Origin: Candidatus Methylomirabilota bacterium
Lineage (GTDB): Bacteria; Methylomirabilota; Methylomirabilia; Rokubacteriales; DASRDR01
Direction: 5' to 3'
Length of the DNA: 64,000 bases
Assembly: GCA_036001225.1 (NCBI GenBank)
Contig: DASYUM010000339.1
Coordinates: 2,808-66,807 of the forward strand
This document shows positions 1 to 64,000 of the stretch, piece by piece. The position numbers and the translations under genes were made by a program. Within the stretch, counting starts at the first letter, position 1. Each line of letters starts with the position of its first letter. The notes beneath the pieces were generated by a model. It made no database searches and was not told the origin of the DNA. It was given only the letters and a program-made list of their open reading frames with translations.

Positions 1-1
1 C

Positions 2-793
2 GCGGGCGCCCAGTGCTCGCCCTGGTTCTTTTCCTCCTCCTGGCAGAACGACGGCGCCCACGAGGCGATGGGCAAGCACGTTCAGGACAATGGCTACAAG
101 CGCGTGTACCTGATGGCACCCAACTATCAGGCCGGCAAGGACGCGCTGGCCGGCTTCAAGCGCTACTACAAGGGCGAGGTCATCGGCGAGGTCTACACGG
201 CGATCAACCAGCCCGACTACTCGGCCGAGCTGGCCCAGCTCCGGGCGGCCAAGCCCGACGCCGTCTACGTCTTCCAGCCGGGCGGGATGGGCGTCAACTA
301 CGTCAAGCAATACGCCCAGGCCGGCTTGCTGGCCGAGGTGCCGCTGTTCTCAGCCTTCACCGTCGAGGAGACCACGCTGAAGGCGCTCGGCGACGCCGCC
401 GTCGGCGTCTACGGCACCGCCTTCTGGACGCCCGACCTCGACAACCCGGTCAGCAAGCGCTTCGTCGCCGACTTCGAGAAGAAATACGGATACACGCCGT
501 CCCTCTACGCCGCTCAGGCCTACGACGCCGCCCTCCTGATCGACAATGCCGTTCGGGCCGTCAAGGGGAAGATCGAGGACAAGGAGGCGCTGCGGGCCGC
601 GCTCCGCAAGCCGACGTTCCAATCGGTCCGGGGCGGGACCATCAAATACAACACCAACCACTTTCCGGTCCAGAACTTCTACCTCTATCAGGTCGTCAAG
701 GACCCGGCCGGGAAGCTCAGGCTCGAGAACCGCGGCGTGGTCTTCACCAATCACGCCGACCCCTACGCCTCCGAGTGTCCGATGAAGTGGTAG
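2..793 (+). CDS. livK: Branched-chain amino-acid ABC transporter substrate-binding protein (LivJ/LivK family), 5'-truncated by the window edge
   Basis: Open frame from nt 2 with no upstream stop. Periplasmic Leu/Ile/Val-binding-protein-like sequence (…GYKRVYLMAPNYQAGKDA…FWTPDLDNPVSKRFVADFEKKYG…). Followed by livHMGF on the same strand. Confidence 0.8.
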   Translation, partial: AGAQCSPWFFSSSWQNDGAHEAMGKHVQDNGYKRVYLMAPNYQAGKDALAGFKRYYKGEVIGEVYTAINQPDYSAELAQLRAAKPDAVYVFQPGGMGVNYVKQYAQAGLLAEVPLFSAFTVEETTLKALGDAAVGVYGTAFWTPDLDNPVSKRFVADFEKKYGYTPSLYAAQAYDAALLIDNAVRAVKGKIEDKEALRAALRKPTFQSVRGGTIKYNTNHFPVQNFYLYQVVKDPAGKLRLENRGVVFTNHADPYASECPMKW

Positions 794-843
794 TGTCCTC
801 CGGGCCTGCCTCCCCCGGACCAGGGCCGGCCGGCGGCACCTGA

Positions 844-1767
844 GTGGACCCCGTCCTGCTGCTCGTCCAGGGGCTCAACGGCCTCCAGCTCGGCGTCATG
901 CTCTTTCTCATGGCGGCCGGGCTCACGCTGATCTTCGGGATCATGAACATCGTGAACCTCGCCCACGGCTCGCTCTACATGGTGGGAGCCTATCTGGCGG
1001 TCGCCTTCCAAGAGTGGACCGGATCGTACCTGCTCGCCATCCTGCTCGCCCTGCCGGCCACCGCCCTGGTCGGCATCACGGTGGAGGCGGTCGCCATCCG
1101 GCGCCTCTACACCCGCGACCATCTCGACCAGGTCCTGGCCACCTTCGGCTTGATCCTCTTCTTCAACGAGCTGGTCCGCATCCTGGGGGGGAAGGCGGCC
1201 CGCTACATGGCCCTGCCGGCCGCGCTCTCCGGCCACGTGCAACTGGTTCCCGGCGCCCGCTACCCGGTCTACCGCCTGGTCGTGGTCGCCGTCGGCCTCC
1301 TGGTCGCGCTCTTCCTCTATGGGCTCATCACCCGAACCCGCCTGGGCATGCTGATCCGGGCTGGCGCCAGCAACCGCCAGATGGTGGCCGCGCTCGGCGT
1401 GAACATTCGTCTCCTCTACACGCTGGTATTCGGCCTGGGAGCGGCCCTGGCCGGCCTGGCCGGGCTGATGACGGGGCCCCTGGTGTCGATCGAATCGGGG
1501 ATGGGTGAGCCGGTCCTGATCCTCACCTTCGTGGTGATCGTGATCGGCGGGATCGGCTCGATCCGGGGGGCGCTGGTGGCGGCGATCCTGGTCGGGCTGG
1601 TGGACACCATGGGACGGGCCTTCCTGCCGCCGGCGCTCGGCACCGTCCTGCCCCCCCAGGCCGCGAACCAGGCCGGGCCGGCGCTCGCCTCGATGCTGAT
1701 CTACGTCCTCATGGCCGGCGTCCTCGCCGTTCGCCCCGAAGGGCTCTTCCCCGCCCGAACGGGGTAA
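844..1767 (+). CDS. livH: Branched-chain amino-acid ABC transporter permease LivH
   Basis: 307 aa with a GTG start immediately after the upstream TGA. Multi-TM permease with LivH-type motifs (LTLIFGIMNIVNLAHGSLYMVGAY). Confidence 0.85.
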   Translation: MDPVLLLVQGLNGLQLGVMLFLMAAGLTLIFGIMNIVNLAHGSLYMVGAYLAVAFQEWTGSYLLAILLALPATALVGITVEAVAIRRLYTRDHLDQVLATFGLILFFNELVRILGGKAARYMALPAALSGHVQLVPGARYPVYRLVVVAVGLLVALFLYGLITRTRLGMLIRAGASNRQMVAALGVNIRLLYTLVFGLGAALAGLAGLMTGPLVSIESGMGEPVLILTFVVIVIGGIGSIRGALVAAILVGLVDTMGRAFLPPALGTVLPPQAANQAGPALASMLIYVLMAGVLAVRPEGLFPARTG

Positions 1768-1900
1768 TTCGATGGCGATCGATTCCCGCCAGCGCCTGGA
1801 CGTCGCCGCGCCCGAACCGAAGCGCTCCGAGCGCGGGCTTTGCCCGCGCCACTCCCGGGGGGTGGCTTCGGAGGGGGGCGTGAGCCCCCCACCGATGGAG
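1768..1900 (+). other. ~133-bp intergenic insert between livH and livM with two GC-rich hairpins (1831-1849 gcgcgggc-ttt-gcccgcgc; 1873-1890 ggggggc-GTGA-gcccccc)
   Basis: Perfect inverted repeats read directly from the sequence. The insert is flanked by two copies of the livH 3' end. Confidence 0.5.
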
Positions 1901-1996
1901 ACCGGGCCGGCGCTCGCCTCGATGCTGATCTACGTCCTCATGGCCGGCGTCCTGGCGTTCCGACCGGAAGGACTGTTTCCCGCCCGTACCGGCTGA
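1901..1996 (+). repeat. Direct duplicate of the last ~95 nt of livH (copy of 1672-1767). It regenerates the LivH C-terminus …GPALASMLIYVLMAGVLA(F/V)RPEGLFPARTG
   Basis: 52 nt are identical (1672-1723 vs 1901-1952). The remaining ~43 nt differ mostly at synonymous positions. Copy 2 ends TGA-c-ATG directly on livM. Confidence 0.7.
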
Positions 1997-1997
1997 C

Positions 1998-2945
1998 ATG
2001 CCGGACCGCCTCCACGCGCCCGCGCTCATGGCCGGCTTGGCCCTGCTCGCGCTGGTGCCGGTGGCGGCCCGGGTCTTCGATGCCCCGTTCTACCTGACCC
2101 TGGTCGGGCGGATGATGATCTGGGCGCTGGCCGCCCTCAGCCTGAACCTGATCCTCGGCTACGGCGGCATGGTGAGCTTCGGGCACGCGGCCTACCTCGG
2201 CGTCGGGGTCTACACGGTCGGCATCCTGAGCTACCACGGGATCCACAGCGGCTTCGTCCAGTGGCCGGCCGCGATCGTCGCCGCCGCCGTGATCGCCGCC
2301 GCCGTCGGCGCCGTCTCGCTGCGGACGAGCGGCGTCTACTTCATCATGATCACCCTCGCCTTCGCGCAGATGCTCTATTTCCTGGGCGTCAGCCTCAAGA
2401 CCTACGGCGGCGACGACGGGATGAGCCTGACCGCCCGCAGCCGCTTCGGGGGACTGCTCGACCTCGAGGACGCCACCGTCTTCTACTACCTCGTCTTCGT
2501 CCTCCTGCTCACCTTCCTCTACCTGAGCCACCGGCTCGTCCACTCCCGCTTCGGCATGGTGCTCCGCGGATGCCGCTCCAACGAGCGCCGGATGCGGGCC
2601 ATCGGCTTCCCCACCTACCGGTACAAGCTCGCCGCCTTCGTGATCGCCGGCGTCACGTGCGCGGTGGCCGGTGTGCTCCTGGTGAACTTCACCAAGTACA
2701 CGAGCCCGGCCTTCATGCACTGGACGCGCTCGGGCGAGATCATGGTCATGGTGATCCTGGGCGGCATGGGCACCATCGCCGGCCCCGTGCTGGGGGCGTT
2801 CGCCTTCCTGGCCCTCGAGGAGATCCTGTCCGGGTACACCGAGTACTGGCCGGTCGTCCTCGGCCCCGCCCTCATCCTCATCGTGCTGTTCGCCAAGCGC
2901 GGCCTGGCCGGGCTGCTCGAGCGGCGGAGCGCGGCCGGTGGCTGA
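1998..2945 (+). CDS. livM: Branched-chain amino-acid ABC transporter permease LivM
   Basis: 315 aa hydrophobic LivM-like protein. Its ATG lies 1 nt after the upstream TGA. Confidence 0.85.
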   Translation: MPDRLHAPALMAGLALLALVPVAARVFDAPFYLTLVGRMMIWALAALSLNLILGYGGMVSFGHAAYLGVGVYTVGILSYHGIHSGFVQWPAAIVAAAVIAAAVGAVSLRTSGVYFIMITLAFAQMLYFLGVSLKTYGGDDGMSLTARSRFGGLLDLEDATVFYYLVFVLLLTFLYLSHRLVHSRFGMVLRGCRSNERRMRAIGFPTYRYKLAAFVIAGVTCAVAGVLLVNFTKYTSPAFMHWTRSGEIMVMVILGGMGTIAGPVLGAFAFLALEEILSGYTEYWPVVLGPALILIVLFAKRGLAGLLERRSAAGG

Positions 2946-3708
2946 GCCGCTCCTCGACGCCCACCGCCTGGTCAAGCGGTTCGGCGGCGTGGTGGCCACC
3001 GACCACGTGGACCTGGCCGTCATGCCCGGCGAGATCCACGCGATGATCGGTCCCAACGGGGCGGGCAAGACCACGCTGATCGCCCAGCTGGCCGGGGAGC
3101 TCCGGCCGGACGCGGGACTGATCCGTCTGGCCGGCGCCGACGTCACCGCGCTCTCCGCCCCGGCCCGTTCGGCCCGCGGCCTCGCCCGCTCCTTCCAGGT
3201 CACCAGCATCTTCCGCGACCTGACCGCCCTCGACAACGTGGCGTTGGCCGTCCAGGCCCACGCCGGGCACAGCTTTCGCCTCTGGCGGGACGCTCGGAGC
3301 GACCCGGCCCTCCGCGAGCCGGCCCGGGCCGTGCTGGCCGAGGTCGGTCTCGCCGAGCGCGCCGCGGTCCTGGCCGCCAACCTGGCCCACGGCGAGCAAC
3401 GCCAGCTCGAGATCGCGATGGCCCTCGCCACTCGCCCACGGCTGCTCCTCCTCGACGAACCCACCGCCGGCATGGGCCCCGAGGAGTCGGCGCGGATGGT
3501 CGCGCTGCTGCGGGCGCTCAAGGGGGGGCCGAGCCTGCTCCTGGTCGAGCACGACATGGACGCGGTCTTCGCGCTGGCCGACCGCATCACGGTGCTGGTC
3601 TACGGGCGGGTCATCGCCAGCGGCCGGCCGGAGGAGATCGCGGCCAGCGCGGCGGTGCGGGAGGCGTACCTGGGCGAGGGCGAGGAGGCGGGGCGTGCTC
3701 GAGCTTGA
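2938..3708 (+). CDS. livG: Branched-chain amino-acid ABC transporter ATP-binding protein LivG
   Basis: Walker A GPNGAGKTT, ABC signature and Walker B LLLDEPTAG. Overlaps livM by 8 nt. Confidence 0.9.
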   Translation: MAEPLLDAHRLVKRFGGVVATDHVDLAVMPGEIHAMIGPNGAGKTTLIAQLAGELRPDAGLIRLAGADVTALSAPARSARGLARSFQVTSIFRDLTALDNVALAVQAHAGHSFRLWRDARSDPALREPARAVLAEVGLAERAAVLAANLAHGEQRQLEIAMALATRPRLLLLDEPTAGMGPEESARMVALLRALKGGPSLLLVEHDMDAVFALADRITVLVYGRVIASGRPEEIAASAAVREAYLGEGEEAGRARA

Positions 3709-4420
3709 GGGCGTCGAAACCTGCTACGGGGAGAGCCAGGTGCTGTTCGGCATGAGCCTCGCCGTGGGTGCCGGTGAGGTGGTGACCCTCCTCGGTCGCA
3801 ACGGCATGGGGAAGACCACCACCGTGCGCACGATCATGGGTCTGACGCCTCCGCGCCGCGGCCAGATCCGGTTCGAGGGCCGGCCGATCCACGGCCTCCC
3901 CGAGTTCCGTATTGCCCAGGCCGGGCTCGGGCTCGTCCCCGAGGGGCGCCAGGTCTTCCCCAACCTGACCGTGCGGGAGAACCTGATAGCCACCGCCGCC
4001 AACCGGCGCCGCGCGTCCCAGCCGTGGACCGTCGAGGGCGTCTTCGATCTCTTCCCGGCGCTCGCCGCGCGGCAGCGGATGCTGGGCGCGACCTTGTCGG
4101 GGGGCGAGCAGCAGATGCTCGCGATCGCCCGGGCGCTCATGACCAACCCCCGTCTTCTCATCCTGGACGAGGCGACCGAAGGGCTGGCCCCGCTGATCCG
4201 GGCCGAGATCTGGCGGTGTGTGACCGCGCTCAAGGCCGGCGGGCAGGCCATCCTGCTGATCGACAAGAACGTGGACGCGCTGACCCGGATCGCCGAGCGC
4301 CACTACATCATCGAAAAGGGGCGGGTGGTGTGGACGGGCACCTCGACCCAGCTCCGCGCCGACGAGGGCATCCGGCACCGCTACCTGGGCCTGACGCGGG
4401 AACTCCGGCCCGGGTCCTGA
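3695..4420 (+). CDS. livF: Branched-chain amino-acid ABC transporter ATP-binding protein LivF
   Basis: Walker A GRNGMGKTT, LSGGEQQ and ILDEAT motifs. Overlaps livG. Confidence 0.9.
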   Translation: MLELEGVETCYGESQVLFGMSLAVGAGEVVTLLGRNGMGKTTTVRTIMGLTPPRRGQIRFEGRPIHGLPEFRIAQAGLGLVPEGRQVFPNLTVRENLIATAANRRRASQPWTVEGVFDLFPALAARQRMLGATLSGGEQQMLAIARALMTNPRLLILDEATEGLAPLIRAEIWRCVTALKAGGQAILLIDKNVDALTRIAERHYIIEKGRVVWTGTSTQLRADEGIRHRYLGLTRELRPGS

Positions 4421-4683
4421 TCGTCACCGCGGCCCGTTTCCCGCCCGTCCCGAGGAATCTCTGGGGCGCCGCTCCGTCTCCGGAAGCATCGCGCTCACTT
4501 CGCCGAGCGCCCACAGCGCGAGGTGACACTCGGTCTCGATGATCTGAGCCACGCGCTCGACGACCGGCGCCCGCGCGGTCCGGCGGAGACCGCGAGCGAG
4601 GCGGCGCAGCTCGCGCAGCCGACGCACGATGCCGGCCCGGTCGCTGGCCGGGCGGGACGCCCGCGGGCGCCGGGCGCGCCGCG

Positions 4684-6057
4684 TCACGCGTCTCGTTGCC
4701 ATCGGTGCCCGGGCGGCCGGTGATCGAAGAACCGCTTCGCCTTCAGCTCGTAGCGGGGCAGGCTCCGGCCCGGCAGCACCTCGACGCCGATCGTCACCCC
4801 GATCGCCTCCTTGAGGACGCGCTCGGCCTCCGCCCGCAGCGCCGGGTAGGCGGTCGCGGCCACCTCCGGCCGCGCCTCCGCCTTGACCGTGACCGCGTCG
4901 TTCGACGCCTCCCACGTCACGTGCACCTCGTAGTGCTCGGAGAGCCCGGCCACCTCGTGGAGGAGCGCCTCCACCGCCGACGGATACACGTTGACGCCCT
5001 TGACGATGATCATGTGGTCGGTGCGGCCGAGGACCCCCCCGGGGTAGCCGGTCCAGGTGGTCCCGCACCCGCAGGGCGCCTGCGTCCAGCGGACGAGGTC
5101 GTGGGTCCGGTACTTGATGAGCGGCTGGCCGTGCTGGAGGTAGGAGGTGACGATGTGCTCGCCCACCTCGCCGTCGGGGACCCGGCGATCCTCCCGGTCC
5201 ACCACCAGCGCGTGGTACCAGTCCTCGCAGAGGTGGACGCGGTCGGCGAGCGGACAGCCGGGGTTGGTCGGGCCCAGCTCGGCGATCCCGTACAGCTCGT
5301 AGACCCGGGCTCCCCACAGCTCGGCGATGGCCTCTCGGGTGGTGGGGATGGAGCCGCCCGGTTCGCCCGACACGATCACGATCGAGACCCCGCTCTGGCG
5401 GAGGTCCACGTTCATCTGGCGCGCGACCTCGCCGAGGTAGAGGGCATAGGTCGGGGTGACGACCACGACGTCCGGCCGATAGGCGAGGAGCTGGTTGATG
5501 CGTCCCTTGGAATCGAGGCCCCCGCCCGAGATCACGGTGCCGCCGAGGCGCCGCACGCCCATGTAGGCGCTCCAGAAGGCGGCGAAGATCCCCCAGTGGA
5601 ACGGGAAGTAGAAGCTGTGCCGGGGCCGGAGACCGATCCCCCAGTAGAGGTAGACCCACGACTCGCCCCACAGGAGCGACGAGTAGTAGGTGAGCGGGAT
5701 GTGGAGCGGCACCCCGGTGGAACCCGAGGTCTGGAAGCGGTGGAGGAAGAAGTCCTCGGGAACGGCCAGCGCCTCGCCGAACGGCGGGCCGGCGGCCTGG
5801 GCCTCCAGGATCTCCTGCTTGTCGATGATGGGCAGCCGCTTCTCGAAGTCGTCCATCGTCCGGATCTGCGCGGGCCGCACCTTCGCCCGGTCGAGGAGCC
5901 GCCGGTACATGGGGCTGCGGGCGTAGGCGTAGCGGATCAGCGCCTGGAGCTTCCGGAGGTGGAGGCGGTCCAGCTCGGCCCGGGACAGCGTCTGCGTGTA
6001 GGGGTTCCAGAATCGCGCGCCGAGGGTCTGGTCCCTGAAGAGCGCGAGCGGCTTCAT
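4684..6057 (-). CDS. Phenylacetate-CoA ligase family protein (PaaK / coenzyme F390 synthetase-like adenylate-forming enzyme)
   Basis: The real start is ATG 6055-6057 (MKPLALFRDQ…), preceded by an RBS-like sequence. The upstream 220 aa of the 680-aa ORF in the track are Arg-rich junk. PaaK-like motifs are present (FQTSGSTGVP, YGIAELGP). Confidence 0.8.
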   Translation of the reverse strand: MKPLALFRDQTLGARFWNPYTQTLSRAELDRLHLRKLQALIRYAYARSPMYRRLLDRAKVRPAQIRTMDDFEKRLPIIDKQEILEAQAAGPPFGEALAVPEDFFLHRFQTSGSTGVPLHIPLTYYSSLLWGESWVYLYWGIGLRPRHSFYFPFHWGIFAAFWSAYMGVRRLGGTVISGGGLDSKGRINQLLAYRPDVVVVTPTYALYLGEVARQMNVDLRQSGVSIVIVSGEPGGSIPTTREAIAELWGARVYELYGIAELGPTNPGCPLADRVHLCEDWYHALVVDREDRRVPDGEVGEHIVTSYLQHGQPLIKYRTHDLVRWTQAPCGCGTTWTGYPGGVLGRTDHMIIVKGVNVYPSAVEALLHEVAGLSEHYEVHVTWEASNDAVTVKAEARPEVAATAYPALRAEAERVLKEAIGVTIGVEVLPGRSLPRYELKAKRFFDHRPPGHRWQRDA

Positions 6058-6083
6058 CGCCGGCCGCGCGCCGGGCCGGGCGC

Positions 6084-7046
6084 TCACACCGAGATGCCCC
6101 ACAGGTGCTTGGTCACGATGCCGATGGCGTAGGTGATCCCGACCGCGGCGGCGATGATGACGAGGTTGGTGACGATCCGCCGCCGGATGTTCATGCCGGA
6201 GAGGAACGCCAGCACCAGCGAGACCACGATGATGAGGCTCCCCGCGGCGAGGAGCGAGGGCAGCGCGTTCCGGGCGCCGATCAGGACGGGCAGCACCGGG
6301 ACCAGCGCGCCGGCGAAGTAGCTGGCGCCGATGAGCCCCGCCGACGCCAGCGGGGGCTCGCCGGCGACCTCGGCCGACCCGGCGGTGCCCAGAAACCGCC
6401 GCCGCTCGACCTCGGTCTGCCGCACCTCGGCTTCCGAGCTGGCCGCGACGTAGGCGCCGGCCGCCATCGACAGCGACCCGGCGACGGCGACGGTCGAGCC
6501 GGCGATCAGCACGGTGGCGGCGTCTCCGAAGGCGCCGAAGAAACCGCTGACCGCCCCCAGGATCTCCACCAGCCCATCGTTGAGCCCGAAGAAGATGTTG
6601 CGGATCCGCTCCGGGTTGATCCGGCGCTCGGCCATCCGGGTCACCACGGCGTCCTCGTGCTGGAACTCGTCCTCCAGGATCCCCCGCACGGCACCGCCGA
6701 GCGGGCCGTCCCGATATGCCTCCCACAGGGACAGGTACTTCCGCACCCCGTAGACCTCGATCGCCTCCAGGACCAGGTGCACGGCCGGTGCCCCGAAGAC
6801 GCGACAGATCAGCGTGATCAGCGCGAGCTTCAGGCGGCGGCCGACATCGAGGGTCGCGAGCTTGAGGCCGAAGAACTCCTGCCAGAAGGCGAAGTGCCGC
6901 GTCTCGACCTGGATCAGCTCGTCCAGCATCGCCTGGAGGTCGCCGGACGTGACCTCGCGCAGCGTCCGGTAGAGCGAGAGGTCGAACAGCTCATCGAGGA
7001 TGAGCGTGCGGGCGAGCCGATCGTCGGCGGGGTGGCCGGGAGGCAT
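6084..7046 (-). CDS. MbfA-like membrane protein: N-terminal erythrin/ferritin-like domain fused to a VIT1/CCC1 iron/manganese transporter domain
   Basis: N-terminal di-iron-like ExxH motifs (EAIEVYGV…, ILEDEFQHED). The C-terminal half is hydrophobic and VIT1-like (IFFGLNDGLVEILGAVSG…). Confidence 0.7.
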   Translation of the reverse strand: MPPGHPADDRLARTLILDELFDLSLYRTLREVTSGDLQAMLDELIQVETRHFAFWQEFFGLKLATLDVGRRLKLALITLICRVFGAPAVHLVLEAIEVYGVRKYLSLWEAYRDGPLGGAVRGILEDEFQHEDAVVTRMAERRINPERIRNIFFGLNDGLVEILGAVSGFFGAFGDAATVLIAGSTVAVAGSLSMAAGAYVAASSEAEVRQTEVERRRFLGTAGSAEVAGEPPLASAGLIGASYFAGALVPVLPVLIGARNALPSLLAAGSLIIVVSLVLAFLSGMNIRRRIVTNLVIIAAAVGITYAIGIVTKHLWGISV

Positions 7047-7055
7047 GCCCTCCGA

Positions 7056-8627
7056 CTATAGCAGGCCCGCCGGCGCCAGGGGGCGCGCGGTCCGGTAGAG
7101 CGCGCGCGCGCAGGCGCCCACGCCGAGGCACCACACGGCCAGGCGGACCAGCGACCCGAGCCAGGGCAGCTCACCGGCCACGGCCAGCACGAGCAGCCCC
7201 AGCCCCAGCGCCGGCAGCGATCCCCACGCGCTCGGGCCGGCGGGGCGAAGAAGCGCCCGCCCGATGAACGTGCCGACGACGATCTTCGCCGTGTAGAGCG
7301 CGGTGAGGTAGAGGGCGGCGCCGATCAGCGCCAGCGGCAGACCGACCAGCGTAGCGGCCAGCAGGAGCACCGCCAGAGGCCCGCCGACGAGGACGGCCGC
7401 GCCCAGCGGCAGGCTCCGCGACCAGTCCCCCACCGCCCCCACGCTCGCCTGGAAGAAGCGGGGGACGAGCGCGAGGGCCAGGTAGCCGAGGAGGGCGGCG
7501 CCGAAGAGGTGGACGCCGAGCCAGAAGTAGACGCGCGGCTCGGCGTACACGGCGCTCCCGGCGGGCACCGGCCGGATCGTACGCTGCCCGCCGACGGCGA
7601 CGGCCGGATCGAGCGCCGCGGCGCCGCTTTCGACCTGGGCGGTCAGGTCGCCCCCGACCCGGCCCGGGGGCGCCAGCACGAGCCGGTGCGCCCGCACGGT
7701 CAGGTGCCGGCCGACCGACCCGGCGATCCGCGCCGTCTCGCCGAATACCCACACGCTCCGGCCGACGGCGCCCTCGACGTCGAGGCCGCGTCCGACCAGG
7801 CTCAGGTCGCCGTCCACGGCCGACCCCTCGGCCAGCCCGGTCGCGCGATTGACGCCGTAGAGGCTGCGCGCGACCCGGCCCCGGATCCGCACGCTCCCGG
7901 CGAACGAGTAGACGTTGCCGTCCACGGTCCCCCCGATCTCGACGGTGGCCGCCGCCGCGACGAGGTCGCCGCGGATCGCGCCGCGCACCTCCACCCGCCG
8001 GGCGGCGACGATGAGGTCGCCGTCCACGGTGCCGTCGATGCGAATCGTCTCGCCCCAGGCGACCAGGGTCCCCTCGGTCGTCCGGTCGCCCGGAACCGTG
8101 ACCTCGCCGCCGCTGCGGGTCTCGATCCCGAGCGCCGCCGCCGGCAGCCCGGCCAGGACGCCGAGGACCAGCAGCCCGACGATGTGCCGGGCCGGCCGCC
8201 GGACGATGAGCGCGAGGCCGGCCAGCGCGAGCGCCGCCATCGTGGCAACCGCGGCGACCGTCACCGCCGAGGCCACGGTCCCCGCGTTCAGGGCCAGGGC
8301 CAGCCCCAGGTCGAAGGCCAGGCTCCACCAGTCGAGGCCGGCGAGCGGTCTCGGGCGGGCCACGCCGCCGGCGAGCCAGAGCGCGGCGACCAGCGCCGCC
8401 GCGACCGCCACAGCGACCAGTCGCCAGTGGTCCGTCGCCGGCGCGATGGCCGGCGCCGCCTCCTCCGCGAGGACGGTGGCGAGCAGGCGGTTCTCCGCCT
8501 CCAGGCCGCCCAGGAGTCGCCGGCAGCGCGGGCAGCCCGCCAGGTGCCGCTCGACGTCGCGGGCCTCGTCGGCCGGCAGCTCGCGGTCGGCGTACATCGC
8601 GTAGGTCAGCTCGGAAAAGCAGCTCAT
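7056..8627 (-). CDS. Anti-sigma factor: N-terminal zf-HC2 zinc finger, a transmembrane region and bactofilin-like (polymer-forming/DUF4097-type) beta-repeats
   Basis: N-terminus MSCFSELTYAMYADRELP…HLAGCPRCRR. Repeats follow, such as TVDGDLIVAARRVEVRGAIRGDLVAAAATVEIGGTVDGNVY. It sits directly downstream of the ECF sigma gene. The start could equally be the ATG at 8642. Confidence 0.7.
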   Translation of the reverse strand: MSCFSELTYAMYADRELPADEARDVERHLAGCPRCRRLLGGLEAENRLLATVLAEEAAPAIAPATDHWRLVAVAVAAALVAALWLAGGVARPRPLAGLDWWSLAFDLGLALALNAGTVASAVTVAAVATMAALALAGLALIVRRPARHIVGLLVLGVLAGLPAAALGIETRSGGEVTVPGDRTTEGTLVAWGETIRIDGTVDGDLIVAARRVEVRGAIRGDLVAAAATVEIGGTVDGNVYSFAGSVRIRGRVARSLYGVNRATGLAEGSAVDGDLSLVGRGLDVEGAVGRSVWVFGETARIAGSVGRHLTVRAHRLVLAPPGRVGGDLTAQVESGAAALDPAVAVGGQRTIRPVPAGSAVYAEPRVYFWLGVHLFGAALLGYLALALVPRFFQASVGAVGDWSRSLPLGAAVLVGGPLAVLLLAATLVGLPLALIGAALYLTALYTAKIVVGTFIGRALLRPAGPSAWGSLPALGLGLLVLAVAGELPWLGSLVRLAVWCLGVGACARALYRTARPLAPAGLL

Positions 8628-8730
8628 CGGGTCCACCCCCACCCCCGTCCCCTCCCCACCCGCCGGGGGGAGGGGTGGGTCCCTACGCGCGAGCCCCTCA
8701 CTCGACGGTGCTCCCGGCTCTCACCACGTT

Positions 8731-9306
8731 TCATTGTCGTGATCCCTCGGCGCCGACGCCGAGCGTCCGGCGCAGCTCCTGCTTGGCCCGGAAAATCAGC
8801 GTCGCCACGTGATTCCGCGTGAGCCCGAGCTGGCTGGCGATCTCCTCGTAGCTCAGCTCGCCGTAGTAACGAAGGGTGAGCGGCACGCGGTAGCGGTCCG
8901 GGAGCGCCGCCAGCGCCTGGCGCAGCTCGACCCGGCGCTCCCGGCCCAGAGCTTCCGCCAGCGGGGACGTCGCCTCGCCGGCTGGCCCCTCGGTCGCGTC
9001 CGGGTCCTCGGCGGCGAAGAGGCGTCCGTCCCGCCGGCGCCGCCGCAGCACGTCCACGCAATGATGGGCGGCCACGCTGAAGAGCCAGCGCGGGAAGGGC
9101 TGGCCCGGATCGTACGAGGCCAGCGAGCGCTGCACCCGCAGGAAGACCTCGCTGGCGGCGTCCTCGGCCGCATCGGCGGACCCGAGCAGGTGACGACAGA
9201 GGCCGACGACGCGCCGGCCGAACCGGTGGTAGAGTTCGGCGAAGGCGTCGCCGTCTCCCCCGCGGGCGCGCTCGACCAGCGCCGCCTCTGCTGCCGTCTC
9301 GGCCAT
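8731..9306 (-). CDS. ECF-family RNA polymerase sigma-70 factor
   Basis: 191 aa carrying sigma-70 region 2 (FAELYHRFGRRVVGLCRHLL) and region 4 (LSYEEIASQLGLTRNHVATLIFRAKQELR). Confidence 0.9.
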   Translation of the reverse strand: MAETAAEAALVERARGGDGDAFAELYHRFGRRVVGLCRHLLGSADAAEDAASEVFLRVQRSLASYDPGQPFPRWLFSVAAHHCVDVLRRRRRDGRLFAAEDPDATEGPAGEATSPLAEALGRERRVELRQALAALPDRYRVPLTLRYYGELSYEEIASQLGLTRNHVATLIFRAKQELRRTLGVGAEGSRQ

Positions 9307-9454
9307 GCCGCCCCTCCGCCGGCTCTCATACGGTCTTACGATCGGGCCCCGGCAAAGTTTCGCCCGCCGCCGCCCGGCGTTCCAGCCTCGAAACTTATCG
9401 GGCGGGCGAACGTATGACGAGGTGGAAGCGGTCAGACCCTTGGAAAAGGAGCCG

Positions 9455-9982
9455 ATGATGCGACGAGCGGACTGCTGCCCCCGCCGTTACCCCGCGGATG
9501 GGACCGCCCCCGACCCCGACGGTCCCGGTGTCGTCGCCCGGCCCCCCCGCATCTACCTCGCCTTCACGGCGCTCGGCCTCGCGCTCCACTGGCTCCGACC
9601 CGTGGCGCTCCTGCCGGCCGGGACGCCGCCCGCCCTCGGGTACGCGGCCGGCGGTGTCCTGGCCGGGCTGGGGGTCGCCATCATGGCGATCGCGGTCCGG
9701 CAATTCCGGCGGGCGGGGACGAACGTCGAGACTCCGAAACCGGCCACCGCCCTCGTCACCGACGGCCTGTATCGGTGGTCCCGGAACCCGATGTACCTCT
9801 CGCTGACCCTCATCTACGCCGGCGTCGCGGCCGCCGCCAACAGCCTGTGGCTGGCGGCGCTCCTGCTCCCGCTGCTCGCCGTCATGCGCTACGGCGTGAT
9901 CGCCCGTGAGGAACGATACCTGGCCGGCAAGTTCGGCGGGGGCTACCACGCCTACACGACGTCGGTGCGGCGGTGGCTGTGA
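9455..9982 (+). CDS. Isoprenylcysteine carboxyl methyltransferase (ICMT)/phospholipid methyltransferase family membrane protein
   Basis: Motif VTDGLYRWSRNPMYLS. ATG at 9455 is preceded by AAGGAG. The upstream part of the longer ORF in the track (from 9305) is non-hydrophobic junk. Confidence 0.75.
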   Translation: MMRRADCCPRRYPADGTAPDPDGPGVVARPPRIYLAFTALGLALHWLRPVALLPAGTPPALGYAAGGVLAGLGVAIMAIAVRQFRRAGTNVETPKPATALVTDGLYRWSRNPMYLSLTLIYAGVAAAANSLWLAALLLPLLAVMRYGVIAREERYLAGKFGGGYHAYTTSVRRWL

Positions 9983-10068
9983 GGGCACCGACGCGGGGCA
10001 TGGGTCGGGGCAGTCGAATCGGGCGCCGGGCGGTCAGGGCCAACCGCGCCGGCCAGAGACGGGGAGCG

Positions 10069-13000
10069 TCAGGCGGCGCGGCGGGCGGCCAGCGTCACCA
10101 CGACCGCGGCCAGCTCGGCCGGCTGGACTGGCTTCGCGATGTGGACCTGGAAGCCGGCCGACACGGCGCGGATCCGATCCTCCACGGTTCCGTAGGCGGT
10201 CAGCGCCGCCGCCGGCGTGCGGCCGCCCTGGTCGGCGGGTAGGGTCCGCACCTTGCCGATCAGCGCGTAACCGTCCTCGCCGGGCAGGGCGAGGTCGGCC
10301 AGGAGGACATCGGGCTTCAGTCGGGCCAGTGCCTCCAGGGCCTCGCCCACCGAGGCGACGGCGGTGACGCTCGCCCCGTAGTGCTGGAGCGTCGCCGTCA
10401 CCAGCTCGCGCGCGTCCGCCTCATCGTCCACCACCAGCACCTGCACGCCGGCCAGAATCGGGGCCACCCCGGGCACGCTTCGTCCGGCTTTCTCCGCCGG
10501 TCGCACGGCGGGGATGGGCAGCTTGACGGTGAACGTCGCTCCCTGCCCTTCGCCCGGGCTCTCGACGGAGACGGTGCCGCCGTGTAGCTCGATCAGCTCC
10601 CGCACGATGCTGAGCCCCAGCCCCAGCCCGCCGTGGGTGCGGGTACTCGGGCTCTCGGCCTGCCGGAAGCGCTCGAAGATGTGGGGGAGGAAGTCGGGAG
10701 TGATTCCCTGCCCGGTGTCGCGCACGGTGAGCTTGAACTGTCCCTCCGCTCGCTCGAGGTGCACCGCCACCTGCCCGCCGGCGGGGGTGAACTTGACCGC
10801 GTTGGACAGCAGGTTCCAGATCACCTGCTGGAGTCGCACCGGATCGCCGGACACGGTGGCGTCGGGCACGTCGGGGGCCACGTCGAGCCGGATCGTCTTG
10901 GCCAGCGCGGCCGGGCGTACGACGTCGAGGGCGGCCTCGATGACGGCCCGGAGCGGAACCGGCCGGACGTCGAGCCGGAGTTGGCCGGTGACGACGCGGG
11001 AGACGTCGAGGAGGTCCTCGATGAGCTGGGCCTGCATCTTGGCGTTGCGCTCGATCGTCTCGAAGGCGCGAGCCCGGGTCGGCTCGTCGAGCTTTGCCGT
11101 GCGCAGCAGGTGCAGCCAGCCCAGCATGGCGTTCAGTGGTGAGCGCAGCTCGTGGGAGAGGGTGGCCAGGAAGTGGTCTTTCGACTGGTTGGCCCGACGG
11201 AGCTGGGCCTCGGTCCGCTTGAGCCGGGTGATGTCGTGGAAGACGACCACCGCGGTGGCGGGCTGGCCGTGCATGGCCGGCAGGGTGTCGGCGTAGAGGA
11301 GCAGCGAGCGGGCGCCGGTGGGGAGGTGCCAGTCCATCTGGAACCCCTCCAGCCGCTCGCCGCCAGCGACCCGGACGCCCGGCATCTGGTCGTTGGCGAT
11401 GCGATCGCCGGCGGCATCGGTGCAGTAGTAGACGGTGTGATACTCCTCGGCCGGCACGTTCTTGGGGTAGTCGCCCCCGGCCATCTGGTCGGCGGCCGCG
11501 TTGGCGAAGGTCACCCGCGCGGTGCCGGGCTCGATGAGCAGGATGGGCAAGGGCGCCAGGTCGAGGACCGCTTCCAGCCACGTGCGCTCGTTGGCGAGCT
11601 GCTGCTCGGCCCGCCGGCGCTCGGTGACGTCCATCGCGTACGCGATCAGCCGCACCGGCTGGCCCGTGCTGTCCCGCAGCACCGAGAGCGACAGGTGGCC
11701 GTAGAACTCCTCCCCCGTCTTTCGCTGCAGCTGGACCTCGATCTCGTGGCTCTCCTTGGCCCGGAGCGGCGCCAGCACCTGCTCGGCCACGAACTCCCGG
11801 GCGTTGTCCGGATACACGAAGGAGAGGTGGCGGCCGAGCGCTTCCGCCGCCGGGTAGCCGAAGAGCCGGGCCGCTCCCTCGTTCCAGCTCGTCACGCACC
11901 CCTCCAGATCGGTCGCGATGACCGCGTCGTGGATCTGGTCGAGGATCTGGGCATGCTGGCGGAGCGTCTCCTCGGTCTGCCTGCGCTCGGTGACGTCCAC
12001 CATGAGGCCGCGGAGCTGGCGAGGACGGCCGTCCTCCCCGGGAACGACGTAGACGATCGCGTGGAGCCAGACCATCCGGGCGTCGGCCGTCACCGCCCGG
12101 TATTCGAAGTCGTGTTCGCGCCCCTCGGCGGTCGCCGTCCGGCGGAGCGTGGTGATCCGCTCGCGGTCCACCGCGTGGATGTGCTTGAGCCAAAACTCGG
12201 GATCCTCCAGCCACTGCTCGACCGGATAGCCGAGGATCTCCTTGGCCCGTTGGCTGACGAAGGTGAAGCGGAAGGTCGCGGGGTCGGCCTCCCACACGAT
12301 GGCGTGGAGGCCCTGGACCAGGTCGTGGAACCGGCGCTGGGCCGCTTGCGCTTCGGTGTACAGGCCCGTCCGCTCGACCACCATCGAGGCCATCTGGGCG
12401 AGCTGGACCAGCACGGCTTCGTCGCTGGCGGTGAACGGCCCCCCGTCCTTGCCGAACAGCTCGATGCGCCCGAGAGGCCGGCCACGCCGGCCGAGCAGTG
12501 GCGCCGTGACCCCGCTCGGCGCGGGCGTCTCCGCCAGCGGCCCCGGCATCCCGGCGGGTGAGACGGCGGTGAGCCGCTCCACCCCGTCCTCCTCGAGGGT
12601 CACCCTGGTCACCGCGCGCTGAGCCCCGACGATGTCTCGGGCCTGATCGGTGATGACCTGCAGCAGCTCGTCGAGTGACAGAGTCCCGTTCATCGCCAGC
12701 GCGGCGCGGGTCAGTGCGCGGAGCTGGATGGCGTGTCCCTCGGTCCGGCGGGCCGCGCGCTCCGCCTCCAGGCGAGCGGCGAGCTCCCGGCCGAGGAGCT
12801 GGTCCTTCAGCCGATTGCGCTCTCGGAGCACCCCGACGAGCCGGGCGCCCTGGAGCGCGCTCGCCGCCTGGCTGGACGCCGTCCGGAAGAGGAAGCTCTC
12901 CGCCTCGGTGGGGAAATCGGCGCGGGCGGCGGCGGCCACCACCATGGCGTCCGTCCCCAGCGGCAGGCACACCAGCCGCACGCTGCCCGAACCGGCGGGG

Positions 13001-13362
13001 TGCGGGATCACCGCCGCCGAGGCTGGCGGCTGCGGCGTGATCCACGGCGCCAGTCCGCGGCCGAGGGCCTCGGTCCGATCCGCCGCGCTCGGCCTCTGCT
13101 CGACCTGGGCCGCCTCGATGACCGGCCCTCCGGCGGGATCGGTCAAGCGCACGTACGCGAAGGCCAGGTCGAGCATGCTCGACAGGACGTCGGCGAGATC
13201 CTGCGCGATCCGGCCCGGCTCCTGGCCGCTCCAGGCCGCCGGCAACGCCAGGAGCGCAGCGACATCGCTCGCCTGCCGGCGGAGCCGGACGACCTCGTCG
13301 GTCAGCGCGGCGATGGACGCCGGTGAGGCGGCCGGGGGCGGCGACTCAGGCTCCGCGGCCAT
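10069..13362 (-). CDS. Hybrid sensor histidine kinase (GAF/PAS repeats, HisKA, HATPase_c, C-terminal receiver)
   Basis: H-box FLATLSHELRSPLNAMLGW. HATPase G-boxes are present. C-terminal REC domain VLVVDDEADARE…DVLLADLALPGEDG. Confidence 0.9.
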   Translation of the reverse strand: MAAEPESPPPAASPASIAALTDEVVRLRRQASDVAALLALPAAWSGQEPGRIAQDLADVLSSMLDLAFAYVRLTDPAGGPVIEAAQVEQRPSAADRTEALGRGLAPWITPQPPASAAVIPHPAGSGSVRLVCLPLGTDAMVVAAAARADFPTEAESFLFRTASSQAASALQGARLVGVLRERNRLKDQLLGRELAARLEAERAARRTEGHAIQLRALTRAALAMNGTLSLDELLQVITDQARDIVGAQRAVTRVTLEEDGVERLTAVSPAGMPGPLAETPAPSGVTAPLLGRRGRPLGRIELFGKDGGPFTASDEAVLVQLAQMASMVVERTGLYTEAQAAQRRFHDLVQGLHAIVWEADPATFRFTFVSQRAKEILGYPVEQWLEDPEFWLKHIHAVDRERITTLRRTATAEGREHDFEYRAVTADARMVWLHAIVYVVPGEDGRPRQLRGLMVDVTERRQTEETLRQHAQILDQIHDAVIATDLEGCVTSWNEGAARLFGYPAAEALGRHLSFVYPDNAREFVAEQVLAPLRAKESHEIEVQLQRKTGEEFYGHLSLSVLRDSTGQPVRLIAYAMDVTERRRAEQQLANERTWLEAVLDLAPLPILLIEPGTARVTFANAAADQMAGGDYPKNVPAEEYHTVYYCTDAAGDRIANDQMPGVRVAGGERLEGFQMDWHLPTGARSLLLYADTLPAMHGQPATAVVVFHDITRLKRTEAQLRRANQSKDHFLATLSHELRSPLNAMLGWLHLLRTAKLDEPTRARAFETIERNAKMQAQLIEDLLDVSRVVTGQLRLDVRPVPLRAVIEAALDVVRPAALAKTIRLDVAPDVPDATVSGDPVRLQQVIWNLLSNAVKFTPAGGQVAVHLERAEGQFKLTVRDTGQGITPDFLPHIFERFRQAESPSTRTHGGLGLGLSIVRELIELHGGTVSVESPGEGQGATFTVKLPIPAVRPAEKAGRSVPGVAPILAGVQVLVVDDEADARELVTATLQHYGASVTAVASVGEALEALARLKPDVLLADLALPGEDGYALIGKVRTLPADQGGRTPAAALTAYGTVEDRIRAVSAGFQVHIAKPVQPAELAAVVVTLAARRAA

Positions 13363-13582
13363 CCGCCGGAGACTCCGGGAAAACCGGGTGTAGGCGTCGG
13401 GGGCGCGGGGTCGTGTGGATGACGGCCTCCAGCCAAAGCATCAGGGCGTCGATGACGCTGGGAAACGAGGAGGGCCCGCTGACTCGGCGTTCCACCGGCC
13501 TCAATTCGAGACATACCAACTCCGATGACCGCGTGTCAAGCTCACCGCGAGGGTACGGTCCTGAACGATCTCGCGGCCAGGG

Positions 13583-14923
13583 TCACCGCACCCGGCTCGG
13601 AACCGGCCCCTGCTCGACGAGCCAGCGGGCCGCCCGCAGGAGCCGGCCGTCGTCGCCCCGCGCCGCCACCAGCTGAACGCCGAGCGGCATGGCCTCCGCC
13701 CCCCGCAGGATCGGCAGGCTGACCGCCGGCACCCCGCACAGCGTCCAGATCGTGCAGAAGATCGGGCTCCCGGTCGACTCGAGGCCGATCGGCGCGGCGC
13801 CGGTGGTGGCCGGGGTCACGAGCGCGTCGTAGGCGGCGAAGATCGGCGCCAGCGCCCGGTGGAGCTGGGGGACCGCCTCCAGCGCCTCGTTGTACTCGAC
13901 CGCGCGATACGCCTGGCCGCGCTCGATCATCTCGGAGAGCCGCGGGCTCAGCCGATCCCGGCCCGCCGCGTACTCCGCCGCGAAGCTCTTCGCCAGGTCT
14001 GCCTCCATGATGGTGCGGTGCCAGCCGACCGCGTGGGCGAAGATCGGCGGCAGCTCGACCTCCACCGCCCGGTTCCCGAGCTGCGCGACCAGCGCCGGGA
14101 ACGCGGCCCGGACGTCCGGCTCCGCCTGCTCCCACATCGGCGTCCGGACGAAGGCGAGCCGGGGGGGGACGGGCGGCGTCGCCGCCACCGCGTCACGGAG
14201 CCGCGGGCGCGCTCGGGGGCGCATGGCGGCGTCACGCTCGTCGTAGACCATCAGCGCCTCGCCGAGGAGCGCGACATCCTCGAGGCTCCGCGCGAACACC
14301 CCGACCTGGTCGAGCGGCGGCGACTGGCGGAGCGCGCCATGACGCGAGATCAGCCCGTAGGTCGGCTTGTAGCCGACGACCCCGCAATAGGCGGCGGGCC
14401 GGATGACCGACCCGTTGGTCTGGGTCCCGAGGGCGAGGGGCACCATGCCCGCGGCCACGGCGGCCGCCGAGCCGCTGGAGGAGCCGCCCGGCGTGCGCCG
14501 CGGGTCGTGGGGGTTCCGGGTCTTGCCGGGCCAGTAGACGGCCAGCTCGGTAGTGACAGTCTTGCCCAGGACGATCGCCCCCGCCGCCCGGAGCAGCGCG
14601 ACCGCGGCGGCGTCCTCGGTCGGCTGGCGGCCGGCGTGGAGGACGGTGCCGTTCTCGGTCGGCATGTCGGCGGTGTCGAAGATGTCCTTCACGCCGACGG
14701 GGATCCCGTCGAGCGGGCCGAGCTCCCGGCCTGCCCGCCGGGCGGCATCGGCCTCCCGGGCCTGGCCCACGGCGTGGTCGCGATCGAGGAACGCCCAGGC
14801 GCCGACGACGGGCTCGCGCTCGGCGATCCGCTCGAGGCACGCCGCGACGACCTCCTCGGCGGTGAGCTTGCCGCGGCGGATGGCGGCGGCGGCGGCGACG
14901 GCGGTCAACGGGACCGGATCCAT
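13583..14923 (-). CDS. Amidase-signature family amidase
   Basis: Amidase signature GGSSSGSAAAVAAG and catalytic-Lys context GIPVGVKD. 446 aa. Confidence 0.85.
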   Translation of the reverse strand: MDPVPLTAVAAAAAIRRGKLTAEEVVAACLERIAEREPVVGAWAFLDRDHAVGQAREADAARRAGRELGPLDGIPVGVKDIFDTADMPTENGTVLHAGRQPTEDAAAVALLRAAGAIVLGKTVTTELAVYWPGKTRNPHDPRRTPGGSSSGSAAAVAAGMVPLALGTQTNGSVIRPAAYCGVVGYKPTYGLISRHGALRQSPPLDQVGVFARSLEDVALLGEALMVYDERDAAMRPRARPRLRDAVAATPPVPPRLAFVRTPMWEQAEPDVRAAFPALVAQLGNRAVEVELPPIFAHAVGWHRTIMEADLAKSFAAEYAAGRDRLSPRLSEMIERGQAYRAVEYNEALEAVPQLHRALAPIFAAYDALVTPATTGAAPIGLESTGSPIFCTIWTLCGVPAVSLPILRGAEAMPLGVQLVAARGDDGRLLRAARWLVEQGPVPSRVR

Positions 14924-14942
14924 GCTCGCCCCCGCCGCCGGG

Positions 14943-16119
14943 TCAGCGGCCGCCGGCGAGGTAATCCAGCGCGGCCACGATCCCGCCCTTTCGGTAGGGC
15001 ACGCCGGCCACCGCCAGTCCCATCTCGACGCCGGCCAGCGTCCCCGCCAGCATCAGGTCGTTGAAGTCGCCGAGATGCCCGATCCGGAAGACCTTGCCCT
15101 GCAGCTTGGTGAGGCCGGTTCCCAGCGACATGTTGAACCGCTCCAGCACGAGCTTGCGAAACGCGTCGGCGTCGTGGCCCTCCGGCATGCGGGCGGCCGT
15201 CAGCGAATTGCTGTACTCGCGCGGCTCCTGGCACTGCAGTTCGAGCCCCCAGGCCTGCACGGCGCGCCGGGTCGCCTCCCCGTGGCGGGCGTGGCGCGCG
15301 AAGACCGCCTCCAGCCCCTCCTCCCGCAGCATGTGGAGGGCTTCCCGCAGGCCGTAGAGCAGGTTGGTAGCCGGGGTGTAGGGATAGAAGCCGCTCCGGT
15401 TGTGCTTGAGCATCTCCTCCCACCGCCAGTAAGCGCGGGGCAGCCGGGCCTTCTCGGCCGCCTTCAGCGCCTTCTCGCTGACCGCGTTGAACCCGAGGCC
15501 GGGCGGCAGCATGAGGCCCTTCTGCGAGCAGCCGACGGTGACGTCCACCCGCCACTCGTCGTGCCGGTAGTCGATGGAGCCGAGCGACGAGATGGTGTCC
15601 ACCAGCAGGAGCGCGGGGTGACGGGCCCGGTCCATGGCCGCCCGGATCTCGTCGACCCGGGAGGTGACGCCCGTCGAGGTCTCGTTGTGGACGACGGCGA
15701 GCGCCTTGATGCTGTGGGCCTGGTCCTCGGTGAGCCTCGCCTCGACGGTCTCCGGTGAGACGCCGCGCCGCCAGTCGCCGGGGACGAACTCCACGTCGAG
15801 GTCGAGCTGCCGGGCCATCGCCTGCCACAGGGTGGCGAAGTGGCCGGTCTCGAACATGAGCACCCGGTCGCCGGGGGAGAGCGTGTTGGTGAGGGCGGCC
15901 TCCCAGGCGCCGGTCCCGGAGGAGGGATAGATGATGACCGGCCCGGCGGTCTTGAAGATCTGCCGGAGCCCGTCGAGGACCTCGCGGGCCAGCGCGGCGA
16001 ACTCCGGCCCCCGATGGTCGGCGGTGGGGGCCGCCAGCGCGCGCAGGACGCGGTCGGGGACGTTGGTCGGCCCCGGGATCTGCAGGAAGTGCCGGCCGGT
16101 CTGGTAGCGATCTGCCATG
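14943..16119 (-). CDS. Class-V aminotransferase (serine-pyruvate/alanine-glyoxylate/ureidoglycine-glyoxylate aminotransferase family)
   Basis: The real start is MADRYQTGRHFLQIPGPTNVP at ATG 16117-16119, preceded by a GGAG RBS. AGXT-like sequence throughout. Confidence 0.8.
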
Positions 16120-16313
16120 GTCCTCGACTCCTCTCTGCGGTCAGTCTTCGTCGTCGAGCTTCGCCAGCAGGGCGGCCAGCCGGAGGTCGCCGCCGGCCGG
16201 GGGTCGCCAGTCGACGGAGACCACGCGGACATTCTGCGCTTCGAAGCTCTCCGCGAACAGCTCGAGCCCGATGTTGACGACGCGCAGGGGCTCGGTGAGG
16301 ACGCTCGGCCGGC

Positions 16314-17835
16314 TCACGACGCCGCGCCCAGGAGCGAGCCGGCCAGCGCCGGCCTCACCAGCAGGGCCGCGAAGCGGCTCGCCTCGCTGTTGGTCGGCAG
16401 CACCTCGACTCCCGCCGCCTCGAGCTGCGCGATCTGGCCCGCCAGGCCCTGGGGATCACCCGCGGTGCCGACGACCGAGGCGACGGCGGCCAGCCGGCGG
16501 CCGTCGGCGTCGGCGCGCGCCCGCGCCTCGCGCAGCGCGGCGGCGACCGGAGCGGCGGGGTCTGGATGGGCGCCCCGGCCGAGCACCACGTCCAGCAGCA
16601 GCACGCCGACCTCGCGGGCGGCGCCGGCCTCGACGATCGGCTCGGCCCGCGCCCGGGGGTCCATCATCGGATGGGGCCGACCGGCGGTGAAGGCCTCGGC
16701 TCCGAGATCGAGGACGCGCGAAGCCGCGGCGCCGAGGAGCGGATCCAGGAGCAGGCGCCTCGTGGGCGAGGGTCCCGCCGGTATAGAGTCCCAGGACGCC
16801 GGCGCCGCCGGCCGCGCCGCCCGCGCGCAGGCGGGCCAGTCGCGCCCGGACGCCGGCGGGGTCGCCGAACGGCCGCGGCGCCCAGCTCTGCCCCCGCAGG
16901 AGGGCGAGCGCCGCGTCGGCCGCCTCGTCGAGCGTTCGGACCCACACCCCGGGGCCATCGCCGCCCGCACGCTCCGCTCCCAGACAGCAGACGACGACCG
17001 GCTTTCCGAGCCGGGCCAGCGCCGCGTCCAGCCGCCGCAGCGTCGTCGGGGCGGGGGGCTTCGAGATCAGCACCACGACTTCAGTGTGCGCATCCGCGTC
17101 GAGCGCGGCCAGGGCGACGCCGGTCATGGCGCCGCCCACCTCTGCCGAGAGGTCGCGGCCGCCGACGCCCAGGCCGTGGGAGATCCCCTCGCCCCCCAGC
17201 GCGACCCGGGAGACCACCGCCTGCAGCCCGGTGCCGGACGCGGCGACGCACCCGACACGCCCCCGCGGGACCACGTTGAAGAACCCGAGCCCGGTGCCGC
17301 CAAGATAGGCGGTGCCGCAGTCCGGCCCCATGCAGAGCAGCCCCCGCCGCAGCGCCTCCTGCTTCAGCGCGATCTCGTCCTCGACCGGCACGTTGTCGCT
17401 GAAGAGGAAGACGTGGCGGTTCCGGCGGAGCGCCCGCATGGCCTCCGGGCCGGCGTAGGCGCCCGGCACCGAGATCGCCACCAGGTTCGCATCGGGAAGC
17501 CGGCGAAGTGCCGACTCCAGCGTGCGCGGCCGGAACGTGGTGGCGGTCTCCGCGGCCCGGCGCCGCGCTGCCAGTAGCTCGCGCGCGGCGGCGAGCGCGG
17601 CCAGCGCCGCCGGCTCGCTCTCCGCCTCGACGGCCAGCACGAGGTCGTCGGGGCGCGCCTTTCGGCTCTCGGCGTCGAGGAGCCCCGCCTGCTCGAGGAG
17701 CGCCTGATTCGCCGGCGTGCCCATGAAGGCGGCGGCCTCCCGCACCCCCGGCCGGTCGCGTAGCTCGGCGGCGATCCGCATGAGAACCACCGAGTCCTGA
17801 TAGAAGGAAGGCAGGACCGCGGTCCGGACCGGCAC
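16314..17835 (-). pseudogene. fdrA: FdrA-like protein (acyl-CoA synthetase NDP-forming / AllF-type) interrupted by a single-base frameshift near 16750-16770. This may be a sequencing error
   Basis: The N-terminal 355 aa (ORF 16456-17835) match FdrA motifs (QDSVVLM, MGTPANQALL, MGPDCGT, ASGTG, LGVGGRDLSAEVGG, ISKPPA, GLYTGGTLAHEA). The C-terminus continues in another frame (ORF 16314-16970: AGRPHPMMDP…VLLLDVVLGRGAHPDPAA). Confidence 0.7.
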
Positions 17836-17836
17836 G

Positions 17837-18753
17837 TCAGCCCCGCCGCCGGAGGCAGGCGCCGGTGACCGCGGCGATCCCGGCCAGGGCGTCCCAGCCC
17901 GAGGTGTGCCCGATCGCGTCCACCGCGTCGAGGCACGTGGCGAGTCGCGGCCGATCGGCGCTCGACACCGCCGCCAGCGTGTCGTGGAGCGCGGCGGCGC
18001 CCTCGCCGGCCGCCGCGCAGGCGAGGTGAGCCCGGCTGATGACCGTCGTCCGCTCGCGGGCCACCGGGAGCGCCCAGCCGGCCAGTGCCCGCGCGAGGTC
18101 GGCTCGGTCCACCGCGTGGAGGGCGAGCAGGATGCCGGCCACGAAGTCGTCGCCCGCCGGCGTCAGTCCCGGGCCGAGGCCGACGAGGCTCGCCGCCTCG
18201 GCCGGCGGCGGCGATGGGGCCCCGGCCCCGGAGACGGCCGCGAGGCCGGCCTCGAGCCAGTCGAGCAAGGGGACGATGCCCCGCCAGGCCAGGCTCAGCA
18301 GCGGCGGGTCGGCCGGGCGGGGACGCCGGGCGGAGACCGCGGTGGCGAGCGGCGTGATCAGCCGGCCGAGGCCCTCGGCCGGCGCCCGCTCGCCGGCGGC
18401 CGCCGCCAGGACGGCCACCCCGCGGGCGAAGTCGGCCGAATGCCGGGCGCCGGGCAGCGGAGCGGGGTGCCAGAGGGCGGCCCCGCCGAGCTCGAAGACG
18501 AAGCGCCCGTCGACGCGCAGGGTCGCGCCGTTGGCCTCCACACCCGCACCGGGGAGGAGGCCGCTCGCTTCCCAGTCGAGCGCCGACGGCAACACGCCCA
18601 GCGCGTTGAGCGGGCCGGCGCCAAGCCCGCGGGGACCGAGGCAGACCACGGACCCGCCGGCGTCCCGGCAGTAGAAGCTCCGGCGAAAGACGGCGAGGAC
18701 GCGCCAGCGCGTCTCACCGGCGAGCGCACGGCGAGCCGGGCCGCCGATCAGCA
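17837..18753 (-). CDS. DUF2877 family protein (YlbF/AllH-like, a partner of FdrA in oxamate carbamoyltransferase)
   Basis: N-terminal motif RVLAVFRRSFYCRDAGGSVVCL resembles the YlbF VVHSVFRHAVNVQLNDGQLVSL motif. The gene overlaps the fdrA start. The start codon is uncertain (GTG at 18751-18753 chosen). The long ORF's N-terminal extension is the translated intergenic repeat. Confidence 0.55.
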
Positions 18754-18857
18754 CGACGGGCACCGGACGCGGAACGAGGGCCACCGGCAGCGCGACGCCG
18801 GTTGCAGCTCGCACGGCGGGACCGGCGGTGGAACCGGGCTGAGGCCCGAGCAGCCCT

Positions 18858-18928
18858 AGGACGCAGGGAGGAGGCGGGCCGAGGCGTATGCCGCATACGT
18901 TGAGGCCCGCCGATGACCGAGGACGACG
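18858..18928. repeat. Intergenic structured repeat element, copy 1: GGCGGGCC-GAGG-CGTATG-CCG-CATACG-TTGA-GGCCCGCC nested hairpins
   Basis: A second, longer copy is at 55341-55468. The outer stem shows compensatory changes between copies (GGCGGGCC/GGCCCGCC versus GGCGGCCC/GGGCCGCC). Confidence 0.65.
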
Positions 18929-18956
18929 GGATGCGACGGGCATCGGCCCGGGCCGG

Positions 18957-20204
18957 TCAGCCGATGAAGCGCCAGTCATAGGGCGCCCGGGAGATAACCT
19001 CCGGCCCGTGGGCGGTGACGATCAGCTGTTCCTCGAGCTTGACGCTCTCGCGGCCGTTTTCCTCTCCGACCAGGGCCTCGACGCAGATCACCATGTTCTC
19101 CTGGAGCACCTCCGGGTCGTTGCCGAAACCACTCCAGCTCATGTCCGGGAAGTAGATCGCCGGCCACTCGTCGGACATCCCCGCGCCGTGGGCCAGCACC
19201 ACATAGCGGCTCGCCTTGTACTTTTCGGGGAACGCCGGCGCCTTCTCGGCGATCTCCTGAAAGCCCATCCCGGGCCGAAACAGCGGAATCGATTCCTGGA
19301 TGAAGCGGTGGGCGAATGCGTAGAGCTCCCGCTGCTCGGCGGTGGGCGGGCGGTCGCCGCAGAGGTAAGTCCGGGAGATGTCCGCGAAGTAGCCGAGCGG
19401 ACCTGCCATGTCGGTGTCGAACGCGACCAACTCGCCGTCGCGGACCAAACGGTCGGACGCCGCCTGATACCAGGGATTGGTGTGTCCCCCGGCGGTCAGC
19501 AAGCGGCCGTCGGCGTGCTCCCCGCCCAGCCGGATGTTGGTCCCGGTGAGGACCGCCCACAGCTCGTTTTCGGTCACGCCGGGGCGGATCGCGTCCCGGA
19601 GCGCGCAGATGGCGGCGTCGACGACGGCGCAGGCCTGCCGGATCAGCGTCAGCTCATCCGGGGTCTTGATGGCGCGCGCCTTCTCGACCGCCACCCGGGC
19701 GTCGGCCAGCCGGAGCTGCTGCGCCCGGAGCGCCTCGAATCCGACGAAGTCGAGGCGATCGATCCCGATCCGCTCCCGGCCCAAGCCCAGCTCGTCGATG
19801 GTCGCCTTGAGGTCGGCCGCCCACCGCCGGGCGGCCTCCCCCAGGTTCCGCCCACAGGGGAAGAAGTCCCAGGTCCGGGCGTTCCGGACGTCGAGGGTGG
19901 CGTCGCCGGCCAGGCTGTCGGTGACGCCGCCGAAGAGGATCGCCCGCCCGGTGCGGGGGACGAGGGCGTAGCGGTAGTAGAAGCGGAGGCCGTAACCGGT
20001 CGAGGAGTCACGGGTGCCGGTGGCGTAGCGGATGTTGAGCGGGTCGTAGAGAAGGGCGGCGCCCAGCTCCGCCCGCCCGAGCTCGGCCTGCAGGCGGGCC
20101 AGCCGCTCGCGCTTCAGCCGCGCGGCGTCGACGCGCGGCTCGTAATCGACGATCTGCTGGCCTACGAGGTCCCGCTGGTGCACCCCCGTGACTTCGCTCG
20201 CCAT
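18957..20204 (-). CDS. M24-family metallopeptidase (creatinase/prolidase N-domain + Xaa-Pro aminopeptidase-like)
   Basis: 415 aa. M24 metal-ligand context (…HGAGMSDEWP…, …VICVEALVGEENGRESVKLEEQ…). Confidence 0.75.
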   Translation of the reverse strand: MASEVTGVHQRDLVGQQIVDYEPRVDAARLKRERLARLQAELGRAELGAALLYDPLNIRYATGTRDSSTGYGLRFYYRYALVPRTGRAILFGGVTDSLAGDATLDVRNARTWDFFPCGRNLGEAARRWAADLKATIDELGLGRERIGIDRLDFVGFEALRAQQLRLADARVAVEKARAIKTPDELTLIRQACAVVDAAICALRDAIRPGVTENELWAVLTGTNIRLGGEHADGRLLTAGGHTNPWYQAASDRLVRDGELVAFDTDMAGPLGYFADISRTYLCGDRPPTAEQRELYAFAHRFIQESIPLFRPGMGFQEIAEKAPAFPEKYKASRYVVLAHGAGMSDEWPAIYFPDMSWSGFGNDPEVLQENMVICVEALVGEENGRESVKLEEQLIVTAHGPEVISRAPYDWRFIG

Positions 20205-20231
20205 GGCTCGCCTCCGTCGTCGGAAGACCGG

Positions 20232-21479
20232 CTATCGCAGGGTGAGGCCCGCCGGGTCGTGGTCCGGCTTCCGGCCCGCCACCAGATCGGTGACGATCCG
20301 AGCGGTGCCGAATGCCATCGTCCACCCCATGTGGCCATGCCCGACATTGAGGAACAGGTTCGGGTGCCGGCCCGTCCCCACGATCGGCCGCCCATCCGGT
20401 GTCATCGGCCGGAGACAGGCGCGATACTCCCCCCGGTCGTAGTCGGCCGCGTCCGGGAACACGTCGCGCGCCAGCCGCAGGATGTTGTTGAAGTCCCGGG
20501 GCGTCCAGCTCCAGTCGTACCCGGCGAACTCCGCGGTCGAGGTGAGGCGGAGCCGGTCGCCCAGCCGCGACCATCCCACCAGCCACTGTTCATCGACGCC
20601 GGGCAGGGTCGGCGCCAGCCCCCGGGGCCGGAGGGGGAACGTCGACGAATATCCCTTGGCCGGATAGATCGCCAGCCGGACGCCGATCGTCCGCGCCACC
20701 ACGGGGCTCCCCACGCCGAGGGCGAGCACGTAGCTGTCGGCGGTCAGCACGCCGCGATCGGTCAGCACCCCGGTCACCCGGTCGCCCTCCGCGCGGAGCG
20801 CGGTGACCCGCGTCCCGAGCTGGACGCTCGCCCCGAACTTCTCGCGGCAGATCCGGGCCAGGTTCTCGGTGAACACCCGGGCGTCCCCGCTCGAATCGGT
20901 CAGATCGCGGACCGCCCCCGCGATCTTGTGCTTGACCGGCTCGAAGACCGGGTCGAGCTTCGCCACCGCGTCGGCGTCGAGGATCTCCTGCTGCTGGCCG
21001 TGCTCGGAAAGGAGCGCCATTTTCTTGATCCCCGCCGCCAGCTCGGCCGGGTCGCGATAGACGTAGAGCGCGCCGCGCGTGATCGCGTGATACGCGATCC
21101 CCTCGGTCCGCACCAGCTCGGTCATGACCGCCTGGCTGTATTGACAGAGCCGCAGCTTGATCAGCGTGTTGCGGCGCGCCCGCTCGGCGGTGCACTCCCG
21201 CAGGAACTTCACGCCCCAGGCGTAGAGCTGCGGGTCGGGCTTCAGCCTGACCCGGATCGCGGTTTCCTTGCCGAGGAGCGACCGCACCAGCTGGCCCGGC
21301 GCCCGCGGCGAGGCCCAGGCGAACGAGTGCCCGGGCGCGATCACGCCGGCATTGCCCGAGGTCGCCTCCAGGCCGAGGGCGTCCTTCTCCTCGACCAGGG
21401 TCACGTCGTGGCCGTCCTGGCCCAGATAATAGGCGGTCGTGACCCCGACGATGCCACCGCCCAGGATGAGGGTCTTCAT
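20232..21479 (-). CDS. FAD-dependent oxidoreductase (D-amino-acid dehydrogenase DadA / glycine-sarcosine oxidase-like)
   Basis: N-terminal GxGxxG motif MKTLILGGGIVGVTTAYYL. 415 aa. Confidence 0.8.
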   Translation of the reverse strand: MKTLILGGGIVGVTTAYYLGQDGHDVTLVEEKDALGLEATSGNAGVIAPGHSFAWASPRAPGQLVRSLLGKETAIRVRLKPDPQLYAWGVKFLRECTAERARRNTLIKLRLCQYSQAVMTELVRTEGIAYHAITRGALYVYRDPAELAAGIKKMALLSEHGQQQEILDADAVAKLDPVFEPVKHKIAGAVRDLTDSSGDARVFTENLARICREKFGASVQLGTRVTALRAEGDRVTGVLTDRGVLTADSYVLALGVGSPVVARTIGVRLAIYPAKGYSSTFPLRPRGLAPTLPGVDEQWLVGWSRLGDRLRLTSTAEFAGYDWSWTPRDFNNILRLARDVFPDAADYDRGEYRACLRPMTPDGRPIVGTGRHPNLFLNVGHGHMGWTMAFGTARIVTDLVAGRKPDHDPAGLTLR

Positions 21480-21570
21480 GCGCTGGCCTCACCAGCCCGG
21501 CGCGGCACCGGGCCGTCGAACAGTTCGCCGCTGCCTCTCCGGACCGGAATGGGCGTCGGCCTCGGCCGGG

Positions 21571-21894
21571 TCACTGGAGGACATCGTCGGCGCGGACCAG
21601 GATCGATTGGGGGATCGTGAGCCGGAGCGCCTTCGCGATCAGGTCGGCGGCCAGGCCGGGCAGTCGCTCCAGCCGCCCCTCGGCCGTCTGAAAGTCGATC
21701 GCCAGGTTCCGGCCGTCGACGTAGCCCAACTCCCGCAATCTCTGCTCGAGCCCCTGGTAAGTGGGGGCAGACCGCGGGACCCCGACGCTGAGAATGGCTA
21801 TCCGCCAGACCGTCGCCGGCGGCTGGGCCTCGCCAGCGGGCACGCCGCCGAGCCCGAGGACGAGTGCGAGCAGGAGCGCCGCGCGCCGTCTCAC
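21571..21894 (-). pseudogene. Remnant (~107 aa) of an ABC transporter substrate-binding protein (ABC_sub_bind/DUF534 type), internally deleted and truncated
   Basis: Signal-peptide-like RRRAALLLALVLGLGG followed by RIAILSVGVP…ELGYVDGRNLAIDF…TIPQSILVRADDV. It ends after ~110 aa, whereas full-length homologues are ~320 aa. Its GTG overlaps the cupin stop (GTGA). Confidence 0.5.
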
Positions 21895-22379
21895 CGCAAG
21901 TGGGCGGCGCGCTCGGCCTGGAGCTTCGGGTCGGCGTAGCTCATTAAGTCCGGCTGGGCTCGGCCGAGCATCACCTGGATGTAGGCCGGCTCGAGCCCCA
22001 CGTTCTCGAAGCCGTGGACGACGCCGGCCGGCGCCGAGACGCAGTCCCACCGGCCGAGGGCGGCCTCCGCCCGGCGTCCGTCGGCGTCGTCGAAGAAGAC
22101 CTTCACCTTGCCGTCGAGGACGAAGAAGACCTCCTCGACCTCGTGGGAGTGGGGAGCATTGCCCTGCCCGGGCGGGACGAACATCACGCTGAGGGTGAAG
22201 TGCTCGGCGGCGATCGCCCGGGCGTCGGCCTTGCCGGAGGCCCCGGTGCCGATGTAGCGGTGCTGGGCGCGGCGGTAGCCGTCGACGCGCGCGTCGGCGA
22301 AGGCCTCCCAGTCCGCCACCCGATCGACGAAGCGGGCGATGCGCGTGCGGAGCAGCTCCTCGAGCGCGGCCGTCGTCAT
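21891..22379 (-). CDS. Cupin-domain protein
   Basis: 162 aa with a single cupin motif (…PPGQGNAPHSHEVEEVFFVLDGKVKV…HGFENVG). Confidence 0.7.
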   Translation of the reverse strand: MTTAALEELLRTRIARFVDRVADWEAFADARVDGYRRAQHRYIGTGASGKADARAIAAEHFTLSVMFVPPGQGNAPHSHEVEEVFFVLDGKVKVFFDDADGRRAEAALGRWDCVSAPAGVVHGFENVGLEPAYIQVMLGRAQPDLMSYADPKLQAERAAHLR

Positions 22380-22392
22380 CGCGGCACCCTCC

Positions 22393-24420
22393 TCACTCGC
22401 CGTATCCCAGCCAGACGAACACCTGGCCGGGCGGGAACGGCACGCCGAGCGCCTTCTCGAAGATCCCGTAGACGAACGCGAAGCCGAAGAGGCCGAGGCC
22501 GATCGTGATGGGCCAGCGCTCGCCGGCGCCGACTTTGAGATAGCCGAACGTCATCACCAGCGTCCCGAGGGAGAAGCCGAGCAGCCAGATCGCCGCGAAA
22601 TACCCGAGCGTCCAGAAGCCCACCTGGATCGTGCGGCGCGTCGCCACGGCGGCGGGCACGTCCGCGCTCGCGTCGAACGCGTCCATCGCCACGCCGCCCC
22701 GCCGGCCGGTGGCCTCGCGGGCGAACTGAACGATCCCGAGCGCCAGCGTCGGGATGCCGACCGCCCACGGGAAGAGGCCGGCTCGCACGCCGAAGTCCCG
22801 GCTCGTCCACAGCGCCCACCCGAACAGGAGGACGAGGGCCAGGCAGAAGGCCGTCGTCCCATCGAGCCGCAGACCCGGAGGCCGCTCCATCGCGCTCCGA
22901 TCCGAGACGACGACGATGGGGACCGCGCCCTGCCGGCGGCGCCGGCGCGCGTTCCAGACCGGGACGACGAGGCCAGCCGCGATGATCGCCAGCAGCACGA
23001 GCACGCCGGGCCGCAGCAGCCAGGCCGGGCCATAGTTGTCGGTGGAGAGGAAGAGCTTGTTCTCGGCGAGCGGACCCAGGACGAGGCCGAGCAGGAGCGG
23101 CGGCCGCGGCCAGCCGAGGCGGGCCATCATCCAGCCGAGGGCGCCGAAGGCCAGCACGACCCCGAGGTCCTCAAACACGTTCTTCTCGGCGAACGCCCCG
23201 ACGTAGACCAGCGTCAGGATGAACGGGATCAGCAGCGAGCCGCGGATCTGGGTGATGCGGGCGAGCCGGTTCATGAAGGCCAGGCAGACCGCGACCGTGA
23301 TGACGTTGGAGACGACGATGGTCCACACCATCGAGAACGTCACCGCCAGATGCCCCTTGGGCGCCGGGGTCAGCATCGCCGGCCCGGGGACCAGGCCCTG
23401 GATGAGAAAGGCCCCCATCAGGATGGCCGTGCCGACGCTGGCCGGAACGCCGAACGCGACGGTGGTGACCAGGCTCCCCCCGAGCGTCGAGTTGTTGGCG
23501 GCGCCGGGCCCGAGCACGCCTTCCACCGCTCCCCGGCCGAACCGCTCCCGGTTCGGCGAGCTCTGGACCGCGTGGGCGTACGCCAGCCACTGGGTCGTGG
23601 CGGCACCCATCCCCGGGATGATGGCGATGAACGTGCCGACGGCGCTACAGCGGATGACCAGCCACCAGTGCCGAAAGGTATCGCGGACGCCCTGCCAGAC
23701 ACCGCCGATCTCGCCGACGTCCAGCTTGGCGATGGCGGAGCCCTGGACGGCGAGGTCGATGACCTCGGGGATCGCGTAGAAGCCGATCGTGACCGGAACC
23801 AGCCCGATCCCGTCCCACAGGAAGAGCTGGCCGAACGTGTACCGCTGGATGCCGGAGACCGGATCGAGGCCGATGGTCGCCAGCCACAGCCCGAGGCCGC
23901 CGGCGACGAGTCCCCGCAGGAGGGCCTGGCCGCTCAGCGCGGCGACGAAGGTGATGCCGAGGAGGGCGAGCATGAAGAACTCGGGGGAGCCGAACGTCAG
24001 GACCAGCGGCCGGACGATCGGGATGGCCACGCCGAGGACGAACGCCCCGAAGACCGCGCCGATCAGCGAGCTCATCATCGCGGCCCCCAGCGCCCGGCCG
24101 GCCTCGCCGTTCTTGGCCATGGCGTGGCCGTCGACGATGGTGGCGGCCGAGGTCGGCTCGCCGGGGATGCCGAAGAGGATCGAGGTGATGTCACCGGTGG
24201 TGTTGGTCACCGCGAACATCCCGAGCAGGAACGCGAAGGCCTCGACGGGCGTCATCTTGAAGACGAACGGCAGCATGAGGGCGAGGGTGGTGGGCCCGCC
24301 CAGGCCGGGGAGGATCCCGACCACGAAGCCGATGACGATACCGATCAGCATGAGGCCGAAGGTGGGCCAGGCGAAGACCTGGACCAGCCCGACCCAGCTG
24401 GAGTGAGCGAACTCGACTAT
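22393..24420 (-). CDS. tctA: Tripartite tricarboxylate transporter large permease TctA with a C-terminal TctB-like small-subunit domain fused in frame
   Basis: The N-terminus aligns residue-for-residue with the canonical TctA start (…GF…TP…LIG…VGILPGLGG). No canonical start codon is present at that position (GTC/ATA at 24415-24420). After ~500 aa (…VPVWNARRRRRQ) a ~170-aa four-TM extension runs to 22393. The upstream 200 aa of the 893-aa ORF in the track are junk overlapping tctC. Confidence 0.6.
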   Translation of the reverse strand: MVEFAHSSWVGLVQVFAWPTFGLMLIGIVIGFVVGILPGLGGPTTLALMLPFVFKMTPVEAFAFLLGMFAVTNTTGDITSILFGIPGEPTSAATIVDGHAMAKNGEAGRALGAAMMSSLIGAVFGAFVLGVAIPIVRPLVLTFGSPEFFMLALLGITFVAALSGQALLRGLVAGGLGLWLATIGLDPVSGIQRYTFGQLFLWDGIGLVPVTIGFYAIPEVIDLAVQGSAIAKLDVGEIGGVWQGVRDTFRHWWLVIRCSAVGTFIAIIPGMGAATTQWLAYAHAVQSSPNRERFGRGAVEGVLGPGAANNSTLGGSLVTTVAFGVPASVGTAILMGAFLIQGLVPGPAMLTPAPKGHLAVTFSMVWTIVVSNVITVAVCLAFMNRLARITQIRGSLLIPFILTLVYVGAFAEKNVFEDLGVVLAFGALGWMMARLGWPRPPLLLGLVLGPLAENKLFLSTDNYGPAWLLRPGVLVLLAIIAAGLVVPVWNARRRRRQGAVPIVVVSDRSAMERPPGLRLDGTTAFCLALVLLFGWALWTSRDFGVRAGLFPWAVGIPTLALGIVQFAREATGRRGGVAMDAFDASADVPAAVATRRTIQVGFWTLGYFAAIWLLGFSLGTLVMTFGYLKVGAGERWPITIGLGLFGFAFVYGIFEKALGVPFPPGQVFVWLGYGE

Positions 24421-25451
24421 CGGAGGAGCCCCTTGAGCTTGGCCACCACCGTCGGGTCGAGGCGGAACAGCTCCTCGACCAGGCGTTCCAGCTCCACCCC
24501 GCCGACCGGGTCCACTTCCAGCTTCGCCTGCCGCGCGTCGGCCAGGAACTCGGGGTCGCGCAGCGTCTGGCTGAAGGCGGCGCGGAGCACCTGGACGCGG
24601 TCGGCCGGGGTGCCGGGCGGCAGCGCGTAGAGCCGGCTGATGGCGGCGGGGACGATCACCGCCGCCCGCAGGAGCTGGCGGGCCTCCTCGCTGCGGAAGA
24701 GGTCGAGTGCGAGGGGCACCTGGGGCAGTTCGGCCAGGGGTTTCTCGGTCACCTGGAGAACGATGGCGATCTCCCCGGCGTCGAGGGCCTTGCGCCAGGT
24801 CACCTTGACCGATTCCCACTGCCAGCACCCGCCGGCCACCTCGCCGGACTCGGCGGCCAGCCGGATCTCGGCGGTCCCCTTGTAGCCGCGCACGAGCTGG
24901 ATCGGCAGGCCGGCGGCCTGGAGAATCCGCGCCGTGTCGTGGGTCGTGTCGCCCGGCCCGACCCCGCCCAGCTTCACCGGGACCCGGGCCGCCATCCACT
25001 GCTCGGCGGTCACGATCCCGCTCGCCCGGGTCAGCGCGCAGATCGTGTTGTCCCGGACCGGGACGCCGAGCCACACGAACCTCCGGGCGTCGAACTCGAT
25101 CCCCTCGCGGCCGAGGAGCTGGCCGACGAGCTGGTTGCCGTGGAAATTGACGATGGTGAGGCCGTCGGGCTTGGCGACCTTGTAGGCGTGGTTGGCGGCG
25201 ATGATGCTGGCCGCGCCCGGCATGTTCTCCACGACGACGGCGGGCCGGCCGGGAAGGTGCTTGGCGAGGTGCCGGGCGATCGCCCGCGAGTAGGTGTCGA
25301 AGCCGCCGCCGGCCGTGAAGCCGACGACGATGCGGACCGTCTTGCCCTCGAAGACGCGGGGCTGGCCGTCGGCCGGACGGCCGGCGACCAGGGCGGCGAG
25401 GAGCGCGAGGGCGGCGGCCAGCGCTCGGCGCCCATGAGGGCGTCGGTCCAA
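24417..25451 (-). CDS. tctC: Tripartite tricarboxylate transporter substrate-binding protein TctC (Bug family), paralogue 1
   Basis: A TTG start at 25449-25451 gives the signal peptide MDRRPHGRRALAAALALLAALVAG. Bug/TctC fold sequence follows (RIVVGFTAGGGFDTYSR…). Confidence 0.7.
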   Translation of the reverse strand: MDRRPHGRRALAAALALLAALVAGRPADGQPRVFEGKTVRIVVGFTAGGGFDTYSRAIARHLAKHLPGRPAVVVENMPGAASIIAANHAYKVAKPDGLTIVNFHGNQLVGQLLGREGIEFDARRFVWLGVPVRDNTICALTRASGIVTAEQWMAARVPVKLGGVGPGDTTHDTARILQAAGLPIQLVRGYKGTAEIRLAAESGEVAGGCWQWESVKVTWRKALDAGEIAIVLQVTEKPLAELPQVPLALDLFRSEEARQLLRAAVIVPAAISRLYALPPGTPADRVQVLRAAFSQTLRDPEFLADARQAKLEVDPVGGVELERLVEELFRLDPTVVAKLKGLLR

Positions 25452-25572
25452 TCGCGCGCGGCCGGAGACTGAATCGCCGACCGTATGGTGGTCCGCTCCG
25501 AGCGGCGGCTTTGCCGCCGCAATTTTCCTGGGGGAGGTCTCGGAGGGGGCCGTCGAGGCCCCCTCCGAAAAT

Positions 25573-26604
25573 CTAGTCATACAGGATCGTCTTCAGCCGG
25601 GCGATCATGGGCGGCTCCAGCTTGAACAGCCGCTCGACGACGCGCTCGAGCTCGTCCCCGGGGATCGGCTCGATCTCGAGCTTCGCCCGCTCGGCTTCGG
25701 CGAGGAACTCCTTGTCACGTAGCGTGGCCGCGAACGCGCGGCGCAAGAGCTGCACGCGGTCCCTGGGGGTCCCCGGCGGCAAGGCGAGCGAGCGGACGAC
25801 GGCGCTGTCGGCGTGGATCGCGACTTCGATCACGCGGCGCGCCTCGTCGGTCTTGGCGAGGTCGATGGCGAGCGGGACGCCGGGCAGCTCGGGGTGGCTC
25901 TTCGGCGCGAGCTGGAGGAGGACCACCAGCTCGCCGGCGTCCAGCGCCTTCCGCCAGGTCGCGCGGATCGAGCCCCAGTTGAAACAGGTGCCGGCCAGCT
26001 CCCCGGCCTCCACCGCGAGCCGGATGTCGGCGGTGCCCTTGTAGCCGGTGACGAGCTGGATCGGGAGCCCGAGCGCCGCCTTGATCGCCCGGGTGGCGTT
26101 GTCCGGGGTGCTGGAACCCGGCGCGACCCCGCCCATCTTCACCGGCGCCGGGGCCGTCATCCACTTCTCCAGGGTCGTGATGCCGCTGGCCTTCGCCATG
26201 ACGCAGACGACGTGATCGTTGGCGGGGGCGCCGAGGAACTCGAACTTCCGGGCGTCGAACTCGATGCCCTTCTGGCCCAGGACCTGGCCGAGGAACAGTC
26301 CGCCGATGAAGTGGCCGATGGTCAGCCCATCCGGCCGGGCGACCTTGTAGACGTGATTGGCCGCGATCAGGCTGCCCGCCCCCGGCATGTTCTCGACGAT
26401 GACCGTCGGGGCGCCGGGAAGCTGCCGGCCCAGGTGCCGGGCGAACGTGCGGGCGAACGTGTCGAAGCCCCCACCGGCCGAGAAGCCGACCACGATGCGG
26501 ATCGTCTTGCCCCGGTAGAAGTCGTCCTGGGCGACCGCCGCGGCCGGCGCGATGCCAGCCACGCCGAGCACGAGCAGAAGCCGCGCGAACCGGCCACGGG
26601 TCAT
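25573..26604 (-). CDS. tctC: Tripartite tricarboxylate transporter substrate-binding protein TctC (Bug family), paralogue 2
   Basis: ATG 26602-26604 is preceded by AAGGAG. Signal peptide MTRGRFARLLLVLGVAGIAPAAAVA. Roughly 60% identical to paralogue 1. Confidence 0.8.
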   Translation of the reverse strand: MTRGRFARLLLVLGVAGIAPAAAVAQDDFYRGKTIRIVVGFSAGGGFDTFARTFARHLGRQLPGAPTVIVENMPGAGSLIAANHVYKVARPDGLTIGHFIGGLFLGQVLGQKGIEFDARKFEFLGAPANDHVVCVMAKASGITTLEKWMTAPAPVKMGGVAPGSSTPDNATRAIKAALGLPIQLVTGYKGTADIRLAVEAGELAGTCFNWGSIRATWRKALDAGELVVLLQLAPKSHPELPGVPLAIDLAKTDEARRVIEVAIHADSAVVRSLALPPGTPRDRVQLLRRAFAATLRDKEFLAEAERAKLEIEPIPGDELERVVERLFKLEPPMIARLKTILYD

Positions 26605-28871
26605 GGGTGTTCTCCTTTTCGGGCGACGAGCGCCCGCCACACCCGCTCCGGGGTGAGCGGGAGGTCCGTGATGCGCACGCCCACGGCCCGCGCGAGCGCG
26701 TTGGCGATGGCCGGCGCGGTGGGGAGGAGGCCGCTTTCGCCGATCCCCTTGGCGCCGTACGGCCCCGGCCCGTCGCCGTTCTCGACCAGGATGCTCTCGT
26801 ACTCCACCGGCAGGTCACCCATCACCGGCACCCGATAGTCGATGAGCGACGGGTTCACCAGCTGACCGCCGTCGTAGACCAGCTGCTCGAAGAAGGTGTG
26901 GCCGAGACCCATCATGGCGCCTCCCTGCTCCTGCGCCTCGCACTCTCGCGGGTTGATCGCCCGGCCGACGTCGGCGACCGAGACATAGCGGAGCACGCCG
27001 ACCGCCCCCGTCTCCTCCTCGACCTCGACCTCGGCCGCCGCCATGCCGACCTCCCAGAACGGCGCCTCGCCGCCCAGGCGGGCCTGCCCCCGCTCGCCGC
27101 GATAGGTGCCCCGCCCGATCAGCTCGCCCCCCGGCATGCCGAAGTGGGCGGCGAGCGCCTCGGGGTAGGTCAGCGCGCCGGCGGGCGCCACGATCCGCCC
27201 GTCGCGCAGGGTCAGGCCGGCCCGGTCGCCCCCGAGCCGGCCGGCGGCGATGGCGAGGAGCTGGTCCCGGACGTCGCGGGCCGCGGCGAGGACGGCGAAG
27301 CCCAGCAGCGTCGTCGAGCGGCTCGCGCTGGTCGCCTGGTCGTAGGGCCCCAGGCCCGACTCCGGGCGGGCCGCCGCCACCCGACCGAGGGGAAGGGCCA
27401 GCTCCTCGGCGACGATCTGCAGGAGCACCGTGCGGACACCCTGGCCGCACTCGACGGTCCCGGTGAGGAGGGTGGCGCTCCCGTCGGCGTGCAGCCGCAC
27501 CATCGCGCTCGACACCGAGGGGGCGAGCGGCGCCTTGATGGTGCAGGCCAGCCCTTTCCCGCGGCGGGGCGCGGCCGGCGGCGCCGACCAGCCGATCGCG
27601 GTCGCCGCCTTCCGCAGCCCCTCGGCGAGGTCGCAGTCGATGGGCAGGTCGCCCTCCATGAACGTCTCCCCGCGCCGGAGCAGGTTCTTCACCCGCAGCT
27701 CGAGCGGGTCCATCCCGAGCCGTTCGGCGAGCACGTCCATCTGCGACTCGTAGGCCCAGGCGAGCTGGGGCACGCCGTAGCCGCGAAAGGCGACGCTCAC
27801 GACCGTGTTCGTGTAGACGCCGTAGGCGTCGATGCGGAGGTGGGGGAGGCGATAGGGCCCGGCCGAGGTGTAGGCCGACTTCTGGACGACCCGCGGCCCC
27901 ACGTCGGCGTATGCCCCGAGCTGGTAGTGGATCTCGCCCTGGCGCGCGACGAGAGTGCCGTCGCGACGGGCGCCGGTCTTGAGCCGATAGCGCACGGCCG
28001 CCCGCCGCACCGACTGGAAGGCCTCCTCGGCGGTGAGGGCCAGGCGCACCGGCCGCCGGACGGCGGCGGCGAGCGCGATCACGAGCGGCTCGATCTTCGT
28101 GTAGGACTTGTTCCCGTAGGCGGCGCCGAGATAGGGGACGATGACCTGGAGGCGGGCCAGCGGCACTCCGAACATCGCGGCCAGCTCCGCGCGCACCGGG
28201 AAGGGGTGCTGGGTCGACGCCCAGACCGTGATCCCCTGGCGATCGACCCGGGCGATGGCGCAGTGCGGCTCGAGCGCGCAGTGGTGCGCCATCGGGAAGG
28301 TATAGGTCTGCTCGACCACCAGATCGGCCTCGGCGAAGGCGCGGTCGGGGTCGCCCCGCTCGTAGTGGAAGTGGTGACAGACGTTGGTCCCCGCAATCGG
28401 GCGGAGCGTCCCCAGGTCCCGGAAGTGGCCGGCGGGGCGGGGCGACTCGTGTAGCAGCGGGGCGCCCGGCGCCAGCGCCTCGTCGAGGGTGATGACGACC
28501 GGCAGCTCGGCGAGGTCGACGGCGATCCGGCCGAGCGCCGCGTCCGCGTGGGCCGCCGTGTCGGCCACCACCGCCACCACGGGTTCGCCGGCGTAGCGCA
28601 CCACGCCGTCGGCCAGGAGCGGCTGGTCCTTGAAGGCCGGACCGTAGTAGAGGTCCTTCACCGGGAGGTCACGGGCGGTGAGGACGCCGATGACGCCGGC
28701 CGCCCGCGCGGCGCCGGCGGTGTCCACGCTCACGACGCGCGCGTGGGGAAGCGGGCTCCGCCAGAGCTTGGCGTGGACCATCCCGGGGACCACCAGGTCG
28801 GTGATGAACCCCGCCCGCCCGGTCGCCTTGGCCGGCGTATCGACGCGCGGCGCGGCGGTGCCGACGATCAC
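26601..28871 (-). CDS. Xanthine-dehydrogenase-family molybdopterin-binding large subunit (CoxL/XdhA-like), paralogue B
   Basis: GTG 28869-28871 overlaps the paralogue-A stop (GTGA). Aldehyde-oxidase/XDH a/b hammerhead and Mo-binding motifs (VAFRGYGVPQ, GQGVRTV…, ESGLLPTAPAIANAL). The 1478-aa ORF in the track is an artefact fusing A and B. Confidence 0.8.
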   Translation of the reverse strand: MIVGTAAPRVDTPAKATGRAGFITDLVVPGMVHAKLWRSPLPHARVVSVDTAGAARAAGVIGVLTARDLPVKDLYYGPAFKDQPLLADGVVRYAGEPVVAVVADTAAHADAALGRIAVDLAELPVVITLDEALAPGAPLLHESPRPAGHFRDLGTLRPIAGTNVCHHFHYERGDPDRAFAEADLVVEQTYTFPMAHHCALEPHCAIARVDRQGITVWASTQHPFPVRAELAAMFGVPLARLQVIVPYLGAAYGNKSYTKIEPLVIALAAAVRRPVRLALTAEEAFQSVRRAAVRYRLKTGARRDGTLVARQGEIHYQLGAYADVGPRVVQKSAYTSAGPYRLPHLRIDAYGVYTNTVVSVAFRGYGVPQLAWAYESQMDVLAERLGMDPLELRVKNLLRRGETFMEGDLPIDCDLAEGLRKAATAIGWSAPPAAPRRGKGLACTIKAPLAPSVSSAMVRLHADGSATLLTGTVECGQGVRTVLLQIVAEELALPLGRVAAARPESGLGPYDQATSASRSTTLLGFAVLAAARDVRDQLLAIAAGRLGGDRAGLTLRDGRIVAPAGALTYPEALAAHFGMPGGELIGRGTYRGERGQARLGGEAPFWEVGMAAAEVEVEEETGAVGVLRYVSVADVGRAINPRECEAQEQGGAMMGLGHTFFEQLVYDGGQLVNPSLIDYRVPVMGDLPVEYESILVENGDGPGPYGAKGIGESGLLPTAPAIANALARAVGVRITDLPLTPERVWRALVARKGEHP

Positions 28872-31162
28872 GGCGGCGGCCCGTCGCCACGCGCCGCCTG
28901 CAGGGCGCGCCAGACGCGCTCCGGGGTCAGCGGCAGCTCGGTGAGCCGGACGCCCACCGCGCGGGCGAGGGCGTTCCCGACCGCGGGGGCCACGCAGAAC
29001 GTCCCGCTCTCCCCCACGCCCTTCGCGCCGAAGGGGCCGGGTCCGTCGCCGTTCTCGACCAGCAGCGTGTCGAGCCGGTCCGGCAGGTCGGCGAAGGTCG
29101 GCAGGCGGTAGTCGATCAGCCCGGGATTCAGGAGCTGGCCCGCCTCCCCGACCCGGGCCTCGAACAGAGCGGGGCCGAGTCCCTGCATCGCCGCGCCCTC
29201 GTCCTGGGCCGCGCACTCGCGCGGGTTGATGGCCTGCCCCACGTCGGCGGCCGAGACGTACCTCCGCAGCCGCACCGCGCCGGTCTCTGCATCGACCTCG
29301 ACCTCGGCGGCGCCCATCCCGGTCTCCCAGAACACGGTGGCGCCGCCCAGCGTCCCCGACCACGTCGTGGGGACGAAACTGCCGACGCCGGTCACCTCGC
29401 CGCCGACGAAGCCGAAGTGGCCGCGGACGACCTCGGCCACCGTGAGTGAGTGCGCGCCATGGACGACGCGGCCGTCCCGGACGTCGAGGGCCGCGGGGTC
29501 GGCGCCGAGGCGGTCGGCCGCGAGGGCGCAGAGCTGGAGCCGGGCATCGCGGGCGGCCGCCTGGACGGCGAGCCCCATCACGGTCGTCGAGCGGCTGGCG
29601 CTGGTCCCGTGGTCGTACGGCGTGAGCGACGTATCGGGGAGGGCGACGACGACGCTCTCGAACGGAACCCCGAGCGTCTCGGCGGCGATCTGGGCGAGGA
29701 CGGTCTGGGCGCCCTGCCCCACCTCGACCGTGCCGGCCAGGAGGCTCACGCTCCCGTCGGCGTGGATCCGGACCACCGCGCTGGACACCGTGTGTGTCCC
29801 GCCGCCGTCCTTCATCGCGACCGCCAGGCCCCGGCCGCGGCCCGGCCCGAGCGCGGCGCCCCAGTCCACCGCCTGGGCCGTCCCCTGGAGACCCTCGGCG
29901 AGGTCGCCGTCCATCGGCGTGTCGCCCGCCACGTATTCCTCGCCGCGCTTGAGCAGGTTCTTGAGCCGGAAGGCCAGCGGGTCGAGGCCGAGCCGCTCGG
30001 CGAGCACGTCCATCTGCGACTCGGAGGCCCAGGTGACCTGGGGCACGCCGTAGCCCCGGTAGGCGCCGGCCGGGACGTTGTGGGTGTAGACGCAGCGCGC
30101 CTCGATCCGGAGCGCCGGGATGCGGTACGGTCCCGGCGCGCGGTACCCGGCCTTCGTCGCGACGCGGGGGCCGATGTCGGCGTAGGCGCCGGTGTCGAGG
30201 ACGGCGTCGCACTCGCGCGCCAGCAGCGTCCCGTCCCGCCGGACTGCGGTCCGGAGCCGGACCGTCACCGCGTGGCGGGTGACGGTGCGCGCGCTCTCCT
30301 CGAGCGAGAGCGCCAGGCGCACGGGCCGGCCGACTCGGGCGGCCAGCGCGGCGGCGATCGGCTCGATCTTGGTGTAGCACTTCCCGCCGAAGGCCCCGCC
30401 GACGAGGGGGACGACCACCTGGACCCGGGCGAGGGGGAGATCGAAGATCTCCGCCAGCTCCTTCCGGACCGCGAACGGGTGCTGGGTGCCGGTCCACACG
30501 GTGAGGCCGTCCTCGTCCAGCCGCGCCACCGCGCAGTGGGGCTCGAGGGCGTGGTGGGAGAGCGCGGGATAGCGGTAGACCTCGTCGACGACCAGGTCGG
30601 CCTCGGCGAATGCCCGGGCGCGGTCGCCCCGCGCGTACTCGAAGTGGTGGCAGACGTTGGTTCCCGGCACCGGCCGGAGCCCGGCGAGGTCGCGGAAGCG
30701 TCCGGCCCGCTCGCGCTGGGGATGGACCAGGGGCGCGCCGGACGCCAGCGCCAATTCGGCGCTCGTCGCGGCCGGCTGCTCCTCGTAGCGGACCTCGAGG
30801 AGGCCGACGGCCGCCTCCGCGTGGGCCTCGGTGTCGGCGACCGCGGCGACCACCGGCTCCCCCGCGAAGCGGACCTCCTCGTGGGCGAGGATCGGCTGGT
30901 CCCGGAAGGCCGGGCCGTAGTACAGGCGCGCGACGGGCAGGTCGGCGGCCGTGCAGACGGCCAGGACGCCGGGGGCGGACGCCGCGCGGGACGTCTCGAC
31001 GCCGAGGAGCCGGGCGTGAGGGACCGGGCTTCGCCACAGCTTGGCGTGGACGAGGCCCGGGAGCACGAGATCGCTGACGTAACGGGCCTCGCCGGTCACC
31101 TTCTCCCGGGCGTCGAGTCGGGGCACCGAGCGGCCGACGACGCTCAGGTGCTCAGCGGCCAT
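28868..31162 (-). CDS. Xanthine-dehydrogenase-family molybdopterin-binding large subunit (CoxL/XdhA-like), paralogue A
   Basis: 764 aa with motif GAYRGYGVPQ. Co-directional with the 2Fe-2S and FAD subunit genes. Confidence 0.85.
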   Translation of the reverse strand: MAAEHLSVVGRSVPRLDAREKVTGEARYVSDLVLPGLVHAKLWRSPVPHARLLGVETSRAASAPGVLAVCTAADLPVARLYYGPAFRDQPILAHEEVRFAGEPVVAAVADTEAHAEAAVGLLEVRYEEQPAATSAELALASGAPLVHPQRERAGRFRDLAGLRPVPGTNVCHHFEYARGDRARAFAEADLVVDEVYRYPALSHHALEPHCAVARLDEDGLTVWTGTQHPFAVRKELAEIFDLPLARVQVVVPLVGGAFGGKCYTKIEPIAAALAARVGRPVRLALSLEESARTVTRHAVTVRLRTAVRRDGTLLARECDAVLDTGAYADIGPRVATKAGYRAPGPYRIPALRIEARCVYTHNVPAGAYRGYGVPQVTWASESQMDVLAERLGLDPLAFRLKNLLKRGEEYVAGDTPMDGDLAEGLQGTAQAVDWGAALGPGRGRGLAVAMKDGGGTHTVSSAVVRIHADGSVSLLAGTVEVGQGAQTVLAQIAAETLGVPFESVVVALPDTSLTPYDHGTSASRSTTVMGLAVQAAARDARLQLCALAADRLGADPAALDVRDGRVVHGAHSLTVAEVVRGHFGFVGGEVTGVGSFVPTTWSGTLGGATVFWETGMGAAEVEVDAETGAVRLRRYVSAADVGQAINPRECAAQDEGAAMQGLGPALFEARVGEAGQLLNPGLIDYRLPTFADLPDRLDTLLVENGDGPGPFGAKGVGESGTFCVAPAVGNALARAVGVRLTELPLTPERVWRALQAARGDGPPP

Positions 31163-31646
31163 CGCCCGGCCCGGCGTGGCCCGGCTGCCGAGAAGCGGCC
31201 AGGATCGCCTCCAGGATGCGCTTGTAGCCGGTGCACCGACAGATGTTGCCGCGCATGTAGCGCTTGACCTGGTCGGCCGTCGGCGTCGGGTTCTCCTCGA
31301 GCAACGCCACGGTGGCCATGATCATCCCCGGCGTGCAGAAGCCGCACTGGAGGGCGCCGTGCTCGACGAAGGCCGCCTGCACCGGGTGGAGATCGTCCCC
31401 GCGGGCGAGGCCCTCGATGGTGCGGACGTGCGTGCCCCGGGCTTCGAAGGCGAGGACGGTGCAGGCGCTCACCGGCCGGTCGTCGAGGAGCACGGTGCAG
31501 GCCCCGCAGACCTGGACCTCGCACGACTTCTTCACGCCGAGGAGGCCCAGGCGGTCGCGGAGGCATTCGATCAGGGTCTCCCACGGCGGGACGGTCAGCT
31601 GGTGCCGCTCGCCGTTGACCGTCACCGTCATCGGCACTTCTTTCAT
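31152..31646 (-). CDS. (2Fe-2S)-binding small subunit of the Mo hydroxylase (CoxS-like)
   Basis: MKEVPMTVTVNGERH…CEVQVCGACTV…CGFCTPGM…CRCTGY, with two [2Fe-2S] Cys clusters. The real start is ATG 31644-31646. Confidence 0.85.
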   Translation of the reverse strand: MKEVPMTVTVNGERHQLTVPPWETLIECLRDRLGLLGVKKSCEVQVCGACTVLLDDRPVSACTVLAFEARGTHVRTIEGLARGDDLHPVQAAFVEHGALQCGFCTPGMIMATVALLEENPTPTADQVKRYMRGNICRCTGYKRILEAILAASRQPGHAGPGDGR

Positions 31647-31753
31647 CGGGTCCACCCCCGACCCCTCCCCACCCACCGGGGGGAGGGGTGAGTCGCGACC
31701 GGCCCTCGGCCGGCACTCACGGACCAACCCTCCCCGCTGCCACCTCCGGCACC

Positions 31754-32635
31754 TCAGAGGACTGGACTGCCGTCCCGCAGCGAGGCGAGGGCCTGGGCGA
31801 AGGCCCGCTTGAGCAGGACCCCGACCAGGTGGGCCTTGAAGTCGGCCGAGCCGTGGAGGTCGGTGACCGCATCCGCCGCCTGCCCGGCCCGCCGTCCGGC
31901 CTCGGCGAGCGCCGCCACGCTCTCGTCGATCGCCCGGTCCCGCAGCATCGCCTCGGCCTCGGGCATCCGGCACGGTACGGGGCCGACGCACCCGACCGCG
32001 ACCCGGGCGTCGGCGACCCGCCCGTCGTCGAGCGTGAGCGCGACCGCCACCCCGACCGAGGGGCGCTCGAGGTACCCGAACTTGAGATAGGCCGCCGCCG
32101 ACCGGGGCGGAAGCGGGGGGACCGCGATCTCGGTCAGCACCTCGTCGCCCTCCAGGCACGTCTCGTACGGACCCCGGAAGAGCGCGGTGAGCGGGACCGT
32201 CCGCTCGCCGCCCGCGCGCTCGAGCCGTGCCGTCGCGGCGAAGACCTGGAGGAGCGGCCCCGGATCGGCGTGAGGCTCGGCGAAGCAGAGGTTGCCGCCG
32301 AGCGTCCCCACCGCGCGGACACGGACGTTGGCGACGTCGGCCTCCAGGCGGGCGAGAGCCGGGAAGTGCTCGCGGACCAGCGGCTCCCGCTCGAGGGCGC
32401 GGTGGGTGGCGGCGGCGCCGATCCGGAGGGTGCCGTCGGCGTCGCGGCGAAGGCCGGCCAGCCCGGGAACCGTCTTGAGGTTCACCAGGTAGTCGTAGTG
32501 GACCAGGCCCTCCTTCATCGCCAGCAGCAGCTCGGTCCCCCCCGCGTAGAGCCGGGCCGCGTCCCCGTGCTGGGCCAGGAGGCCAGAGGCCTCGGCGACG
32601 GAGGTCGGCTCGCAGAGCTCGAACGGCCTCAGCAC
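31754..32635 (-). CDS. FAD-binding medium subunit of the Mo hydroxylase (CoxM/XdhB-like)
   Basis: 293 aa with an FAD-binding PCMH-type domain (YAGGTELLLAMKEGL…). Confidence 0.85.
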   Translation of the reverse strand: MLRPFELCEPTSVAEASGLLAQHGDAARLYAGGTELLLAMKEGLVHYDYLVNLKTVPGLAGLRRDADGTLRIGAAATHRALEREPLVREHFPALARLEADVANVRVRAVGTLGGNLCFAEPHADPGPLLQVFAATARLERAGGERTVPLTALFRGPYETCLEGDEVLTEIAVPPLPPRSAAAYLKFGYLERPSVGVAVALTLDDGRVADARVAVGCVGPVPCRMPEAEAMLRDRAIDESVAALAEAGRRAGQAADAVTDLHGSADFKAHLVGVLLKRAFAQALASLRDGSPVL

Positions 32636-32639
32636 GCGC

Positions 32640-33092
32640 TCACCCCGGGGTCTCCAGCTGCGCGCGCAAGGCCGCCGCGAACCGGTCCACGATCTCGGCG
32701 CCCTTGCGCACGATGACGCCGTGGCCGAGCGTGCCCAGCTTCCCCAGGACCGTGATCTCGGCCGTCAGCCGGAGCGCCGTCCCGCCGTCGGTGGGCGCCA
32801 GCACGACGTCGAGGTCCACCTTCACCAGCCCGTCGACGGCCGCGTCGCGCCCGCCGGCGCGGGCGCGGAGCCGCGCCGGCGGCTCGACCTCGACGACCTC
32901 GATGTCCAGGGGGAACTGGACCTTGAACGGCCCGACCTTCTCGGCGACCACGGCGGCGTAGCGCTTGCCCGCCTCGACCGTCCGCACCTCCCGGGCCCCC
33001 GGGACGCAGGCGGCCAGCCGCGGGATGTCCCAGAGAAAGCCCCAGACGGTCTCCCGCGACGCCCCGATCCGGATCTCGCGCTCGACTCTCAC
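32640..33092 (-). CDS. coxG: CoxG-family SRPBCC protein
   Basis: ~150 aa (VEREIRIGASRETVWGFLWDIPRLAACVPGA…). GTG start at 33090-33092. The upstream part of the 408-aa ORF in the track is junk. Confidence 0.65.
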   Translation of the reverse strand: MRVEREIRIGASRETVWGFLWDIPRLAACVPGAREVRTVEAGKRYAAVVAEKVGPFKVQFPLDIEVVEVEPPARLRARAGGRDAAVDGLVKVDLDVVLAPTDGGTALRLTAEITVLGKLGTLGHGVIVRKGAEIVDRFAAALRAQLETPG

Positions 33093-34636
33093 GGGGCTCG
33101 CGACACCTCGGAGGCCTCCAGCACCGGAACCGGCCGGAAGACGAGCGACTTGATCACCACCGGGACGATGCCCGAGACGGGCAGCGGATCCCCGACGTCG
33201 ATGTAGTCGAAGGCGGCGAGGTCCAGCTCGTCCACCGCCACTAGGCTCGGCCCCGCCCCCAGCTCCTCGACCAGGAGCCGCCCCACCAGCCGCGCGATGT
33301 CGCGGTCGAAGGCCAGCACCACCGGAGCGTCGCGGCGCCCGATGGCGGCCAGGATCCCTTCCCCGAGCGCCCGCAGTTCCTCGTAGCTCGAGCCGAACTC
33401 CCACCGGATGGCGAGCGCGAGGGGTCCGGCCAGGAGCTCGGGATCGTGGCCCGCCATCGCCGTCTGGACCGCGCGCGCGACGCCGGTCGCCGTCAGCGGA
33501 TCGGCCAGGCGCACGGGGAAGACCGGCAGATTCCGCAGGACGAGGCCCGGCCGCGGGTGGAAGATCGTGCTGCCGCTCACCTGCACCGTGTACTGGGCCG
33601 CCCCGATGACGGTCGCCCGGATGCCCTCGTCCGCCTCGACGAGGCGCGGGCCCAGCGGGTGCCCGGTGAGCCGCCGCCGCACGGCCTCGCCCAGCATCCG
33701 GCCGAGGTCGCCGAAGCCTCCGGGCTCCCGGCCGTAGACGTACTCGGCGACGCCGCCGGAGAACATGAGGGCCGTGACGGGCTCGGCCCGGGCCAGGGGC
33801 GCGGTGTGCATGAGACGGCGGCTCAGCGGCGAGAGCGGACGGCGGTCGATCACCTCGAAGAGGCACTCGACCATTCGCGCCACGAGGTCGCCGAGGAGCG
33901 CGGCCCGGGCCGGCTCGTCGATGGGGTCGCCGAGGGCGAGCCGGCCGCCCGCCGTCTCGGCCAGCTCGGCGCCGGCCTCCTCCAGCCGGCTGACGCGCCC
34001 ATCCTCCCAGGCGACGAGCCGCCCGCCGACGTTGATGACGGCCGTGTCCACGACTTCGCCGTCCCGGCAGAGCGCCAGCTTGCTCGTCCCGCCGCCGACG
34101 TCCACGTTGAGCACGGCTCCGCCCTGCCGCGAGCGGGCCACGGCGCCGGAGCCGTGCGCGGCCATGATCGCCTCCAGGCGGGGGCCGGCGGTGGCGCAGA
34201 CGAACCGCCCGCCGTCGCGCGCGAAGAGCCCGAGGATCGCCTCCGCGTTCGTCTTCTTGGCCGCCTCCCCGGTGACGATGACCGCCCCGGTGTCGATCGC
34301 CTCTCGGGAGAGGCCGGCTCGCCGATAGGCGTCGTCGACGAATCCGGCCAGCCGCTCGGCGTCGATGGTGACCGGGTCCCGATACGGCGTCAGCAGGATC
34401 GGCGACTGGTGGACGACGTCGCGTTCGACCACGCGGTACCGACTGGACAGGCTCAGCCCGAGGCGGCGGAGGACCAGGCGGGAGAAGGTCAGGTGCGAGG
34501 TCGAGGAGCCGATGTCGATGCCGACGCTGCGCAGCTCGATCCGCTCGGCCGCCCAGACCGGGTCGGCCTCGTCGGGCAGGCCGACCGGATCGCCCTCGTG
34601 GGCGTCGTGCTCGTGGGAGTGGGGAAAGTCGTGCAT
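33089..34636 (-). CDS. EutA-like ASKHA-superfamily protein (homologue of the ethanolamine ammonia-lyase reactivase)
   Basis: Start MHDFPHSHEHDAHEG at ATG 34634-34636, overlapping the bicupin stop (ATGA). Collinear with EutA: SVGIDIGSSTSHL, AIDTGAVIVTGEAAKK, VLNVDVGGGTSK, VINVGGRL, MFSGGVAEYVY, ATVIGAAQYTVQVSGSTIF, VVIKSLVF. Confidence 0.7.
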   Translation of the reverse strand: MHDFPHSHEHDAHEGDPVGLPDEADPVWAAERIELRSVGIDIGSSTSHLTFSRLVLRRLGLSLSSRYRVVERDVVHQSPILLTPYRDPVTIDAERLAGFVDDAYRRAGLSREAIDTGAVIVTGEAAKKTNAEAILGLFARDGGRFVCATAGPRLEAIMAAHGSGAVARSRQGGAVLNVDVGGGTSKLALCRDGEVVDTAVINVGGRLVAWEDGRVSRLEEAGAELAETAGGRLALGDPIDEPARAALLGDLVARMVECLFEVIDRRPLSPLSRRLMHTAPLARAEPVTALMFSGGVAEYVYGREPGGFGDLGRMLGEAVRRRLTGHPLGPRLVEADEGIRATVIGAAQYTVQVSGSTIFHPRPGLVLRNLPVFPVRLADPLTATGVARAVQTAMAGHDPELLAGPLALAIRWEFGSSYEELRALGEGILAAIGRRDAPVVLAFDRDIARLVGRLLVEELGAGPSLVAVDELDLAAFDYIDVGDPLPVSGIVPVVIKSLVFRPVPVLEASEVSRAP

Positions 34637-35700
34637 CAGTGGCGCACGACCGCGGGCATGCGGCTCGAGACCCCCTCCTGGGCCAGCTCGGTCTCGAACA
34701 GCGCGCGCACCGCCGGAACCTCGTCCTCGTACTCGATCTGGTTCCCGCCGGTGGCCCGGTCCTCCGAGAGCCGATCGTGCTTGTCGTCGAGCTTGTGCTT
34801 CACGCTCCCCCAGCGGATCGCCAGGTAGCGCGCCGGGGTGGGGCCGGCGTTGAAGTGCTGGTGCCACCAGTAGTCGGGCGGAACGAACACGCTCCCCTCG
34901 TGCCAGTCGACCTTGGTCCATGGCTGGCCGTCCGGCCAGAGCAGCGAGTACCCCCGGCCGCCCAGGATGATCACGTTGGCACCGGGCCCGTGCCGGTGCG
35001 CCTTCTTGTACGTTCCCACCGGAAACTCCGAGATGTGGGCGATCAGGGTGTTGTTGGCCAGCTCGAACATGATGTTGCTGCCGCCCGCGCCGCGCTCCTT
35101 CCACTCGAGGAGCTGGAACGCCTTCACGTCGGGAATGAAGTTGGCTTCCCAGATCCGGCTGGCCAGGAACGTCCCTTTCCCGCTGAAGGCGTCGGCCTCC
35201 GCGGTGAACCGGTCGCGGAAGACGGAGGGGTTGTCGAAGACGAAGTCGTGGTTGTGGAAGAGATTCATGACCAGGGGCGCGCTGGTGACGGCGTAATAGC
35301 GGGCCGGCTGGGTTCCCGACGCGTTGAAGTGCTGGTGGAAGGCGTTGAGGGGGATCGCGAAGAGGCTGCCCGCCTGCCACTCGAAGGTGATCTTGAGGCT
35401 GCCCTCGATCCAGACCGCCGTCGAGCCGCGGCCGGCGAGGACGTAGATCACCTCCTCGTAGAGGTGGCGCTGGGGCGCCAGCTTCCCCCCCGGCGCGATC
35501 TCGCACACGTAGGCGCCGTTGGTCCCCCCCGTCCCTTCCATGTCGATGAAGACGCCCCGGCCGCCCTTGCGGGCCCAGGGGGCCAGATCCACCATCCGCA
35601 GGTCCTCGACGTAGAAGCCGCGGATGACGGGGAGCCCCTCGGACTGCTGCCATTGCTCGTAGGTGCTGCGCATGGTGACGGGGCTGTTGGAGATCGGCAT
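34636..35700 (-). CDS. Bicupin protein (gentisate 1,2-dioxygenase-like double cupin)
   Basis: ATG 35698-35700 with an AGGGGGA RBS. Two internally duplicated cupin halves each carry HQHFN…PARY. HRHGPGANVII is also present. Confidence 0.7.
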   Translation of the reverse strand: MPISNSPVTMRSTYEQWQQSEGLPVIRGFYVEDLRMVDLAPWARKGGRGVFIDMEGTGGTNGAYVCEIAPGGKLAPQRHLYEEVIYVLAGRGSTAVWIEGSLKITFEWQAGSLFAIPLNAFHQHFNASGTQPARYYAVTSAPLVMNLFHNHDFVFDNPSVFRDRFTAEADAFSGKGTFLASRIWEANFIPDVKAFQLLEWKERGAGGSNIMFELANNTLIAHISEFPVGTYKKAHRHGPGANVIILGGRGYSLLWPDGQPWTKVDWHEGSVFVPPDYWWHQHFNAGPTPARYLAIRWGSVKHKLDDKHDRLSEDRATGGNQIEYEDEVPAVRALFETELAQEGVSSRMPAVVRH

Positions 35701-35778
35701 GACGTTCCCCCTGGTTGCCTGCCGTGGCCAGCGTCCCATGATAGACTGGCCGCCCCGAGAGCGACAAGGGAGCCGACC

Positions 35779-36753
35779 ATGGCCCGACTCGAGCTGACCC
35801 TCGCCTGCGGCGACTACGATCGGACGCTCGCGCTCAAGACCGGCGCCGTCCGGGCCGAGGGCGTCGCGCTGAACGTCTTGACCCTGGGCCCGGAAGAGAC
35901 CTTCTACCGCATGGCGCGCTTCCGGGAGTTCGACGTGTCCGAGTTCTCGCTGTCCACCTACACGATCCTGCGCGGCCGCGGAGAGCCGCTGGTCGCCATC
36001 CCGGTCTTCCCGTCCTTCATGTTCCGCCACTCGGCGATCTTCGTGCGGGACGACGCCGGCATCCGGGAGCCGCGGGACCTGGTGGGCAAGCGGGTCGGCG
36101 TGCCGAAATACCACATGACCGCCGCGGTGTGGGTGCGCGGCATCCTCGAGGACGAGTACGGGGTGGCGCCCAAGGATCTCCTCTGGTTCGAGGGCGGCGA
36201 GGGCGCGAAGGTGAAGGAGGTGGACGTGACGCTGCCCCCGGAGGTCCGGCGGGAGTCGGCCCCCGGTGACCGGCCGCTCGGCGACCTGGTGGCGGCGGGC
36301 GAGCTGGACGCATTCATCGGCGCCCGGCGCCCCGCCGCCTTCGGCACCGGCGCCGGCCGCGTGCGCCGGCTCTTCCCCGACTTCCGACGCGTCGAGCGCG
36401 CCTACTACGAGAAGACCGGCATCTTCCCGATCATGCACACCGTCGTGGTGCGGGAGGAGCTGGCCCGCCAGCACCCGTGGCTCCCCCGCAGCCTCTACGA
36501 CGCGTTCGGCGAGGCCAAGCGCCTGGCCTACCAGCGCCTGGACTTCACCGCCGCGCTGCCGTCGGCCCTGCCCTGGCTGATGGCCGAGGTCGAGGAGACG
36601 CGGGCCCTCATGGGCGACGACCCGTTCCCCTACGGGGTCGCCCGCAACCGGAAGACGCTGGAGACGCTCGCCGGCTACATCGACCGCCAGGGCCTCGCCC
36701 CCCGCCGGCTGTCGGTGGACGAGATGTTCTGGCCGTCCACGCTCGCGACGTAG
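35779..36753 (+). CDS. 4,5-dihydroxyphthalate decarboxylase-like protein (NMT1/THI5-like periplasmic-binding fold)
   Basis: N-terminus [34 protein letters not shown] matches the family start. AAGGGAG RBS. Transcribed divergently from the bicupin gene. Confidence 0.6.
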
Positions 36754-36759
36754 CGAATC

Positions 36760-37617
36760 GTGGACCAGCGGATCATCCAGCTCTACGACGACTTCACCCA
36801 CGGCCATCTCGACCGCCGGCTGTTCCTCGAGCGGCTGGCGAAGCTGGTCGGGTCGACGGCGGCGGCGCTCGTGCTGCTGCCGCAGCTCGAATCCGACTAC
36901 GCCGGCGCCCAGACCGTTCCCGAGACGGACGCCCGGATCGGGACGGAGGAGGTGACCTACCCCGGGTCCACGGGAACGGTGACGGGCTACCTCGCCCGCC
37001 CGGCCGGGGCGGCGAAGGCGCCCGGGGTCATCGTCATCCACGAGAACCGCGGGGTCCAGCCGCACATCCGGGACGTGGCCCGGCGCGCGGCTCTGGCCGG
37101 CTACGTCACGCTCGCGCCCGATCTGATGTCGGCCGTCGGCGGCACGCCGGCGAGCGAGGACGAGGCGCGGACCAGGTTCGCGCGGGTCGAGCTGCCGGTG
37201 GCGCTCGCCGACGCACTCAAGTCGATCGAGTACCTCCGCGCGCGCCCCGATGCGACCGGAAAGGTCGGCGTCGTCGGCTTCTGCTGGGGCGGCAGCCTGG
37301 TCGGCGAGATCGCGGCCGCCGGCGCCGACGTCCAGGCGGGCGTGGTCTTCTACGGAATCGCGCCGCCGCTCGACAAGGTGTCAGCCATCAAGGCGCCGCT
37401 CCTCCTCCATTACGCCGGACTCGACGACCGAGTGAACGCCACCGTGCCGCCCTTCGAGGACGCCCTGAAGAAGGCGGGGAAGACGTACACCCTTCACGTG
37501 TACGAGGGCACCAAGCACGCCTTCCACAACGACACGGCCGGCGCCCGCTACGATCCGGCGGCGGCCACCCTCGCCTGGTCGCGGACCCTCGAGTTCTTCG
37601 CCCGGACGCTGCGGTAG
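36760..37617 (+). CDS. Dienelactone hydrolase family protein
   Basis: Family-typical N-terminus [21 protein letters not shown] core motifs VVGFCWGG and HAFHND. GTG start. Confidence 0.8.
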
Positions 37618-37762
37618 CGCCGGGCCCGTACCGGGACACCGTCCAGGAACCGGTCTTCGCCGCGAGCCAGGGTGACCGCCGCTCACCGAGAAGGCGTTCG
37701 CCGGAGTCAAGAGGTGTGTCAATGAGCTTCAAGCAGCGGCCAGCTTCGGCTCGGTTTCAGGG

Positions 37763-38097
37763 CTACCGCGGCCAATACATGATCACGCCAACGCCTGCGA
37801 GGCAGATCGCACCTCCCAGGACGTCGTACCGATCGGGGGCTACGTCATCGATTCCCCAGCCCCAGAAGATCGACAGTACGACGAACCACCCCCGTAGGCG
37901 GCGTAGACCCGCCCGAAGCGCGCGGGCTGGTACGTCGGGACGATGCCGTACAGGATCAGCGTCGCCGCCCCGACAAGACCGATCCTCCAGTGAGCCCCGT
38001 TCCGCCACCACTGCCAAACGAGGTAGCCACCACCGATCTCGCAGAGGCCCGCGAGCACGAAGAGCGCGACCGACCGGCTGATCTGAGCCACGCGCAC
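37763..38097 (-). pseudogene. ynfA: YnfA (UPF0060) small membrane protein gene with a frameshift in a 5-nt G/C homopolymer (37889-37893). A sequencing error is possible
   Basis: Frame 1 reads …[14 protein letters not shown]…[10 protein letters not shown]. Frame 2 reads …[12 protein letters not shown]…MYWPR. Inserting one G restores a full-length YnfA alignment. Confidence 0.6.
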
Positions 38098-38109
38098 CTC
38101 CGGCTGGGC

Positions 38110-38598
38110 TCAGCGCAGCGCCCGCTTCAGGGTCTCCGCGAGGACACGGTCGACCCGGTCGATTTCAGCAAGGAACTGCCGCTCCTCGTCGCCCGACAGG
38201 GTCGGCTTCCAGCCGCGGCGATAAAATGCCTTCAGCCGATCGATACGAAGCTCCAGAACGGTGAGGCGACTGTTGAGGGAGAGCGCGCCTTCCTGGCGCT
38301 CTCCCTCCACGAACGCGTCCCACAGTTCCATCGCCATGAGCGTTGCGGTCTTGTCCTTTCCCGCACGACACGCAGCACGGGCCTCGGCGACCCGACCGCT
38401 CGTCTGCGCCAGGGCCTCCTCGATCTTGGCGCGCGCGGCCCCGGTCTTCTTTCCAAACGCTTCCTTGCGTTCTCCGACCTCACGGTCGACGAGCTTGAGC
38501 CACCGGTCGCACTCCTGCTCGGCCGCCCAGGCCCGGGTCTGGAGAAGCACTGCCAGGATCAGGAGAAGTCCCGTGACTGCCGTGGCCCGGCTGGTCAT
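38110..38598 (-). CDS. Hypothetical secreted protein (Sec signal peptide, all-helical, 2 Cys)
   Basis: Signal peptide MTSRATAVTGLLLILAVLLQTRAWA/AEQ. No family recognised. Local GC is lower than in the flanks. Confidence 0.55.
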   Translation of the reverse strand: MTSRATAVTGLLLILAVLLQTRAWAAEQECDRWLKLVDREVGERKEAFGKKTGAARAKIEEALAQTSGRVAEARAACRAGKDKTATLMAMELWDAFVEGERQEGALSLNSRLTVLELRIDRLKAFYRRGWKPTLSGDEERQFLAEIDRVDRVLAETLKRALR

Positions 38599-38647
38599 GA
38601 TCGGCCTCCCGTTCGCCTGTGAGGTCGCCTGCGCGCAACCAGTCGAG

Positions 38648-40321
38648 TCAACGCCGTCTCGGCCGGCCCAGCCCGGCTGCCAGTTCTTCCAACCGCTGCT
38701 GCAGCCACGCGAGGTCCTCGATCGCGTCCGTCAGATACGGGGACGCGCCACGCGCGCGGGCGACGATTCGCTGCGCCTCGGCGTTCAGCCGGGCTTGCTG
38801 CGCCACGAGACGGCGAAACCCCTCGGGCATGTCGGCGGCGAGCCGTCTCTGGCGCGCCAGGAGGCGACCGAGATCGACCAGGCCCTTGGCCGCGGTGACG
38901 ACCGCCGTCACCGCCTCCTCGGCCCGAGCCGGGGAGACCTCGCCCAGGCTGCCCAGCCAGGCGCCGATGAGGCCGAGCGTGAGGTCCTGGATCCGCCGGT
39001 CGCTCTCCTGCAGATCCTCGGAGATCTTGGGAAGGCTCTCTTTCAGCTTCAGCAAGCTGGCGATCAGATCCTGCAGCCCGTCCTGCAGGGTCTTGTAGCT
39101 GCCGGCCAGGCCGTCGTCGTCGGGAAACTCGCGCCGTCGACCGTTGAAGCGCTCGATGAGGTCCCGCAAGCCGTGCAGCAGGTCCTCGAAGCTCTTCACC
39201 AGCTCCTCGTCCGGCGCGTTGCGCACGAGGTCCTCGAAGCTGTCGAGGAGCTTCTCGAACTGATGCAACAGGTCTTCGAAGCTCTTGACCAGGGCCCAGG
39301 GAGGCGGAACGTTGATCCCCAGCGCCGCATCGAAGCTCACGAGCAGGTCGACGAGCGCGTGGAGCAGCTTCTCGAAGCTGAGGCGCAGCGGCCGGTCCTT
39401 CGGGGCGACGCGCTTCACGAGCCCCTCGAAGGTGGAGAGCAGTCGCTCGCATTCCTTGAGGCGGTTTTCGAACTGGCCCACGATCTCCGGATGCTGGGCG
39501 GCATGCTCCTTCACCAGATCCTCGAAGCTGCCGAGGAGCGTCTCCAGGTCGCGCAACCGGTCTTCGGCCCCGACCAACAGGGGCCGGTCGTTCGGCTTGA
39601 GGGGCGGCGCCGCCGGCAGCAGCCGGTCGAGCTCACCGAGGAACTCCACCAATAGAAAGGTCAGGATGCCCAGGAGCCCGTCGAAGCTCTTGACGCGATC
39701 GTAGTCGGTGGGTGTCTCGCGCTTCACCAGGTCTTCGAAGCTCTTACAGAGCTTCTCGCTTCCTCCGAGGAGCTCGAGGAAGCTCGCGACGCGGGCGCGG
39801 TCGGGCGGCAGCGGGAGCACGAGCTTCGCGAAGCTGTCGATCAGCAACAGGTGGCGCTCGACGCGCTCCTCGAAGCACTGGAGCAGCTCCGGAGGCAGTT
39901 CCGGGAGACGCCGCAGCAGATCCTCGAGGCTGAGGAGCAGCTTCTCCGCGCGGTGGAGCAGGTCTTCGAAGCTGGCGACCAGCCGGTAGAGCTCCTTGGG
40001 CCAGTTGGGCTGATTCGGCCACTCGCGCCGCAGGATCCGGTGCAGCTTGGCTTCGAACGCCGCTAAGGCGCTCTGCAGCCCGATGATCTCGTCCTGAAAC
40101 TCGTCGGCCTTGTCCTTGTCCGGGGGCGCGGCCTTCAACTTGGCCTCGGCCGCGTCGAGCTTCTCCTCGCTTTCGCGGATGTCGTCCTCTTCCTTCTTCG
40201 CCTCGTCGAAACTCGGATCGTCGAGGAGCCGCCGGTACTCGCGCAGCACGGCGCGGAGCTGGGCGCGGGCGCTCTCCAACGGCGGCCCGCCGGGCGTGGA
40301 TGTTCGTCGCCGTCGAGTCAT
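38648..40321 (-). CDS. Hypothetical 557-aa repeat protein: about ten irregularly spaced (K)SFE(D/K)L(L/V)(H/K) helical repeats between coiled-coil-like N- and C-terminal regions
   Basis: ATG 40319-40321 is preceded by GGAGGAG. SFEDLL/SFEDLV/SFEKLL/SFDGLL recur. The DNA shows matching tcgaagct(c/g)tt… repeats. No signal peptide or TM segments. Lower GC than the flanks. The plus-strand ORFs over this region are antisense artefacts. Confidence 0.65.
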   Translation of the reverse strand: MTRRRRTSTPGGPPLESARAQLRAVLREYRRLLDDPSFDEAKKEEDDIRESEEKLDAAEAKLKAAPPDKDKADEFQDEIIGLQSALAAFEAKLHRILRREWPNQPNWPKELYRLVASFEDLLHRAEKLLLSLEDLLRRLPELPPELLQCFEERVERHLLLIDSFAKLVLPLPPDRARVASFLELLGGSEKLCKSFEDLVKRETPTDYDRVKSFDGLLGILTFLLVEFLGELDRLLPAAPPLKPNDRPLLVGAEDRLRDLETLLGSFEDLVKEHAAQHPEIVGQFENRLKECERLLSTFEGLVKRVAPKDRPLRLSFEKLLHALVDLLVSFDAALGINVPPPWALVKSFEDLLHQFEKLLDSFEDLVRNAPDEELVKSFEDLLHGLRDLIERFNGRRREFPDDDGLAGSYKTLQDGLQDLIASLLKLKESLPKISEDLQESDRRIQDLTLGLIGAWLGSLGEVSPARAEEAVTAVVTAAKGLVDLGRLLARQRRLAADMPEGFRRLVAQQARLNAEAQRIVARARGASPYLTDAIEDLAWLQQRLEELAAGLGRPRRR

Positions 40322-40358
40322 CGGTCGTCTCCTCCCCGCTCGAAGCGTTGCCGGCCGT

Positions 40359-40377
40359 CCGGCGTCGCCGACGCCGG
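40359..40377. promoter_or_regulatory. Perfect 9-bp inverted repeat ccggcgtcg-c-cgacgccgg, ~45 nt upstream of the repeat-protein start and downstream of the coxL-C stop
   Basis: Read directly from the sequence. Candidate operator or hairpin. Confidence 0.3.
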
Positions 40378-40411
40378 GTGGTGAACTGTGGCGCGTGAGA
40401 ATCGACGCACC

Positions 40412-42673
40412 CTAGGCCTTCGCCGCCCGGAGGGCGCGCCAGACGCGCTCGGGGGTGAGCGGCAGGTCGCGGATGCGGACGCCGGTGGCGGCGGCGACGG
40501 CGTTGGCGATGGCCGGCGCGACCGGGACGATGCTGCCCTCGGCCACGCCCTTCGCCCCGTGGGGGCCGGGGCCGCCGCCGCCCTCGACGATCACCGCCTC
40601 GAGCGAGTCCGGCAGGTCGGAGAAGAGCGGGAGCCGGTAGTCGACGATGCTCCCGTTGACGAGCTGGCCGTCCTCGTAGACCAGCGCCTCGAAGAGCGCC
40701 GGCCCGAGGCCCATCACCACGCCGCCCAGATCCTGGCCTTCGACCCCGTCCGGGTCGAGGGCGCGGCCGGGGTCGGACACGGTCACGTAGCGATGGACGG
40801 TGAGGGCGCCCGTCTCGCGATCGACCGAGACCTCCGCCGCGCCGAGCCCGATCTCCCAGAAGCTCGCCCGGGCGCCGAGCGTGGCGCGCTCGGCCGCCGG
40901 CCGGTAGTAGCCGTGGCCGATCAGCTCGCCGCCGGCGTCGCGGAAGAAGCGCACGATGACCTCGCCGAGAGTGAGGCGCCGGTCGCCGGCGCGGACGGCG
41001 CCGTCCTCCAGGCGGCAGGCTTCCACCGCCACGCCGAGCGCCTCCGCCGCGATCGCCCGCGCCTGGTCGGCCACCTGGCGGGCCGCCGCCTGCACGGCGT
41101 GACCGAGGAGTGCGGTCCCCCGGCTGGCGTTGGTGCGCTGGTCGAAGGGCGTGACGCCGGTGTCGGGCGCCGTCACCGCCACCTGCCCGGGCGGGATCCC
41201 CAGCTCGGCCGCCGCGATCCGCGCGAGCACGCTCTGGATCCCCTGGCCGAGCTCGGCCGAGCTGGCCAGCACGGTGGCACTGCCGTCGCCGTGCAGGCGC
41301 ACGATGGCCGTCGAGGAGGTCCGGGTGCCGCCGCCGTCCTTGATCGCGCAGGCGACGCCGACCGCCCGGCCCCGCCCCGACGCTCCCGGCAGCCGCGAGA
41401 CGAGGGCCTCGAGCGCCGCGCCGAGGTCGCTGTCCACGGGCCGGTCACCCGGCGCGTACTCCTCGCCGCGCTGGAGGAGGTTCTTCCGCCGGAGGGCGAC
41501 GGGATCCATCCCGAGGGCGAGGGCGATCGCGTCCATCTGCGACTCGTACGCCCAGGCGACCTCCGGCGTGCCGAAGCCGCGGTAGGCGCCGGCCGAGACC
41601 GAGTTGGTGAAGACCGCATAGGCGTGGACCTCGACGTGCGGCACCCGGTAGGGGCCGACCAGCCGGTAGCCGGCCTTCTTGGCCATGCGCGGCTCCTGGT
41701 TCGCGTACGCCCCCGCGTCGAGGTGGATCTCACCGCGCCGGCCGAGGAGCGTGCCGTCGCGGCGCACCGCCGTCTGGATGCGCACCCGGGCGGCGTTGCG
41801 GCAAAGCGTCCGCGCCGTCTCCTCGGCCGAGTAGAGGACGCGGACGGGCGCCCAGGCCTTGCGCGAGAGCGCGGCGGCGAGCGGGATCACGGCCATCAGC
41901 TCACGGCTGCCGAAGGCGCCCCCCACGTCGGGCACGACCACCCGCACCCGGCTCTGGGGCAGGCGGAACATCTCGGCCAGCATCTGGCGCGTGGCGAACG
42001 GGTATTGGGTGCCGGCCCAGACGGTCAGCTGGCGCCCCTGGTGATGGGCGATCGCGCCGTGCGGCTCGAGCGGATGGTGGTGGACGCTGGGGAGCGTGAA
42101 GGTGTCGTCGAAGACGAGGTCGGCCTCGCGGAAGGCCGCCTCCGGGTCGCCGCGCCGGTAGGCGAAGTGATGGCAGATGTTCCGGGCCAGGTCGGGCGCC
42201 ACGTCCTGGACGTCGGGGAAGAGCGTCGAGCGGGGCCGCGCCTCGTGCAGGACGGGCGCGCCCGGCGCGAGCGCCTCGTCGATGGACCGGACGGGCGGGA
42301 GCGGCTCGTAGCGGACGGCGATCCGGCCGAGCGCCGCCTCCGCCGTCCGCGCATCGACCGCGGCGACGGCCACCACCGGCTCGCCGGCCCAGCGGACGCG
42401 GTCGATCGCGAGGAGGGGCTGGTCGCGGATCGCCTGGCCGAAGTAGGGGTCGATGTCCGCGAGATCGGCGGCGGTCAGCACGGCCACGACCCCGGGCAGC
42501 CGCTCGGCGTCGCCGGTCTCGATGGTCAGGATCCGGGCGTGGGGGTACGGGCTGCGGAGGACCTTCCCCTCCACCATGCCGGGGATCGCGAGGTCCGTGG
42601 TGTAGCGGGCGCGTCCCATCACCTTCGCGCGGGCGTCGTGCCGCTCGAACGGCGCGCCGATCGCGCCGCTCAT
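40412..42673 (-). CDS. Xanthine-dehydrogenase-family molybdopterin-binding large subunit, paralogue C (orphan: no adjacent small or FAD subunit)
   Basis: ATG 42671-42673 overlaps the upstream LLM stop (ATGA). Motifs GAYRGFGTPE and GQGIQSV. ~45% identical to paralogues A and B. Confidence 0.8.
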   Translation of the reverse strand: MSGAIGAPFERHDARAKVMGRARYTTDLAIPGMVEGKVLRSPYPHARILTIETGDAERLPGVVAVLTAADLADIDPYFGQAIRDQPLLAIDRVRWAGEPVVAVAAVDARTAEAALGRIAVRYEPLPPVRSIDEALAPGAPVLHEARPRSTLFPDVQDVAPDLARNICHHFAYRRGDPEAAFREADLVFDDTFTLPSVHHHPLEPHGAIAHHQGRQLTVWAGTQYPFATRQMLAEMFRLPQSRVRVVVPDVGGAFGSRELMAVIPLAAALSRKAWAPVRVLYSAEETARTLCRNAARVRIQTAVRRDGTLLGRRGEIHLDAGAYANQEPRMAKKAGYRLVGPYRVPHVEVHAYAVFTNSVSAGAYRGFGTPEVAWAYESQMDAIALALGMDPVALRRKNLLQRGEEYAPGDRPVDSDLGAALEALVSRLPGASGRGRAVGVACAIKDGGGTRTSSTAIVRLHGDGSATVLASSAELGQGIQSVLARIAAAELGIPPGQVAVTAPDTGVTPFDQRTNASRGTALLGHAVQAAARQVADQARAIAAEALGVAVEACRLEDGAVRAGDRRLTLGEVIVRFFRDAGGELIGHGYYRPAAERATLGARASFWEIGLGAAEVSVDRETGALTVHRYVTVSDPGRALDPDGVEGQDLGGVVMGLGPALFEALVYEDGQLVNGSIVDYRLPLFSDLPDSLEAVIVEGGGGPGPHGAKGVAEGSIVPVAPAIANAVAAATGVRIRDLPLTPERVWRALRAAKA

Positions 42674-43662
42674 GCGCCGTCGCCCAGGAGTGCCGCCGCG
42701 AACGCCCGCATCGTCGCCTCCCGGCCGCCGTCGTCGGTGCCATACGGCACGATCGCGACCTGGCCGATCCCGGTCCCCCGGAGACGCTCGACGGCCGCGC
42801 GGCAGGTGTCGGGGGCGCCGGCGAGAGCGAAGCGCTCGACCAGCCAATCGGGGACGACCCGCGCCTGGCTGGCACCCCGCTCCATGTGCTGGTAGTAGTC
42901 GTAGGACGCCCGGATCTCGGCCACGACCCGCTGCTCCTCGGCGTCCAGGTCGAACGGCAACGGCCGGTTCAGCACGCGCGCGACGTGGGCCTTGACCGCC
43001 GCGCGCGCCGCCGCGGCGTCGCCCACGGCGCAGGGGACCCAGAGCACGAGGTCGAGCGAGTCCGGATCGCGCCCGGCCTCGCGGGCGCCCGCGCGGACGG
43101 TGTCGACCGCCTGCCGGACCCGCTCGGGCACGATGCCCACCAGGACGATGACGCCGTCCGCGATCCGCCCGGCCAGGGCCAGGAGCCGCGGGCCGCTGGC
43201 GGCCACGTAGATCCGGATCCCCTCGCCGGCGGCGTGCTTGAGCCGGAGCGTTCCGGTCTCGGTCTCGACGTCGCGACCGGCCAGGAGGTCCCGCACCCGC
43301 CGAACGTCCCGCGCGAAGACGTCGAGCCGGCTCGGCTTCCTTCCCATGGTCTCGACGGCGCTGTCGCCCAGCCCGAGCCCGAGGATGACGCGGTCGGGGC
43401 ACGCCTCGTGAAGGGTGGCCAGGGCGCTGGCGACGACGGCGGGATGGCGCGTGACCAGGTTGGTGACACCGGTGCCGAGGGTGAGGCGCGTCGTCGCGAG
43501 CGCGGCGGCCGCGAGCGTGACGTAGGCCTCGCGCCAGATGAGGTGCGAGTCGCCGATCCACGCGTGGGAGAAGCCCAGCTCCTCGGTGACCCGGGCCAGG
43601 CGCACGATGGCGAGCAATGGCGCGGTGGGGAAGAGGCCGACCCCGAACGCCAGGTCGGTCAC
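42670..43662 (-). CDS. LLM-class (luciferase-like) flavin/F420-dependent oxidoreductase
   Basis: 330 aa with a TIM-barrel LLM signature (…GFSHAWIGDSHL…, …GVIVLVGIVPE…). Confidence 0.75.
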   Translation of the reverse strand: MTDLAFGVGLFPTAPLLAIVRLARVTEELGFSHAWIGDSHLIWREAYVTLAAAALATTRLTLGTGVTNLVTRHPAVVASALATLHEACPDRVILGLGLGDSAVETMGRKPSRLDVFARDVRRVRDLLAGRDVETETGTLRLKHAAGEGIRIYVAASGPRLLALAGRIADGVIVLVGIVPERVRQAVDTVRAGAREAGRDPDSLDLVLWVPCAVGDAAAARAAVKAHVARVLNRPLPFDLDAEEQRVVAEIRASYDYYQHMERGASQARVVPDWLVERFALAGAPDTCRAAVERLRGTGIGQVAIVPYGTDDGGREATMRAFAAALLGDGA

Positions 43663-43666
43663 CGGG

Positions 43667-44848
43667 TCACGACGCGATCACCGCCGCCCGCTCCGGCGGC
43701 GGCGTCTGCTGGCTCCGGCCGACCACCCGCGGCTCCCCGTCGATCAGGACGGTCGAGATGCCCGGCAGGTCGCCCCGCCGGAAGGCGTCGAGCGCGTCAC
43801 TCGCCGCCGACCCCGGGATCCGGTCGAGCAGGACCAGGTCGGCCGGCCGTCCTTCCTCGAGGATGCCCTGGGGGAGGCCGTGGGCGCGGGCGACGTTGCC
43901 GGTCGCCATCGCGACGGCCAGCTCGGGTGGCACCTCGGCGACCGCCGCCAGGTAGGCGATCTCCCGCAACATCCCGCGCGGGAGCACGCCGGTGCCGCCG
44001 GGCGTGTCGGTCCCGACGAGGACGCGGTGGAACGCCGCCCGGGCGCGGACGGCCCGGATCAGGTGGAGGACCATTCGCGGGTTGCCGGAGCTGCAGATCT
44101 CCAGCGCGCAATCGGTCTCGGCCACGACCTCCTCGATCTCCTTCTCGGGCATCGGGATGGGCCCGCCCGTGACGTGTCCCACGATGTCGGGCAGGAGGCG
44201 CTTCACGATCGCCGCGCCGGCGACCTGGCTGACGCCCGATCGGGAGACGCCGCCGGAATGGAGCTTCACCTTGATCCCGCGCGCCCGCGCCCACGCGACG
44301 TAGCGCTCGGCCTCGCCGCTCGGGAGCAGCCGGTAATCGTAGAAGATAAACTTGACCAGCCGGACCCCGGCCGCCGCCAGCCCGTCGAAGTCCGCCTCGG
44401 TCAGCCCGGGGACGAGGAGGAGCGTGCCCGCGTAGACCTTGACCCCGGAGGGGCGGAGGTTGTCCCAGCACCGCTTGGCCAGGTGCGCGAGGGCGAGCGC
44501 CGTCCGGGCGTCGGGAGGGATCGGGAGCCCGGGCAGGTGCAGCTCGCCGGCCGACACCAGGGCGGTGACCCCGCCGTGGCAGTAGTGGCTGATCCAGTCG
44601 AGCGCGTTCTGGGCCGGCGTGAAGTCGCCGAACGTGGGATGGGAGTGCGAGTCGATCAGCCCGGGCATGACGGTGGTGCCGCGGGCGTCGATGACGACGT
44701 CGGCCGGCCGGGCGAGACCGGAGCCGATGGCGGCGATGCGGCCGGCCTCGATGAAGATCGAATCCGCCCGCCGGAGCGGCCGGGCGTAGTCTCCGGTCAG
44801 CAGGGTGCCGACGTTCTGGATCAGGCAGGTCGCGCCCGCGGTGCTCAC
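43667..44848 (-). CDS. Metal-dependent amidohydrolase (amidohydrolase_1 superfamily; enamidase/imidazolonepropionase-like)
   Basis: GTG 44846-44848 overlaps the upstream LLM stop (GTGA). Metal-binding motif VMPGLIDSHSHP. Confidence 0.75.
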   Translation of the reverse strand: MSTAGATCLIQNVGTLLTGDYARPLRRADSIFIEAGRIAAIGSGLARPADVVIDARGTTVMPGLIDSHSHPTFGDFTPAQNALDWISHYCHGGVTALVSAGELHLPGLPIPPDARTALALAHLAKRCWDNLRPSGVKVYAGTLLLVPGLTEADFDGLAAAGVRLVKFIFYDYRLLPSGEAERYVAWARARGIKVKLHSGGVSRSGVSQVAGAAIVKRLLPDIVGHVTGGPIPMPEKEIEEVVAETDCALEICSSGNPRMVLHLIRAVRARAAFHRVLVGTDTPGGTGVLPRGMLREIAYLAAVAEVPPELAVAMATGNVARAHGLPQGILEEGRPADLVLLDRIPGSAASDALDAFRRGDLPGISTVLIDGEPRVVGRSQQTPPPERAAVIAS

Positions 44849-45855
44849 GGCCCCGCCGTAGCGGCGGGGCGCACGATCTCCTCCGCGATCATCTGCAGGT
44901 AGTCGATCCGGGCGGCGGGCTCCCGCGGCAGGCTGTAGATCGTGAGGCCGACCCCGTCCAGGCCCATCGCGCGGGCGTGGCCGAGCGTCTCCCGGCAGTC
45001 GGTGGGCGTCCCGCAGATCGTCCAGTCCTCCAGCGGCGCGTCGAAGCCGAGCTGGAGCTCCATCATGGTCGGCTCCTGCATCGCCCACGCCCGGTACATC
45101 GCGAAGGTCTTCTCGAGGTAGGCCCGGGCCGCGGTCGCCGCCGCCTCCCGGCTCTTTCCGACGATGAGCGCGCGGGACGCGCAAACCGTCCCCGCCGTCG
45201 GCTGGCTCGCCTCCCGCCTCGCATCGCGGAAGACCGGGGTGAGGCGGGCGATGGCGTCCCAGGCGAGCTGAGGGCCGAAGAAGACGCCGTCGGTCAGCCG
45301 CGCGGCGCGACGGGTGGCCCCCACGCTCTGGGCGGCCATCTCGAGCGGTGGGTGGGGGCGCTGACGCGGCAGGAGGCCCATCCGCCCGGCCGTCAGCCGG
45401 GTGTACCGGCCCTCGCAGGTCACCTCCTCGCCCGCCCACAGCCGCTTCATGAGGTCGAGCGACTCCTCCAGCTTGGGGACCCGGTCCTTGCGGCCGAGTC
45501 CGACCGCCTCCAGCTCCTTCTCGCGGTAGCCGATGGCGACCCCGACGTCCAGGCGCCCGTGGCTGATGTGGTCCAGGGTCGCCAGGTTCTCGGCGGCCTC
45601 GATCGGATTGACGAGCGGCAGGAGGAGCATCGAGGTCTTCAGCCGCATGGGCGCCGTCTCGGGGGCGAGCCGGGCCAGGATCGGGAACGGCTGCGGCCAC
45701 ACGGTCGGGTGGGAGAGGAGGTGGTGGCCGATCGAGACCCAGGCGTAGCCCATCCGGGCGGCGGCGCCGACGACCTCGATCGCTTCGTCGATGATCTGGG
45801 TGGGAGACCGGTCGGTCGGGCTCCAGAACGGGGTGAGGTGAAACCCGATGCGCAT
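44845..45855 (-). CDS. LLM-class (luciferase-like) flavin/F420-dependent oxidoreductase
   Basis: 336 aa, MRIGFHLTPFW… with an LLM fold. Confidence 0.75.
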   Translation of the reverse strand: MRIGFHLTPFWSPTDRSPTQIIDEAIEVVGAAARMGYAWVSIGHHLLSHPTVWPQPFPILARLAPETAPMRLKTSMLLLPLVNPIEAAENLATLDHISHGRLDVGVAIGYREKELEAVGLGRKDRVPKLEESLDLMKRLWAGEEVTCEGRYTRLTAGRMGLLPRQRPHPPLEMAAQSVGATRRAARLTDGVFFGPQLAWDAIARLTPVFRDARREASQPTAGTVCASRALIVGKSREAAATAARAYLEKTFAMYRAWAMQEPTMMELQLGFDAPLEDWTICGTPTDCRETLGHARAMGLDGVGLTIYSLPREPAARIDYLQMIAEEIVRPAATAGP

Positions 45856-45944
45856 CGGCGAGTACGCTACCCCAGCGACCGGCGGGACGCAACGCGTCGC
45901 GGGGGCATCGTCACGCGACCACGGCTCCTCGCCCGAACGGGCCC

Positions 45945-48900
45945 CTATCTCCCCCCCGCCCGCCAGTGCCCGAAGACCGCCGTCAGCTCGGCGTAGTCCA
46001 CCGGCTTCACGAGATGCGCGTCGAAGCCCGCCTCCAGCGCCCGCCGCTGGTCCTCCGACCGACCGTAGCCGGTGAGGGCGATCAGGCGGGTGCGGCGGGC
46101 ATCGGGACTGCGCCGCACCGCCTCGGCGATGCCGTACCCATCGAGCCCGGGCAATCCGATATCCACCAGCGCGACGTCCGGGCGCAGCGCCAACAGCTTC
46201 TCCAGGCCGGTCACCCCGTCGTGCGCTTCCTCCACCTCGTACCCGTGGACCTGGAGCAAGATGCGCAGGCTGTCGCGCATGTCCTGGTTGTCCTCGATCA
46301 CCAGAACCCGGCGGCCGGGCAGCTCCGGCTGCCCTCCGGTGGCCTCGATCGGCGCCGGGGGGGCGCTCAGGAGCGGGAGGCGCACGACGAACTCGGCGCC
46401 CTGGCCGGCTCCCTCGCTGGAGGCACTCACCGTCCCGCCGTGCAGCTCGACGAGCCGCCGGACCAGGGCCAGGCCCAGGCCGAGCCCGCCCTGGGAGCGA
46501 TCGAGTGACTGACGTCCCTGGGTGAACAACTCGAACACGCGCGGCAGAAGTTCAGGCGAGAGACCGATGCCGCGGTCGCGCACGCGAAGGACGGCGGTGC
46601 CGCCGTCCCGGCCCACGTCGACCCGAATCTGGCCGCCCGGTGGGGTGTACTTCACGGCGTTGTCGAGCAAGTTCGTCACGATCTGTTCGATCCGCGCCGG
46701 ATCGGCCTCCACCCAGGCCGACTCTCCGGTGATCCCGACATCGTGCTCGCGCGTGCGCTCGGCGTGGTCGAACGCGGCCAGGCATTGCTGGGCGATGGCC
46801 TTCAGATCGATCCGTTCGCGCTGGAGGGCGATCTTGCCCGAGCTGACCCGTGACACTTCGAGGAGGTCGTCGACGAGCCGCGCCAGATGCCGGCTCTGGC
46901 GATTGATGATCGCACGCAGCTGCCCGGCGGGATCGTCCTGGCTCGCAATCCGCTCCAGCACCAGGATCGCGTTGCGAATGGCGGCCAGGGGATTACGCAG
47001 CTCGTGGCCGAGCATGGCCAGGAACTCGTCCTTCGCCTGGTTGGCTCGTTCGGCTTCGGTCCGGGCCGCCTGCTCCCGCTCGAACCGCTCGGCGTTCTCC
47101 AACGCCAACGCCGCCTGGTCGGCAAAGCCTCGGGCCAGCCGCACCTCCCCCTCGCTGAAGGTGCGGCCCAACGGGACTCCGATCCCGAGGGCCCCGATCA
47201 AGCGGCCCTTGGCGGCGAGGGGCAGCGCGAGCACTCCGCGGTGCGGCGCCTGCTCCAGCCGCCGGCGTATCTCCGGCGTGTGCTGAATCCGCGGATCGTT
47301 CAGGGCATCCGGGGTGAAGACGGGCTCCCCGGTCCGCACGGCCAGCCCCACTGTCCCCGTCCCCCGGGGCAGGGTGAGGTCCGGACCGAGCGCCGGCCCC
47401 GTCTCCCCGTACATGGCGACCGAGCTGAGGTCACCGGAGGCCGGATCCAGGCGATACACGATCGCGAGCTGGGCCCGCAAGAGTCGGCAGACGTGCTCGG
47501 CGAGCCGGGTGCCGACCTCCCGCACGTCCAGGAAGTGGGCGAGGATCCTCGCGACCGCCGCCAGCGCCTCCGCTTCGTCGCGGGCCTGGGTTTCCAGTTG
47601 ATAGAGCCGCACTTGCTGCACGACGAGGGCGAGCCGGTCGCCGACGAGCCGGAGCAGCGCCACGTCGTCGTCGCTGAAGCGCCGGGGCCGCACGCTGCCG
47701 ACATGGACCACGCCGAGCAAGCGGCCCTCGACCATCAGCGGAACGCCGAGCAAGGAATGCACCTGTCTTCGGAGGAACGGGCTCACCACCGGGAACCGGG
47801 ACACGTCTTCCACCGCGATCGGCTCTTGGCGGGCCGCCACCGCGCCGGCAAATCCCTGGCCGATCGGGATGTGGATGCCCTTGTCCTCCTCCTCTTCCCG
47901 CAGACCATCGGAGGCCGAGACGACGAGCTGGGTTCCCGTCTCGTCGAGGAGCAGGACGGTCGCGGTATCGGCGGCCAGGGCCGCCCGGACCCGCCCCAGC
48001 AACTCCCGGGGCATGTACCGGAGCTGAAGGCGGGAGAGCGCGGCGTCGCTCACCGCCTGGAGCCGACCGAGCTTCTCGGCCCCGGCTTCGGCCGCGGCGC
48101 GGGCCTGCCGCTCCCGCGCCAGCAGCACGGCCCGCTCCTGCTCCCCGCGCTGGCGCTCGATGAATTGTCCGATCTGGGTCCCGATCGTGCTCATCATCCG
48201 CAGCAGGTCGGCGTCCGGTGGCTGGATCTCGCGGCTGAACGACTCCAGCACTCCGGCCACCTCGCCCTGGGACAGGACCGGGAACGCAAAGGCTCCGTGG
48301 AGTCCCTCCCGGGCCGCGATGGGAGCCCGCGGGAAGTTGGAATCGTGGACGACGTCGGTGACCCAGACGGGCTGGCCACTCGCCCACACCCGACCGGGTA
48401 ACCCGATGCCCGGCCGGAAGGTCCGGGTTCCGCTGTCGGCTTCGAACTCGGGATACGTCAACCCGCGGGCGCGCCAGACGTCCACGCAGCGCAGCACGCC
48501 CGCGTCCGCGTCCCGGACCCACAGCGCCCCCACGTCCCAGCCGAGGCTGTCGCAGATGGCTTCCAGGACCTTGGGCGCCGCCTGGCCGAGGTCATCGGAG
48601 TCGGCCAATGCCCGAGTGACCGCGTAGTCGGCCGCTCGCCGGCGCTCCGTGATCCCCCGCTCGTGCATCACGGCCGCCAGGAGCAGCCCGCCCACCGCGA
48701 CCACGGCCATGAAGAACTGCACCAGCACGAGGCTCTCGTGCGTGTTACCGGTCGCGAACGGTCCGAAGCCGCCCCTCGTCCCCCAGATGGCGATCGCCGA
48801 GACGACGGCCGCCGTCGTCGTCGTCCCGAGCTGGCCGAAGCGGAACGCCGCCCAGATCACGAACGGAAAGACCAGGTATTCCAGGGGGTGGCCACTGTCC

Positions 48901-49526
48901 ACCGCCGGCAGTTGCCCGGCGAAGACCACCAGGCTCACCGCCGTCAGGCCCAGCACGAGGCTCCCGGCCTCGAGGAGACGGCTCGGCGACCAGCGCGGCC
49001 CACCGGCGGCCCACGCGAGCAGCAGGGGGGCCACCACCAGATCACCCAGGGCGTCGCCCAGCCACCACACCCACCAGATGCGGGTCCACGCCGACCAGGG
49101 CTGGACGCCGCCCAGGGTCAGGCTGGCGGTGCCGATGGTGGCGCTGACCGCGGTGCTCACCAGGGCGCCGAGGGTCACCAGCCCGAGAACGTCCCGCAGC
49201 CGACCGAAGGTCCGACCGGGACCCATGAGGCGCCGGAGCAAGACGGCGCCGACCACCGCCTCCAGCGTGTTGCCGGTGGCGATGCCCACCGCGGTCCCGA
49301 TGGGCTCGTGCGCCGTCAGGTTGGCGAGGAAGGCGCCCAGCCAGATACCGGGGGTCAGGCGATAGCCGAACAGCAACACCGCGGCCAGGGCGATGCCCGT
49401 GGGTGGCCAGACCACGGTCACCTGCTCGGCGACGAACGCCATGCTGAGGCCGAGCTTAGCGGCGCCGAAGTAGACGGCGGCCGCGCCCAGGCTCAGCGCG
49501 ATGTCACGAAGGGCCCGACCCCGCAT
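45945..49526 (-). CDS. Hybrid sensor histidine kinase: N-terminal multi-TM (MASE1-like) domain, tandem GAF domains, HisKA, HATPase_c, receiver
   Basis: H-box FLAMLGHELRNPLAAI. C-terminal REC domain VLVIEDNQDMRD…DVALVDIGLPGLDG. Likely start is ATG 49524-49526 (MRGRALRDIALSLGAAAVYFG…). Confidence 0.8.
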   Translation of the reverse strand: MRGRALRDIALSLGAAAVYFGAAKLGLSMAFVAEQVTVVWPPTGIALAAVLLFGYRLTPGIWLGAFLANLTAHEPIGTAVGIATGNTLEAVVGAVLLRRLMGPGRTFGRLRDVLGLVTLGALVSTAVSATIGTASLTLGGVQPWSAWTRIWWVWWLGDALGDLVVAPLLLAWAAGGPRWSPSRLLEAGSLVLGLTAVSLVVFAGQLPAVDSGHPLEYLVFPFVIWAAFRFGQLGTTTTAAVVSAIAIWGTRGGFGPFATGNTHESLVLVQFFMAVVAVGGLLLAAVMHERGITERRRAADYAVTRALADSDDLGQAAPKVLEAICDSLGWDVGALWVRDADAGVLRCVDVWRARGLTYPEFEADSGTRTFRPGIGLPGRVWASGQPVWVTDVVHDSNFPRAPIAAREGLHGAFAFPVLSQGEVAGVLESFSREIQPPDADLLRMMSTIGTQIGQFIERQRGEQERAVLLARERQARAAAEAGAEKLGRLQAVSDAALSRLQLRYMPRELLGRVRAALAADTATVLLLDETGTQLVVSASDGLREEEEDKGIHIPIGQGFAGAVAARQEPIAVEDVSRFPVVSPFLRRQVHSLLGVPLMVEGRLLGVVHVGSVRPRRFSDDDVALLRLVGDRLALVVQQVRLYQLETQARDEAEALAAVARILAHFLDVREVGTRLAEHVCRLLRAQLAIVYRLDPASGDLSSVAMYGETGPALGPDLTLPRGTGTVGLAVRTGEPVFTPDALNDPRIQHTPEIRRRLEQAPHRGVLALPLAAKGRLIGALGIGVPLGRTFSEGEVRLARGFADQAALALENAERFEREQAARTEAERANQAKDEFLAMLGHELRNPLAAIRNAILVLERIASQDDPAGQLRAIINRQSRHLARLVDDLLEVSRVSSGKIALQRERIDLKAIAQQCLAAFDHAERTREHDVGITGESAWVEADPARIEQIVTNLLDNAVKYTPPGGQIRVDVGRDGGTAVLRVRDRGIGLSPELLPRVFELFTQGRQSLDRSQGGLGLGLALVRRLVELHGGTVSASSEGAGQGAEFVVRLPLLSAPPAPIEATGGQPELPGRRVLVIEDNQDMRDSLRILLQVHGYEVEEAHDGVTGLEKLLALRPDVALVDIGLPGLDGYGIAEAVRRSPDARRTRLIALTGYGRSEDQRRALEAGFDAHLVKPVDYAELTAVFGHWRAGGR

Positions 49527-49900
49527 GAGCAGATCCGCGCCTGGCCGCCCGGGATGCGCGCGGTCGAGGGCTCCGGCAGGACCGGCGCGCCATTCCGGGG
49601 GTGTCGATGGGTTTCCCGGCGGAGGGGGGGCCAGCACGATACCTCCTTGGCTACCCTCCCCCCCGAGAGCAGCCGGGCGAGGCCAGTGAAGGCCAGCCTC
49701 GCGAACGCGGACCACAGTCTAGGGACGGCCTGGCCATTAGTCAAGAATTGGACCGATCGCCTGCGGAGGCGGATGATGCGCGCCCCGTCCCGATGTCGGC
49801 GACCCTGGCTTTTCCTGCTCGCCTCGATTTGCTGGCATGCCGCTGTCAGCATCGCGGAGCGGCCGGTCCCGGCCCCCGCCGGAAAGTGAGGCGCGCCACC

Positions 49901-51243
49901 ATGTCCAGGTGCTCGAGGCTGACTACTCCGTGGGTCGTCGCGTTTGCCGGCCTGCTGCTGACCGGGGGGAACCCGGGCCCCGCCACGGCTCAGCCGGCCA
50001 TCGCGGCCGGGAAGCCGGTCGAACTGCGGGTGGCCTGGTGGGGCTCGCAGGATCGGCACAATCGGACGATCAAGGCCATCGAGCTCTTCCAGAAGAAGTA
50101 TCCGCACATCAAGGTCAGCTACGAGTTCGCCGGCTGGCTCGATTACTGGACCAAGATGACCACTCAGGCGGCCGGGCGCAATCTGCCCGACATCATGCAG
50201 CAGGACTATGCCTACATCAGCGAGTGGTCGTCCCGCGGCTTGCTCTCGCCCCTCGACGAGTACGTCAAGAGCGGCACCATCGATACCCGCGACGTCTCGG
50301 ATCCACTCCTCCGGGGCGGTGTCGTCAACGGCAAGCTGGTGGCCATCAACCTCGGCTCCAACTCGCAGTGCTGGGTGCTCGACGTGGATGCCTTCAAGAA
50401 GGCGGGCGTGGAGCTGCCGCCCCCGAACTGGACGTGGTCCGACTTCGAGAAGATCGCCCTCACCTTGCACGAGACGCTGGGGATCTGGGGCATGGGCTCG
50501 GGCACGTGGAACGAGCAGCTCTGGGGGTCGCTCTACCTTTCGGCCGGGCAGTGGCGATACAGCGCGGACGGAAGCCGGGCCGGCTATGCCGACGACAAGC
50601 CGTTGGTGGACTACCTCAACATGCTGCTGCGGCTGCAGAAGGCCAGCGCCCTCATCCCGCGGGCCGATGAACTCTCCAGTCACAACATGGAGACCCAGGC
50701 GTGGAAGTCACCCCGATCGTCACCCGCAAGGCGGCCATGGCCTACTTCTGGAGCAACCAGGTCGTGGCCGTCTGGAAGGCGGCCGGCGGCGACGAGCGGA
50801 ACTTCGCCATGGTGCCCCTCCCCCGGGTTCCGGGCGCCAAGTCCGCGAACTACCTGAAGGCGTCGCAGTTCTGGAGCATCACCTCGCAGGCCAAGGCCCC
50901 CAAAGAGGCCGCGATGTTCATCGACTTCTTCACGAACTCCATCGAGGCCAACGACATCCTCCTGGCCGAGCGGGGGGTACCGATCTCCAGCACGGTGCGG
51001 CAGGCCCTCACGCCGAAGCTGGGCCGATCGCAGGTGGAGATGTTCGCTTACCTCGATCGGCTGGCCAAGGACGTTCAGCCCATCCCGCCACCCGATCCGC
51101 CGGGTCACACCGAGATCGTCAAGAACGTGTTCGTGCCGCAGGTGATGGATCCGGTGGCCTACGGGCGGCTGACCCCCGAGAAGGGCGCCGCCCTCTTGCG
51201 GCAGGAGGTCAACGGCATCCTCGCCGCCAAGGCGAAGAAGTAG
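49901..51243 (+). pseudogene. Sugar ABC transporter substrate-binding protein (family-1 SBP) with a frameshift near 50690-50710. A sequencing error is possible
   Basis: ATG 49901 with a signal peptide MSRCSRLTTPWVVAFAGLLLTGG. It reads in frame to …SSHNMETQAW. The C-terminal 180 aa continue in ORF 50701-51243 (…AAMAYFWSNQVVAVWKAAG…). The combined length of ~445 aa fits the family. Confidence 0.65.
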
Positions 51244-51336
51244 CACGGCGCTGCGTCGCCGGGGCGGGAACGTCAGGAAGGGGCGGCGGGCGCCGGCCAT
51301 CCCCGGCCGCCTCCAGGATGCACCGCGAGCCCAAGC

Positions 51337-52308
51337 ATGAATCGCGCGCCGGCGTCCTCCATCCCGGGCGAGGGCCTCCTGCGGGCGGGCGTCCGCGAGC
51401 GGCGCGTGGTGGCCGGCCGGGCTCGACTCCGGGCGCGCACCATCGCCGGCTACGCCTTCATCTCCCCCTGGCTGTTCGGGTTCCTCGCGCTCACCTTGTT
51501 TCCCATGGCGGCGTCGCTCTACTTCGCGTTCACCGACTACGACATCCTCACGCCGCCGCGCTGGATCGGGCTCGCGAACTTCCGCCGGATGTTCTTCGAG
51601 GATCCGCGCTACCTGCAGTCGGTCGCGGTCACCTTCTTCTACGTGGCCATCGCCGTGCCGCTGCGGCTCGCGTTCGCGCTGGCGGTGGCGATGCTGCTCA
51701 ATACTCCCCGCCGGGGTGTCAGCGTGTACCGGGCCGCCTACTACGCCCCCTCGGTGGTGGACGGCAGCGTGGCGGTGGCCGTGATGTGGCGGCAGGTGTT
51801 CGGGACGGAGGGGGTGATCAATGCCGTCCTGGCCATCCTGGGCATCCCGCCCGTACGCTGGCTCGGCGACCCCGAGGTCGCCATCTGGACGCTGATCACC
51901 CTGGCCGTCTGGCAGTTCGGGTCCCCGATGCTGATCTTCCTGGCCGGACTGCGGCAGATCCCCGCCGAGCTGTACGAGGCGGCCGCCATCGACGGCGCGG
52001 GGGCGGGGGCCCGCTTCTTCCGGATCACGTTGCCGATGCTCTCGCCGGTCACCTTCTTCAGCGTCGTGATGCAGACCATCACCGGCTTCATGGTCTTCAC
52101 CCAGGCCTTCATCGTGACCGGCGGCGGGCCGATGGACACGACCCTCCTCTATGCGCTCTACCTGTACCGGCGGGCCTTCGAGAGCTTCCAGATGGGCTAC
52201 GCCTCGGCGATGGCGTGGGCGCTGCTGCTCGTGGTGGCGTTCTTCACGGCCCTGCTGTTCAAGTCCTCCGGGTACTGGGTCTTCTACGAGGCGAAGGAGC
52301 GACGGTGA
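51337..52308 (+). CDS. Sugar ABC transporter permease (MalF/UgpA-type)
   Basis: EAA-type motif (…EAAAIDGAGAGARFFRITLP…) with 6 TM segments. The start may be the GTG at 51406 instead. Confidence 0.8.
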   Translation: MNRAPASSIPGEGLLRAGVRERRVVAGRARLRARTIAGYAFISPWLFGFLALTLFPMAASLYFAFTDYDILTPPRWIGLANFRRMFFEDPRYLQSVAVTFFYVAIAVPLRLAFALAVAMLLNTPRRGVSVYRAAYYAPSVVDGSVAVAVMWRQVFGTEGVINAVLAILGIPPVRWLGDPEVAIWTLITLAVWQFGSPMLIFLAGLRQIPAELYEAAAIDGAGAGARFFRITLPMLSPVTFFSVVMQTITGFMVFTQAFIVTGGGPMDTTLLYALYLYRRAFESFQMGYASAMAWALLLVVAFFTALLFKSSGYWVFYEAKERR

Positions 52309-52310
52309 CG

Positions 52311-53168
52311 ATGCGGCCACCGGCCCGGCGGCGGCAGCGGGCGCTCCGGACCGTGATCTACCACGGGGCCGTCGCCGGGCTGGGCTTCGCGATGCTCTAC
52401 CCGATCCTGTGGCTGTTCGCCAGCTCGTTCAAGGGCCCGGTCGAGATCTGGACGGACGTGATGTCGCTGGTGCCCCGGCGGTTCACCCCCGAGAACTACA
52501 TCAACGGGTGGGCCGGCTTCGGCGGGATCACCTTCGCCACCTTCTACAAGAACTCGCTGATCTACGCCGGGGTGGGCACGCTGGCCGCGGTGATGAGCTC
52601 GGCGGTGGTGGCGTACGGATTCGCGCGCCTCCGCTTTCCCGGGCGAGGGTTCTGGTTCACCTGCATGCTGCTGACGCTGATGCTGCCGTATCAGGTCATC
52701 ATCATTCCCCAGTACGTCTTCTTCACCAAGCTCAATCTGGTGAACACGTTCTACCCGCTGCTGCTGCCCCGCTTCTTCGGCATGGCCTTCTTCATCTTCA
52801 TGATCATGCAGTTCATCCGTGGCATCCCCAAGGAGCTGGACGAGGCGGCGGAGATCGACGGGTGCAGCCAGTTCGGGATCTTCGTCCGGATCATCCTGCC
52901 GCTGATCCGGCCGGCGTTGATCACCGCCGCCATCTTCTCGTTCTACTGGACGTGGGAGGACTTCCTCACGCCGCTGGTGTACCTCAACGAGCCGAAGCTG
53001 TACACGATCTCGGTGGCCCTCCGCTCGTTCGCGGATCCGTCGGCGGCGACCGACTGGGGCGCCATCTTCGCCATGTCGGCGCTGTCGCTGGTCCCGGTGT
53101 TCGTCGTCTTCATCGTCTTCCAGCGGTACCTGGTCCAGGGCATCAGCACCACCGGGATGAAAGGATAG
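52311..53168 (+). CDS. Sugar ABC transporter permease (MalG/UgpE-type)
   Basis: ATG 52311, 12 nt after AAGGAG. Motif EAAEIDGCSQFGIFVRIILPLIRPAL. Confidence 0.85.
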   Translation: MRPPARRRQRALRTVIYHGAVAGLGFAMLYPILWLFASSFKGPVEIWTDVMSLVPRRFTPENYINGWAGFGGITFATFYKNSLIYAGVGTLAAVMSSAVVAYGFARLRFPGRGFWFTCMLLTLMLPYQVIIIPQYVFFTKLNLVNTFYPLLLPRFFGMAFFIFMIMQFIRGIPKELDEAAEIDGCSQFGIFVRIILPLIRPALITAAIFSFYWTWEDFLTPLVYLNEPKLYTISVALRSFADPSAATDWGAIFAMSALSLVPVFVVFIVFQRYLVQGISTTGMKG

Positions 53169-53179
53169 GCCGGGACTCC

Positions 53180-54199
53180 ATGGCGCCCCCGGTACGGTTC
53201 TCGGTCATCGGCGTCAACCACAACCACATCTACGGCCAGACCAACCTGCTGCTCCGGGCGGGGGCCGAGCTGGCCTCCTTCTTCGCCGAGGAGCCCGACC
53301 TGGCCGCCCAGTTCGGCAGCCGGCATCCGCAGGCCAAGCCGGTGGGCGACCGGCGGGAGATCCTGGAGGATCCGAGCATCCACCTCGTCGTCAGTGCGGC
53401 CATCCCCTGCGAGCGCGCTCCGCTGGGCGTGGAAGCCATGCGCCACGGCAAAGACTACATGAGCGACAAGCCGGCCTTCACCACGCTGGAGCAGCTGGCC
53501 GAGGCGCGCCGGGTCCAGGCCGAGACCCGCCGCATCTTCTCGGTGTGCTTCAGCGAGCGGTTCGAGAACCCGGCCACGGTCCGGGCCGGCGAGTTGATCC
53601 GGAGCGGCGCCATCGGCCAGGTCGTCCAGACCGTCGGTCTGGGCCCGCACCGGATCAACGCGGCGAGCCGCCCGCCGTGGTTCTTCAAGCGGGCCCAGTA
53701 CGGCGGCATCCTCACCGACATCGCGTCACACCAGGCGGATCAGTTTCTCTTCTTCACCGGCTCGACCCGGGCCGAGGTGGTGGCGGCCCAGGTGGCCAAC
53801 TGGAAGTTCCCGCAGTGGCCGGAGCTGGAGGATTTCGGCGAGATGCTGCTGCGCGGCGACGGGGGAACCGGCTACGTGCGGGTGGACTGGTACACCCCCG
53901 ACGGGCTGAGCACGTGGGGCGACGGCCGCCTGGTGATCCTCGGCACGGAGGGTTACATCGAGCTTCGGAAGTACGTGGACGTCACCGGACGTCCGGGGGG
54001 GAATCACCTGTTCCGGGTTGACCGGGCGGGGATGCACTACGAGGGCGGCAGCGGCGGCGATCTGCCCTACGGTCGGCAACTCGTCGCCGATGTCGTCAAC
54101 CGGACCGAGACCGCCATGACCCAGGCCCACTGCTTCCTGGCTTCCCAACTGGCGCTGGAAGCCGAGGCCAAGGCGGTGCGGCTCGGGCACCTTCGCTGA
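53180..54199 (+). CDS. Gfo/Idh/MocA-family oxidoreductase
   Basis: The real start is MAPPVRFSVIGVNHNHIYG at ATG 53180, with a Rossmann N-terminus. The long ORF in the track is an artefact. Confidence 0.75.
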   Translation: MAPPVRFSVIGVNHNHIYGQTNLLLRAGAELASFFAEEPDLAAQFGSRHPQAKPVGDRREILEDPSIHLVVSAAIPCERAPLGVEAMRHGKDYMSDKPAFTTLEQLAEARRVQAETRRIFSVCFSERFENPATVRAGELIRSGAIGQVVQTVGLGPHRINAASRPPWFFKRAQYGGILTDIASHQADQFLFFTGSTRAEVVAAQVANWKFPQWPELEDFGEMLLRGDGGTGYVRVDWYTPDGLSTWGDGRLVILGTEGYIELRKYVDVTGRPGGNHLFRVDRAGMHYEGGSGGDLPYGRQLVADVVNRTETAMTQAHCFLASQLALEAEAKAVRLGHLR

Positions 54200-54222
54200 T
54201 CCGCGGAGCAACCGGAGGCACG

Positions 54223-55287
54223 ATGGGCGACCGGATACGAGTGGCCCTCGTCGGGGGCGGCGCCGCCGGCAAGCAGCACCTCGAGGGGTATCGAAGCCTG
54301 CCCGAGCAGTTCGAGGTCGTGGCCCTGTGCGACGTCGCGGAGGGGGCGGGCCTGGTGGCCGAGGCGAACGCGATCCCGCGCGTCCTGACGGATTTTCGCG
54401 AGATGTGCCGGCTGGACGACGTCGACGTCATCGACCTCTGCACGCCGCCCTATCTGCACTACGAGCAGACGCTCCAGGGTCTGGACGCCGGCCGGCACGT
54501 GATCTGCGAGAAGCCCCTGCCCGCCTCGCTCGCGCAGGTGGATCGAGTGATCGCCGCCGAGAAGCAGTCGGGCCGCCGCGTGATGCCGATCTTCCAGTAC
54601 CGTTTCGGCCACGGGCTCCAGAAGCTGAAGCGGCTGGTGGAGCAGGGCGTGGCTGGCCGCGCCTATCTGACGACGGTGGAGACGGCCTGGCGCCGGCGCG
54701 CCGCCTACTACGCGGTCCCCTGGCGGGCCAAGTGGGCCACCGAGCTGGGCGGGGCGCTGGTCAGCCACGCCATCCACGCCCACGACCTGGTGTATCACGT
54801 GCTCGGGCGGGCGCGCAGCGTGTCCGCCCACATGGCCACGCTGGTGAACCCGATGGAATCCGAGGACTGCGTCTCGGCCTCGCTCGAGATGATGGACGGG
54901 TCACTCTGCTCTCTCTCGGTGACCACCGGCTCGCCGGCCGAGATCAGCCGGCACCGCTTCTGCTTCGAGAACCTGAGCGCCGAGAGCAACACCGAGCCGT
55001 ACCGCAACTCGAGCGATCCGTGGACGTTCACGGGCGACTCGCCGGCGATCGACGCGCGGATCGAGGGGGTCCTGCGCGGGTTCGTGCCCCGGCCGGAACG
55101 CTTCGCCGGCCAGTTCTCCCGGTTCCACCAGGCCCTGCAGTCGGGGACCGAGCTTCCGGTGACGCTGGCCGACGCCCGGGCGGCCATCGAGCTGATCACG
55201 GCGCTCTACCACTCGGCCCGGACGCGGCAGCCGGTCTCCTTGCCGATCCCCGCCGACCACCCCCTCTACGACGGCTGGCAGCCCTGA
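54223..55287 (+). CDS. Gfo/Idh/MocA-family oxidoreductase
   Basis: N-terminus MGDRIRVALVGGGAAGKQHLEGY. Motif EKPL. Confidence 0.8.
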   Translation: MGDRIRVALVGGGAAGKQHLEGYRSLPEQFEVVALCDVAEGAGLVAEANAIPRVLTDFREMCRLDDVDVIDLCTPPYLHYEQTLQGLDAGRHVICEKPLPASLAQVDRVIAAEKQSGRRVMPIFQYRFGHGLQKLKRLVEQGVAGRAYLTTVETAWRRRAAYYAVPWRAKWATELGGALVSHAIHAHDLVYHVLGRARSVSAHMATLVNPMESEDCVSASLEMMDGSLCSLSVTTGSPAEISRHRFCFENLSAESNTEPYRNSSDPWTFTGDSPAIDARIEGVLRGFVPRPERFAGQFSRFHQALQSGTELPVTLADARAAIELITALYHSARTRQPVSLPIPADHPLYDGWQP

Positions 55288-55340
55288 ATCCCAAAATCGG
55301 ACGACGACCGCAGGTGCGGGGCCAAGTAACGAGCATAGCG

Positions 55341-55468
55341 AGGACGCAGGGAGGAGGCGGCCCGAGGCGTATGCCGCACACGCGCGCCGCAGGACGTCGC
55401 GGGGCTGGGGCCCCGCCGTCCGTGGCGCGACACCCGAATGTGAGGGCCGCCGACGACCGAGGACGACG
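55341..55468. repeat. Intergenic structured repeat element, copy 2 (128 bp; copy 1 plus a 57-bp inner hairpin-forming insertion)
   Basis: Shares aggacgcagggaggaggcgg…gaggcgtatgccgca…ccgccga(c/t)gaccgaggacgacg with 18858-18928. Lies in the convergent gap between the Gfo/Idh gene and the ankyrin gene. Confidence 0.65.
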
Positions 55469-55500
55469 CTAAGGCGACGTTAATTGGACCCGCACTAGTC

Positions 55501-57120
55501 CTATCTGGCTCCGGCGCGGCGCAGTTCCTCCTGCACCTCGGGGGAGCGGGCGGCGTAGTCGAGGACGGACTTGCCGTCGCCGTCGCGCACGTTGACGTCG
55601 GCGCGGGCGGCGATCAAGGCGCGGACGTTTTCCAGCCGGCCCATGGTCGCGGCGCTGATCAGCGGGGTCACCCGGTTCAGGTCGCGGGCGTTGGGATCGG
55701 CGCCGCGCGCGAGCAGCAGCCGCACCGCTTCGACCGGGCACAGGCCGGCGGCGCGGTGGAGGGCGGTATAGCCGGTATCGTCCGCCATCGGCCGGGCGCC
55801 GCCTTCGAGCAGCAGACGGATGACCTCGGTATTGTCGCGCCGCTGGCATCCGCGGGCCGCCTCCGCCAGCGCGTGGCCGCGGTCGGCATTGGCGTCCGCG
55901 CCCCGCGACAACAGCCCACGGACCTGGTCGGCATTTCCGCGCAGCGCGGCGATGGCAAGCGCGCGGGGATCGGCCGGGGCCGCTGACTCGAGCAGCAGTG
56001 CAGCGATCTCGTTGCGACCCCAGTTACTGGCCGCCTGCAGCGCGGTGCGCTGGAGGCGGTCCGGCTGGTCGACCCGGGCGCCGGCGGCGAGCAGCTTCTC
56101 CACGGCTTCACGGCTGCCGCCGGTGACCGCCGCGATGAGCGGCGTGGTGTCGTTCTGCGGGCTGGCATTCACCTCGGCGCCGGCGTCGACGAGGGCGGCG
56201 ACGATCTCGGCCTGGCCGAGATTCCCGGCATAGATCAGCGGCGGTACGCCGCGATCGTCCTTGGCGTTGGGGTCGGCGCCGGCGGCGAGCGCCCGGCGCA
56301 CCGCCGCGGCGTCCCTGCCCAGGACGGCATCGAAGAGTGCCGCGGCTTTGGCACCGGTATCGTCGCGGGCGCCGGCGACTTCGAGCCGGGCGATGATCGG
56401 CGCCAAGCTCGCCTCGTGCGGCCGGCGCCGCGCTTCCAGGTGACGCGCCCAGCGCAGGGCCGACCATCCGTTCTGATCCTGCGCCTTCACGTCGGCCCCC
56501 GCGTCGATGAGTAACTCCAGCATGGCGGGATGGCCGCGCCGGGCGGCCATGATGACGTAAGAGACGGCCGGCGGCGAGGGGTTGACGCTCGCCCCACGCT
56601 CGATCAGGAGCCGCGCCATCTCGGGCGTGCCCAATCCGACGGCGAAGGACAGCTGCCGGTCGCCGGGGCGCGCGCCGGAGTCGATCAGCAGCGTGGCCAT
56701 CGGCACCTTCGAGCGCGTGACGGCGACATCGAGCGCGGTCTCGCCGCCTCGCGCCACGTGGCCGACCCTCGCTCCCTTCTCGATCAGGAGGCGGGCGAGG
56801 TCGGTGTTCCCACCCTGGGCCGCATAGTGGAGCGGCCGGTATCCGATGTCCCAATGCGGCAGCTGCTGCATCCAGCTGATGAACGCGATGAGCTCGCGGA
56901 GATCGCGGGTCGGAATTTCCGCGTTGACGTCGGCCCCGTTCGAGACGAGACGCCGAGTCTCGGCCAGGTTGCCATCGCGCGCCGCCCGCATCAGCGCGGT
57001 CATGGCATGCTCGTCGCGCTGGTCCACGCCGAAGCGACCGCAGCCGGAAGCGAGCACCAGGACAGTGAGCGGCGGAATGAGCTGCCTTCTCACGGTGCCG
57101 ATGTGTCTCACCGGCACCAT
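55501..57120 (-). CDS. Ankyrin-repeat lipoprotein (about 12 ANK repeats)
   Basis: Lipoprotein signal …RRQLIPPLTVLVLASGC. Repeated ANK consensus (TALM.AA..G..E…LL..GADVNA). Start is ATG 57118-57120 or GTG 57093. Confidence 0.8.
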   Translation of the reverse strand: MVPVRHIGTVRRQLIPPLTVLVLASGCGRFGVDQRDEHAMTALMRAARDGNLAETRRLVSNGADVNAEIPTRDLRELIAFISWMQQLPHWDIGYRPLHYAAQGGNTDLARLLIEKGARVGHVARGGETALDVAVTRSKVPMATLLIDSGARPGDRQLSFAVGLGTPEMARLLIERGASVNPSPPAVSYVIMAARRGHPAMLELLIDAGADVKAQDQNGWSALRWARHLEARRRPHEASLAPIIARLEVAGARDDTGAKAAALFDAVLGRDAAAVRRALAAGADPNAKDDRGVPPLIYAGNLGQAEIVAALVDAGAEVNASPQNDTTPLIAAVTGGSREAVEKLLAAGARVDQPDRLQRTALQAASNWGRNEIAALLLESAAPADPRALAIAALRGNADQVRGLLSRGADANADRGHALAEAARGCQRRDNTEVIRLLLEGGARPMADDTGYTALHRAAGLCPVEAVRLLLARGADPNARDLNRVTPLISAATMGRLENVRALIAARADVNVRDGDGKSVLDYAARSPEVQEELRRAGAR

Positions 57121-57291
57121 TGTCCCCCGAGAGCGCGGATTTCCGGCTGATTTCCCCCGGGTGACGACCCGGGTCGCCCGCCCGGCTTCCGCCTGGCGAC
57201 GCAGGACCAGATCATCTATCTTACTCGGCAGGCTTAGTCGGCAGGGCCCACCGGCCCTCGAGGGCAGTCTCGGGAAGGGAGCAATCCGCGC

Positions 57292-60200
57292 GTGAGAGGC
57301 CCCCGCACCGAACGCCGGATCGTGACGTGCCTCTTCATCGACATCGTCGGCTCGACCGACCTCACCATCGCGCTCGGACCGGAACGCATGCAACGCCTGC
57401 TCACCGGCGCCTTCGCCGAGCTGAGCGCGATCGTCGAGGAACGGGGCGGCGTCGTCGAGAAGTTCATCGGGGACGCCATGTTCGCGCTCTTCGGCGCGCC
57501 GATCGCCCACGCCGACGATCCCTGGCGCGCGCTGCGGGCCGCCGAGGCCTGCGCGGAGCGGATCCGCTCGCGGCCCCGCGACGCGGAGATCGCGCTGCGG
57601 GTCGGCGTGGAGACGGGCGAGGCCCTCGTCGACCTCGAGGCGACCAGCCGCGAGCGCCAGCGGATGGCCGTCGGCGCCTGCGTCAACGTCGCCGCGCGCC
57701 TCCAGCAGGGCGCCCACTCGGGCGAGATCCTCGTCGGCCCGGTCTGTCACGATGCGATGGCCGCGTCAGCCGAGTTCGAGCCGGCGGGCCCGCTGGCCCT
57801 CAAGGGCATCGGCGAGGTCGTGGCCTGGCGCCTGGTGCGCACCACGGGAGCGCCCAGCACCGCGCTGCCCTTCGTCGGCCGGGATGCGGAGCTCGAGCGC
57901 CTGCGCACGGCGTTCGAGCGCACCCGGGCCGGGGCCGCCGGCCGCGGGCTGATCATCGGCCCTCCCGGCCAGGGCAAGACGCGTCTGGTCGAGGAGTTCC
58001 TCCGCCGCCTCGGGCCGACCGTCCGCGTCCTCCAGGCCCGCTGCCGCCCGAGCGCCGAGCCGACGGCGCGCCCTCCGCTCCACCAGCTCCTGGCCAGCGA
58101 TCTCGCCGAGGTCACCGGCGACGCGGAGCTCGACCCCGGCGCCGTGGCGTCCCGGCTCCGCGCGCTCCTCCCGGAGGCCGAGGATGCCACCCACGTCGCC
58201 TCGGTGCTCTGCCACAGCGCCGGCCTGAGCGTCGATCAGAAGCTCCTCGCTCACGTCCCGCGCGACGTCCAGGAGGAGTTCGTGGCCGGGTGGCGCCGGT
58301 ACCTGGCGAGCCTGGCCCGTGAGCGACCGGTCCTCTTGCACCTGGAGGACGTGCACTGGGCCGATCCGAGCTTCCTCCGCCTCGTCGATCGGGTCACCTT
58401 CGGCGAGCGCATCCCGCTGTTCACGCTGGCCACGGCCCGCCCCGAGTTCGCGGAGAGCGCGCACCTGCGCCCGGGCGACGGCCTCGTCATCGAGCTCGAG
58501 CCGCTCGACGCGCCGTCGGCGTTGGCCCTCGCCCGCAGCGCGGGGGCCCCCGATGCGCGCGCCGTCGCGCGGGCGGAGGGGAACCCGCTGTTCATCATCG
58601 AGCTGGCCCGCGCGCCCCGCGCGGCCGGGCGGGACCTTCCGATCACGATCCACGGTGCCATCGCCGCCCGCCTCGACGAGTTGCCCCCTCCCGAGCGCGA
58701 GCTCCTGCAGCGGGCGGCCGTGGTCGGCGAAGCCTTCGCGATCCGAGACGCCGCGCTGCTCGCCGAGCGCGAGCCGATGGAAGTGGCGGGGAGCCTCGGC
58801 CGGCTCGCCCACCTCCGCTTCGTGCAGCCCGTGCGGCAAGGCTACCGCTTCCACCACGCGCTCGTGCACGACATCGCGTACAGCCGGCTGCCGGTCGCCG
58901 AACGGATGCGGCTCCACGCGCGGTACGCCCAGGAAGGTGTGCACCAGGACGAGGCCGAGGTCCTGGCCCAGCACTGGTGGGAGGCGCTGCGGCCGCCGGA
59001 TGCCGATTGGGTGTGGGAGGACGCCGGGCAGCGATCGGCGATGCGCGCCGAGGCCATCGAGGCGCACCTGGCCGCGGCCGGCCGCCTCATCGATCGCCTC
59101 GCCCACGAGGAAGCGCTCGGCGTCCTCGATCGCGCGGGGAAGCTCGCCGCGGGCGCCCGGGACCTCGGCCGAGTGGAAGCGATGATCGGGCTCGTCCACG
59201 CCCGGAACGCCCAGGGCGAGCAGGCGTGGGAGCATCGACTCCGCGCGCTGGAGTGCTATGACCGCGGAGGGCTCACACCGCCGGCCGGGCTCTACGCCGA
59301 CCTCCTGGAGATCCCCGCCTTCAACTTCGGGTATTTCCGCCGGCTGCCCGACGACCAGGAAGTGCTCCGGCTGATGGCGGAGGGCGAGCGGGTCGCGCGG
59401 GAGAGCGGCGACGAGGTCGCGCTGGCGCGGCTGCTCACCCAGCGCGCCGTCTTCTCCCGCGACGCCGGGGCGAGCGCGGAGGCGCTGGCGATCGTGGAGC
59501 GGGCGGCCGATCCCACGCCGCATGCCGAGGCGTTCCATCGCCTCGCGCTGGCACAGTTCATCGCCGGCGACCTCGGGCAGGCGCGCTCGCTCTTCGAGCG
59601 GGTCTTCGACCGGCTCCTGGCGGCGGGAGCGAGGATCAACGAGCCGGAGGCGCTCACCTATCGCGCGCTCCTCCTCTTCCACCTGGGTGACCTCGCCACC
59701 GCCGAGGCGGTGACCGACCGTCTCCTGCAGATCAGCGAGCAGCAGAGCCCCCACACTCAGGCCCACGCGCTGGCGGCGCAGGCGCTCGTCCAGCTCGGCC
59801 GCGGGGAGTGGCCGGGCCTTTCGCAGACGGGGTTGCGCGTCGCCGATCTCGTGGCGCGGCATCCCGAGGCCAGCTGGTGCCTGCTGGGAGCGGCCGTCGT
59901 CGCGCAGGGAGCGGTCGCGGACGTCTTGGCCGGACGGGGGTTGTCCGAGCAGGCGGTGCAGCTCGTCTCCCGCATGGTGCCGCAGTCGGTCAGCGTGCAG
60001 GCGAGCAGCCTCATGGTGCCCCGCATCCTGGCCGGCGCGCCCTGGTCGGAAGAGGACGCGCGGGCGGCGTACGCTCCCAAGGCCCGCCTGTGGGACCGGC
60101 AAGAGGTGTGGGATCCGTGCCGGATCCAGCTCGCGCTGGCCTGCGCCTTGCTCCGGCGCCGGGACGAGCTGGAGCGAATGCTCCCGCAGTTCGACGAGCT

Positions 60201-60372
60201 GGCGGCCAACGGGGCGCCGTTTCTGGGGGCGTTCGCCGCCGCCCTCCGCGAGGAGATCGCCGCCGCGGGGGGCGGGCCCGCGCCCACCCACCGCGGACTC
60301 CGCGAGCTGGGCTATCGCGGGCTCAGCGAGCTGCTCTCCTGCCGGCCCCCGCGCGTCGCCCCCGCCTCGTAG
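57292..60372 (+). CDS. Class-III adenylate/guanylate cyclase domain fused to a STAND/AAA NTPase and C-terminal TPR-like helical repeats. No DNA-binding domain is evident
   Basis: Cyclase N-terminus RRIVTCLFIDIVGSTDL…KFIGDAMFALFGAP. Walker A GPPGQGKT. A long alpha-helical C-terminus. GTG start with a GGGAAGGGAG RBS. Confidence 0.8.
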   Translation: MRGPRTERRIVTCLFIDIVGSTDLTIALGPERMQRLLTGAFAELSAIVEERGGVVEKFIGDAMFALFGAPIAHADDPWRALRAAEACAERIRSRPRDAEIALRVGVETGEALVDLEATSRERQRMAVGACVNVAARLQQGAHSGEILVGPVCHDAMAASAEFEPAGPLALKGIGEVVAWRLVRTTGAPSTALPFVGRDAELERLRTAFERTRAGAAGRGLIIGPPGQGKTRLVEEFLRRLGPTVRVLQARCRPSAEPTARPPLHQLLASDLAEVTGDAELDPGAVASRLRALLPEAEDATHVASVLCHSAGLSVDQKLLAHVPRDVQEEFVAGWRRYLASLARERPVLLHLEDVHWADPSFLRLVDRVTFGERIPLFTLATARPEFAESAHLRPGDGLVIELEPLDAPSALALARSAGAPDARAVARAEGNPLFIIELARAPRAAGRDLPITIHGAIAARLDELPPPERELLQRAAVVGEAFAIRDAALLAEREPMEVAGSLGRLAHLRFVQPVRQGYRFHHALVHDIAYSRLPVAERMRLHARYAQEGVHQDEAEVLAQHWWEALRPPDADWVWEDAGQRSAMRAEAIEAHLAAAGRLIDRLAHEEALGVLDRAGKLAAGARDLGRVEAMIGLVHARNAQGEQAWEHRLRALECYDRGGLTPPAGLYADLLEIPAFNFGYFRRLPDDQEVLRLMAEGERVARESGDEVALARLLTQRAVFSRDAGASAEALAIVERAADPTPHAEAFHRLALAQFIAGDLGQARSLFERVFDRLLAAGARINEPEALTYRALLLFHLGDLATAEAVTDRLLQISEQQSPHTQAHALAAQALVQLGRGEWPGLSQTGLRVADLVARHPEASWCLLGAAVVAQGAVADVLAGRGLSEQAVQLVSRMVPQSVSVQASSLMVPRILAGAPWSEEDARAAYAPKARLWDRQEVWDPCRIQLALACALLRRRDELERMLPQFDELAANGAPFLGAFAAALREEIAAAGGGPAPTHRGLRELGYRGLSELLSCRPPRVAPAS

Positions 60373-60470
60373 CGGTTCGTCTCAGCCCTCCTGCCGGCAC
60401 GCGAAGGATCGGCCAGTCTTCTGAATGTCTTCGCGGCTTGGCCGCGCCCAGCGGTAAAATCGTCTTCTCC

Positions 60471-63140
60471 GTGACCCAGGAGACCAGTCCCCGAGTCCGC
60501 TCGGTGTTGCCACTCGCCTCACGGGTCGCCGGCATCGCGACGGCACTCGTCGGCACGGCCGTGCTCGCCGGCTGGATCCTCGACGTCAGGCCCCTGAAGA
60601 GCGTCCTCCCGAACCTGGCCACCATGAAGGCGAATACGGCGATCGCGTTCATCCTGGCCGGCCTGTCGCTGGCGCTGCTCGCGCCCCCGAGGCGGGGACG
60701 ATGGGCGCGCCACCTCGCCCAGGGCTGTGCCCTGACGGCCACCCTGATCGCCCTCCTGACCCTCGCCGAGTACGCGACCGGCCGGAACCTCGGCATCGAC
60801 CAGCTCCTCGTCGCGGACACACCGGGCGGGCTGCGGGCGCCCTTCCCGGGCCGCATGGGCGTGAACACGGCCCTGGCCTTCTTCCTGCTGGGTCTGGCCT
60901 TGCTCGGCGTGGACGTGGAGACGCGCGGCGGCCGGTATCCCGCGCAGCTCCTGGCCCTGGCCGGGGGGACCGTGGCCGCCATCTCGCTGGTCGGGTACCT
61001 CTACAGCGCCACGGCCCTCTTCGGCATCGCCTCGTACACGCAGATGGCGCTGCACACGGCCGGGACGCTCCTTCTGCTCGCCGCCGGCATCCTCTGCGCG
61101 CGCCCGGACCGCGGCTTGATGGCGACGGTGACGAGCGACGCGCCGGGTGGGCTGATGGCCCGTCGCCTCCTGCCCGCCGCCCTCGGGGTGCCCCTGGCCT
61201 TGGGATGGCTCCAGCTGGAGGGCGAACGGGCAGGGCTCTACGGGATGGAGCTCGGGTTGTCGCTGCTGGTGACGGCGATCCTGGCCGTCTTCGCCATCCT
61301 GGCCTGGTCCAGCGCGGCGTCGCTCAACCGAGCGGACGCGGCGCGGCGCGAGAGCGAGGCCCGCACGGCGGCCAGCCTCGAGGGGGCGCTCGACGCCGTC
61401 GTGACCATCGATCACCAGGGGCGGATCACGGAGTTCAATCGCGCCGCCGAGCGGATCTTCGGCTACCGGCGGACCGAGGTGCTGGGGCGCGAGATGGCCG
61501 AGCTCCTGATCCCACCCGCCTTGCGGGACCGGCACCGGCAGGGCCTCGCCGGGTACCTGACGACGGGCCACGGCCCGGTCATCGGCCAGCGCCTGCAGCT
61601 GCCCGCCCTCCGCGCGGATGGCACGGAGTTTCCCGTCGAGCTCACCATCACCCGGCTGCCATCGGACGGGCCCCCGATGTTCACGGGCTTCCTGCGCGAC
61701 GTCACGCTCGAGCGGCAGACGCAGGAGGCCCTCGCCAAGTCCACCGAGCGACTCAGCATCCTGCACGAGATCGACCGGGCCATCATCGCAGCCCGGCCGC
61801 CCGTCGAGATCGCCGAGGCGGTACTGCGGCGCTTGCGGGACCTGCTGGGGGTCCCGCGCGCCATCGTGAACCTGTTCGACCTGGCCACCGGCGAAGTGGA
61901 GTGGCTGGCGGCGGCCGGGCGCCGCCGCATGCACCTCGGGCCCGGCGTCCGCTTCCCGCTGGCGCTGATGGGCGATGTGGAGGCCTTGCGGCGCGGGGAG
62001 CTGCAGGTGATCGACGTCGCGTCGCTGCCCCCCAGCGCCGACGCGGAGGCCCTGCTCGCCTCGGGCGTCCACGTGTACATGGTGGTGCCCATGATCGCCG
62101 GGGGCGAGCTCATCGGAGGGTTGAGCTTCGGCGGAGCGTCGGCCACCTTCCCCCCCGAGCAGGTCAGCATCGCGCAAGAGGCGGCGGCCCAGCTCGCCAT
62201 CGCAATCGCGCAGGCGCGCCTCTACGAGCGGGTCAAGGGGCAGGCGGAGGAACTCGAGCAGCGGGTGCGCGAGCGCACGCGCGAGTTGAGCGCCGCCAAC
62301 GAACAACTCGAGCAGGAGGTCGGCGAGCGGCGCCGCGCCGAAGCGGAGGCCGATCGGGCCACCCGGGCCAAGAGCGAATTCCTGGCGAACATGTCGCACG
62401 AGCTGCGGACGCCACTCAATGCCATCATCGGCTTCACCGAGCTGATCCACGATGACAAAGTGGGCCCGGCCTCGGACGAGCAGAAGGAGTTCCTCGGCGA
62501 CATCCTGGTCAGCTCCCGGCATCTGCTCCAGCTCATCAACGATGTCCTCGATCTCGCCAAGGTCGAGTCGGGAAGCCTGGAATTTCACCCCGAGCCGGTG
62601 GACCTGGCGCGGCTGACCGACGAGGTCCGGGACGTCCTCCGGGGATTGGCGACCCGCAAGCAGATCCGGCTGGAGACGGCCGTCGACCCGGCGATCGGCT
62701 CGGTGATCCTGGACCCGGCCAAGCTGAAGCAGGTGCTCTACAACTACGCCTCGAACGCCATCAAGTTCACCCCCGAGGGCGGGCGGGTGGCGCTTCGCGC
62801 CGCGCCCGAGGGCGCGGACGCCGTGCGCCTGGAGGTGGAGGACACCGGGATCGGCATCCGCCCGGAGGATCTCGGGCGACTCTTCGTCGAGTTCCAGCAG
62901 CTCGACGCGGGACCGGCGAAGCGGCACGAGGGGACCGGACTCGGTCTCGCGCTGACCAAGCGGCTCGTCGAGGCCCAGGGCGGCCGGGTCGGCGTCCGGA
63001 GTATTCCCGGCCAGGGTAGCGTTTTCTACGCCGTGTTCCCCCGGGCAACCCGGCCGCTCGGGGTCGCCGCCCTCCCGGCGACCCCGGTCCGGGCGGCCCC
63101 GCGCGGGGCGCAGACCGGGCCCGGCTCGAACGAGCCCTGA
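60471..63140 (+). CDS. Sensor histidine kinase: N-terminal multi-TM sensor domain, PAS, GAF, HisKA and HATPase_c. No receiver domain
   Basis: GTG 60471 (MTQETSPRVRSVLPL…MKANTAIAFILAGLSL). PAS region (GRITEFNRAAERIFGY). H-box FLANMSHELRTPLNAIIGF. The upstream 220 aa of the ORF in the track are a junk extension. Confidence 0.75.
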   Translation: MTQETSPRVRSVLPLASRVAGIATALVGTAVLAGWILDVRPLKSVLPNLATMKANTAIAFILAGLSLALLAPPRRGRWARHLAQGCALTATLIALLTLAEYATGRNLGIDQLLVADTPGGLRAPFPGRMGVNTALAFFLLGLALLGVDVETRGGRYPAQLLALAGGTVAAISLVGYLYSATALFGIASYTQMALHTAGTLLLLAAGILCARPDRGLMATVTSDAPGGLMARRLLPAALGVPLALGWLQLEGERAGLYGMELGLSLLVTAILAVFAILAWSSAASLNRADAARRESEARTAASLEGALDAVVTIDHQGRITEFNRAAERIFGYRRTEVLGREMAELLIPPALRDRHRQGLAGYLTTGHGPVIGQRLQLPALRADGTEFPVELTITRLPSDGPPMFTGFLRDVTLERQTQEALAKSTERLSILHEIDRAIIAARPPVEIAEAVLRRLRDLLGVPRAIVNLFDLATGEVEWLAAAGRRRMHLGPGVRFPLALMGDVEALRRGELQVIDVASLPPSADAEALLASGVHVYMVVPMIAGGELIGGLSFGGASATFPPEQVSIAQEAAAQLAIAIAQARLYERVKGQAEELEQRVRERTRELSAANEQLEQEVGERRRAEAEADRATRAKSEFLANMSHELRTPLNAIIGFTELIHDDKVGPASDEQKEFLGDILVSSRHLLQLINDVLDLAKVESGSLEFHPEPVDLARLTDEVRDVLRGLATRKQIRLETAVDPAIGSVILDPAKLKQVLYNYASNAIKFTPEGGRVALRAAPEGADAVRLEVEDTGIGIRPEDLGRLFVEFQQLDAGPAKRHEGTGLGLALTKRLVEAQGGRVGVRSIPGQGSVFYAVFPRATRPLGVAALPATPVRAAPRGAQTGPGSNEP

Positions 63141-63253
63141 CCGAGGCCGGCGACGCGTCGAGCAATGGGATGTCTACCGGGGCGGACGGACCGCAGCGGC
63201 TGGTGGGGGCGCGGCGATGAGCCCGGTGGGGATGCGGAATCGAGCCCCTGTGA

Positions 63254-64000
63254 TCAGTGCAGGCCGACGATCTCCGTCAGCCGGATGCTGGTCTGCGACG
63301 TGTCGCCGCTGACCACCGGCAGGCCCGCCCGGTGCCAGCCGGCGGTGCCGCCGGCCAGACTGTAGACCAGGGGAAAGTCGGCCTGTTTGAGGAACTGCCC
63401 CGCCCGGCGCGAGCGCACGCCGCTGTGGCAGACCACCAGTGGCACGCAGCTACTGGGAATCTCCGACAGCCGCGTGGCCAGCTCTGACTGCGGGATGTGG
63501 TGCGCGCCCGGGATGTGCATGCGCTGCCATTCCTCGTCCTCGCGCACGTCGAGCAGCCACCACTCGCCGCCGTCGATCTTCGGCCGCGCCTGATCGAAGG
63601 TCACGTCCGGCACGTGCGCCAGCGGATGGCGCAGCATCGCCCAGCTCATCGGCGCCGCGCCCCGGTTGGTGGCGATGATGGCCTCCATGTTCAGCGGCCT
63701 GGCTGGACGTGAGGAGATCAACTCGCGGACGAAGTCTTCCTTAGTGGGCAGCAGCAGCATCGGATTGAAGCGCCGCTCGAAGCCGATGGTCGAGCTTGGC
63801 CGGCCACACATGCCACGCCCGCACGAGCCTTCGAAGTGCGCCGGAAACACCTCCACATAATCCTCGAGACCGAGCAGCCGCCGGTTGCTGTCGTACTGCT
63901 GCTCGGCGGCATCGGGCCCGCCGAAGTCCGGCCGACCGACATCGCCCACGAAGAGGCAGTCGCCCGTCAACACCATCGACGGCAGCGGGCTACGCGGCGG
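63254..64000 (-). CDS. MBL-fold metallo-hydrolase with a C-terminal rhodanese domain (persulfide dioxygenase-like fusion), 5'-truncated by the window end
   Basis: No stop occurs between 63976 and 64000 in frame. MBL C-terminal half (LTGDCLFVGDVGRPDF…). Rhodanese active-site Cys loop (VVCHSGVRSRRA). Confidence 0.7.
   Translation of the reverse strand, partial: PPRSPLPSMVLTGDCLFVGDVGRPDFGGPDAAEQQYDSNRRLLGLEDYVEVFPAHFEGSCGRGMCGRPSSTIGFERRFNPMLLLPTKEDFVRELISSRPARPLNMEAIIATNRGAAPMSWAMLRHPLAHVPDVTFDQARPKIDGGEWWLLDVREDEEWQRMHIPGAHHIPQSELATRLSEIPSSCVPLVVCHSGVRSRRAGQFLKQADFPLVYSLAGGTAGWHRAGLPVVSGDTSQTSIRLTEIVGLH

Follow-up and report, generated by a model that had tools for sequence, protein, structure and literature searches.

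The stretch of DNA analyzed here, a 64-kb window from soil Rokubacteria (Methylomirabilota), encodes three xanthine-dehydrogenase-family molybdenum (Mo) subunits, designated A, B, and C, and raises the question of how several large subunits are supplied with iron-sulfur and FAD partners. We propose, with moderate confidence, that one FeS/FAD module is common to substrate-specific catalytic subunits, which would form alternative holoenzymes.

Gene content of the A/B operon and of the subunit C cassette

The features, all on the minus strand, are as follows.
21891..22379 (-), small cupin protein downstream of the transporter genes, 162 aa, Cupin_2
22393..24351 (-), fused TctA-TctB permease, ~652 aa, TctA and TctB domains in one ORF
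24417..25580 (-), TctC-type solute-binding protein 2 (TctC2), start 25580 or 25451, PF03401
25573..26604 (-), TctC-type solute-binding protein 1 (TctC1), 343 aa, PF03401
26601-28871 (-), large Mo subunit B, 756 aa, GTG start, Ald_Xan_dh_C + MoCoBD_1 + MoCoBD_2
28868-31162 (-), large Mo subunit A, 764 aa, Ald_Xan_dh_C + MoCoBD_1 + MoCoBD_2
31152..31646 (-), 2x[2Fe-2S] small subunit S, 164 aa (ATG 31646; alternative ATG 31631), NCBIfam small-subunit models
31647..31753 (-), M-S intergenic spacer, 107 nt, GC-rich, structured (RNA fold)
31754..32635 (-), FAD-binding medium subunit M, 293 aa, FAD_binding_5 + CO_deh_flav_C
32640..33092 (-), CoxG-like SRPBCC protein, ~150 aa, PF06240 COXG
33089..34636 (-), EutA-like ASKHA-family protein, ~515 aa, PF06277 EutA (E = 8.8e-115)
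34636..35700 (-), bicupin protein, ~354 aa, start uncertain (35700 or 35760), Cupin_2/Cupin_1
40412-42673 (-), large Mo subunit C, 753 aa, Ald_Xan_dh_C + MoCoBD_1 + MoCoBD_2
42670..43662 (-), LLM-class (F420/flavin) oxidoreductase 1, Bac_luciferase
43667..44848 (-), cyclic-amidohydrolase-superfamily protein, Amidohydro_1/3, with weak NCBIfam matches only
44845..45855 (-), LLM-class oxidoreductase 2, Bac_luciferase, first gene of the LLM-amidohydrolase-LLM-C cassette

All three Pfam domains were matched in A, B, and C with E = 1e-25 to 1e-74. The first-pass annotation described A and B as two full-length tandem genes with a GTGA overlap, with which the domains, the junction sequence (...CCG CCG CCG TGA, the GTG of B overlapping the TGA of A), and the GTG start chosen by the JGI gene call (P0115) and by a GC3-based gene caller agree. 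Its figure of about 50% identity was too low; A and B were 60% identical (A-C, 53%; B-C, 52%), with a dS of ~0.73. The 1478-aa ORF that it took for a fusion of A and B exists (26601..31037) but is the frame of B, open through A out of frame, as is expected in DNA of 75% GC. The suspected risk of misannotation was not borne out: the NCBI record gives exactly these lengths for A and C, and a JGI record contains B; a protein identical to A is encoded in an NCBI Methylomirabilota metagenome-assembled genome (MAG) and one identical to C on the same MAG contig.

Four-base start/stop overlaps were found at 8 of the 36 same-strand junctions of the window, among them B/TctC1, where the ATG of TctC1 overlaps the TGA of B as ATGA, with the SD AAAGGAGAA upstream. 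Because such overlaps are common here, and because a TctC-type binding protein is no enzyme subunit, the GTGA at the A/B junction has little weight as evidence for a complex. The RTGA overlap at this junction was conserved in 14 of 20 orthologous loci despite start codon changes, a pattern that fits selection for coupled, near-equimolar synthesis.

A and B stand behind the only CoxG, FAD, and 2Fe-2S genes of the window, as had been noted, and tblastn of both proteins located one copy each of S and M within the 64 kb, compared to three full-length large-subunit genes; of the genome-wide search for further S/M genes that had been called for, the part covered by the window gave none. The predicted partners of a Mo-hydroxylase holoenzyme are present, S with eight canonical Cys in two [2Fe-2S] motifs (42/47/50/62 and 101/104/136/138) and M with both FAD-subunit domains. 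The S gene reads in the frame of ORF 31152..32159, and its last 11 nt overlap A from the ATG onward; a 190-aa ORF at 31144..31716 had no Pfam match. The M-S spacer RNA folds at -69.9 kcal/mol (z = -3.0 versus shuffles), no Rfam family was found in it, and only ~10-70 nt separate the M and S matches in orthologous loci.

The bicupin gene is the first of the apparent operon, and a sigma-70-like (promoter-like) site lies near it at 35767-35738. Its product matched the 5-aminosalicylate dioxygenase model weakly, far under the cutoff, and the EutA-like protein fell under the cutoff of every NCBIfam EutA model. The stop of the EutA-like gene overlaps the CoxG start by 4 nt, and both upstream genes also precede CoxG in locus L005 and the P0002 contig. 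Downstream of B, the two TctC proteins (59.8% identity over 316 aa) and the fused TctA-TctB complete a predicted tripartite tricarboxylate transporter (TTT). At the equivalent place in L001, JGI calls a 654-aa TctA+TctB gene, and in L005 an 86% ortholog of the small cupin lies ~1.5 kb downstream of the TctAB match. As predicted from these genes, the substrate-recognition parts are doubled (A/B; TctC1/TctC2) and the common machinery is single (S/M; one TctAB).

Subunit C adjoins no S or M gene. As described in the first-pass annotation, it is coupled by an ATGA overlap to LLM oxidoreductase 1 upstream (TIGR03842-like, under cutoff) in an LLM-amidohydrolase-LLM cluster, and junction and domains agree with this. 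The cassette also occurs in L159, L162, and the P0131 contig. Orthologs of C were found ~1-14 kb from the same CoxG-M-S set in five of the seven contexts examined, this window included (L112, <1 kb; L162, 3.9 kb; L161, 6 kb; this window, 7.3 kb; P0124 contig, ~14 kb), on the same strand wherever orientation was visible. From this proximity, the orphan C probably draws on the S/M module of the A/B operon. It is possible, though doubtful, that C, and possibly B, is served by S/M genes of its own in another part of the genome or by a different redox partner. The window, which is confined to 64 kb of the genome, leaves room for such genes, no S/M lies within ±10 kb of the cassette in L159 and the P0131 contig, and S-L fusion proteins among relatives 51-53% identical to C (P0171 and P0196) show a dedicated S in the wider family; the proximity of C to CoxG-M-S in most contexts and the lack of a second S or M gene in the window argue against it.

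Comparison with characterized molybdenum hydroxylases

The best solved-structure match of A was HcrABC, the 4-hydroxybenzoyl-CoA reductase of Thauera aromatica (PDB 1RM6; E = 1.3e-103, full length), which has the three-subunit L/M/S organization and the fold family in common with it, and the alpha subunit of this reductase ranked first among the NCBIfam models for all three large subunits. The TIGR03194 scores (A, 503 bits; B, 476.5 bits; C, 494.7 bits) nevertheless fell far below the equivalog cutoff of 994.55, and M reached 121.8 bits against 404.55 for HcrB (TIGR03195); its Cys are scattered (8, 117, 160, 216, and 222), and the inserted [4Fe-4S] loop with four Cys is absent. The catalytic motif is GAKGVGES here and GAKEASEG in HcrA, and HcrABC has a single large subunit, whereas this operon has two and is without a CoA ligase.

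The same CoxG/M/S/L gene set and domain families are found in form I aerobic CO dehydrogenase (CODH), CoxSML with CoxG (Oligotropha; M. smegmatis 8UEM), and in the "form II CoxL" paralogs. The identity as form I CODH was rejected; in place of the active-site loop AY(R)CSFR (VAYRCSFR in form I), A has AYRGYG, B has AFRGYG, and C has AYRGFG, with no Cu-binding Cys, and models including TIGR02416 and NF040766 gave ~270-313 bits against cutoffs of 950-991. The locus further differs from CODH in its two large subunits and in the CoxG-like protein, in which no C-terminal membrane helix was seen when the sequence was read by eye. CODH is an (LMS)2 complex that dimerizes through L, has an independent electron path per half, and has CoxG as a partner (PMC12202499). 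The CoxG of M. smegmatis binds menaquinone (PMC12202499), and a similar role may be read, by analogy, into the CoxG-like protein here. JGI names these large subunits "CO/xanthine dehydrogenase Mo-binding subunit".

A bona fide xanthine dehydrogenase (XdhA/PucD/XdhB types) was likewise rejected, the best model, NF043082, giving 496, 463.5, and 443.3 bits against 780. At the residue after GGxFGxK, which we place by motif alignment at the position of bovine XDH E802, A has Cys, B has Ser, and C has Glu; the Glu looked for was missing from both tandem copies.

Among SRPBCC-containing N-heterocycle dehydrogenases, compared by description, the four-component HpdA1-4 of Ensifer adhaerens has a separate SRPBCC (CoxG-like) component beside Mo, FeS, and FAD components, and PicA and SpmABC have the SRPBCC fused to the FeS subunit. 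In HpdA, all four components are needed for activity, and HpdA3 has a signal peptide and a membrane segment (bioRxiv 10.1101/2020.01.08.898148). HpdA, PicA, and SpmABC, each with one Mo subunit, are members of catabolic clusters for pyridine-type compounds. Two adjacent Mo-domain genes beside one FeS and one FAD subunit are known from the nicotinate dehydrogenase NdhL/NdhM of Eubacterium barkeri (PDB 3HRD), where each encodes half of a single large subunit (a 425-aa chain aligned to A 6-414 and a 330-aa chain to A 443-756). Unlike these, A and B are each complete and match full-length large subunits over their whole length.

Divergence of A and B and their arrangement in related genomes

The motifs TQ, GGxFGxK, RG(Y/F)G, GQG, and SASRST and the catalytic glutamate of GxKGxGE were kept in A, B, and C and across their clades, and Gln224 and Glu743 of quinoline oxidoreductase (Qor) fall on TQ and GVGE of A (alignment, direct counting). 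Purifying selection was observed, with dN/dS of 0.19-0.24 among A and B ortholog pairs (~0.2 for A and ~0.19 for B). The first-pass annotation had named loss of the Mo-cofactor ligands in one copy as evidence against its reading; with these motifs kept in every copy, A, B, and C all look functional and neither tandem copy looks degenerate. It is most improbable that either of them arose recently as a redundant copy or is a pseudogene in decay. Head-to-tail paralogs are the usual product of duplication, but the pair is diverged in identity and dS as given above, its split is older than the A/A-like split in an NJ tree, both genes are full length under selection, and B orthologs are conserved at least as well as those of A, with neither frameshifts nor lost catalytic Gln/Glu among the orthologs.

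At 54 residue positions, A and B clades were each ≥90% fixed yet different from each other. These differences were clustered, with 21 neighbor gaps of 2 or less versus 7.2 ± 2.3 expected (0 of 20,000 permutations as high), and include a loop aligning with the CODH active-site loop and another run that we place at the XDH Phe1009/Thr1010 loop. Within ±8 residues of the cofactor motifs, 13 were found versus 9.3 expected (P = 0.11); as this enrichment was not significant, the "pocket" assignment is one of motif alignment, not of a structure. The suggested comparison of the paralogs at the substrate channel gave an A-type signature (GGAFGGKC / TRH / LDT / VPAGAY / KDGGGTH), whose state is common to outgroups and to C, the latter A-like with GGAFGSRE and KDGGGTR, and a derived B-type signature (G(A/G)AYGNKS / RRA / YQL / VVSVAF / K-APLAP / HTFFE / ESGLLPTAPA), whose remodeled loops stay conserved down to 64% identity. 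A appears to retain the ancestral pocket, and B would be an old neofunctionalized paralog with remodeled pocket loops.

Conserved synteny of CoxG-M-S-A-B, usually followed by TctC(-TctC)-TctAB, was observed in ~26 Rokubacteria loci (6 genome loci and ~20 metagenome loci), with ortholog identities of 73-82% for A and 76-85% for B. L-L' tandems also occur outside Rokubacteria, in Armatimonadota (L008) and, behind M-S, in Bacillota (L050). A is directly upstream of B in ~26 of 27 Rokubacteria contexts. This constancy, together with the RTGA overlap, speaks for an obligate heteromer with a fixed alpha-alpha' core, (A-S-M)(B-S-M), in which two different active sites per particle could perform, for example, successive hydroxylations. 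Enzymes of the Mo-hydroxylase family dimerize through L, and paralogs of homodimers often retain cross-dimerization. The pairing of both types also persists where identity has dropped to 60-69%, as in L100, L163, and L078. At least 10 such cases on one contig were counted from contig-length matches, with gene context checked for three pairs (L163, L164, and L078/L079), and this persistence would fit an obligate partnership as well.

Such a heteromer is nonetheless rather unlikely. In L098, L099, L101, L104, and L110, a CoxG-M-S set of its own precedes a B-type gene with no other large subunit; these are short contigs (4-10 kb), possibly of one lineage, beyond whose ends an A-type gene could lie. 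On this evidence the B-type can form a standard enzyme without A. On the P0002/P0117 contig, A and B lie 17.7 kb apart, A beside S/M and B beside the transporter; other genes separate the two types in L078 and in L164, which has no M/S on its 20.7-kb contig. The operon of L078, CoxG-M-S-L1-SBP-L2-SBP-L3 (A-type, B-type, and a third type), does not fit a 1:1 pair. No L-L fusion protein was found among the best matches of three protein searches, the longest being a 936-aa S-L fusion, and the 4-nt overlap that links A to B also links B to a binding protein gene. That several intact large subunits stand on one S/M set, as first annotated, was upheld, and of the two readings offered for it, the comparative sequence evidence leans to alternative holoenzymes over the alpha-alpha' heteromer.

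Possible sharing of one redox module

In the proposed mechanism, the window would hold a catabolic island centered on a xanthine-dehydrogenase-family Mo hydroxylase, in which the module of M, S, and the CoxG-like SRPBCC protein may serve at least two substrate-specific Mo subunits, A and B. Each large subunit would take its own copy of S and M into an ordinary L-S-M protomer, giving alternative holoenzymes A-S-M and B-S-M that would differ in the substrate pocket only. Sharing would require just sufficient copies of S and M; at 1:1:1 per protomer, one S and one M gene must be unequally expressed to supply two to three large subunits. Because protomers of the family dimerize through L, some mixed A/B dimers are possible as well, in which either half would still be an independent electron path. 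Electrons would pass from Mo through 2x[2Fe-2S] and FAD to an acceptor that may be a quinone handled by CoxG.

A and B would be cotranscribed with the paralogous pair of TctC binding proteins and the single TctAB permease, so they most likely hydroxylate imported compounds, either two related carboxylates or a single compound together with the product of its first hydroxylation. The substrates are probably N-heterocyclic or aromatic carboxylates. The window also has cupins, an amidase, and an AllH/FdrA-like pair, L099 has Amidohydro_2 and an amidase, and L078 and L164 have UbiD; these neighboring genes suggest ring-opening and amide or ureide chemistry.

These neighbors, the presence of both types across wide divergence, and L001, which has two large subunits and one TctC only, are consistent with a functional variant of alternative holoenzymes, in which A and then B would act on two ring positions of one imported compound. 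In classical nicotinate and isonicotinate degraders, two separate Mo enzymes act in succession, as do nicotinate and 6-hydroxynicotinate dehydrogenases of Bacillus niacini and isonicotinate and 2-hydroxyisonicotinate dehydrogenases of Mycobacterium INA1. The 60% identical TctC pair and the L+SBP modules of L078 and L164 point instead to two substrates imported in parallel, and the B-type occurs without the A-type in some loci; we regard the sequential variant as a tentative option.

For alternative holoenzymes on one module, an analogy exists in multi-oxygenase Rieske systems, e.g., of sphingomonads, where one ferredoxin/reductase serves several substrate-specific catalytic components; the families and chemistry are unrelated, and the shared parts there are diffusible, whereas S and M would be stably bound subunits. 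Sharing of one redox module would let one set of S and M support several substrate-specific enzymes.

Gene organization around the tandem large subunits

The genes surrounding the large subunits A and B lie on the minus strand of the window, which has a GC content of about 72%.

Features of the minus strand around A and B, in 5' to 3' gene order from bicupin to cupin
35767-35738, minus strand, promoter-like site
34636-35700, minus strand, bicupin
33089-34636, minus strand, EutA-like gene
32640-33092, minus strand, CoxG-like SRPBCC protein
31754-32635, minus strand, FAD subunit M
31647-31753, minus strand, structured spacer of 107 nt between the M and S genes
31152-31646, minus strand, 2x[2Fe-2S] subunit S
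28868-31162, minus strand, A, 764 aa, three Pfam domains of the xanthine-dehydrogenase-family large subunit
26601-28871, minus strand, B, 756 aa, the same three Pfam domains
25573-26604, minus strand, binding protein TctC1
24417-25580, minus strand, binding protein TctC2
22393-24351, minus strand, fused permease TctA-TctB
21891-22379, minus strand, cupin

On the same strand, 3' of the cupin gene, there are genes for a DAO-type oxidase, M24/creatinase-like, AllH-like and FdrA-like proteins, a class-V aminotransferase, and an amidase; no terminator-like site was found on the minus strand from 21.0 to 40.5 kb. As the first-pass annotation had stated, A and B are full-length large-subunit genes, and the GTG of B overlaps the TGA of A as GTGA (CCG CCG CCG TGA); the same GTG start was chosen in the JGI gene call (protein P0115) and by a GC3-based gene caller. 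Their identity, put earlier at about 50%, is 60%, and the third paralogue C is 53% identical to A and 52% to B. The 1478-aa ORF described as an A-B fusion exists, but it is B's frame left open across the out-of-frame A. In NCBI, a Methylomirabilota (Rokubacteria) MAG has proteins identical to A and C on a contig of 68,963 bp.

The claim of a single S/M set held, with one S gene and one M gene only recovered by tblastn over the whole window. The eight canonical cysteines are present in S, and an extra Fe-S insertion is absent from the sequence of M. The ORF 31144..31716, taken earlier for the small subunit, is not in the coding frame and has no Pfam match, the true S gene lying in another frame, and ORF 22339..24630 (plus strand, 763 aa), considered as a fourth large subunit, was discarded as a low-complexity shadow ORF opposite tctA. 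Pfam domains of the XdhC/CoxI and MocA maturation proteins were not found among the genes of the window, and a Rfam scan of 21-47 kb returned no family and thus no Moco riboswitch.

In 16 of 20 orthologous loci, A and B overlap at their junction as RTGA or TAATG (the 4-nt form in 14), and in the other four a gap of 60-100 nt separates them. The GTGA overlap was rejected as specific evidence of an A-B complex, because 4-nt overlaps occur at 8 of the 36 same-strand junctions of the window, B/TctC1 among them, and reflect general operon compaction and coupling rather than a shared complex.

Several neighboring features were recorded. The M-S spacer (31647-31753, minus strand) forms several GC-rich hairpins on folding (-69.9 kcal/mol, z = -3.0) with no Rfam match, and its 107 nt compare with only about 10-70 nt in orthologous loci. 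TctA (N-terminal) and TctB (C-terminal) are joined in one protein (22393-24351, minus strand), called as the same 654-aa fusion by JGI in the homologous locus L001; tctB is usually a gene of its own, upstream of tctA. TctC1 and TctC2 (24417-26604, minus strand) are 60% identical, the same divergence as between A and B, and TctC copy number varies from 0 to 2 among orthologous loci, with one in L001 and none between B and TctAB in L113 and L114. The AllH-like gene (17837-18763, minus strand) and a short ORF (16314-16970, minus strand) encoding an FdrA-type CoA-ligase domain flank a coding-looking stretch (16741-17880, minus strand), which overlaps both ORFs and has no Pfam match; the region 16314-18763 may be a frameshifted oxamate carbamoyltransferase (AllFGH-like) cluster, or the gene calls may be wrong. 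Positions 55501-57120 (minus strand) encode a 539-aa protein of nearly all ankyrin repeats (Ank_2, E = 2e-68), a composition uncommon among bacteria, adjoined by the gene for a 1016-aa adenylate/guanylate cyclase-AAA-TPR protein (57322-60372).

Family placement and divergence of A and B

Every testable feature of the xanthine dehydrogenase (XDH)/Mo-hydroxylase family was found. In alignment with quinoline oxidoreductase, Gln224 and Glu743 fall on the TQ and GVGE of A, and this Gln and Glu together with the GGxFGxK, RG(Y/F)G, GQG, and SASRST motifs are kept in A, B, C, and the clade consensus. The dN/dS ratio was 0.20-0.24 for A and 0.19-0.22 for B (Nei-Gojobori, window versus four orthologous loci). 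A degenerate duplicate, the objection raised with the original finding, was ruled out, since both copies have intact cofactor motifs and a dN/dS of about 0.2.

None of the three proteins reached an NCBIfam equivalog cutoff, the best being 4-hydroxybenzoyl-CoA reductase alpha with 503 bits versus 994.55 required, and they belong to an uncharacterised subfamily. Scores below the cutoff and the absent [4Fe-4S] loop distinguish them from 4-hydroxybenzoyl-CoA reductase, the absent AYRCSFR loop from form I CO dehydrogenase (CODH), and scores below the cutoff from bona fide XDH, as does Cys in A and Ser in B at what we take to be the E802 position from motif alignment and bovine XDH numbering. A and B are also not of the split type of the Eubacterium barkeri split-subunit enzyme. 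The component set of the operon is like that of the SRPBCC-containing N-heterocycle dehydrogenases, such as HpdA. A plasmid collection searched with B gave matches of at most 43% identity, and the single inspected context, from Thermomicrobium roseum, was not tandem. In that context (L160, megaplasmid NC_011961.1, 49618-65894), the large-subunit and 2Fe-2S genes adjoin those of PEP-utilising and pyruvate-binding-domain proteins, and the FAD-binding gene is separate and upstream; PEP-utilising proteins are reported to take part in 3-hydroxypyridine dehydrogenation in the HpdA study (bioRxiv 10.1101/2020.01.08.898148). In the homologs P0171 (930 aa) and P0196 (936 aa), which share 51-53% identity with C, the annotation places Fer2 and Fer2_2 domains in one chain with the large subunit; they are natural S-L fusions in the wider family.

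Fixed differences were defined as alignment columns at least 90% fixed in each of the two clades (A, 49 sequences; B, 31 sequences) and differing between them. There were 55 such columns, one of them the start-codon column, leaving 54 residue positions. These lie in runs: 21 gaps between neighbors were no larger than 2, where 7.2 +/- 2.3 were expected, and 0 of 20,000 permutations reached this value.

Runs of fixed differences between A-type and B-type large subunits (A positions)
253-262, A-type GGAFGGKC, B-type G(A/G)AYGNKS
322-324, A-type LDT, B-type YQL
362-368, A-type NVPAGAY, B-type TVVSVAF, aligned with the CODH active-site loop
450-457, A-type MKDGGGTH, B-type IK-APLAP, presumably (from motif knowledge) at the XDH Phe1009/Thr1010 loop
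664-670, A-type PALFEAR, B-type HTFFEQL
721-729, A-type TFCVAPAVG, B-type LLPTAPAIA, just after the catalytic Glu

In an a priori test, enrichment of the fixed differences within +/-8 residues of the six cofactor motifs was not significant (13 versus 9.3 expected, p = 0.11), so that of the two tests only clustering along the sequence reached significance. From the position of the runs, we infer that the differences probably lie in the substrate pocket. A's state at these positions is common to the outgroups and C, which makes B the derived, neofunctionalised copy, and the B-type signature is retained down to 64-69% identity.

Conservation of the layout and its variants

Homologous loci were collected by a genome-collection scan with A (L002-L077) and a metagenome scan with B (L080-L158), both mapped by tblastn, with genes in loci of 60-63% GC read from ORF lists. 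The order CoxG-M-S-A-B was found in 6 genome and about 20 metagenome Rokubacteria loci, some probably redundant, usually followed by TctC(-TctC)-TctAB, with orthologue identities of 73-82% for A and 76-85% for B. In a neighbor-joining tree, the B clade was sister to the A clade plus an 'A-like' group of 60-66% identity, with C further out. The tandem paralogues first reported are real and their interpretation reasonable, and the arrangement is conserved and under selection. On the Rokubacteria contig L162, genes for a 626-aa cyclase/AAA protein and a 452-aa alpha/beta hydrolase (18032-21219) separate the FeS subunit gene from the A orthologue, so even S-A adjacency is not fixed.

Dimers A2 and B2, a statistical mixture, or an obligate AB enzyme could all arise from this layout, and its variants favor independence of A and B. 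First, a B-type protein is the sole large subunit behind its own CoxG-M-S in five loci (L098, L099, L101, L104, and L110), which belong to another lineage by their GC content (60-62% in the three measured, L098, L099, and L101); in L099 an amidase and an Amidohydro_2 gene lie nearby. Second, the two genes can be separated, as on the P0002/P0117 contig, where CoxG-M-S and A are followed by 17.7 kb of other genes (hydantoinase A/B, binding proteins, racemase-type enzymes, LLM-class oxidoreductase, and peptidase) and then by B-TctC-TctC-TctAB. Third, operons with three large subunits occur in L078 and L079 in the order cupin-CoxG-M-S-L1-SBP-L2-SBP-L3 (SBP, binding protein), with L1 of A-type, L2 of B-type, and L3 of a third type; these are the clearest example of large subunit plus binding protein modules on one redox module. 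The very persistent pairing of A-type and B-type proteins nevertheless keeps a functional partnership alive, as consecutive steps or as a heteromer. The pair occurs as CoxG-M-S-A-like-B-type in L163 and as UbiD-SBP-A-like-amidase-SBP-B-type-SBP in L164, with no M or S on its 20.7-kb contig, and at least 10 further B-type proteins (63-69% identity) lie on contigs of the same size as the contig of an A-like protein.

The two binding-protein genes between the three full-length large subunits of L078 (6051-16886) and L079 are of NMT1 type, and a UbiD decarboxylase gene lies upstream. Two MAG loci have tandems of other pocket types: L008 from Armatimonadota, and L050 from Bacillota, where the tandem follows M-S; no L-L fusion protein was present among the best matches of three protein searches. 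In SAR202/Dehalococcoidia loci L023 (6-5907), L024 (2-5901), and L048 (3-4476), 4-5 bicupin genes in tandem, which share 43-49% identity with the bicupin of the window, are upstream of and opposite to a large-subunit gene without S or M within 10 kb.

C (40412-42673, 753 aa) was likewise found to be a third paralogue with an ATGA overlap with the stop of the upstream LLM gene.

Cassette upstream of the bicupin-cupin gene series
45855-40412, minus strand, LLM2-amidohydrolase-LLM1-C

The same cassette is present in L159, L162, and the P0131 contig, and C orthologues are 70-81% identical to C. The distance from C to CoxG-M-S was 7.3 kb in the window, under 1 kb in L112, 6 kb in L161, 3.9 kb in L162, and about 14 kb on the P0124 contig, on the same strand wherever orientation was visible (five contexts); no S or M gene was found within 10 kb of the cassette in L159 and the P0131 contig. 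C is thus consistently an 'orphan' large subunit, with a tendency to remain close to the CoxG-M-S module. The 557-aa X557 just downstream (38648-40321, minus strand), in the lowest-GC stretch of the region (0.674), has no Pfam/NCBIfam match and a coiled-coil-like PDB match only; it was rejected as a new redox partner of C, belonging to no family and not being conserved beside C orthologues.

A proposed shared electron-transfer module and its implications

In the solved M. smegmatis CODH, electrons pass from Mo through two [2Fe-2S] clusters to FAD inside one L-S-M protomer, and CoxG is its quinone-binding partner (PMC12202499). With the path confined to one protomer, sharing needs only that every large subunit can associate with its own S and M copies. 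The most economical reading would be one FeS/FAD(/CoxG) module serving two or three catalytic subunits that are exchangeable and differ in their pockets, and the sharing of S and M by A and B would mirror the two 60%-identical TctC proteins common to one TctAB. Such a shared electron-transfer module, whose catalytic subunits would be substrate-specific, best explains the arrangement. It is improbable that A and B are instead obligate partners in a heterodimeric core, (A-S-M)(B-S-M), where each particle would have two non-equivalent active sites for two different hydroxylations, perhaps consecutive ones, of a heterocyclic carboxylate taken up by the cell, and where C would be a third exchangeable partner; no description of an obligate two-active-site heterodimeric enzyme was found in the literature for this family. 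Possible substrates are carboxylated N-heterocycles or aromatic acids, to judge from uptake by a tripartite tricarboxylate transporter, the cupins, amidase/amidohydrolases, and AllH/FdrA-like genes, the UbiD neighbors of related loci, and the hydantoinase insertion.

To our knowledge, characterised bacterial Mo-hydroxylases are described with one L, one M, and one S gene forming (LMS)2. The literature searched gave no description of an operon in which several full-length large subunits accompany one S/M set, which is absence of evidence only; the enzyme is of a well-known kind and does not represent a new family. A conserved FeS/FAD module encoded with two or three large subunits differing in pocket implies combinatorial holoenzymes, which would change how paralogues annotated 'CO/xanthine dehydrogenase Mo-binding subunit', orphans like C included, are read in metagenomes of soil and marine origin. 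The two pocket signatures, A-type and B-type, represent two sequence-defined specificity classes usable to sort hundreds of unannotated proteins. For the uncultured Rokubacteria, one of the abundant soil phyla, the finding points to a module that combines uptake with hydroxylation, each large subunit having a binding protein as its partner.

Follow-up and report, generated by a model that had tools for sequence, protein, structure and literature searches.

The 515-aa EutA-like protein encoded in the window, that is, the whole 64-kb stretch of DNA that was analysed, appears to be a paralogue of EutA, the reactivase of a B12 enzyme, that has diverged and falls outside EutA proper. Judged from its gene neighbourhood across relatives, its conserved partner is a bicupin and not a Mo-hydroxylase. 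We tentatively propose, giving it slightly less than an even chance, that the protein is an ATP-dependent metal-centre insertase or reactivase for one or several bicupin paralogues. The broader proposal is more doubtful, namely, that EutA paralogues with an M-H-[D/E]-x4-H-x-H or poly-His tail form a widespread class of ASKHA metallochaperones or reactivases serving 3-His bicupin oxygenases.

The protein had been predicted to be collinear with EutA, and the comparison with Pfam PF06277 (EutA) bore this out, with a score of 387.1 bits (cutoff 27; E 1.6e-115) and a nearly end-to-end match from residue 34 to 500, covering model positions 2-474 of 475. The profile check for a better-scoring ASKHA subfamily returned none, as the second-best Pfam family was MreB with 24 bits. 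The identity to E. coli EutA was 35% over 482 aa, and the two proteins (E. coli/Salmonella type) were collinear over ~467 residues. Moreover, the ASKHA nucleotide-binding motifs (phosphate-1 DxGxT, phosphate-2 DxGGGT, and adenosine GG) were intact, and 63 of the 83 positions conserved in the clade, including these three motifs, were also found in E. coli EutA, together with the C-terminal DYIDIG...VPVVIKSLxF block. By these sequence measures, the protein is a genuine EutA-family ASKHA protein, and no other subfamily outscores EutA. A sequence search of the PDB for a solved EutA found none and turned up MreB alone (E 0.01). Compared with EutA, H48 and C147 were invariant and specific to the clade, where canonical EutA has Gln and Val, and the scores lay below all four cutoffs of the NCBIfam EutA equivalogs NF007991-NF007994 (319 vs 598, 267 vs 769, 216 vs 799, and 214 vs 952 bits).

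Table 1. Features of the EutA-like locus and its surroundings (positions in the window)
Feature	Position	Strand	Basis or remark
Tripartite tricarboxylate transporter: two TctC receptors + TctA/TctB fusion	22393..26640	(-)	Pfam
Molybdopterin-binding large subunit 2 (CoxL), tandem paralogue	26601..28871	(-)	Pfam; 60% identical to subunit 1 (tblastn)
Molybdopterin-binding large subunit 1 (CoxL)	28868..31162	(-)	Ald_Xan_dh_C, MoCoBD_1, MoCoBD_2
Mo-hydroxylase [2Fe-2S] subunit, CoxS type	31152..31646	(-)	Fer2_2 + Fer2; start verified
Mo-hydroxylase FAD-binding subunit, CoxM/XdhB type	31754..32635	(-)	FAD_binding_5 + CO_deh_flav_C
CoxG/SRPBCC protein, GTG start	32640..33092	(-)	PF06240 COXG, E 8e-16
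EutA-family ASKHA ATPase, 515 aa, non-canonical bicupin-linked clade	33089..34636	(-)	ATG 34636, TGA 33089
ASKHA adenosine motif SGG, S293-G295	33752..33760	(-)	Invariant; common to E. coli EutA
ASKHA phosphate-2 motif DVGGGT, D179-T184	34085..34102	(-)	Invariant; common to E. coli EutA
ASKHA phosphate-1 motif DIGSSTSH, D41-H48	34493..34516	(-)	Alignments A4, A5 + conservation scan
N-terminal His/Asp/Glu-rich tail, residues 1-33, MHDFPHSHEHDAHEGD...	34538..34636	(-)	Predicted disordered; not in canonical EutA
Bicupin, 354 aa, conserved partner gene	34636..35700	(-)	ATG 35700, TGA 34636; two Cupin_2 matches
C-terminal cupin motif 2, H280-Q-H282-F-N284; H280, H282 invariant	34849..34863	(-)	Alignment A2; translation verified
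C-terminal cupin motif 1, Y231-K-K-A-H235-R-H237; Y231, H235, H237 invariant	34990..35010	(-)	Alignment A2; translation verified
NMT1/PhtD-like periplasmic-binding-fold protein	35779..36753	(+)	Weak NMT1 and Phosphonate-bd matches
Dienelactone-hydrolase/YghX-family hydrolase	36760..37617	(+)	PF01738, E 6e-50

The coordinates and gene content of the EutA-like locus agreed with the original prediction (Table 1). The start of the EutA-like gene had been described as overlapping the bicupin stop in an ATGA of 4 nt; the overlap was found, but the junction is TGATG and 1 nt long. The overlap of the EutA-like stop with the coxG start was correctly given as GTGA (4 nt). On the same strand, the genes for CoxG, CoxM, CoxS, two tandem CoxL, two TctC, and a TctA/B fusion follow 3' of the EutA-like gene. 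In the window, the pair stands at the front of an operon that also encodes a Mo-hydroxylase with two large subunits and a TTT transporter, a layout suggestive of (hetero)aromatic carboxylate catabolism. The gene for the NMT1/PhtD-like protein is transcribed divergently across a spacer of 78 bp, and the hydrolase listed after it reached 297 bits against NF041440, below the cutoff of 460. The public annotation of the window protein is EutA.

The neighbours of the EutA-like genes were compared across the related loci. The original prediction had named both XDH-family and cupin genes as neighbours to be surveyed, and the cupin part stood: a homologous bicupin lay within 1.5 kb of 45 of the 57 EutA-like genes outside one derived subclade (45/51 when only genes with enough flanking sequence were counted; the tree was an NJ tree without bootstrap), and in ~37 of those 45 loci it was the gene immediately upstream, in the same orientation. 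The XDH-family part did not, with such genes within 10 kb in only ~5 of the 45 bicupin-linked loci; the Mo-hydroxylase is not the conserved context. The linked pair spans at least 8 phyla, its lineages being Rokubacteria/Methylomirabilota, Chloroflexota, Alphaproteobacteria, deltaproteobacterial groups, Binatia, Actinomycetota, Armatimonadota, and Vicinamibacteria. Because it recurs in dozens of unrelated genomes, the arrangement is far above chance. The start/stop overlap of the pair was seen in the window locus and in L089, and no fusion of bicupin and EutA-like protein was seen among the cluster representatives. Two of four sampled bicupin homologues had no EutA-like gene within 6 kb, and a 31-member EutA-like subclade (Binatia and others) had no bicupin within 10 kb; therefore, the partnership is not obligatory in cis. 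Among the other neighbours, the TTT transporter was recurrent (TctC in 13 related loci, TctA in 11), at least 10 loci had a homologue of the NMT1/PhtD-like protein close to the pair, and Rieske, LigB, FAA-hydrolase, UbiD, and amidohydrolase_2 genes were found elsewhere. A recurrent ABC transporter gave only weak PhnS2/U2/T2-like matches in NCBIfam, too weak to take it for a metal importer.

A further distinguishing feature of the clade, compared with EutA, is an extra N-terminal tail of 25-60 residues rich in His, Asp, and Glu. The window protein carries both the Met-His-Asp/Glu start and the His-rich tract (MHDFPHSHEHDAHEGD), and residues 1-21 of the tail have a pLDDT below 50 in the predicted structure. 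Among the 45 bicupin-linked homologues, 30 open with start codon-H-[D/E], 25 fit the pattern start-H-[DE]-x3-6-H-x-H, and 40 have at least 3 His within the 40 residues ahead of the core. The His count in the tails of cluster representatives reaches 17, as in MSHADDHQHGVGHHHDHDHPHGHGHGHGH, and two proteins with such His-rich tails also lie in bicupin operons. The EutA tails of E. coli, C. difficile, and Haladaptatus have 8-11 residues and no His. Some bicupin-linked EutA-like proteins have His-free tails, for example, that of S. chiapasense ('...EEEQGGRIFFS...') and several representatives, and disordered His/Asp-rich tails can be incidental too. The idea that the protein matures or repairs a metalloenzyme, raised in the original prediction, gained support from this conserved tail, which is missing from canonical EutAs, while the function itself is still one that we infer.

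The Met-His-Asp/Glu start and the HxH or poly-His/HGH repeats are reminiscent of Ni metallochaperones, namely, HypA (M-H-E) and the His-rich HypB, UreE, SlyD, and CooJ. In HypA, the invariant N-terminal M-H-E binds Ni via the terminal amine, His2, and Glu3 (PMC5557546). The likeness of the tail to this motif is by analogy only, at the level of motifs, as the folds are unrelated and the Ni metallochaperones use GTPases or no NTPase.

Conservation in the bicupin was read from a 40-sequence alignment (A2), and its structure was predicted with alignment A3. The protein has a bicupin fold that comes closest to those of gentisate and salicylate dioxygenases, which are 3-His Fe(II) enzymes. A single invariant metal motif was found, HxH...H (Y231/H235/H237/H280/H282), in the C-terminal barrel, where motifs 1 and 2 form a 3-His(+1) site with no Glu, and the N-terminal barrel had no conserved His. 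In gentisate 1,2-dioxygenase structures, the catalytic 3-His Fe site is in the N-terminal cupin domain; in contrast, H235, H237, H280, and H282 of the bicupin sit in the C-terminal barrel. Compared with the gentisate and salicylate 1,2-dioxygenases (PDB 3bu7, 2phd, and 2d40), the bicupin was only 14-19% identical, and its family has an acidic C-terminal tail of its own, QIEYEDEDP. The PDB sequence search with the bicupin found 3bu7 (E 9e-6) over 60 residues, and the curated dioxygenase models did not recognize it, the sole NCBIfam match, MabB, falling short of its cutoff (44 vs 650 bits). The family of the bicupin is uncharacterised, and the protein probably acts in carboxylate or aromatic catabolism as a ring-cleaving oxygenase of the Fe(II) type or a related one. 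Partner bicupins are sometimes annotated as 'ethanolamine ammonia lyase-activating protein'.

A mechanism can be outlined from the family to which the protein belongs. EutA needs ATP to free its partner enzyme of damaged cofactor (PMC5821096). The proposed logic for the window protein is alike, that is, an ATP-dependent exchange of something bound to a partner enzyme: a diverged EutA would have been re-targeted to the protein encoded just upstream, the bicupin with its single 3-His site. The ASKHA core would bind and hydrolyse ATP and thereby open the bicupin or swap something within it, in parallel with EutA prying damaged cobalamin from ethanolamine ammonia-lyase, and the flexible tail (M-H-D-x4-H-x-H...) would carry a metal ion to or from the HxH...H site. 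Accepting this scheme means assuming that the pair interacts physically, that bicupin activity depends on ATP, and that the tail binds metal, with the metal and the bicupin reaction assigned presumptively. Conceptually, DdrAB and GdrAB are the same kind of reactivase; these diol/glycerol dehydratase reactivases release damaged cofactor in an ATP-dependent manner and have an Hsp70/actin-like ATPase fold. A dedicated repair factor adjoining the gene of its enzyme is also known from XylT-type ferredoxins, which are encoded beside a ring-cleavage Fe(II) dioxygenase and reactivate catechol 2,3-dioxygenase. However, XylT, a small [2Fe-2S] ferredoxin, reactivates its enzyme by reduction and without ATP, and the EutA-like protein has no homology to it.

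Among the alternatives, it is conceivable, though unlikely, that the EutA-like protein, as a kinase or another ATP-dependent activating subunit, acts on a small-molecule substrate that is then converted by the bicupin, the two forming a two-component enzyme with a logic like that of acetone carboxylase or the hydantoinase/oxoprolinase systems. A single EutA-like gene, however, serves 2-4 divergent bicupin paralogues arranged in tandem (loci L067, L050, L084, L003, and L098), and consequently a shared accessory factor fits better than a stoichiometric pathway enzyme. The bicupin homologues without an EutA-like gene also argue against such a catalytic partner. Moreover, the sole characterised family member targets a protein and not a metabolite, and a kinase gives no obvious use for a His-rich disordered tail.

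It is improbable that the protein is a redox reactivase in which ATP hydrolysis is coupled to electron transfer, returning the Fe(III) bicupin to Fe(II), as modelled on the ASKHA activators of 2-hydroxyacyl-CoA dehydratases and benzoyl-CoA reductases. The clade has only one conserved Cys and not the cluster-binding, Fe-S-ligating Cys pair of the HgdC/BcrAD-type activators, and its domain architecture differs from theirs by an extra C-terminal domain of ~150 aa. Furthermore, no ferredoxin or reductase was conserved beside the pair.

The protein could also be an ordinary reactivase of ethanolamine ammonia-lyase or another B12 enzyme, with eutBC elsewhere in the genome and a coincidental neighbourhood; its full-length Pfam match, its identity to E. 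coli EutA, and its public annotation speak for this. We consider it very improbable. The absence of eutBC, B12-enzyme, and microcompartment genes from the window, as originally predicted, was confirmed: the Pfam scan, which took in all ~55 coding regions, found no eutBC, B12-binding, or BMC shell genes, and E. coli EutB, EutC, EutL, and EutJ as tblastn queries gave a best E of only 0.13. The location outside an eut/B12 context holds equally for ~90 related loci, with no eutB or eutC (tblastn, E<=1e-5) within 10 kb there or within ~30 kb here, and tblastn found no eutL or eutJ in the window or the related loci. In contrast, the canonical bacterial and archaeal EutA genes of E. coli, C. difficile, and Haladaptatus adjoin eutBC. 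The missed equivalog cutoffs, the bicupin kept as partner across phyla, and the tail and invariant residues peculiar to the clade also count against an ordinary reactivase.

A Mo-hydroxylase maturation or repair factor, inserting Mo-cofactor or Fe-S and proposed from the position upstream of coxG-M-S-L, was rejected as highly unlikely because the linkage to the Mo-hydroxylase is not conserved: the coxG gene translationally coupled to it in the window, the same layout in L006, a syntenic locus from Rokubacteria, and the CoxL-type genes nearby in loci L009, L049, and L083 stand against the few XDH-linked loci, the operons in which the pair occurs without any Mo enzyme, and the lack of similarity to XdhC, CoxD, CoxE, and CoxF in Pfam and NCBIfam.

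Cupin dioxygenases normally take up Fe(II) spontaneously, and to our knowledge there is no precedent for their nucleotide-dependent maturation. The role had been put forward as one not previously described; in agreement with this, literature searches on EutA with cupin, EutA with gentisate, and 'ethanolamine ammonia lyase-activating protein' brought up no relevant work, and we found no paper describing a bicupin-linked EutA-like accessory factor. As cultured Phyllobacterium and Sinorhizobium strains have the pair, the hypothesis is directly testable.

If the EutA-like protein does act on the bicupin, the reactivase principle, in which an ATPase pries out a spent cofactor, would extend from B12 enzymes to mononuclear-metal cupins. 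The general assumption is that cupins acquire their metal spontaneously, and the proposed system would be the first to mature or repair them in a nucleotide-dependent manner. Hundreds of sequence clusters are labelled 'EutA'. Many genes so annotated would then be unrelated to ethanolamine or B12, and a systematic mis-annotation would be corrected. Moreover, heterologous catabolic pathways may require co-expression of the helper for bicupin activity, and the system would account for the upkeep of oxidation-prone Fe(II)-type ring-cleaving enzymes in bacteria.

To place the genes in the G+C-rich (72%) window, third-position GC phase was combined with a reading of the gene junctions. The 515-aa EutA-like protein, which is identical to HEV8677121.1 of a Rokubacteria-type Methylomirabilota MAG, matched Pfam EutA end to end with 387 bits (E 1.6e-115), whereas the runner-up family, MreB, reached 24 bits, and the assignment to the EutA family in the original prediction was confirmed. 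Its identity to E. coli EutA was 35% over 482 residues, and it scored under all four NCBIfam EutA equivalog cutoffs (best, 319 vs. 598). The claim that eut genes are missing from the window was also borne out: a Pfam scan of every coding region found no eutBC, B12-binding or microcompartment genes, and tblastn with E. coli EutB, EutC, EutL, and EutJ found no eutBC or microcompartment gene. The stop of the EutA-like gene overlaps the coxG GTG as described (GTGA), and the overlap of the bicupin stop with the EutA-like start, given earlier as ATGA, was corrected to TGATG, sharing 1 nt. The original observation stands.

Genes and other features of the window discussed in the text
Feature	Position	Strand	Remark
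Bicupin	35700-34636	-	first in minus-strand gene order
EutA-like gene	34636-33089	-	after bicupin
CoxG	33092-32640	-	after EutA-like gene
FAD subunit of Mo-hydroxylase	32635-31754	-	
2Fe-2S subunit of Mo-hydroxylase	31646-31152	-	
Molybdopterin large subunit 1 of tandem	31162-28868	-	
Molybdopterin large subunit 2 of tandem	28871-26601	-	
Two TctC receptors and TctA/B fusion	26640-22393	-	
162-aa monocupin	21891-22379	-	after TTT transporter genes
NMT1/PhtD-like gene	35779-36753	+	divergent from bicupin, 78-bp spacer
Dienelactone-hydrolase/YghX gene		+	beyond the same spacer, with NMT1/PhtD-like gene
Third molybdopterin large subunit	40412-42721	-	9 kb upstream
557-aa ORF	38648-40321	-	GC3 0.88, a strong coding signature; no Pfam match
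SBP_bac_1 N- and C-terminal parts	49601-50857 / 50671-51243	+	overlapping ORFs, different frames
Nitrogen-compound catabolism block	13583-21479	-	same strand as, and downstream of, bicupin operon
Ankyrin-repeat protein	55501-57099	-	532 aa, nearly all ankyrin repeats

The neighborhood was compared across relatives drawn from close-homologue contigs, 79 GTDB species-representative loci (557 relatives confirmed in all), and PLSDB plasmids, and the loci were searched with the proteins of the window. None of the loci carried eutB or eutC, whereas EutA adjoins eutBC in E. coli, C. difficile, and the archaeon Haladaptatus. Of the 88 EutA-like genes, 45 had a homologue of the window bicupin no more than 1.5 kb away. 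An NJ tree without bootstrapping, with E. coli EutA as the root, showed this linkage scattered over all deep branches, with one derived subclade of 31 members lacking it; leaving out this subclade, the linked fraction was 45/57, or 45/51 where the flanking sequence suffices. The bicupin was directly upstream on the same strand in approximately 37 of the 45 linked loci, with the 1-nt overlap recurring at locus L089. Linked lineages comprised Rokubacteria, Chloroflexota/Dehalococcoidia, Alphaproteobacteria, deltaproteobacterial groups, Binatia (L046), Actinomycetota, Armatimonadota, and Vicinamibacteria. By contrast, only some 5 of these 45 loci had an XDH-family gene close to the pair (the window, L006, L009, L049, and L083). 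Thus, of the proposed Mo-hydroxylase/dioxygenase setting, the bicupin part was retained and the Mo-hydroxylase part was not.

The commonest further neighbors of the pair were TTT transporters (13 loci), PhtD-like proteins (at least 10 loci), and a fused-permease ABC transporter. The NMT1/PhtD-like neighbor, a periplasmic-binding-fold protein without NCBIfam assignment, occurs in several phyla, often divergently adjacent to the pair (besides the window, at L006, L056, L060, L061, L066, L067, L069, L071, L074, L086, and L097), and may act as a decarboxylase in the same pathway. The ABC transporter has the Fbp/PhnSTU/ThiBPQ architecture: its permease is a fused double one of ~580 aa, its ATPase carries a TOBE domain, and its binding protein is of the SBP_bac_1/6/8/11 type. 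Its genes are interleaved with the bicupin and EutA-like genes at L003 (12988-16212), L089 (1-4897), L098 (558-7270), and the contig of P0268. A homologue of the window monocupin (65% identical) lies near the pair at L049 (12966-13442), a Chloroflexota locus where a Mo-hydroxylase is also present.

The 31-member bicupin-free subclade, mostly Binatia and Syntrophales, has DUF4175, TPR-peptidase (TPR-Peptidase_MA), and MoxR genes as neighbors. At the bicupin-free loci L004, L010-L040, and L045, which are monophyletic, the EutA-like gene is at about 10001-11500, and the proteins keep an internal acidic His-rich segment (xHEGHEDHDHDD) away from the N-terminus. In Binatia, one bicupin (P0207, L087) is located elsewhere, with a TPP enzyme and a further MoxR-DUF58-TgpA operon beside it.

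The N-terminus also separates the two groups. In canonical EutAs (E. coli, C. difficile, and Haladaptatus), the first ASKHA strand is preceded by 8-11 residues, none of them His, whereas the tail of the window protein, MHDFPHSHEHDAHEGDPVGLPDEADPVWAAERI (tail peptide, MHDFPHSHEHDAHEGD), is 33 residues long and is disordered in the AF2 prediction. Among the 45 bicupin-linked homologues, 40 had at least three His within the 40 residues ahead of the core, 30 began with the start codon followed by His-Asp/Glu, and 25 fitted start-H-[DE]-x3-6-H-x-H; many of the His-Asp/Glu starts use the first start codon past an in-frame stop. When the top 150 cluster representatives were considered, the core motif was found in 123, which were therefore scorable, and 62 of these carried at least three tail His. 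In some tails, HGH or HDH repeats bring the number of His to 10-17, and both of the two such representatives looked up were inside bicupin operons. Moreover, 83 positions were conserved at ≥95% in the clade; 63, including all nucleotide motifs, are common to E. coli EutA, and 20 differ. Among the latter, H48 (Gln in canonical EutA; phosphate-1 hairpin DIGSSTSH) and C147 (Val; FVCATAG) are invariant in the non-canonical clade and are possible extra metal ligands.

In a 40-sequence alignment of the bicupin, a single invariant metal motif was found in the C-terminal barrel (Y231, H235, H237, G250, H280, and H282), reading HxH...H with the Glu ligand missing, and the N-terminal barrel had no conserved His. 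The acidic C-terminal tail QIEYEDEDP is conserved in the family, and the AF2 model was confident (pLDDT 90.9). The window bicupin reached none of the curated dioxygenase models. Its neighbors at other loci, among them Rieske oxygenases, LigB, amidohydrolase_2, UbiD, FAA-hydrolase, and TPP enzymes, suggest that aromatic or other carboxylates are catabolized and that the substrate varies by locus. Some bicupins (P0201, MBI4287635.1; P0207, HEX9880677.1) bear the NCBI label 'ethanolamine ammonia lyase-activating protein'; no paper using this name was found in a full-text literature search, and it looks like a propagated guilt-by-association label.

Other features of the window were also recorded. 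The tandem molybdopterin large subunits are 60% identical and have one FAD and one 2Fe-2S subunit between them, and the third, 52% identical, lies beside luciferase-like monooxygenases and an amidohydrolase; the set of three paralogues suggests that a single (hetero)aromatic substrate is hydroxylated two or three times in succession. The nitrogen-compound block contains an amidase, a class-V aminotransferase, an AllH-like protein, a D-amino-acid dehydrogenase, a 474-aa protein without Pfam match, and a DddP-like M24 protein below its cutoff (279 vs. 600 bits). The split SBP_bac_1 ORFs reflect either a frameshift in a solute-binding-protein gene or an error in the assembly. A protein made up of ankyrin repeats in this way is unusual in a free-living bacterium.

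Some metallochaperones other than HypA carry His-rich tracts. HypA has an invariant N-terminal MHE that serves as its Ni site (PMC5557546). The EutA-like tail resembles both, as an analogy only. The EutA family performs ATP-dependent work on a partner enzyme, swapping its bound cofactor (PMC5821096). The most economical reading is that the paralogue keeps this action, with the bicupin as client and a metal ion as the 'cofactor'. The EutA-like ATPase would act on the bicupin by ATP-dependent exchange of the bound metal ion, and the acquired His/Asp/Glu tail would be the arm holding the metal; the interaction, ATP dependence, metal binding, and bicupin reaction are all what we infer from these comparisons. 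Because a single EutA-like gene accompanies 2-4 tandem bicupin paralogues at L067, L050, L084, L003, and L098, an accessory factor is favored over a pathway enzyme; a kinase-type catalytic subunit is accordingly unlikely, though it is the best placed of the alternatives. An ATP-driven redox activator is less probable still. A canonical EAL reactivase working in trans is very improbable, with eutB and eutC absent from every relative locus collected, and a Mo-hydroxylase maturation factor, with so few pairs near XDH-family genes, is equally so. The relationship of bicupin and EutA-like protein is not absolute, since unlinked bicupins, unlinked EutA-like genes, and His-free tails exist; among four sampled bicupin homologues, an EutA-like gene was immediately downstream in two and not in the other two.

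The non-canonical clade is large, as the best 150 of 774 clusters (E ≤ 1e-30) all scored 294 bits or more against the query, and it is known mostly from MAGs. Cultured carriers are Phyllobacterium zundukense A18/3m (N8E88_RS06860 / RS06865, with the Phyllobacterium pair WP_262291241 / WP_262291242; EutA-like start, VHDFDLDHEHED), Sinorhizobium mexicanum ITTG R7 (VHDLDFDHEHDN), S. chiapasense, and S. terangae; the presence of both genes was checked in all but S. terangae, which is represented by the EutA-like hit only. No paper that connects EutA with cupins or gentisate-type enzymes turned up in the full-text search; the earlier statement was that a role as a maturation or repair factor for a metalloenzyme is not known to be described. 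The EutA family itself is known, and what appears to be undescribed is the re-targeting of a member to a bicupin, combined with a tail of metal-binding type. As cultured carriers exist, the hypothesis is directly testable.

Follow-up and report, generated by a model that had tools for sequence, protein, structure and literature searches.

Between two groups of catabolic genes, within a 64,000-nt window (the whole stretch of DNA that was analysed) from a soil bacterium of the Methylomirabilota (Rokubacteria), three genes follow one another on the minus strand. The first, here called rep557 (38648–40321), encodes a repeat protein of 557 aa; it starts with an ATG at 40321 preceded 8–9 nt upstream by GGAGGAG, ends with a stop codon at 38648–38650 and shows a coding-type GC pattern (GC1 0.74, GC2 0.39 and GC3 0.89). 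After a gap of 49 bp comes sec162 (38110–38598), the gene for a 162-aa protein with a predicted signal peptide and, 12 bp further on, ynfA (UPF0060; 37763–38097), which was recognised by Pfam and NCBIfam matches and is a pseudogene at this locus. No terminator is predicted between rep557 and sec162. The ORF calls agree with the gene coordinates and the 49-bp spacing given in an earlier note on this DNA. Genes for a Mo-hydroxylase and a luciferase-like monooxygenase flank the segment at one end, and genes for a bicupin and a dienelactone hydrolase (DLH) at the other. Its nearest relatives, the loci L021 and L022, are arranged identically; the closest DLH orthologue after these (L023/L024, 82% identity) lies in a wholly different context.

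The lower GC content that the earlier note had perceived here is borne out by three measures. In 2.5-kb windows, the GC minimum of the window falls at this locus (0.675 vs 0.723 overall) and so does the largest tetranucleotide distance (z = 3.3), while GC3 is 0.89 in rep557, 0.79 in sec162 and 0.77–0.83 in ynfA, against a reference of 0.938±0.020 obtained from 26 genes. Much of the dip over rep557 is due to its GC2 of 0.39, which comes from a composition rich in Leu, Glu, Asp, Lys and Phe. Given the deviation at synonymous sites and the position between catabolic genes, a foreign origin of the segment, at which the note had hinted, is plausible. Another low-GC zone of the window extends from 49 to 55 kb. 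An Rfam scan of the region from 36.5 to 41.5 kb returned sub-threshold noise from miRNA models only.

Between the stop of the Mo-hydroxylase gene (40412) and the start of rep557 there is a 9-bp inverted repeat at 40359–40377 (CCGGCGTCG-c-CGACGCCGG). As the note had described, the repeat is present and perfect, but its occurrence is at chance level: the window contains 9 such inverted repeats, and Markov shuffles yield 6.2±3.2. Folded as RNA, the region gives z = 0.03, the relative L021 (99.8% identical) carries a mutation in one arm and no T-tract is found; an operator or terminator role was consequently discarded.

The sec162-ynfA unit

The protein encoded by sec162 begins with a classical n-h-c signal peptide, MTSRATAVTGLLLILAVLLQTRAWA followed by AEQE, with cleavage between AWA and AE, and this pattern is conserved in 23 homologues. 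The Kyte-Doolittle 19-mer maximum (1.85) corresponds to residues 1–19. With its n-h-c signal and AxA cleavage motif, sec162 is predicted to be exported by the Sec pathway. The mature protein, presumably periplasmic, is a predicted five-helix bundle that carries two invariant cysteines, C30 and C77, and would contain a disulfide. Searches of Pfam, NCBIfam, PADLOC and PHROGs assigned it to no family and gave only sub-threshold coiled-coil noise, so that its previous description as secreted, helical and familyless stands. As a candidate periplasmic stress or chaperone protein of the Spy/CpxP/ZraP (LTXXQ) kind it was rejected, since the LTXXQ/CpxP HMM did not match.

YnfA (UPF0060) is a small membrane protein with four TM segments. 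The gene had been taken as ynfA, and a match in two pieces upholds that identity, but it is not intact: a 1-nt deletion in the G-run at approximately 37889–37893 splits it into two minus-strand ORFs. The N-terminal part (37840–38097) covers positions 3–65 of the profile (PF02694/NF002586) with an E-value of 2e-23, and the C-terminal part, in another frame (37763–38017), covers positions 65–106 with an E-value of 6e-12. The deletion was placed by alignment with ynfA from L008 and L010; in L008–L011 the orthologues that follow sec162 are all intact and 109 aa long. Both L021 and L022, which come from independent metagenome assemblies, have the identical deletion, which is thus present in three independent assemblies.

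At the DNA level, the sec162-ynfA unit is 88–90% identical to loci of other Rokubacteria that have different flanks. According to blastn boundaries and a three-way alignment, similarity runs on the minus strand over about 0.9 kb (37706–38624), from around 25 nt before the sec162 ATG to around 55 nt past the ynfA stop, and rep557 is not reached. Elsewhere the unit occurs in three different flanking contexts, among them genes of an IS256-type transposase and of IS21 (L008/L009) and a mer operon (L010). Judging from these alignments and contexts, sec162-ynfA is a mobile two-gene cassette, evolutionarily independent of rep557. None of the libraries searched, Pfam and NCBIfam among them, annotates YnfA as paired with a periplasmic helical protein encoded upstream.

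Anatomy of the rep557 protein

Three parts, all encoded on the minus strand, can be distinguished in rep557. The N-terminal cap (residues 1–108; 39998–40321) consists, in the AlphaFold2 model, of three long charged helices (15–34, 36–64 and 69–100) and includes a family-conserved LRxxLRExRRRL motif, in which L22, L26, R27, R30 and R31 are invariant in the family alignment. The repeat array (residues 109–396; 39134–39997) is made of nine 32-residue units, corresponding to helices H4–H12. The C-terminal cap (residues 397–557; 38648–39133) contains five modelled helices of 23–27 residues that lack the SFEDLL motif, and finishes with a helix of the family-conserved pattern YLxDAxEDLxWLQxRL, with A533, D536 and W539 invariant in that alignment.

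Each repeat unit comprises one helix of about 27 residues (25–30) followed by a Pro-containing loop. Every helix holds two S-F-E-D-L-L/V half-motifs, 14 residues apart and heptad-phased. The repeats had been called irregularly spaced; on the contrary, half-motifs lie 14 and 18 residues apart in regular alternation, prolines recur about every 32 residues, and there is a single 7-residue loop insertion after unit 4. The strict motif SFE(D/K)L(L/V) occurs 7 times and half-motifs approximately 17 times. The repeat itself, as the note had proposed, is real both in the protein and in the DNA: a unit centred on CTCGAAGCT occurs 12 times in the gene, whose DNA repeat families D1–D6 are spaced by multiples of ~42–54 and 90–96 nt, and the repeat positions are kept in homologues 27–41% identical. 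A logo of 66 motifs from the family and 698 from other proteins reads S, F, E, D, L, L, with position +6 basic (K 0.30, H 0.29, R 0.23) and the second S-F-E-D-L at +14. The net charge is -16 for the whole protein and -14 for the repeat region.

Neither a signal peptide nor a TM segment is found in any of eight full-length family members. In rep557, for which their absence had already been pointed out, the best Kyte-Doolittle 19-mer scores 1.65; this stretch contains three acidic residues and is not conserved among homologues. From its sequence, rep557 is most likely cytoplasmic.

A rare family and a wider repeat

The full-length rep557 family is very small, with about 9–13 members among 1.84 billion representative proteins; full-length homologues are conserved at 27–41% identity, non-repeat caps included. 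Three fragments (P0052, P0064 and P0179) match the C-terminal cap alone. Profile scans yielded one locus in genome contigs, from the same Rokuibacteriota lineage as L001, and two weak repeat-only matches in metagenome contigs. Without the caps, the repeat motif is present in ~150 other proteins, mostly secreted or surface proteins, which share with rep557 the pattern (L)(L)xSFEDLL(K/R)xQxxLLxSFEDLLK (HMM E-values down to 1e-33). For instance, P0007, P0009, P0055 and P0056 have in common with rep557 the motif and the 14-residue half-spacing, and SFEDLL repeats also occur in proteins with PA14, CARDB, dockerin, FG-GAP or VWA domains (P0054, P0058, P0060–P0063 and P0067), one of them from Candidatus Methanofastidiosia. 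These proteins differ from the rep557 family in having the repeat only, in the Gln found at position +8 where the family has Leu or Phe, and in their N-termini, since 81 out of 141 begin with a signal peptide or TM-like segment compared with none of the eight full-length family members. The shrimp protein P0050 (1960 aa, 21 matching stretches) was ignored because it looks like a translated eukaryotic tandem repeat.

The AlphaFold2 model of rep557, built on a 5-sequence alignment, has a pLDDT of 87.8 and a pTM of 0.81 and displays 17 helices of 20–32 residues. Foldseek agrees with this picture, its top structural matches being helical repeat proteins designed de novo. As modelled, rep557 belongs to the α-solenoid fold class, which is a structural kind and not a homologous family. 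Designed helical repeat proteins of the DHR/THR type (e.g. THR5, PDB 8ga7, and HR00C3, PDB 5k7v) and the designed single-chain antiparallel coiled-coil protein sc-apCC-6 (PDB 8qad) are indeed the closest known proteins. However, rep557 is natural, is only 10–14% identical to them and adds non-repeat caps at both ends and one irregular loop. A profile search of PDB sequences found the designed sc-apCC-6 proteins (E-value 2e-12) together with weak coiled-coil matches, all of which were taken as compositional rather than as kinship. The likeness of rep557 to designed proteins lies in periodicity and composition, not in common descent.

With respect to natural families, the view that rep557 belongs to none that is known has held up: apart from sub-threshold coiled-coil noise, no curated match was obtained in Pfam, NCBIfam, PADLOC, PHROGs or PDB sequences. 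The PADLOC and PHROGs signals were of the coiled-coil type and below threshold (LmuB, 12.9 bits; phrog_7569, 18.7 bits), and membership of an anti-phage defence or phage family was rejected. Natural solenoids of the HEAT/ARM/TPR kind (exportins, VPS35, the TSC2 N-terminus, separase) differ in that none of their Pfam models matches and in that the rep557 unit, a single helix of 32 residues duplicated internally at 14 residues, bears the SFEDLL signature and is far more regular than theirs; HEAT, ARM, TPR and Sel1 models gave no hit at E≤1 for rep557 and none at E≤10 for eight homologues. A canonical long coiled coil, either SMC/Rad50-like or tropomyosin-like, was discarded on the grounds that the helices are only 20–32 residues long and broken by Pro loops; NCBIfam models related to Rad50 and SMC reach 10–14 bits against cut-offs of 300–700. 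DUF5344 (PF17279) scores 14.5 bits on rep557 (E-value 0.054), under its 27-bit cut-off, and 33.7 bits over 66 residues of the homologue P0002, above it, most likely through helical-hairpin composition. DUF8042 (PF26154) appears in precomputed annotations of rep557 and several homologues, flagged in every case as "faint" (no single hit ≤0.001). We take both DUFs to be families of unknown function, and neither would explain rep557. A literature search found nothing on DUF8042 or SFEDLL.

Discussion

How might such a protein work? In the arrangement suggested by the heptad phase, the Phe and the two Leu residues of each motif would occupy positions a, d and e and build a hydrophobic core between neighbouring antiparallel helices, the Ser, being small, would sit where the helices touch, i/i+4 salt bridges would link Glu (+2) and Asp (+3) to the basic residues (+6 and +7), and the proline loops would punctuate the helices. 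Such a core, the salt bridges and the loops would make the SFEDLL motif a structural building block instead of a ligand site. The product would be an unusually idealised, rigid and mildly acidic rod or solenoid, a shape that we deduce from the heptad phase and not from the model. Variable surface positions, together with the conserved terminal caps, would give binding specificity along its surface. By default, the predicted α-solenoid fold would suggest a scaffold or adaptor to which other macromolecules bind, and rep557 is most likely a cytoplasmic structural scaffold.

Do the three genes constitute a functional unit? The earlier note had favoured a horizontally acquired module with a co-encoded secreted partner; in such a module rep557 would be the scaffold, sec162 the secreted partner and YnfA the membrane component. 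The genes are indeed on the same strand with gaps of 49 and 12 bp and no predicted terminator, GC3 of all three is below that of the flanks, the arrangement is kept in L021 and L022, and in L019/L020 the stop codon of a distant rep557 homologue overlaps the start codon of the next gene, which encodes a secreted helical protein that contains Cys. However, L021, L022 and the window, the only places where the three genes are together, represent the same population (at least 99.6% identical) and do not count as independent; the L019 protein has no homology to sec162 (probability of 2.5% in hhalign); rep557 is predicted to be cytoplasmic while sec162 would be exported; the homology of the cassette ends short of rep557; and ynfA is broken here. 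Above all, the repeat protein occurs in other genomes without the secreted partner, an observation that the note itself had named as contrary to its proposal: neither sec162 nor ynfA is found beside repeat homologues in any of seven independent contexts (L001/L014, L005, L006, L007, L017, L018 and L019). Conversely, sec162 is present without the repeat gene in three other contexts (L008/9, L010/11 and L012/13), usually with an intact 109-aa ynfA. All-against-all ORF BLAST over nine loci identified no conserved neighbour of the repeat family except FtsX in two of them, and the upstream genes of L001 and L006, which lack Pfam matches, turned out to be unrelated. We therefore regard a three-component module as very unlikely. 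The arrangement is probably a lineage-specific juxtaposition of two unrelated units, rep557, as a cytoplasmic solenoid scaffold, and the sec162-ynfA cassette. The cassette would have landed beside rep557 only in this lineage, ynfA then being inactivated by the 1-nt deletion. Since rep557 and sec162 are read in the same direction and the 49 bp between them hold no predicted terminator, they may be co-transcribed here, and a functional link may have been acquired secondarily in this lineage.

Other roles for rep557 can be envisaged. Its family might serve MacB/FtsX-type (type VII) ABC transporters as cytoplasmic partners with an accessory or regulatory role, given that the L017 homologue is preceded on its own strand by an FtsX/MacB_PCD permease gene whose end lies 32 bp upstream, that a MacA-FtsX-FtsX-ABC cluster lies ~1.2 kb downstream in L019/L020 and that the FtsX proteins of both loci are 37% identical. 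We consider this unlikely, since the association is seen in only 2 of 8 independent contexts, the L019 cluster is on the opposite strand and no FtsX homologue was detected in the 64-kb window by tblastn or in L001, L005, L006, L007 and L018. Head-to-tail self-assembly through the terminal caps, the most family-specific parts of the protein, into filaments or lattices with a cytoskeletal or structural role seems similarly improbable: the nearest structural analogues do include designed filament and cage blocks (DHF58, THR blocks and a Zn-induced fibre), but they were engineered to assemble and the likeness reflects the repeat fold only, and neighbours related to the cytoskeleton or cell division are lacking. 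The Glu and Asp present in every half-motif, the net charge of the repeat region and the His that 29% of family motifs carry at +6 could be read as arrayed sites (E-x3-H when His is present) for metal or cation binding or buffering, a reading to which the Met/His- or Asp/Glu/His-rich segments of the secreted P0009, P0055 and P0056 and the mer operon adjoining the cassette in L010 would add. Nevertheless, position +6 is merely basic, with K, R and H interchangeable, an i/i+4 salt bridge fits better, His amounts to 1.4% of rep557 compared with a genome average of 2.1%, and metal-handling genes do not recur beside family members, all of which makes a metal-related function quite unlikely. Finally, the rarity of the family, the scrambled and apparently frameshifted C-terminal parts of P0005 and P0006 and the transposase-like genes near several homologues could suggest a decaying or spurious repetitive ORF. 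An intact frame of 557 codons with a strong SD and coding-type GC1/2/3, conservation that extends over the full length and into the non-repeat caps, a highly confident AlphaFold2 model and a protein identical or near-identical in three assemblies make that extremely unlikely.

Beyond the scaffold reading of rep557, we would tentatively go one step further, with slightly less than even confidence, and propose that SFEDLL defines a previously undescribed class of natural helical repeats. Its 14+18-residue, heptad-phased single-helix module would serve in cytoplasmic solenoids and also, in surface proteins of bacteria and archaea, as a stalk or spacer, and would converge closely on the rules of de novo helical-repeat design; the rep557 members would be extremely idealised and probably hyper-stable scaffolds, with MacB/FtsX-type transporters as a possible partner. 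Should the model prove correct, the architecture of the natural protein rep557 could hardly be told apart from that of computationally designed helical repeats. Such a natural idealised scaffold would be of interest for repeat-protein evolution and design, as would the use of one repeat module in cytoplasmic as well as surface proteins, bacterial and archaeal. For annotation purposes, the locus adds a rare orphan family within a wider repeat class that has no usable curated model, and a separate, putatively mobile two-gene unit of Rokubacteria, sec162-ynfA, whose ynfA is a pseudogene here. As a juxtaposition, the locus would reveal no new multi-gene system, and the presence of rep557 beside the cassette would be a chance neighbourhood. 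Two distant members of the family, P0047 (L017) and P0049 (L019), speak against a mere scaffold: both are adjacent to homologous MacB/FtsX-type permease genes, which may indicate a more particular function than a scaffold would account for.

A regular repeat and its predicted fold

The gene rep557 (38648-40321, minus strand), whose ATG is preceded by GGAGGAG, encodes a 557-aa SFEDLL-repeat protein. The repeats described in an earlier note are seen in both DNA and protein: a CTCGAAGCT-centred unit occurs in 12 copies in the gene, and in the product the strict motif SFE[DK]L[LV] occurs seven times and the half-motif (a single S-F-E-D-L-L/V stretch, two per 32-residue unit) about 17 times. The same note called them irregularly spaced; we find instead that half-motif spacing alternates between 14 and 18 residues and that prolines recur at ~32-residue intervals. 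Residues 109-396 form nine stacked 32-residue units with the pattern xxLVKSFEDLLHxxEKLLxSFEDLVKxxxPxx, interrupted by one 7-residue loop insertion. Because DNA identity among the copies is only 61-75% and the array aligns column-for-column with homologues, it is old and kept by selection, not the product of recent duplication.

The AlphaFold2 model, obtained from a 5-sequence alignment (pLDDT 87.8, pTM 0.81), contains 17 helices of 20-32 residues each, three N-terminal, nine in the repeat and five C-terminal. With a pI of 5.3 and a net charge of -16, to which the repeats contribute -14, the protein is mildly acidic; as already supposed, it has neither a signal peptide nor a credible TM segment. 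In a PDB profile search it matched designed sc-apCC-6 proteins (E 2e-12), which resemble it in periodicity and composition although identity to structure/PDB matches is low, in the 9-15% range; we read this likeness as analogy through those two properties and not as homology.

A logo built from 66 rep557-family motifs and 698 motifs of other proteins gives S, F, E, D, L and L, followed at +6 by K, H or R in about equal shares, each of them basic; the motif recurs at +14. Judging from heptad phase, F, L and L would occupy positions a, d and e and form the inter-helix core, Glu +2 and Asp +3 could make i/i+4 salt bridges with basic residues at +6 and +7, and the Ser would provide a small side chain at the contact. 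Read in this way, the SFEDLL motif would be structural.

Relatives of rep557

The view that rep557 belongs to no established family holds across Pfam, NCBIfam, PADLOC and PHROGs, where zero models match; PF26154 (DUF8042) is listed in precomputed annotations, always graded "faint". A word-indexed search returned 9 relatives, the top non-self match at 41% identity, and an HMM search run exhaustively over 1.84 billion representatives gave 163 matches. Only about 9-13 of these are full-length, with both caps, the non-repeat helices flanking the array (P0001, P0002, P0004, P0046, P0008, P0047, P0006, P0048 and P0049, together with fragments); all remaining matches have the repeat alone in common with rep557. 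Signal-peptide or TM-like N-termini are found in 81 of 141 repeat-only proteins versus none of eight full-length members. Among 185,579 species-representative genomes scanned, one rep557-family locus turned up, in a Rokuibacteriota MAG. Alpha-solenoid repeat proteins are a well-known kind; neither the single-helix SFEDLL repeat of 32 residues nor the full-length family with its caps seems to have been described in the libraries and literature searched.

Some repeat-only matches are secreted SFEDLL-repeat proteins in which a beta domain forms the C-terminal part (P0007, P0009, P0055 and P0056), and others are large proteins of the cell surface that contain PA14, CARDB, dockerin, FG-GAP or VWA domains; at least one SFEDLL-repeat surface protein is archaeal (Candidatus Methanofastidiosia). 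In P0054, P0057, P0058, P0060-P0063 and P0067, PA14 domains are bordered by SFEDLL(K/R)xQxxLLxSFEDLL hairpin modules, which also occur together with CARDB, dockerin, FG-GAP, VWA and prenyltransferase-like parts. The repeat in these surface proteins is covered by zero Pfam models. Between repeats and beta domain, P0009, P0055 and P0056 have Met/His-rich (e.g. PMPGHSMDMPHMMPP) or extremely Asp/Glu/His/Tyr-rich segments, reminiscent, by analogy, of periplasmic metal-binding proteins. In P0005 (L006 1678-3342) and P0006, the C-terminal third appears out of frame and is Arg/Pro/Gly-rich, with the conserved final helix back in place at the extreme end; an alternative L006 frame (2753-3391) matches the segment that P0005 misses relative to other homologues. 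These features suggest frameshifts or sequencing errors.

The sec162-ynfA cassette

Downstream of rep557, after a 49-bp gap, lies sec162 (38110-38598, minus strand), and 12 bp beyond it ynfA (YnfA/UPF0060, minus strand), split into ORFs 37840-38097 and 37763-38017. The three genes are thus adjacent as originally described, but ynfA, compared with intact 109-aa orthologues, lacks one nucleotide of a G-run (TACGGGGG-TGG, ~37889-37893), a 1-nt deletion that breaks its frame. Since the identical deletion occurs in two independent JGI metagenome assemblies (L021 and L022), ynfA is a real pseudogene and not an assembly error.

The 162-aa sec162 product has a classical signal peptide ending in AWA, before AE, and two invariant cysteines. 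Its AF2 model is a confident five-helix bundle (pLDDT 90.6) with structural likeness to generic bundles only, and it has 36 relatives, up to 93% identical. DNA of the window (37706-38624) is 88-90% identical to that of L008-L011 (L008 1101-2005; L009 5088-5992; L010 3787-4670; L011 1629-2512), from ~25 nt before the sec162 ATG to ~55 nt beyond the ynfA stop, and the similarity stops short of rep557. There sec162 is followed by an intact 109-aa ynfA, without a rep557 homologue, beside an IS256-type transposase (L008/L009) or a mer operon (L010/L011), while L012 has sec162 without either. On sequence comparison, the pair behaves as what may be a ~0.9-kb mobile or recombining unit. At this DNA identity three flank types are seen: the window locus, IS256-type/IS21 transposase genes and a merR-merT-merP-merB cluster. 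JGI sample 3300036852 holds both L009 (intact sec162-ynfA with transposases) and L022 (rep557-sec162-frameshifted ynfA).

Possible roles of rep557

Do rep557, sec162 and ynfA form a horizontally acquired module, as first proposed? Their adjacency invites the idea, which did not survive comparison of loci: rep557 homologues occur in seven independent contexts (L001/L014, L005, L006, L007, L017, L018 and L019/L020) from which sec162 and ynfA are absent. By tblastn, L001-7 and L014-20 hold only the repeat gene, L008-13 only sec162/ynfA, and only L021 and L022 hold both; these two are 99.6-99.8% identical to the window across 15-19 kb and so represent the same population. A true three-gene module is therefore very unlikely. 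The reading with the best support is that two units came to lie side by side by chance in one Rokubacteria lineage: rep557, an orphan gene whose product is a cytoplasmic alpha-solenoid of highly idealised form, and a mobile periplasmic-protein/ynfA cassette whose ynfA is now decaying. A role for rep557 as MacB/FtsX accessory is also unlikely. In an all-against-all ORF BLAST across loci, the one neighbour in common was a permease of MacB/FtsX type, encoded in L017 and L019 (37% identical to each other).

Metal binding might be imagined from the His- and acid-rich segments of some secreted relatives, which have the repeat alone in common with rep557, and is improbable for rep557 itself. A self-assembling filament is likewise unlikely, and that rep557 is a non-functional ORF is improbable. 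For the orphan alpha-solenoid, a structural scaffold or adaptor is inferred as the most likely function.

The permease genes (L017 1781-2911; L019 5541-7849) adjoin the two most divergent full-length members. In L019 (3271-4110) and L020 (2638-3477), a 279-aa secreted protein comes straight after the distant rep557 homologue P0049, stop and start adjacent, so that a repeat-protein gene precedes a secreted helical protein as at the window locus. It is built from two helical repeats of ~95 residues, both Cys-flanked, followed by a Cys-rich tail (CKCHPCTCSPCTCH); as a sec162 relative it was rejected (hhalign probability 2.5%).

Base composition and flanking genes

The reduced GC noted earlier persists under windowed analysis. 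Across the 64 kb, GC in 2.5-kb windows is lowest at 37501-40500 (0.675 versus 0.723), where tetranucleotide distance is also greatest (z 3.3, inflated by the internal repeat). GC3 is reduced to 0.89 in rep557, 0.79 in sec162 and 0.77-0.83 in ynfA, against 0.938 +/- 0.020 in reference genes (n=26); the rep557 GC2 of 0.39 is due to amino-acid composition. These deviations make a foreign origin of the region plausible, more clearly for the cassette; no empty site showing insertion was found.

Upstream of rep557, the perfect 9-bp inverted repeat that had been pointed out is present (40359-40377) but shows no sign of function: the window holds 9 such repeats versus 6.2 +/- 3.2 expected, the region gives no fold signal (z 0.03) and no promoter or terminator consensus, and in L021 one palindrome arm is mutated.

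Catabolic genes flank the rep557 region on both sides. Upstream, the same minus strand encodes a luciferase-like monooxygenase as well as a Mo-binding subunit of xanthine-dehydrogenase type (40412-42721). On the downstream side of the cassette comes a convergent dienelactone hydrolase gene (36760-37617), its product 100% identical to an NCBI protein of a Methylomirabilota (Rokubacteria) MAG, and farther on, bicupin and EutA-like protein genes. In a second lower-GC zone (49500-55300, GC 0.677-0.689) lie genes for an ABC transporter of sugar type and for two GFO/IDH/MocA oxidoreductases; the solute-binding-protein gene there appears fragmented, the SBP_bac_1 match being confined to the C-terminal part, in a 180-aa ORF (50701-51243). 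A large hybrid sensor kinase (45945-49715, minus strand) with MASE1, three GAF domains, HisKA, HATPase and receiver is encoded upstream of, and on the same strand as, the amidohydrolase/LLM/Mo-hydroxylase gene run, and is a candidate for regulating these catabolic genes.
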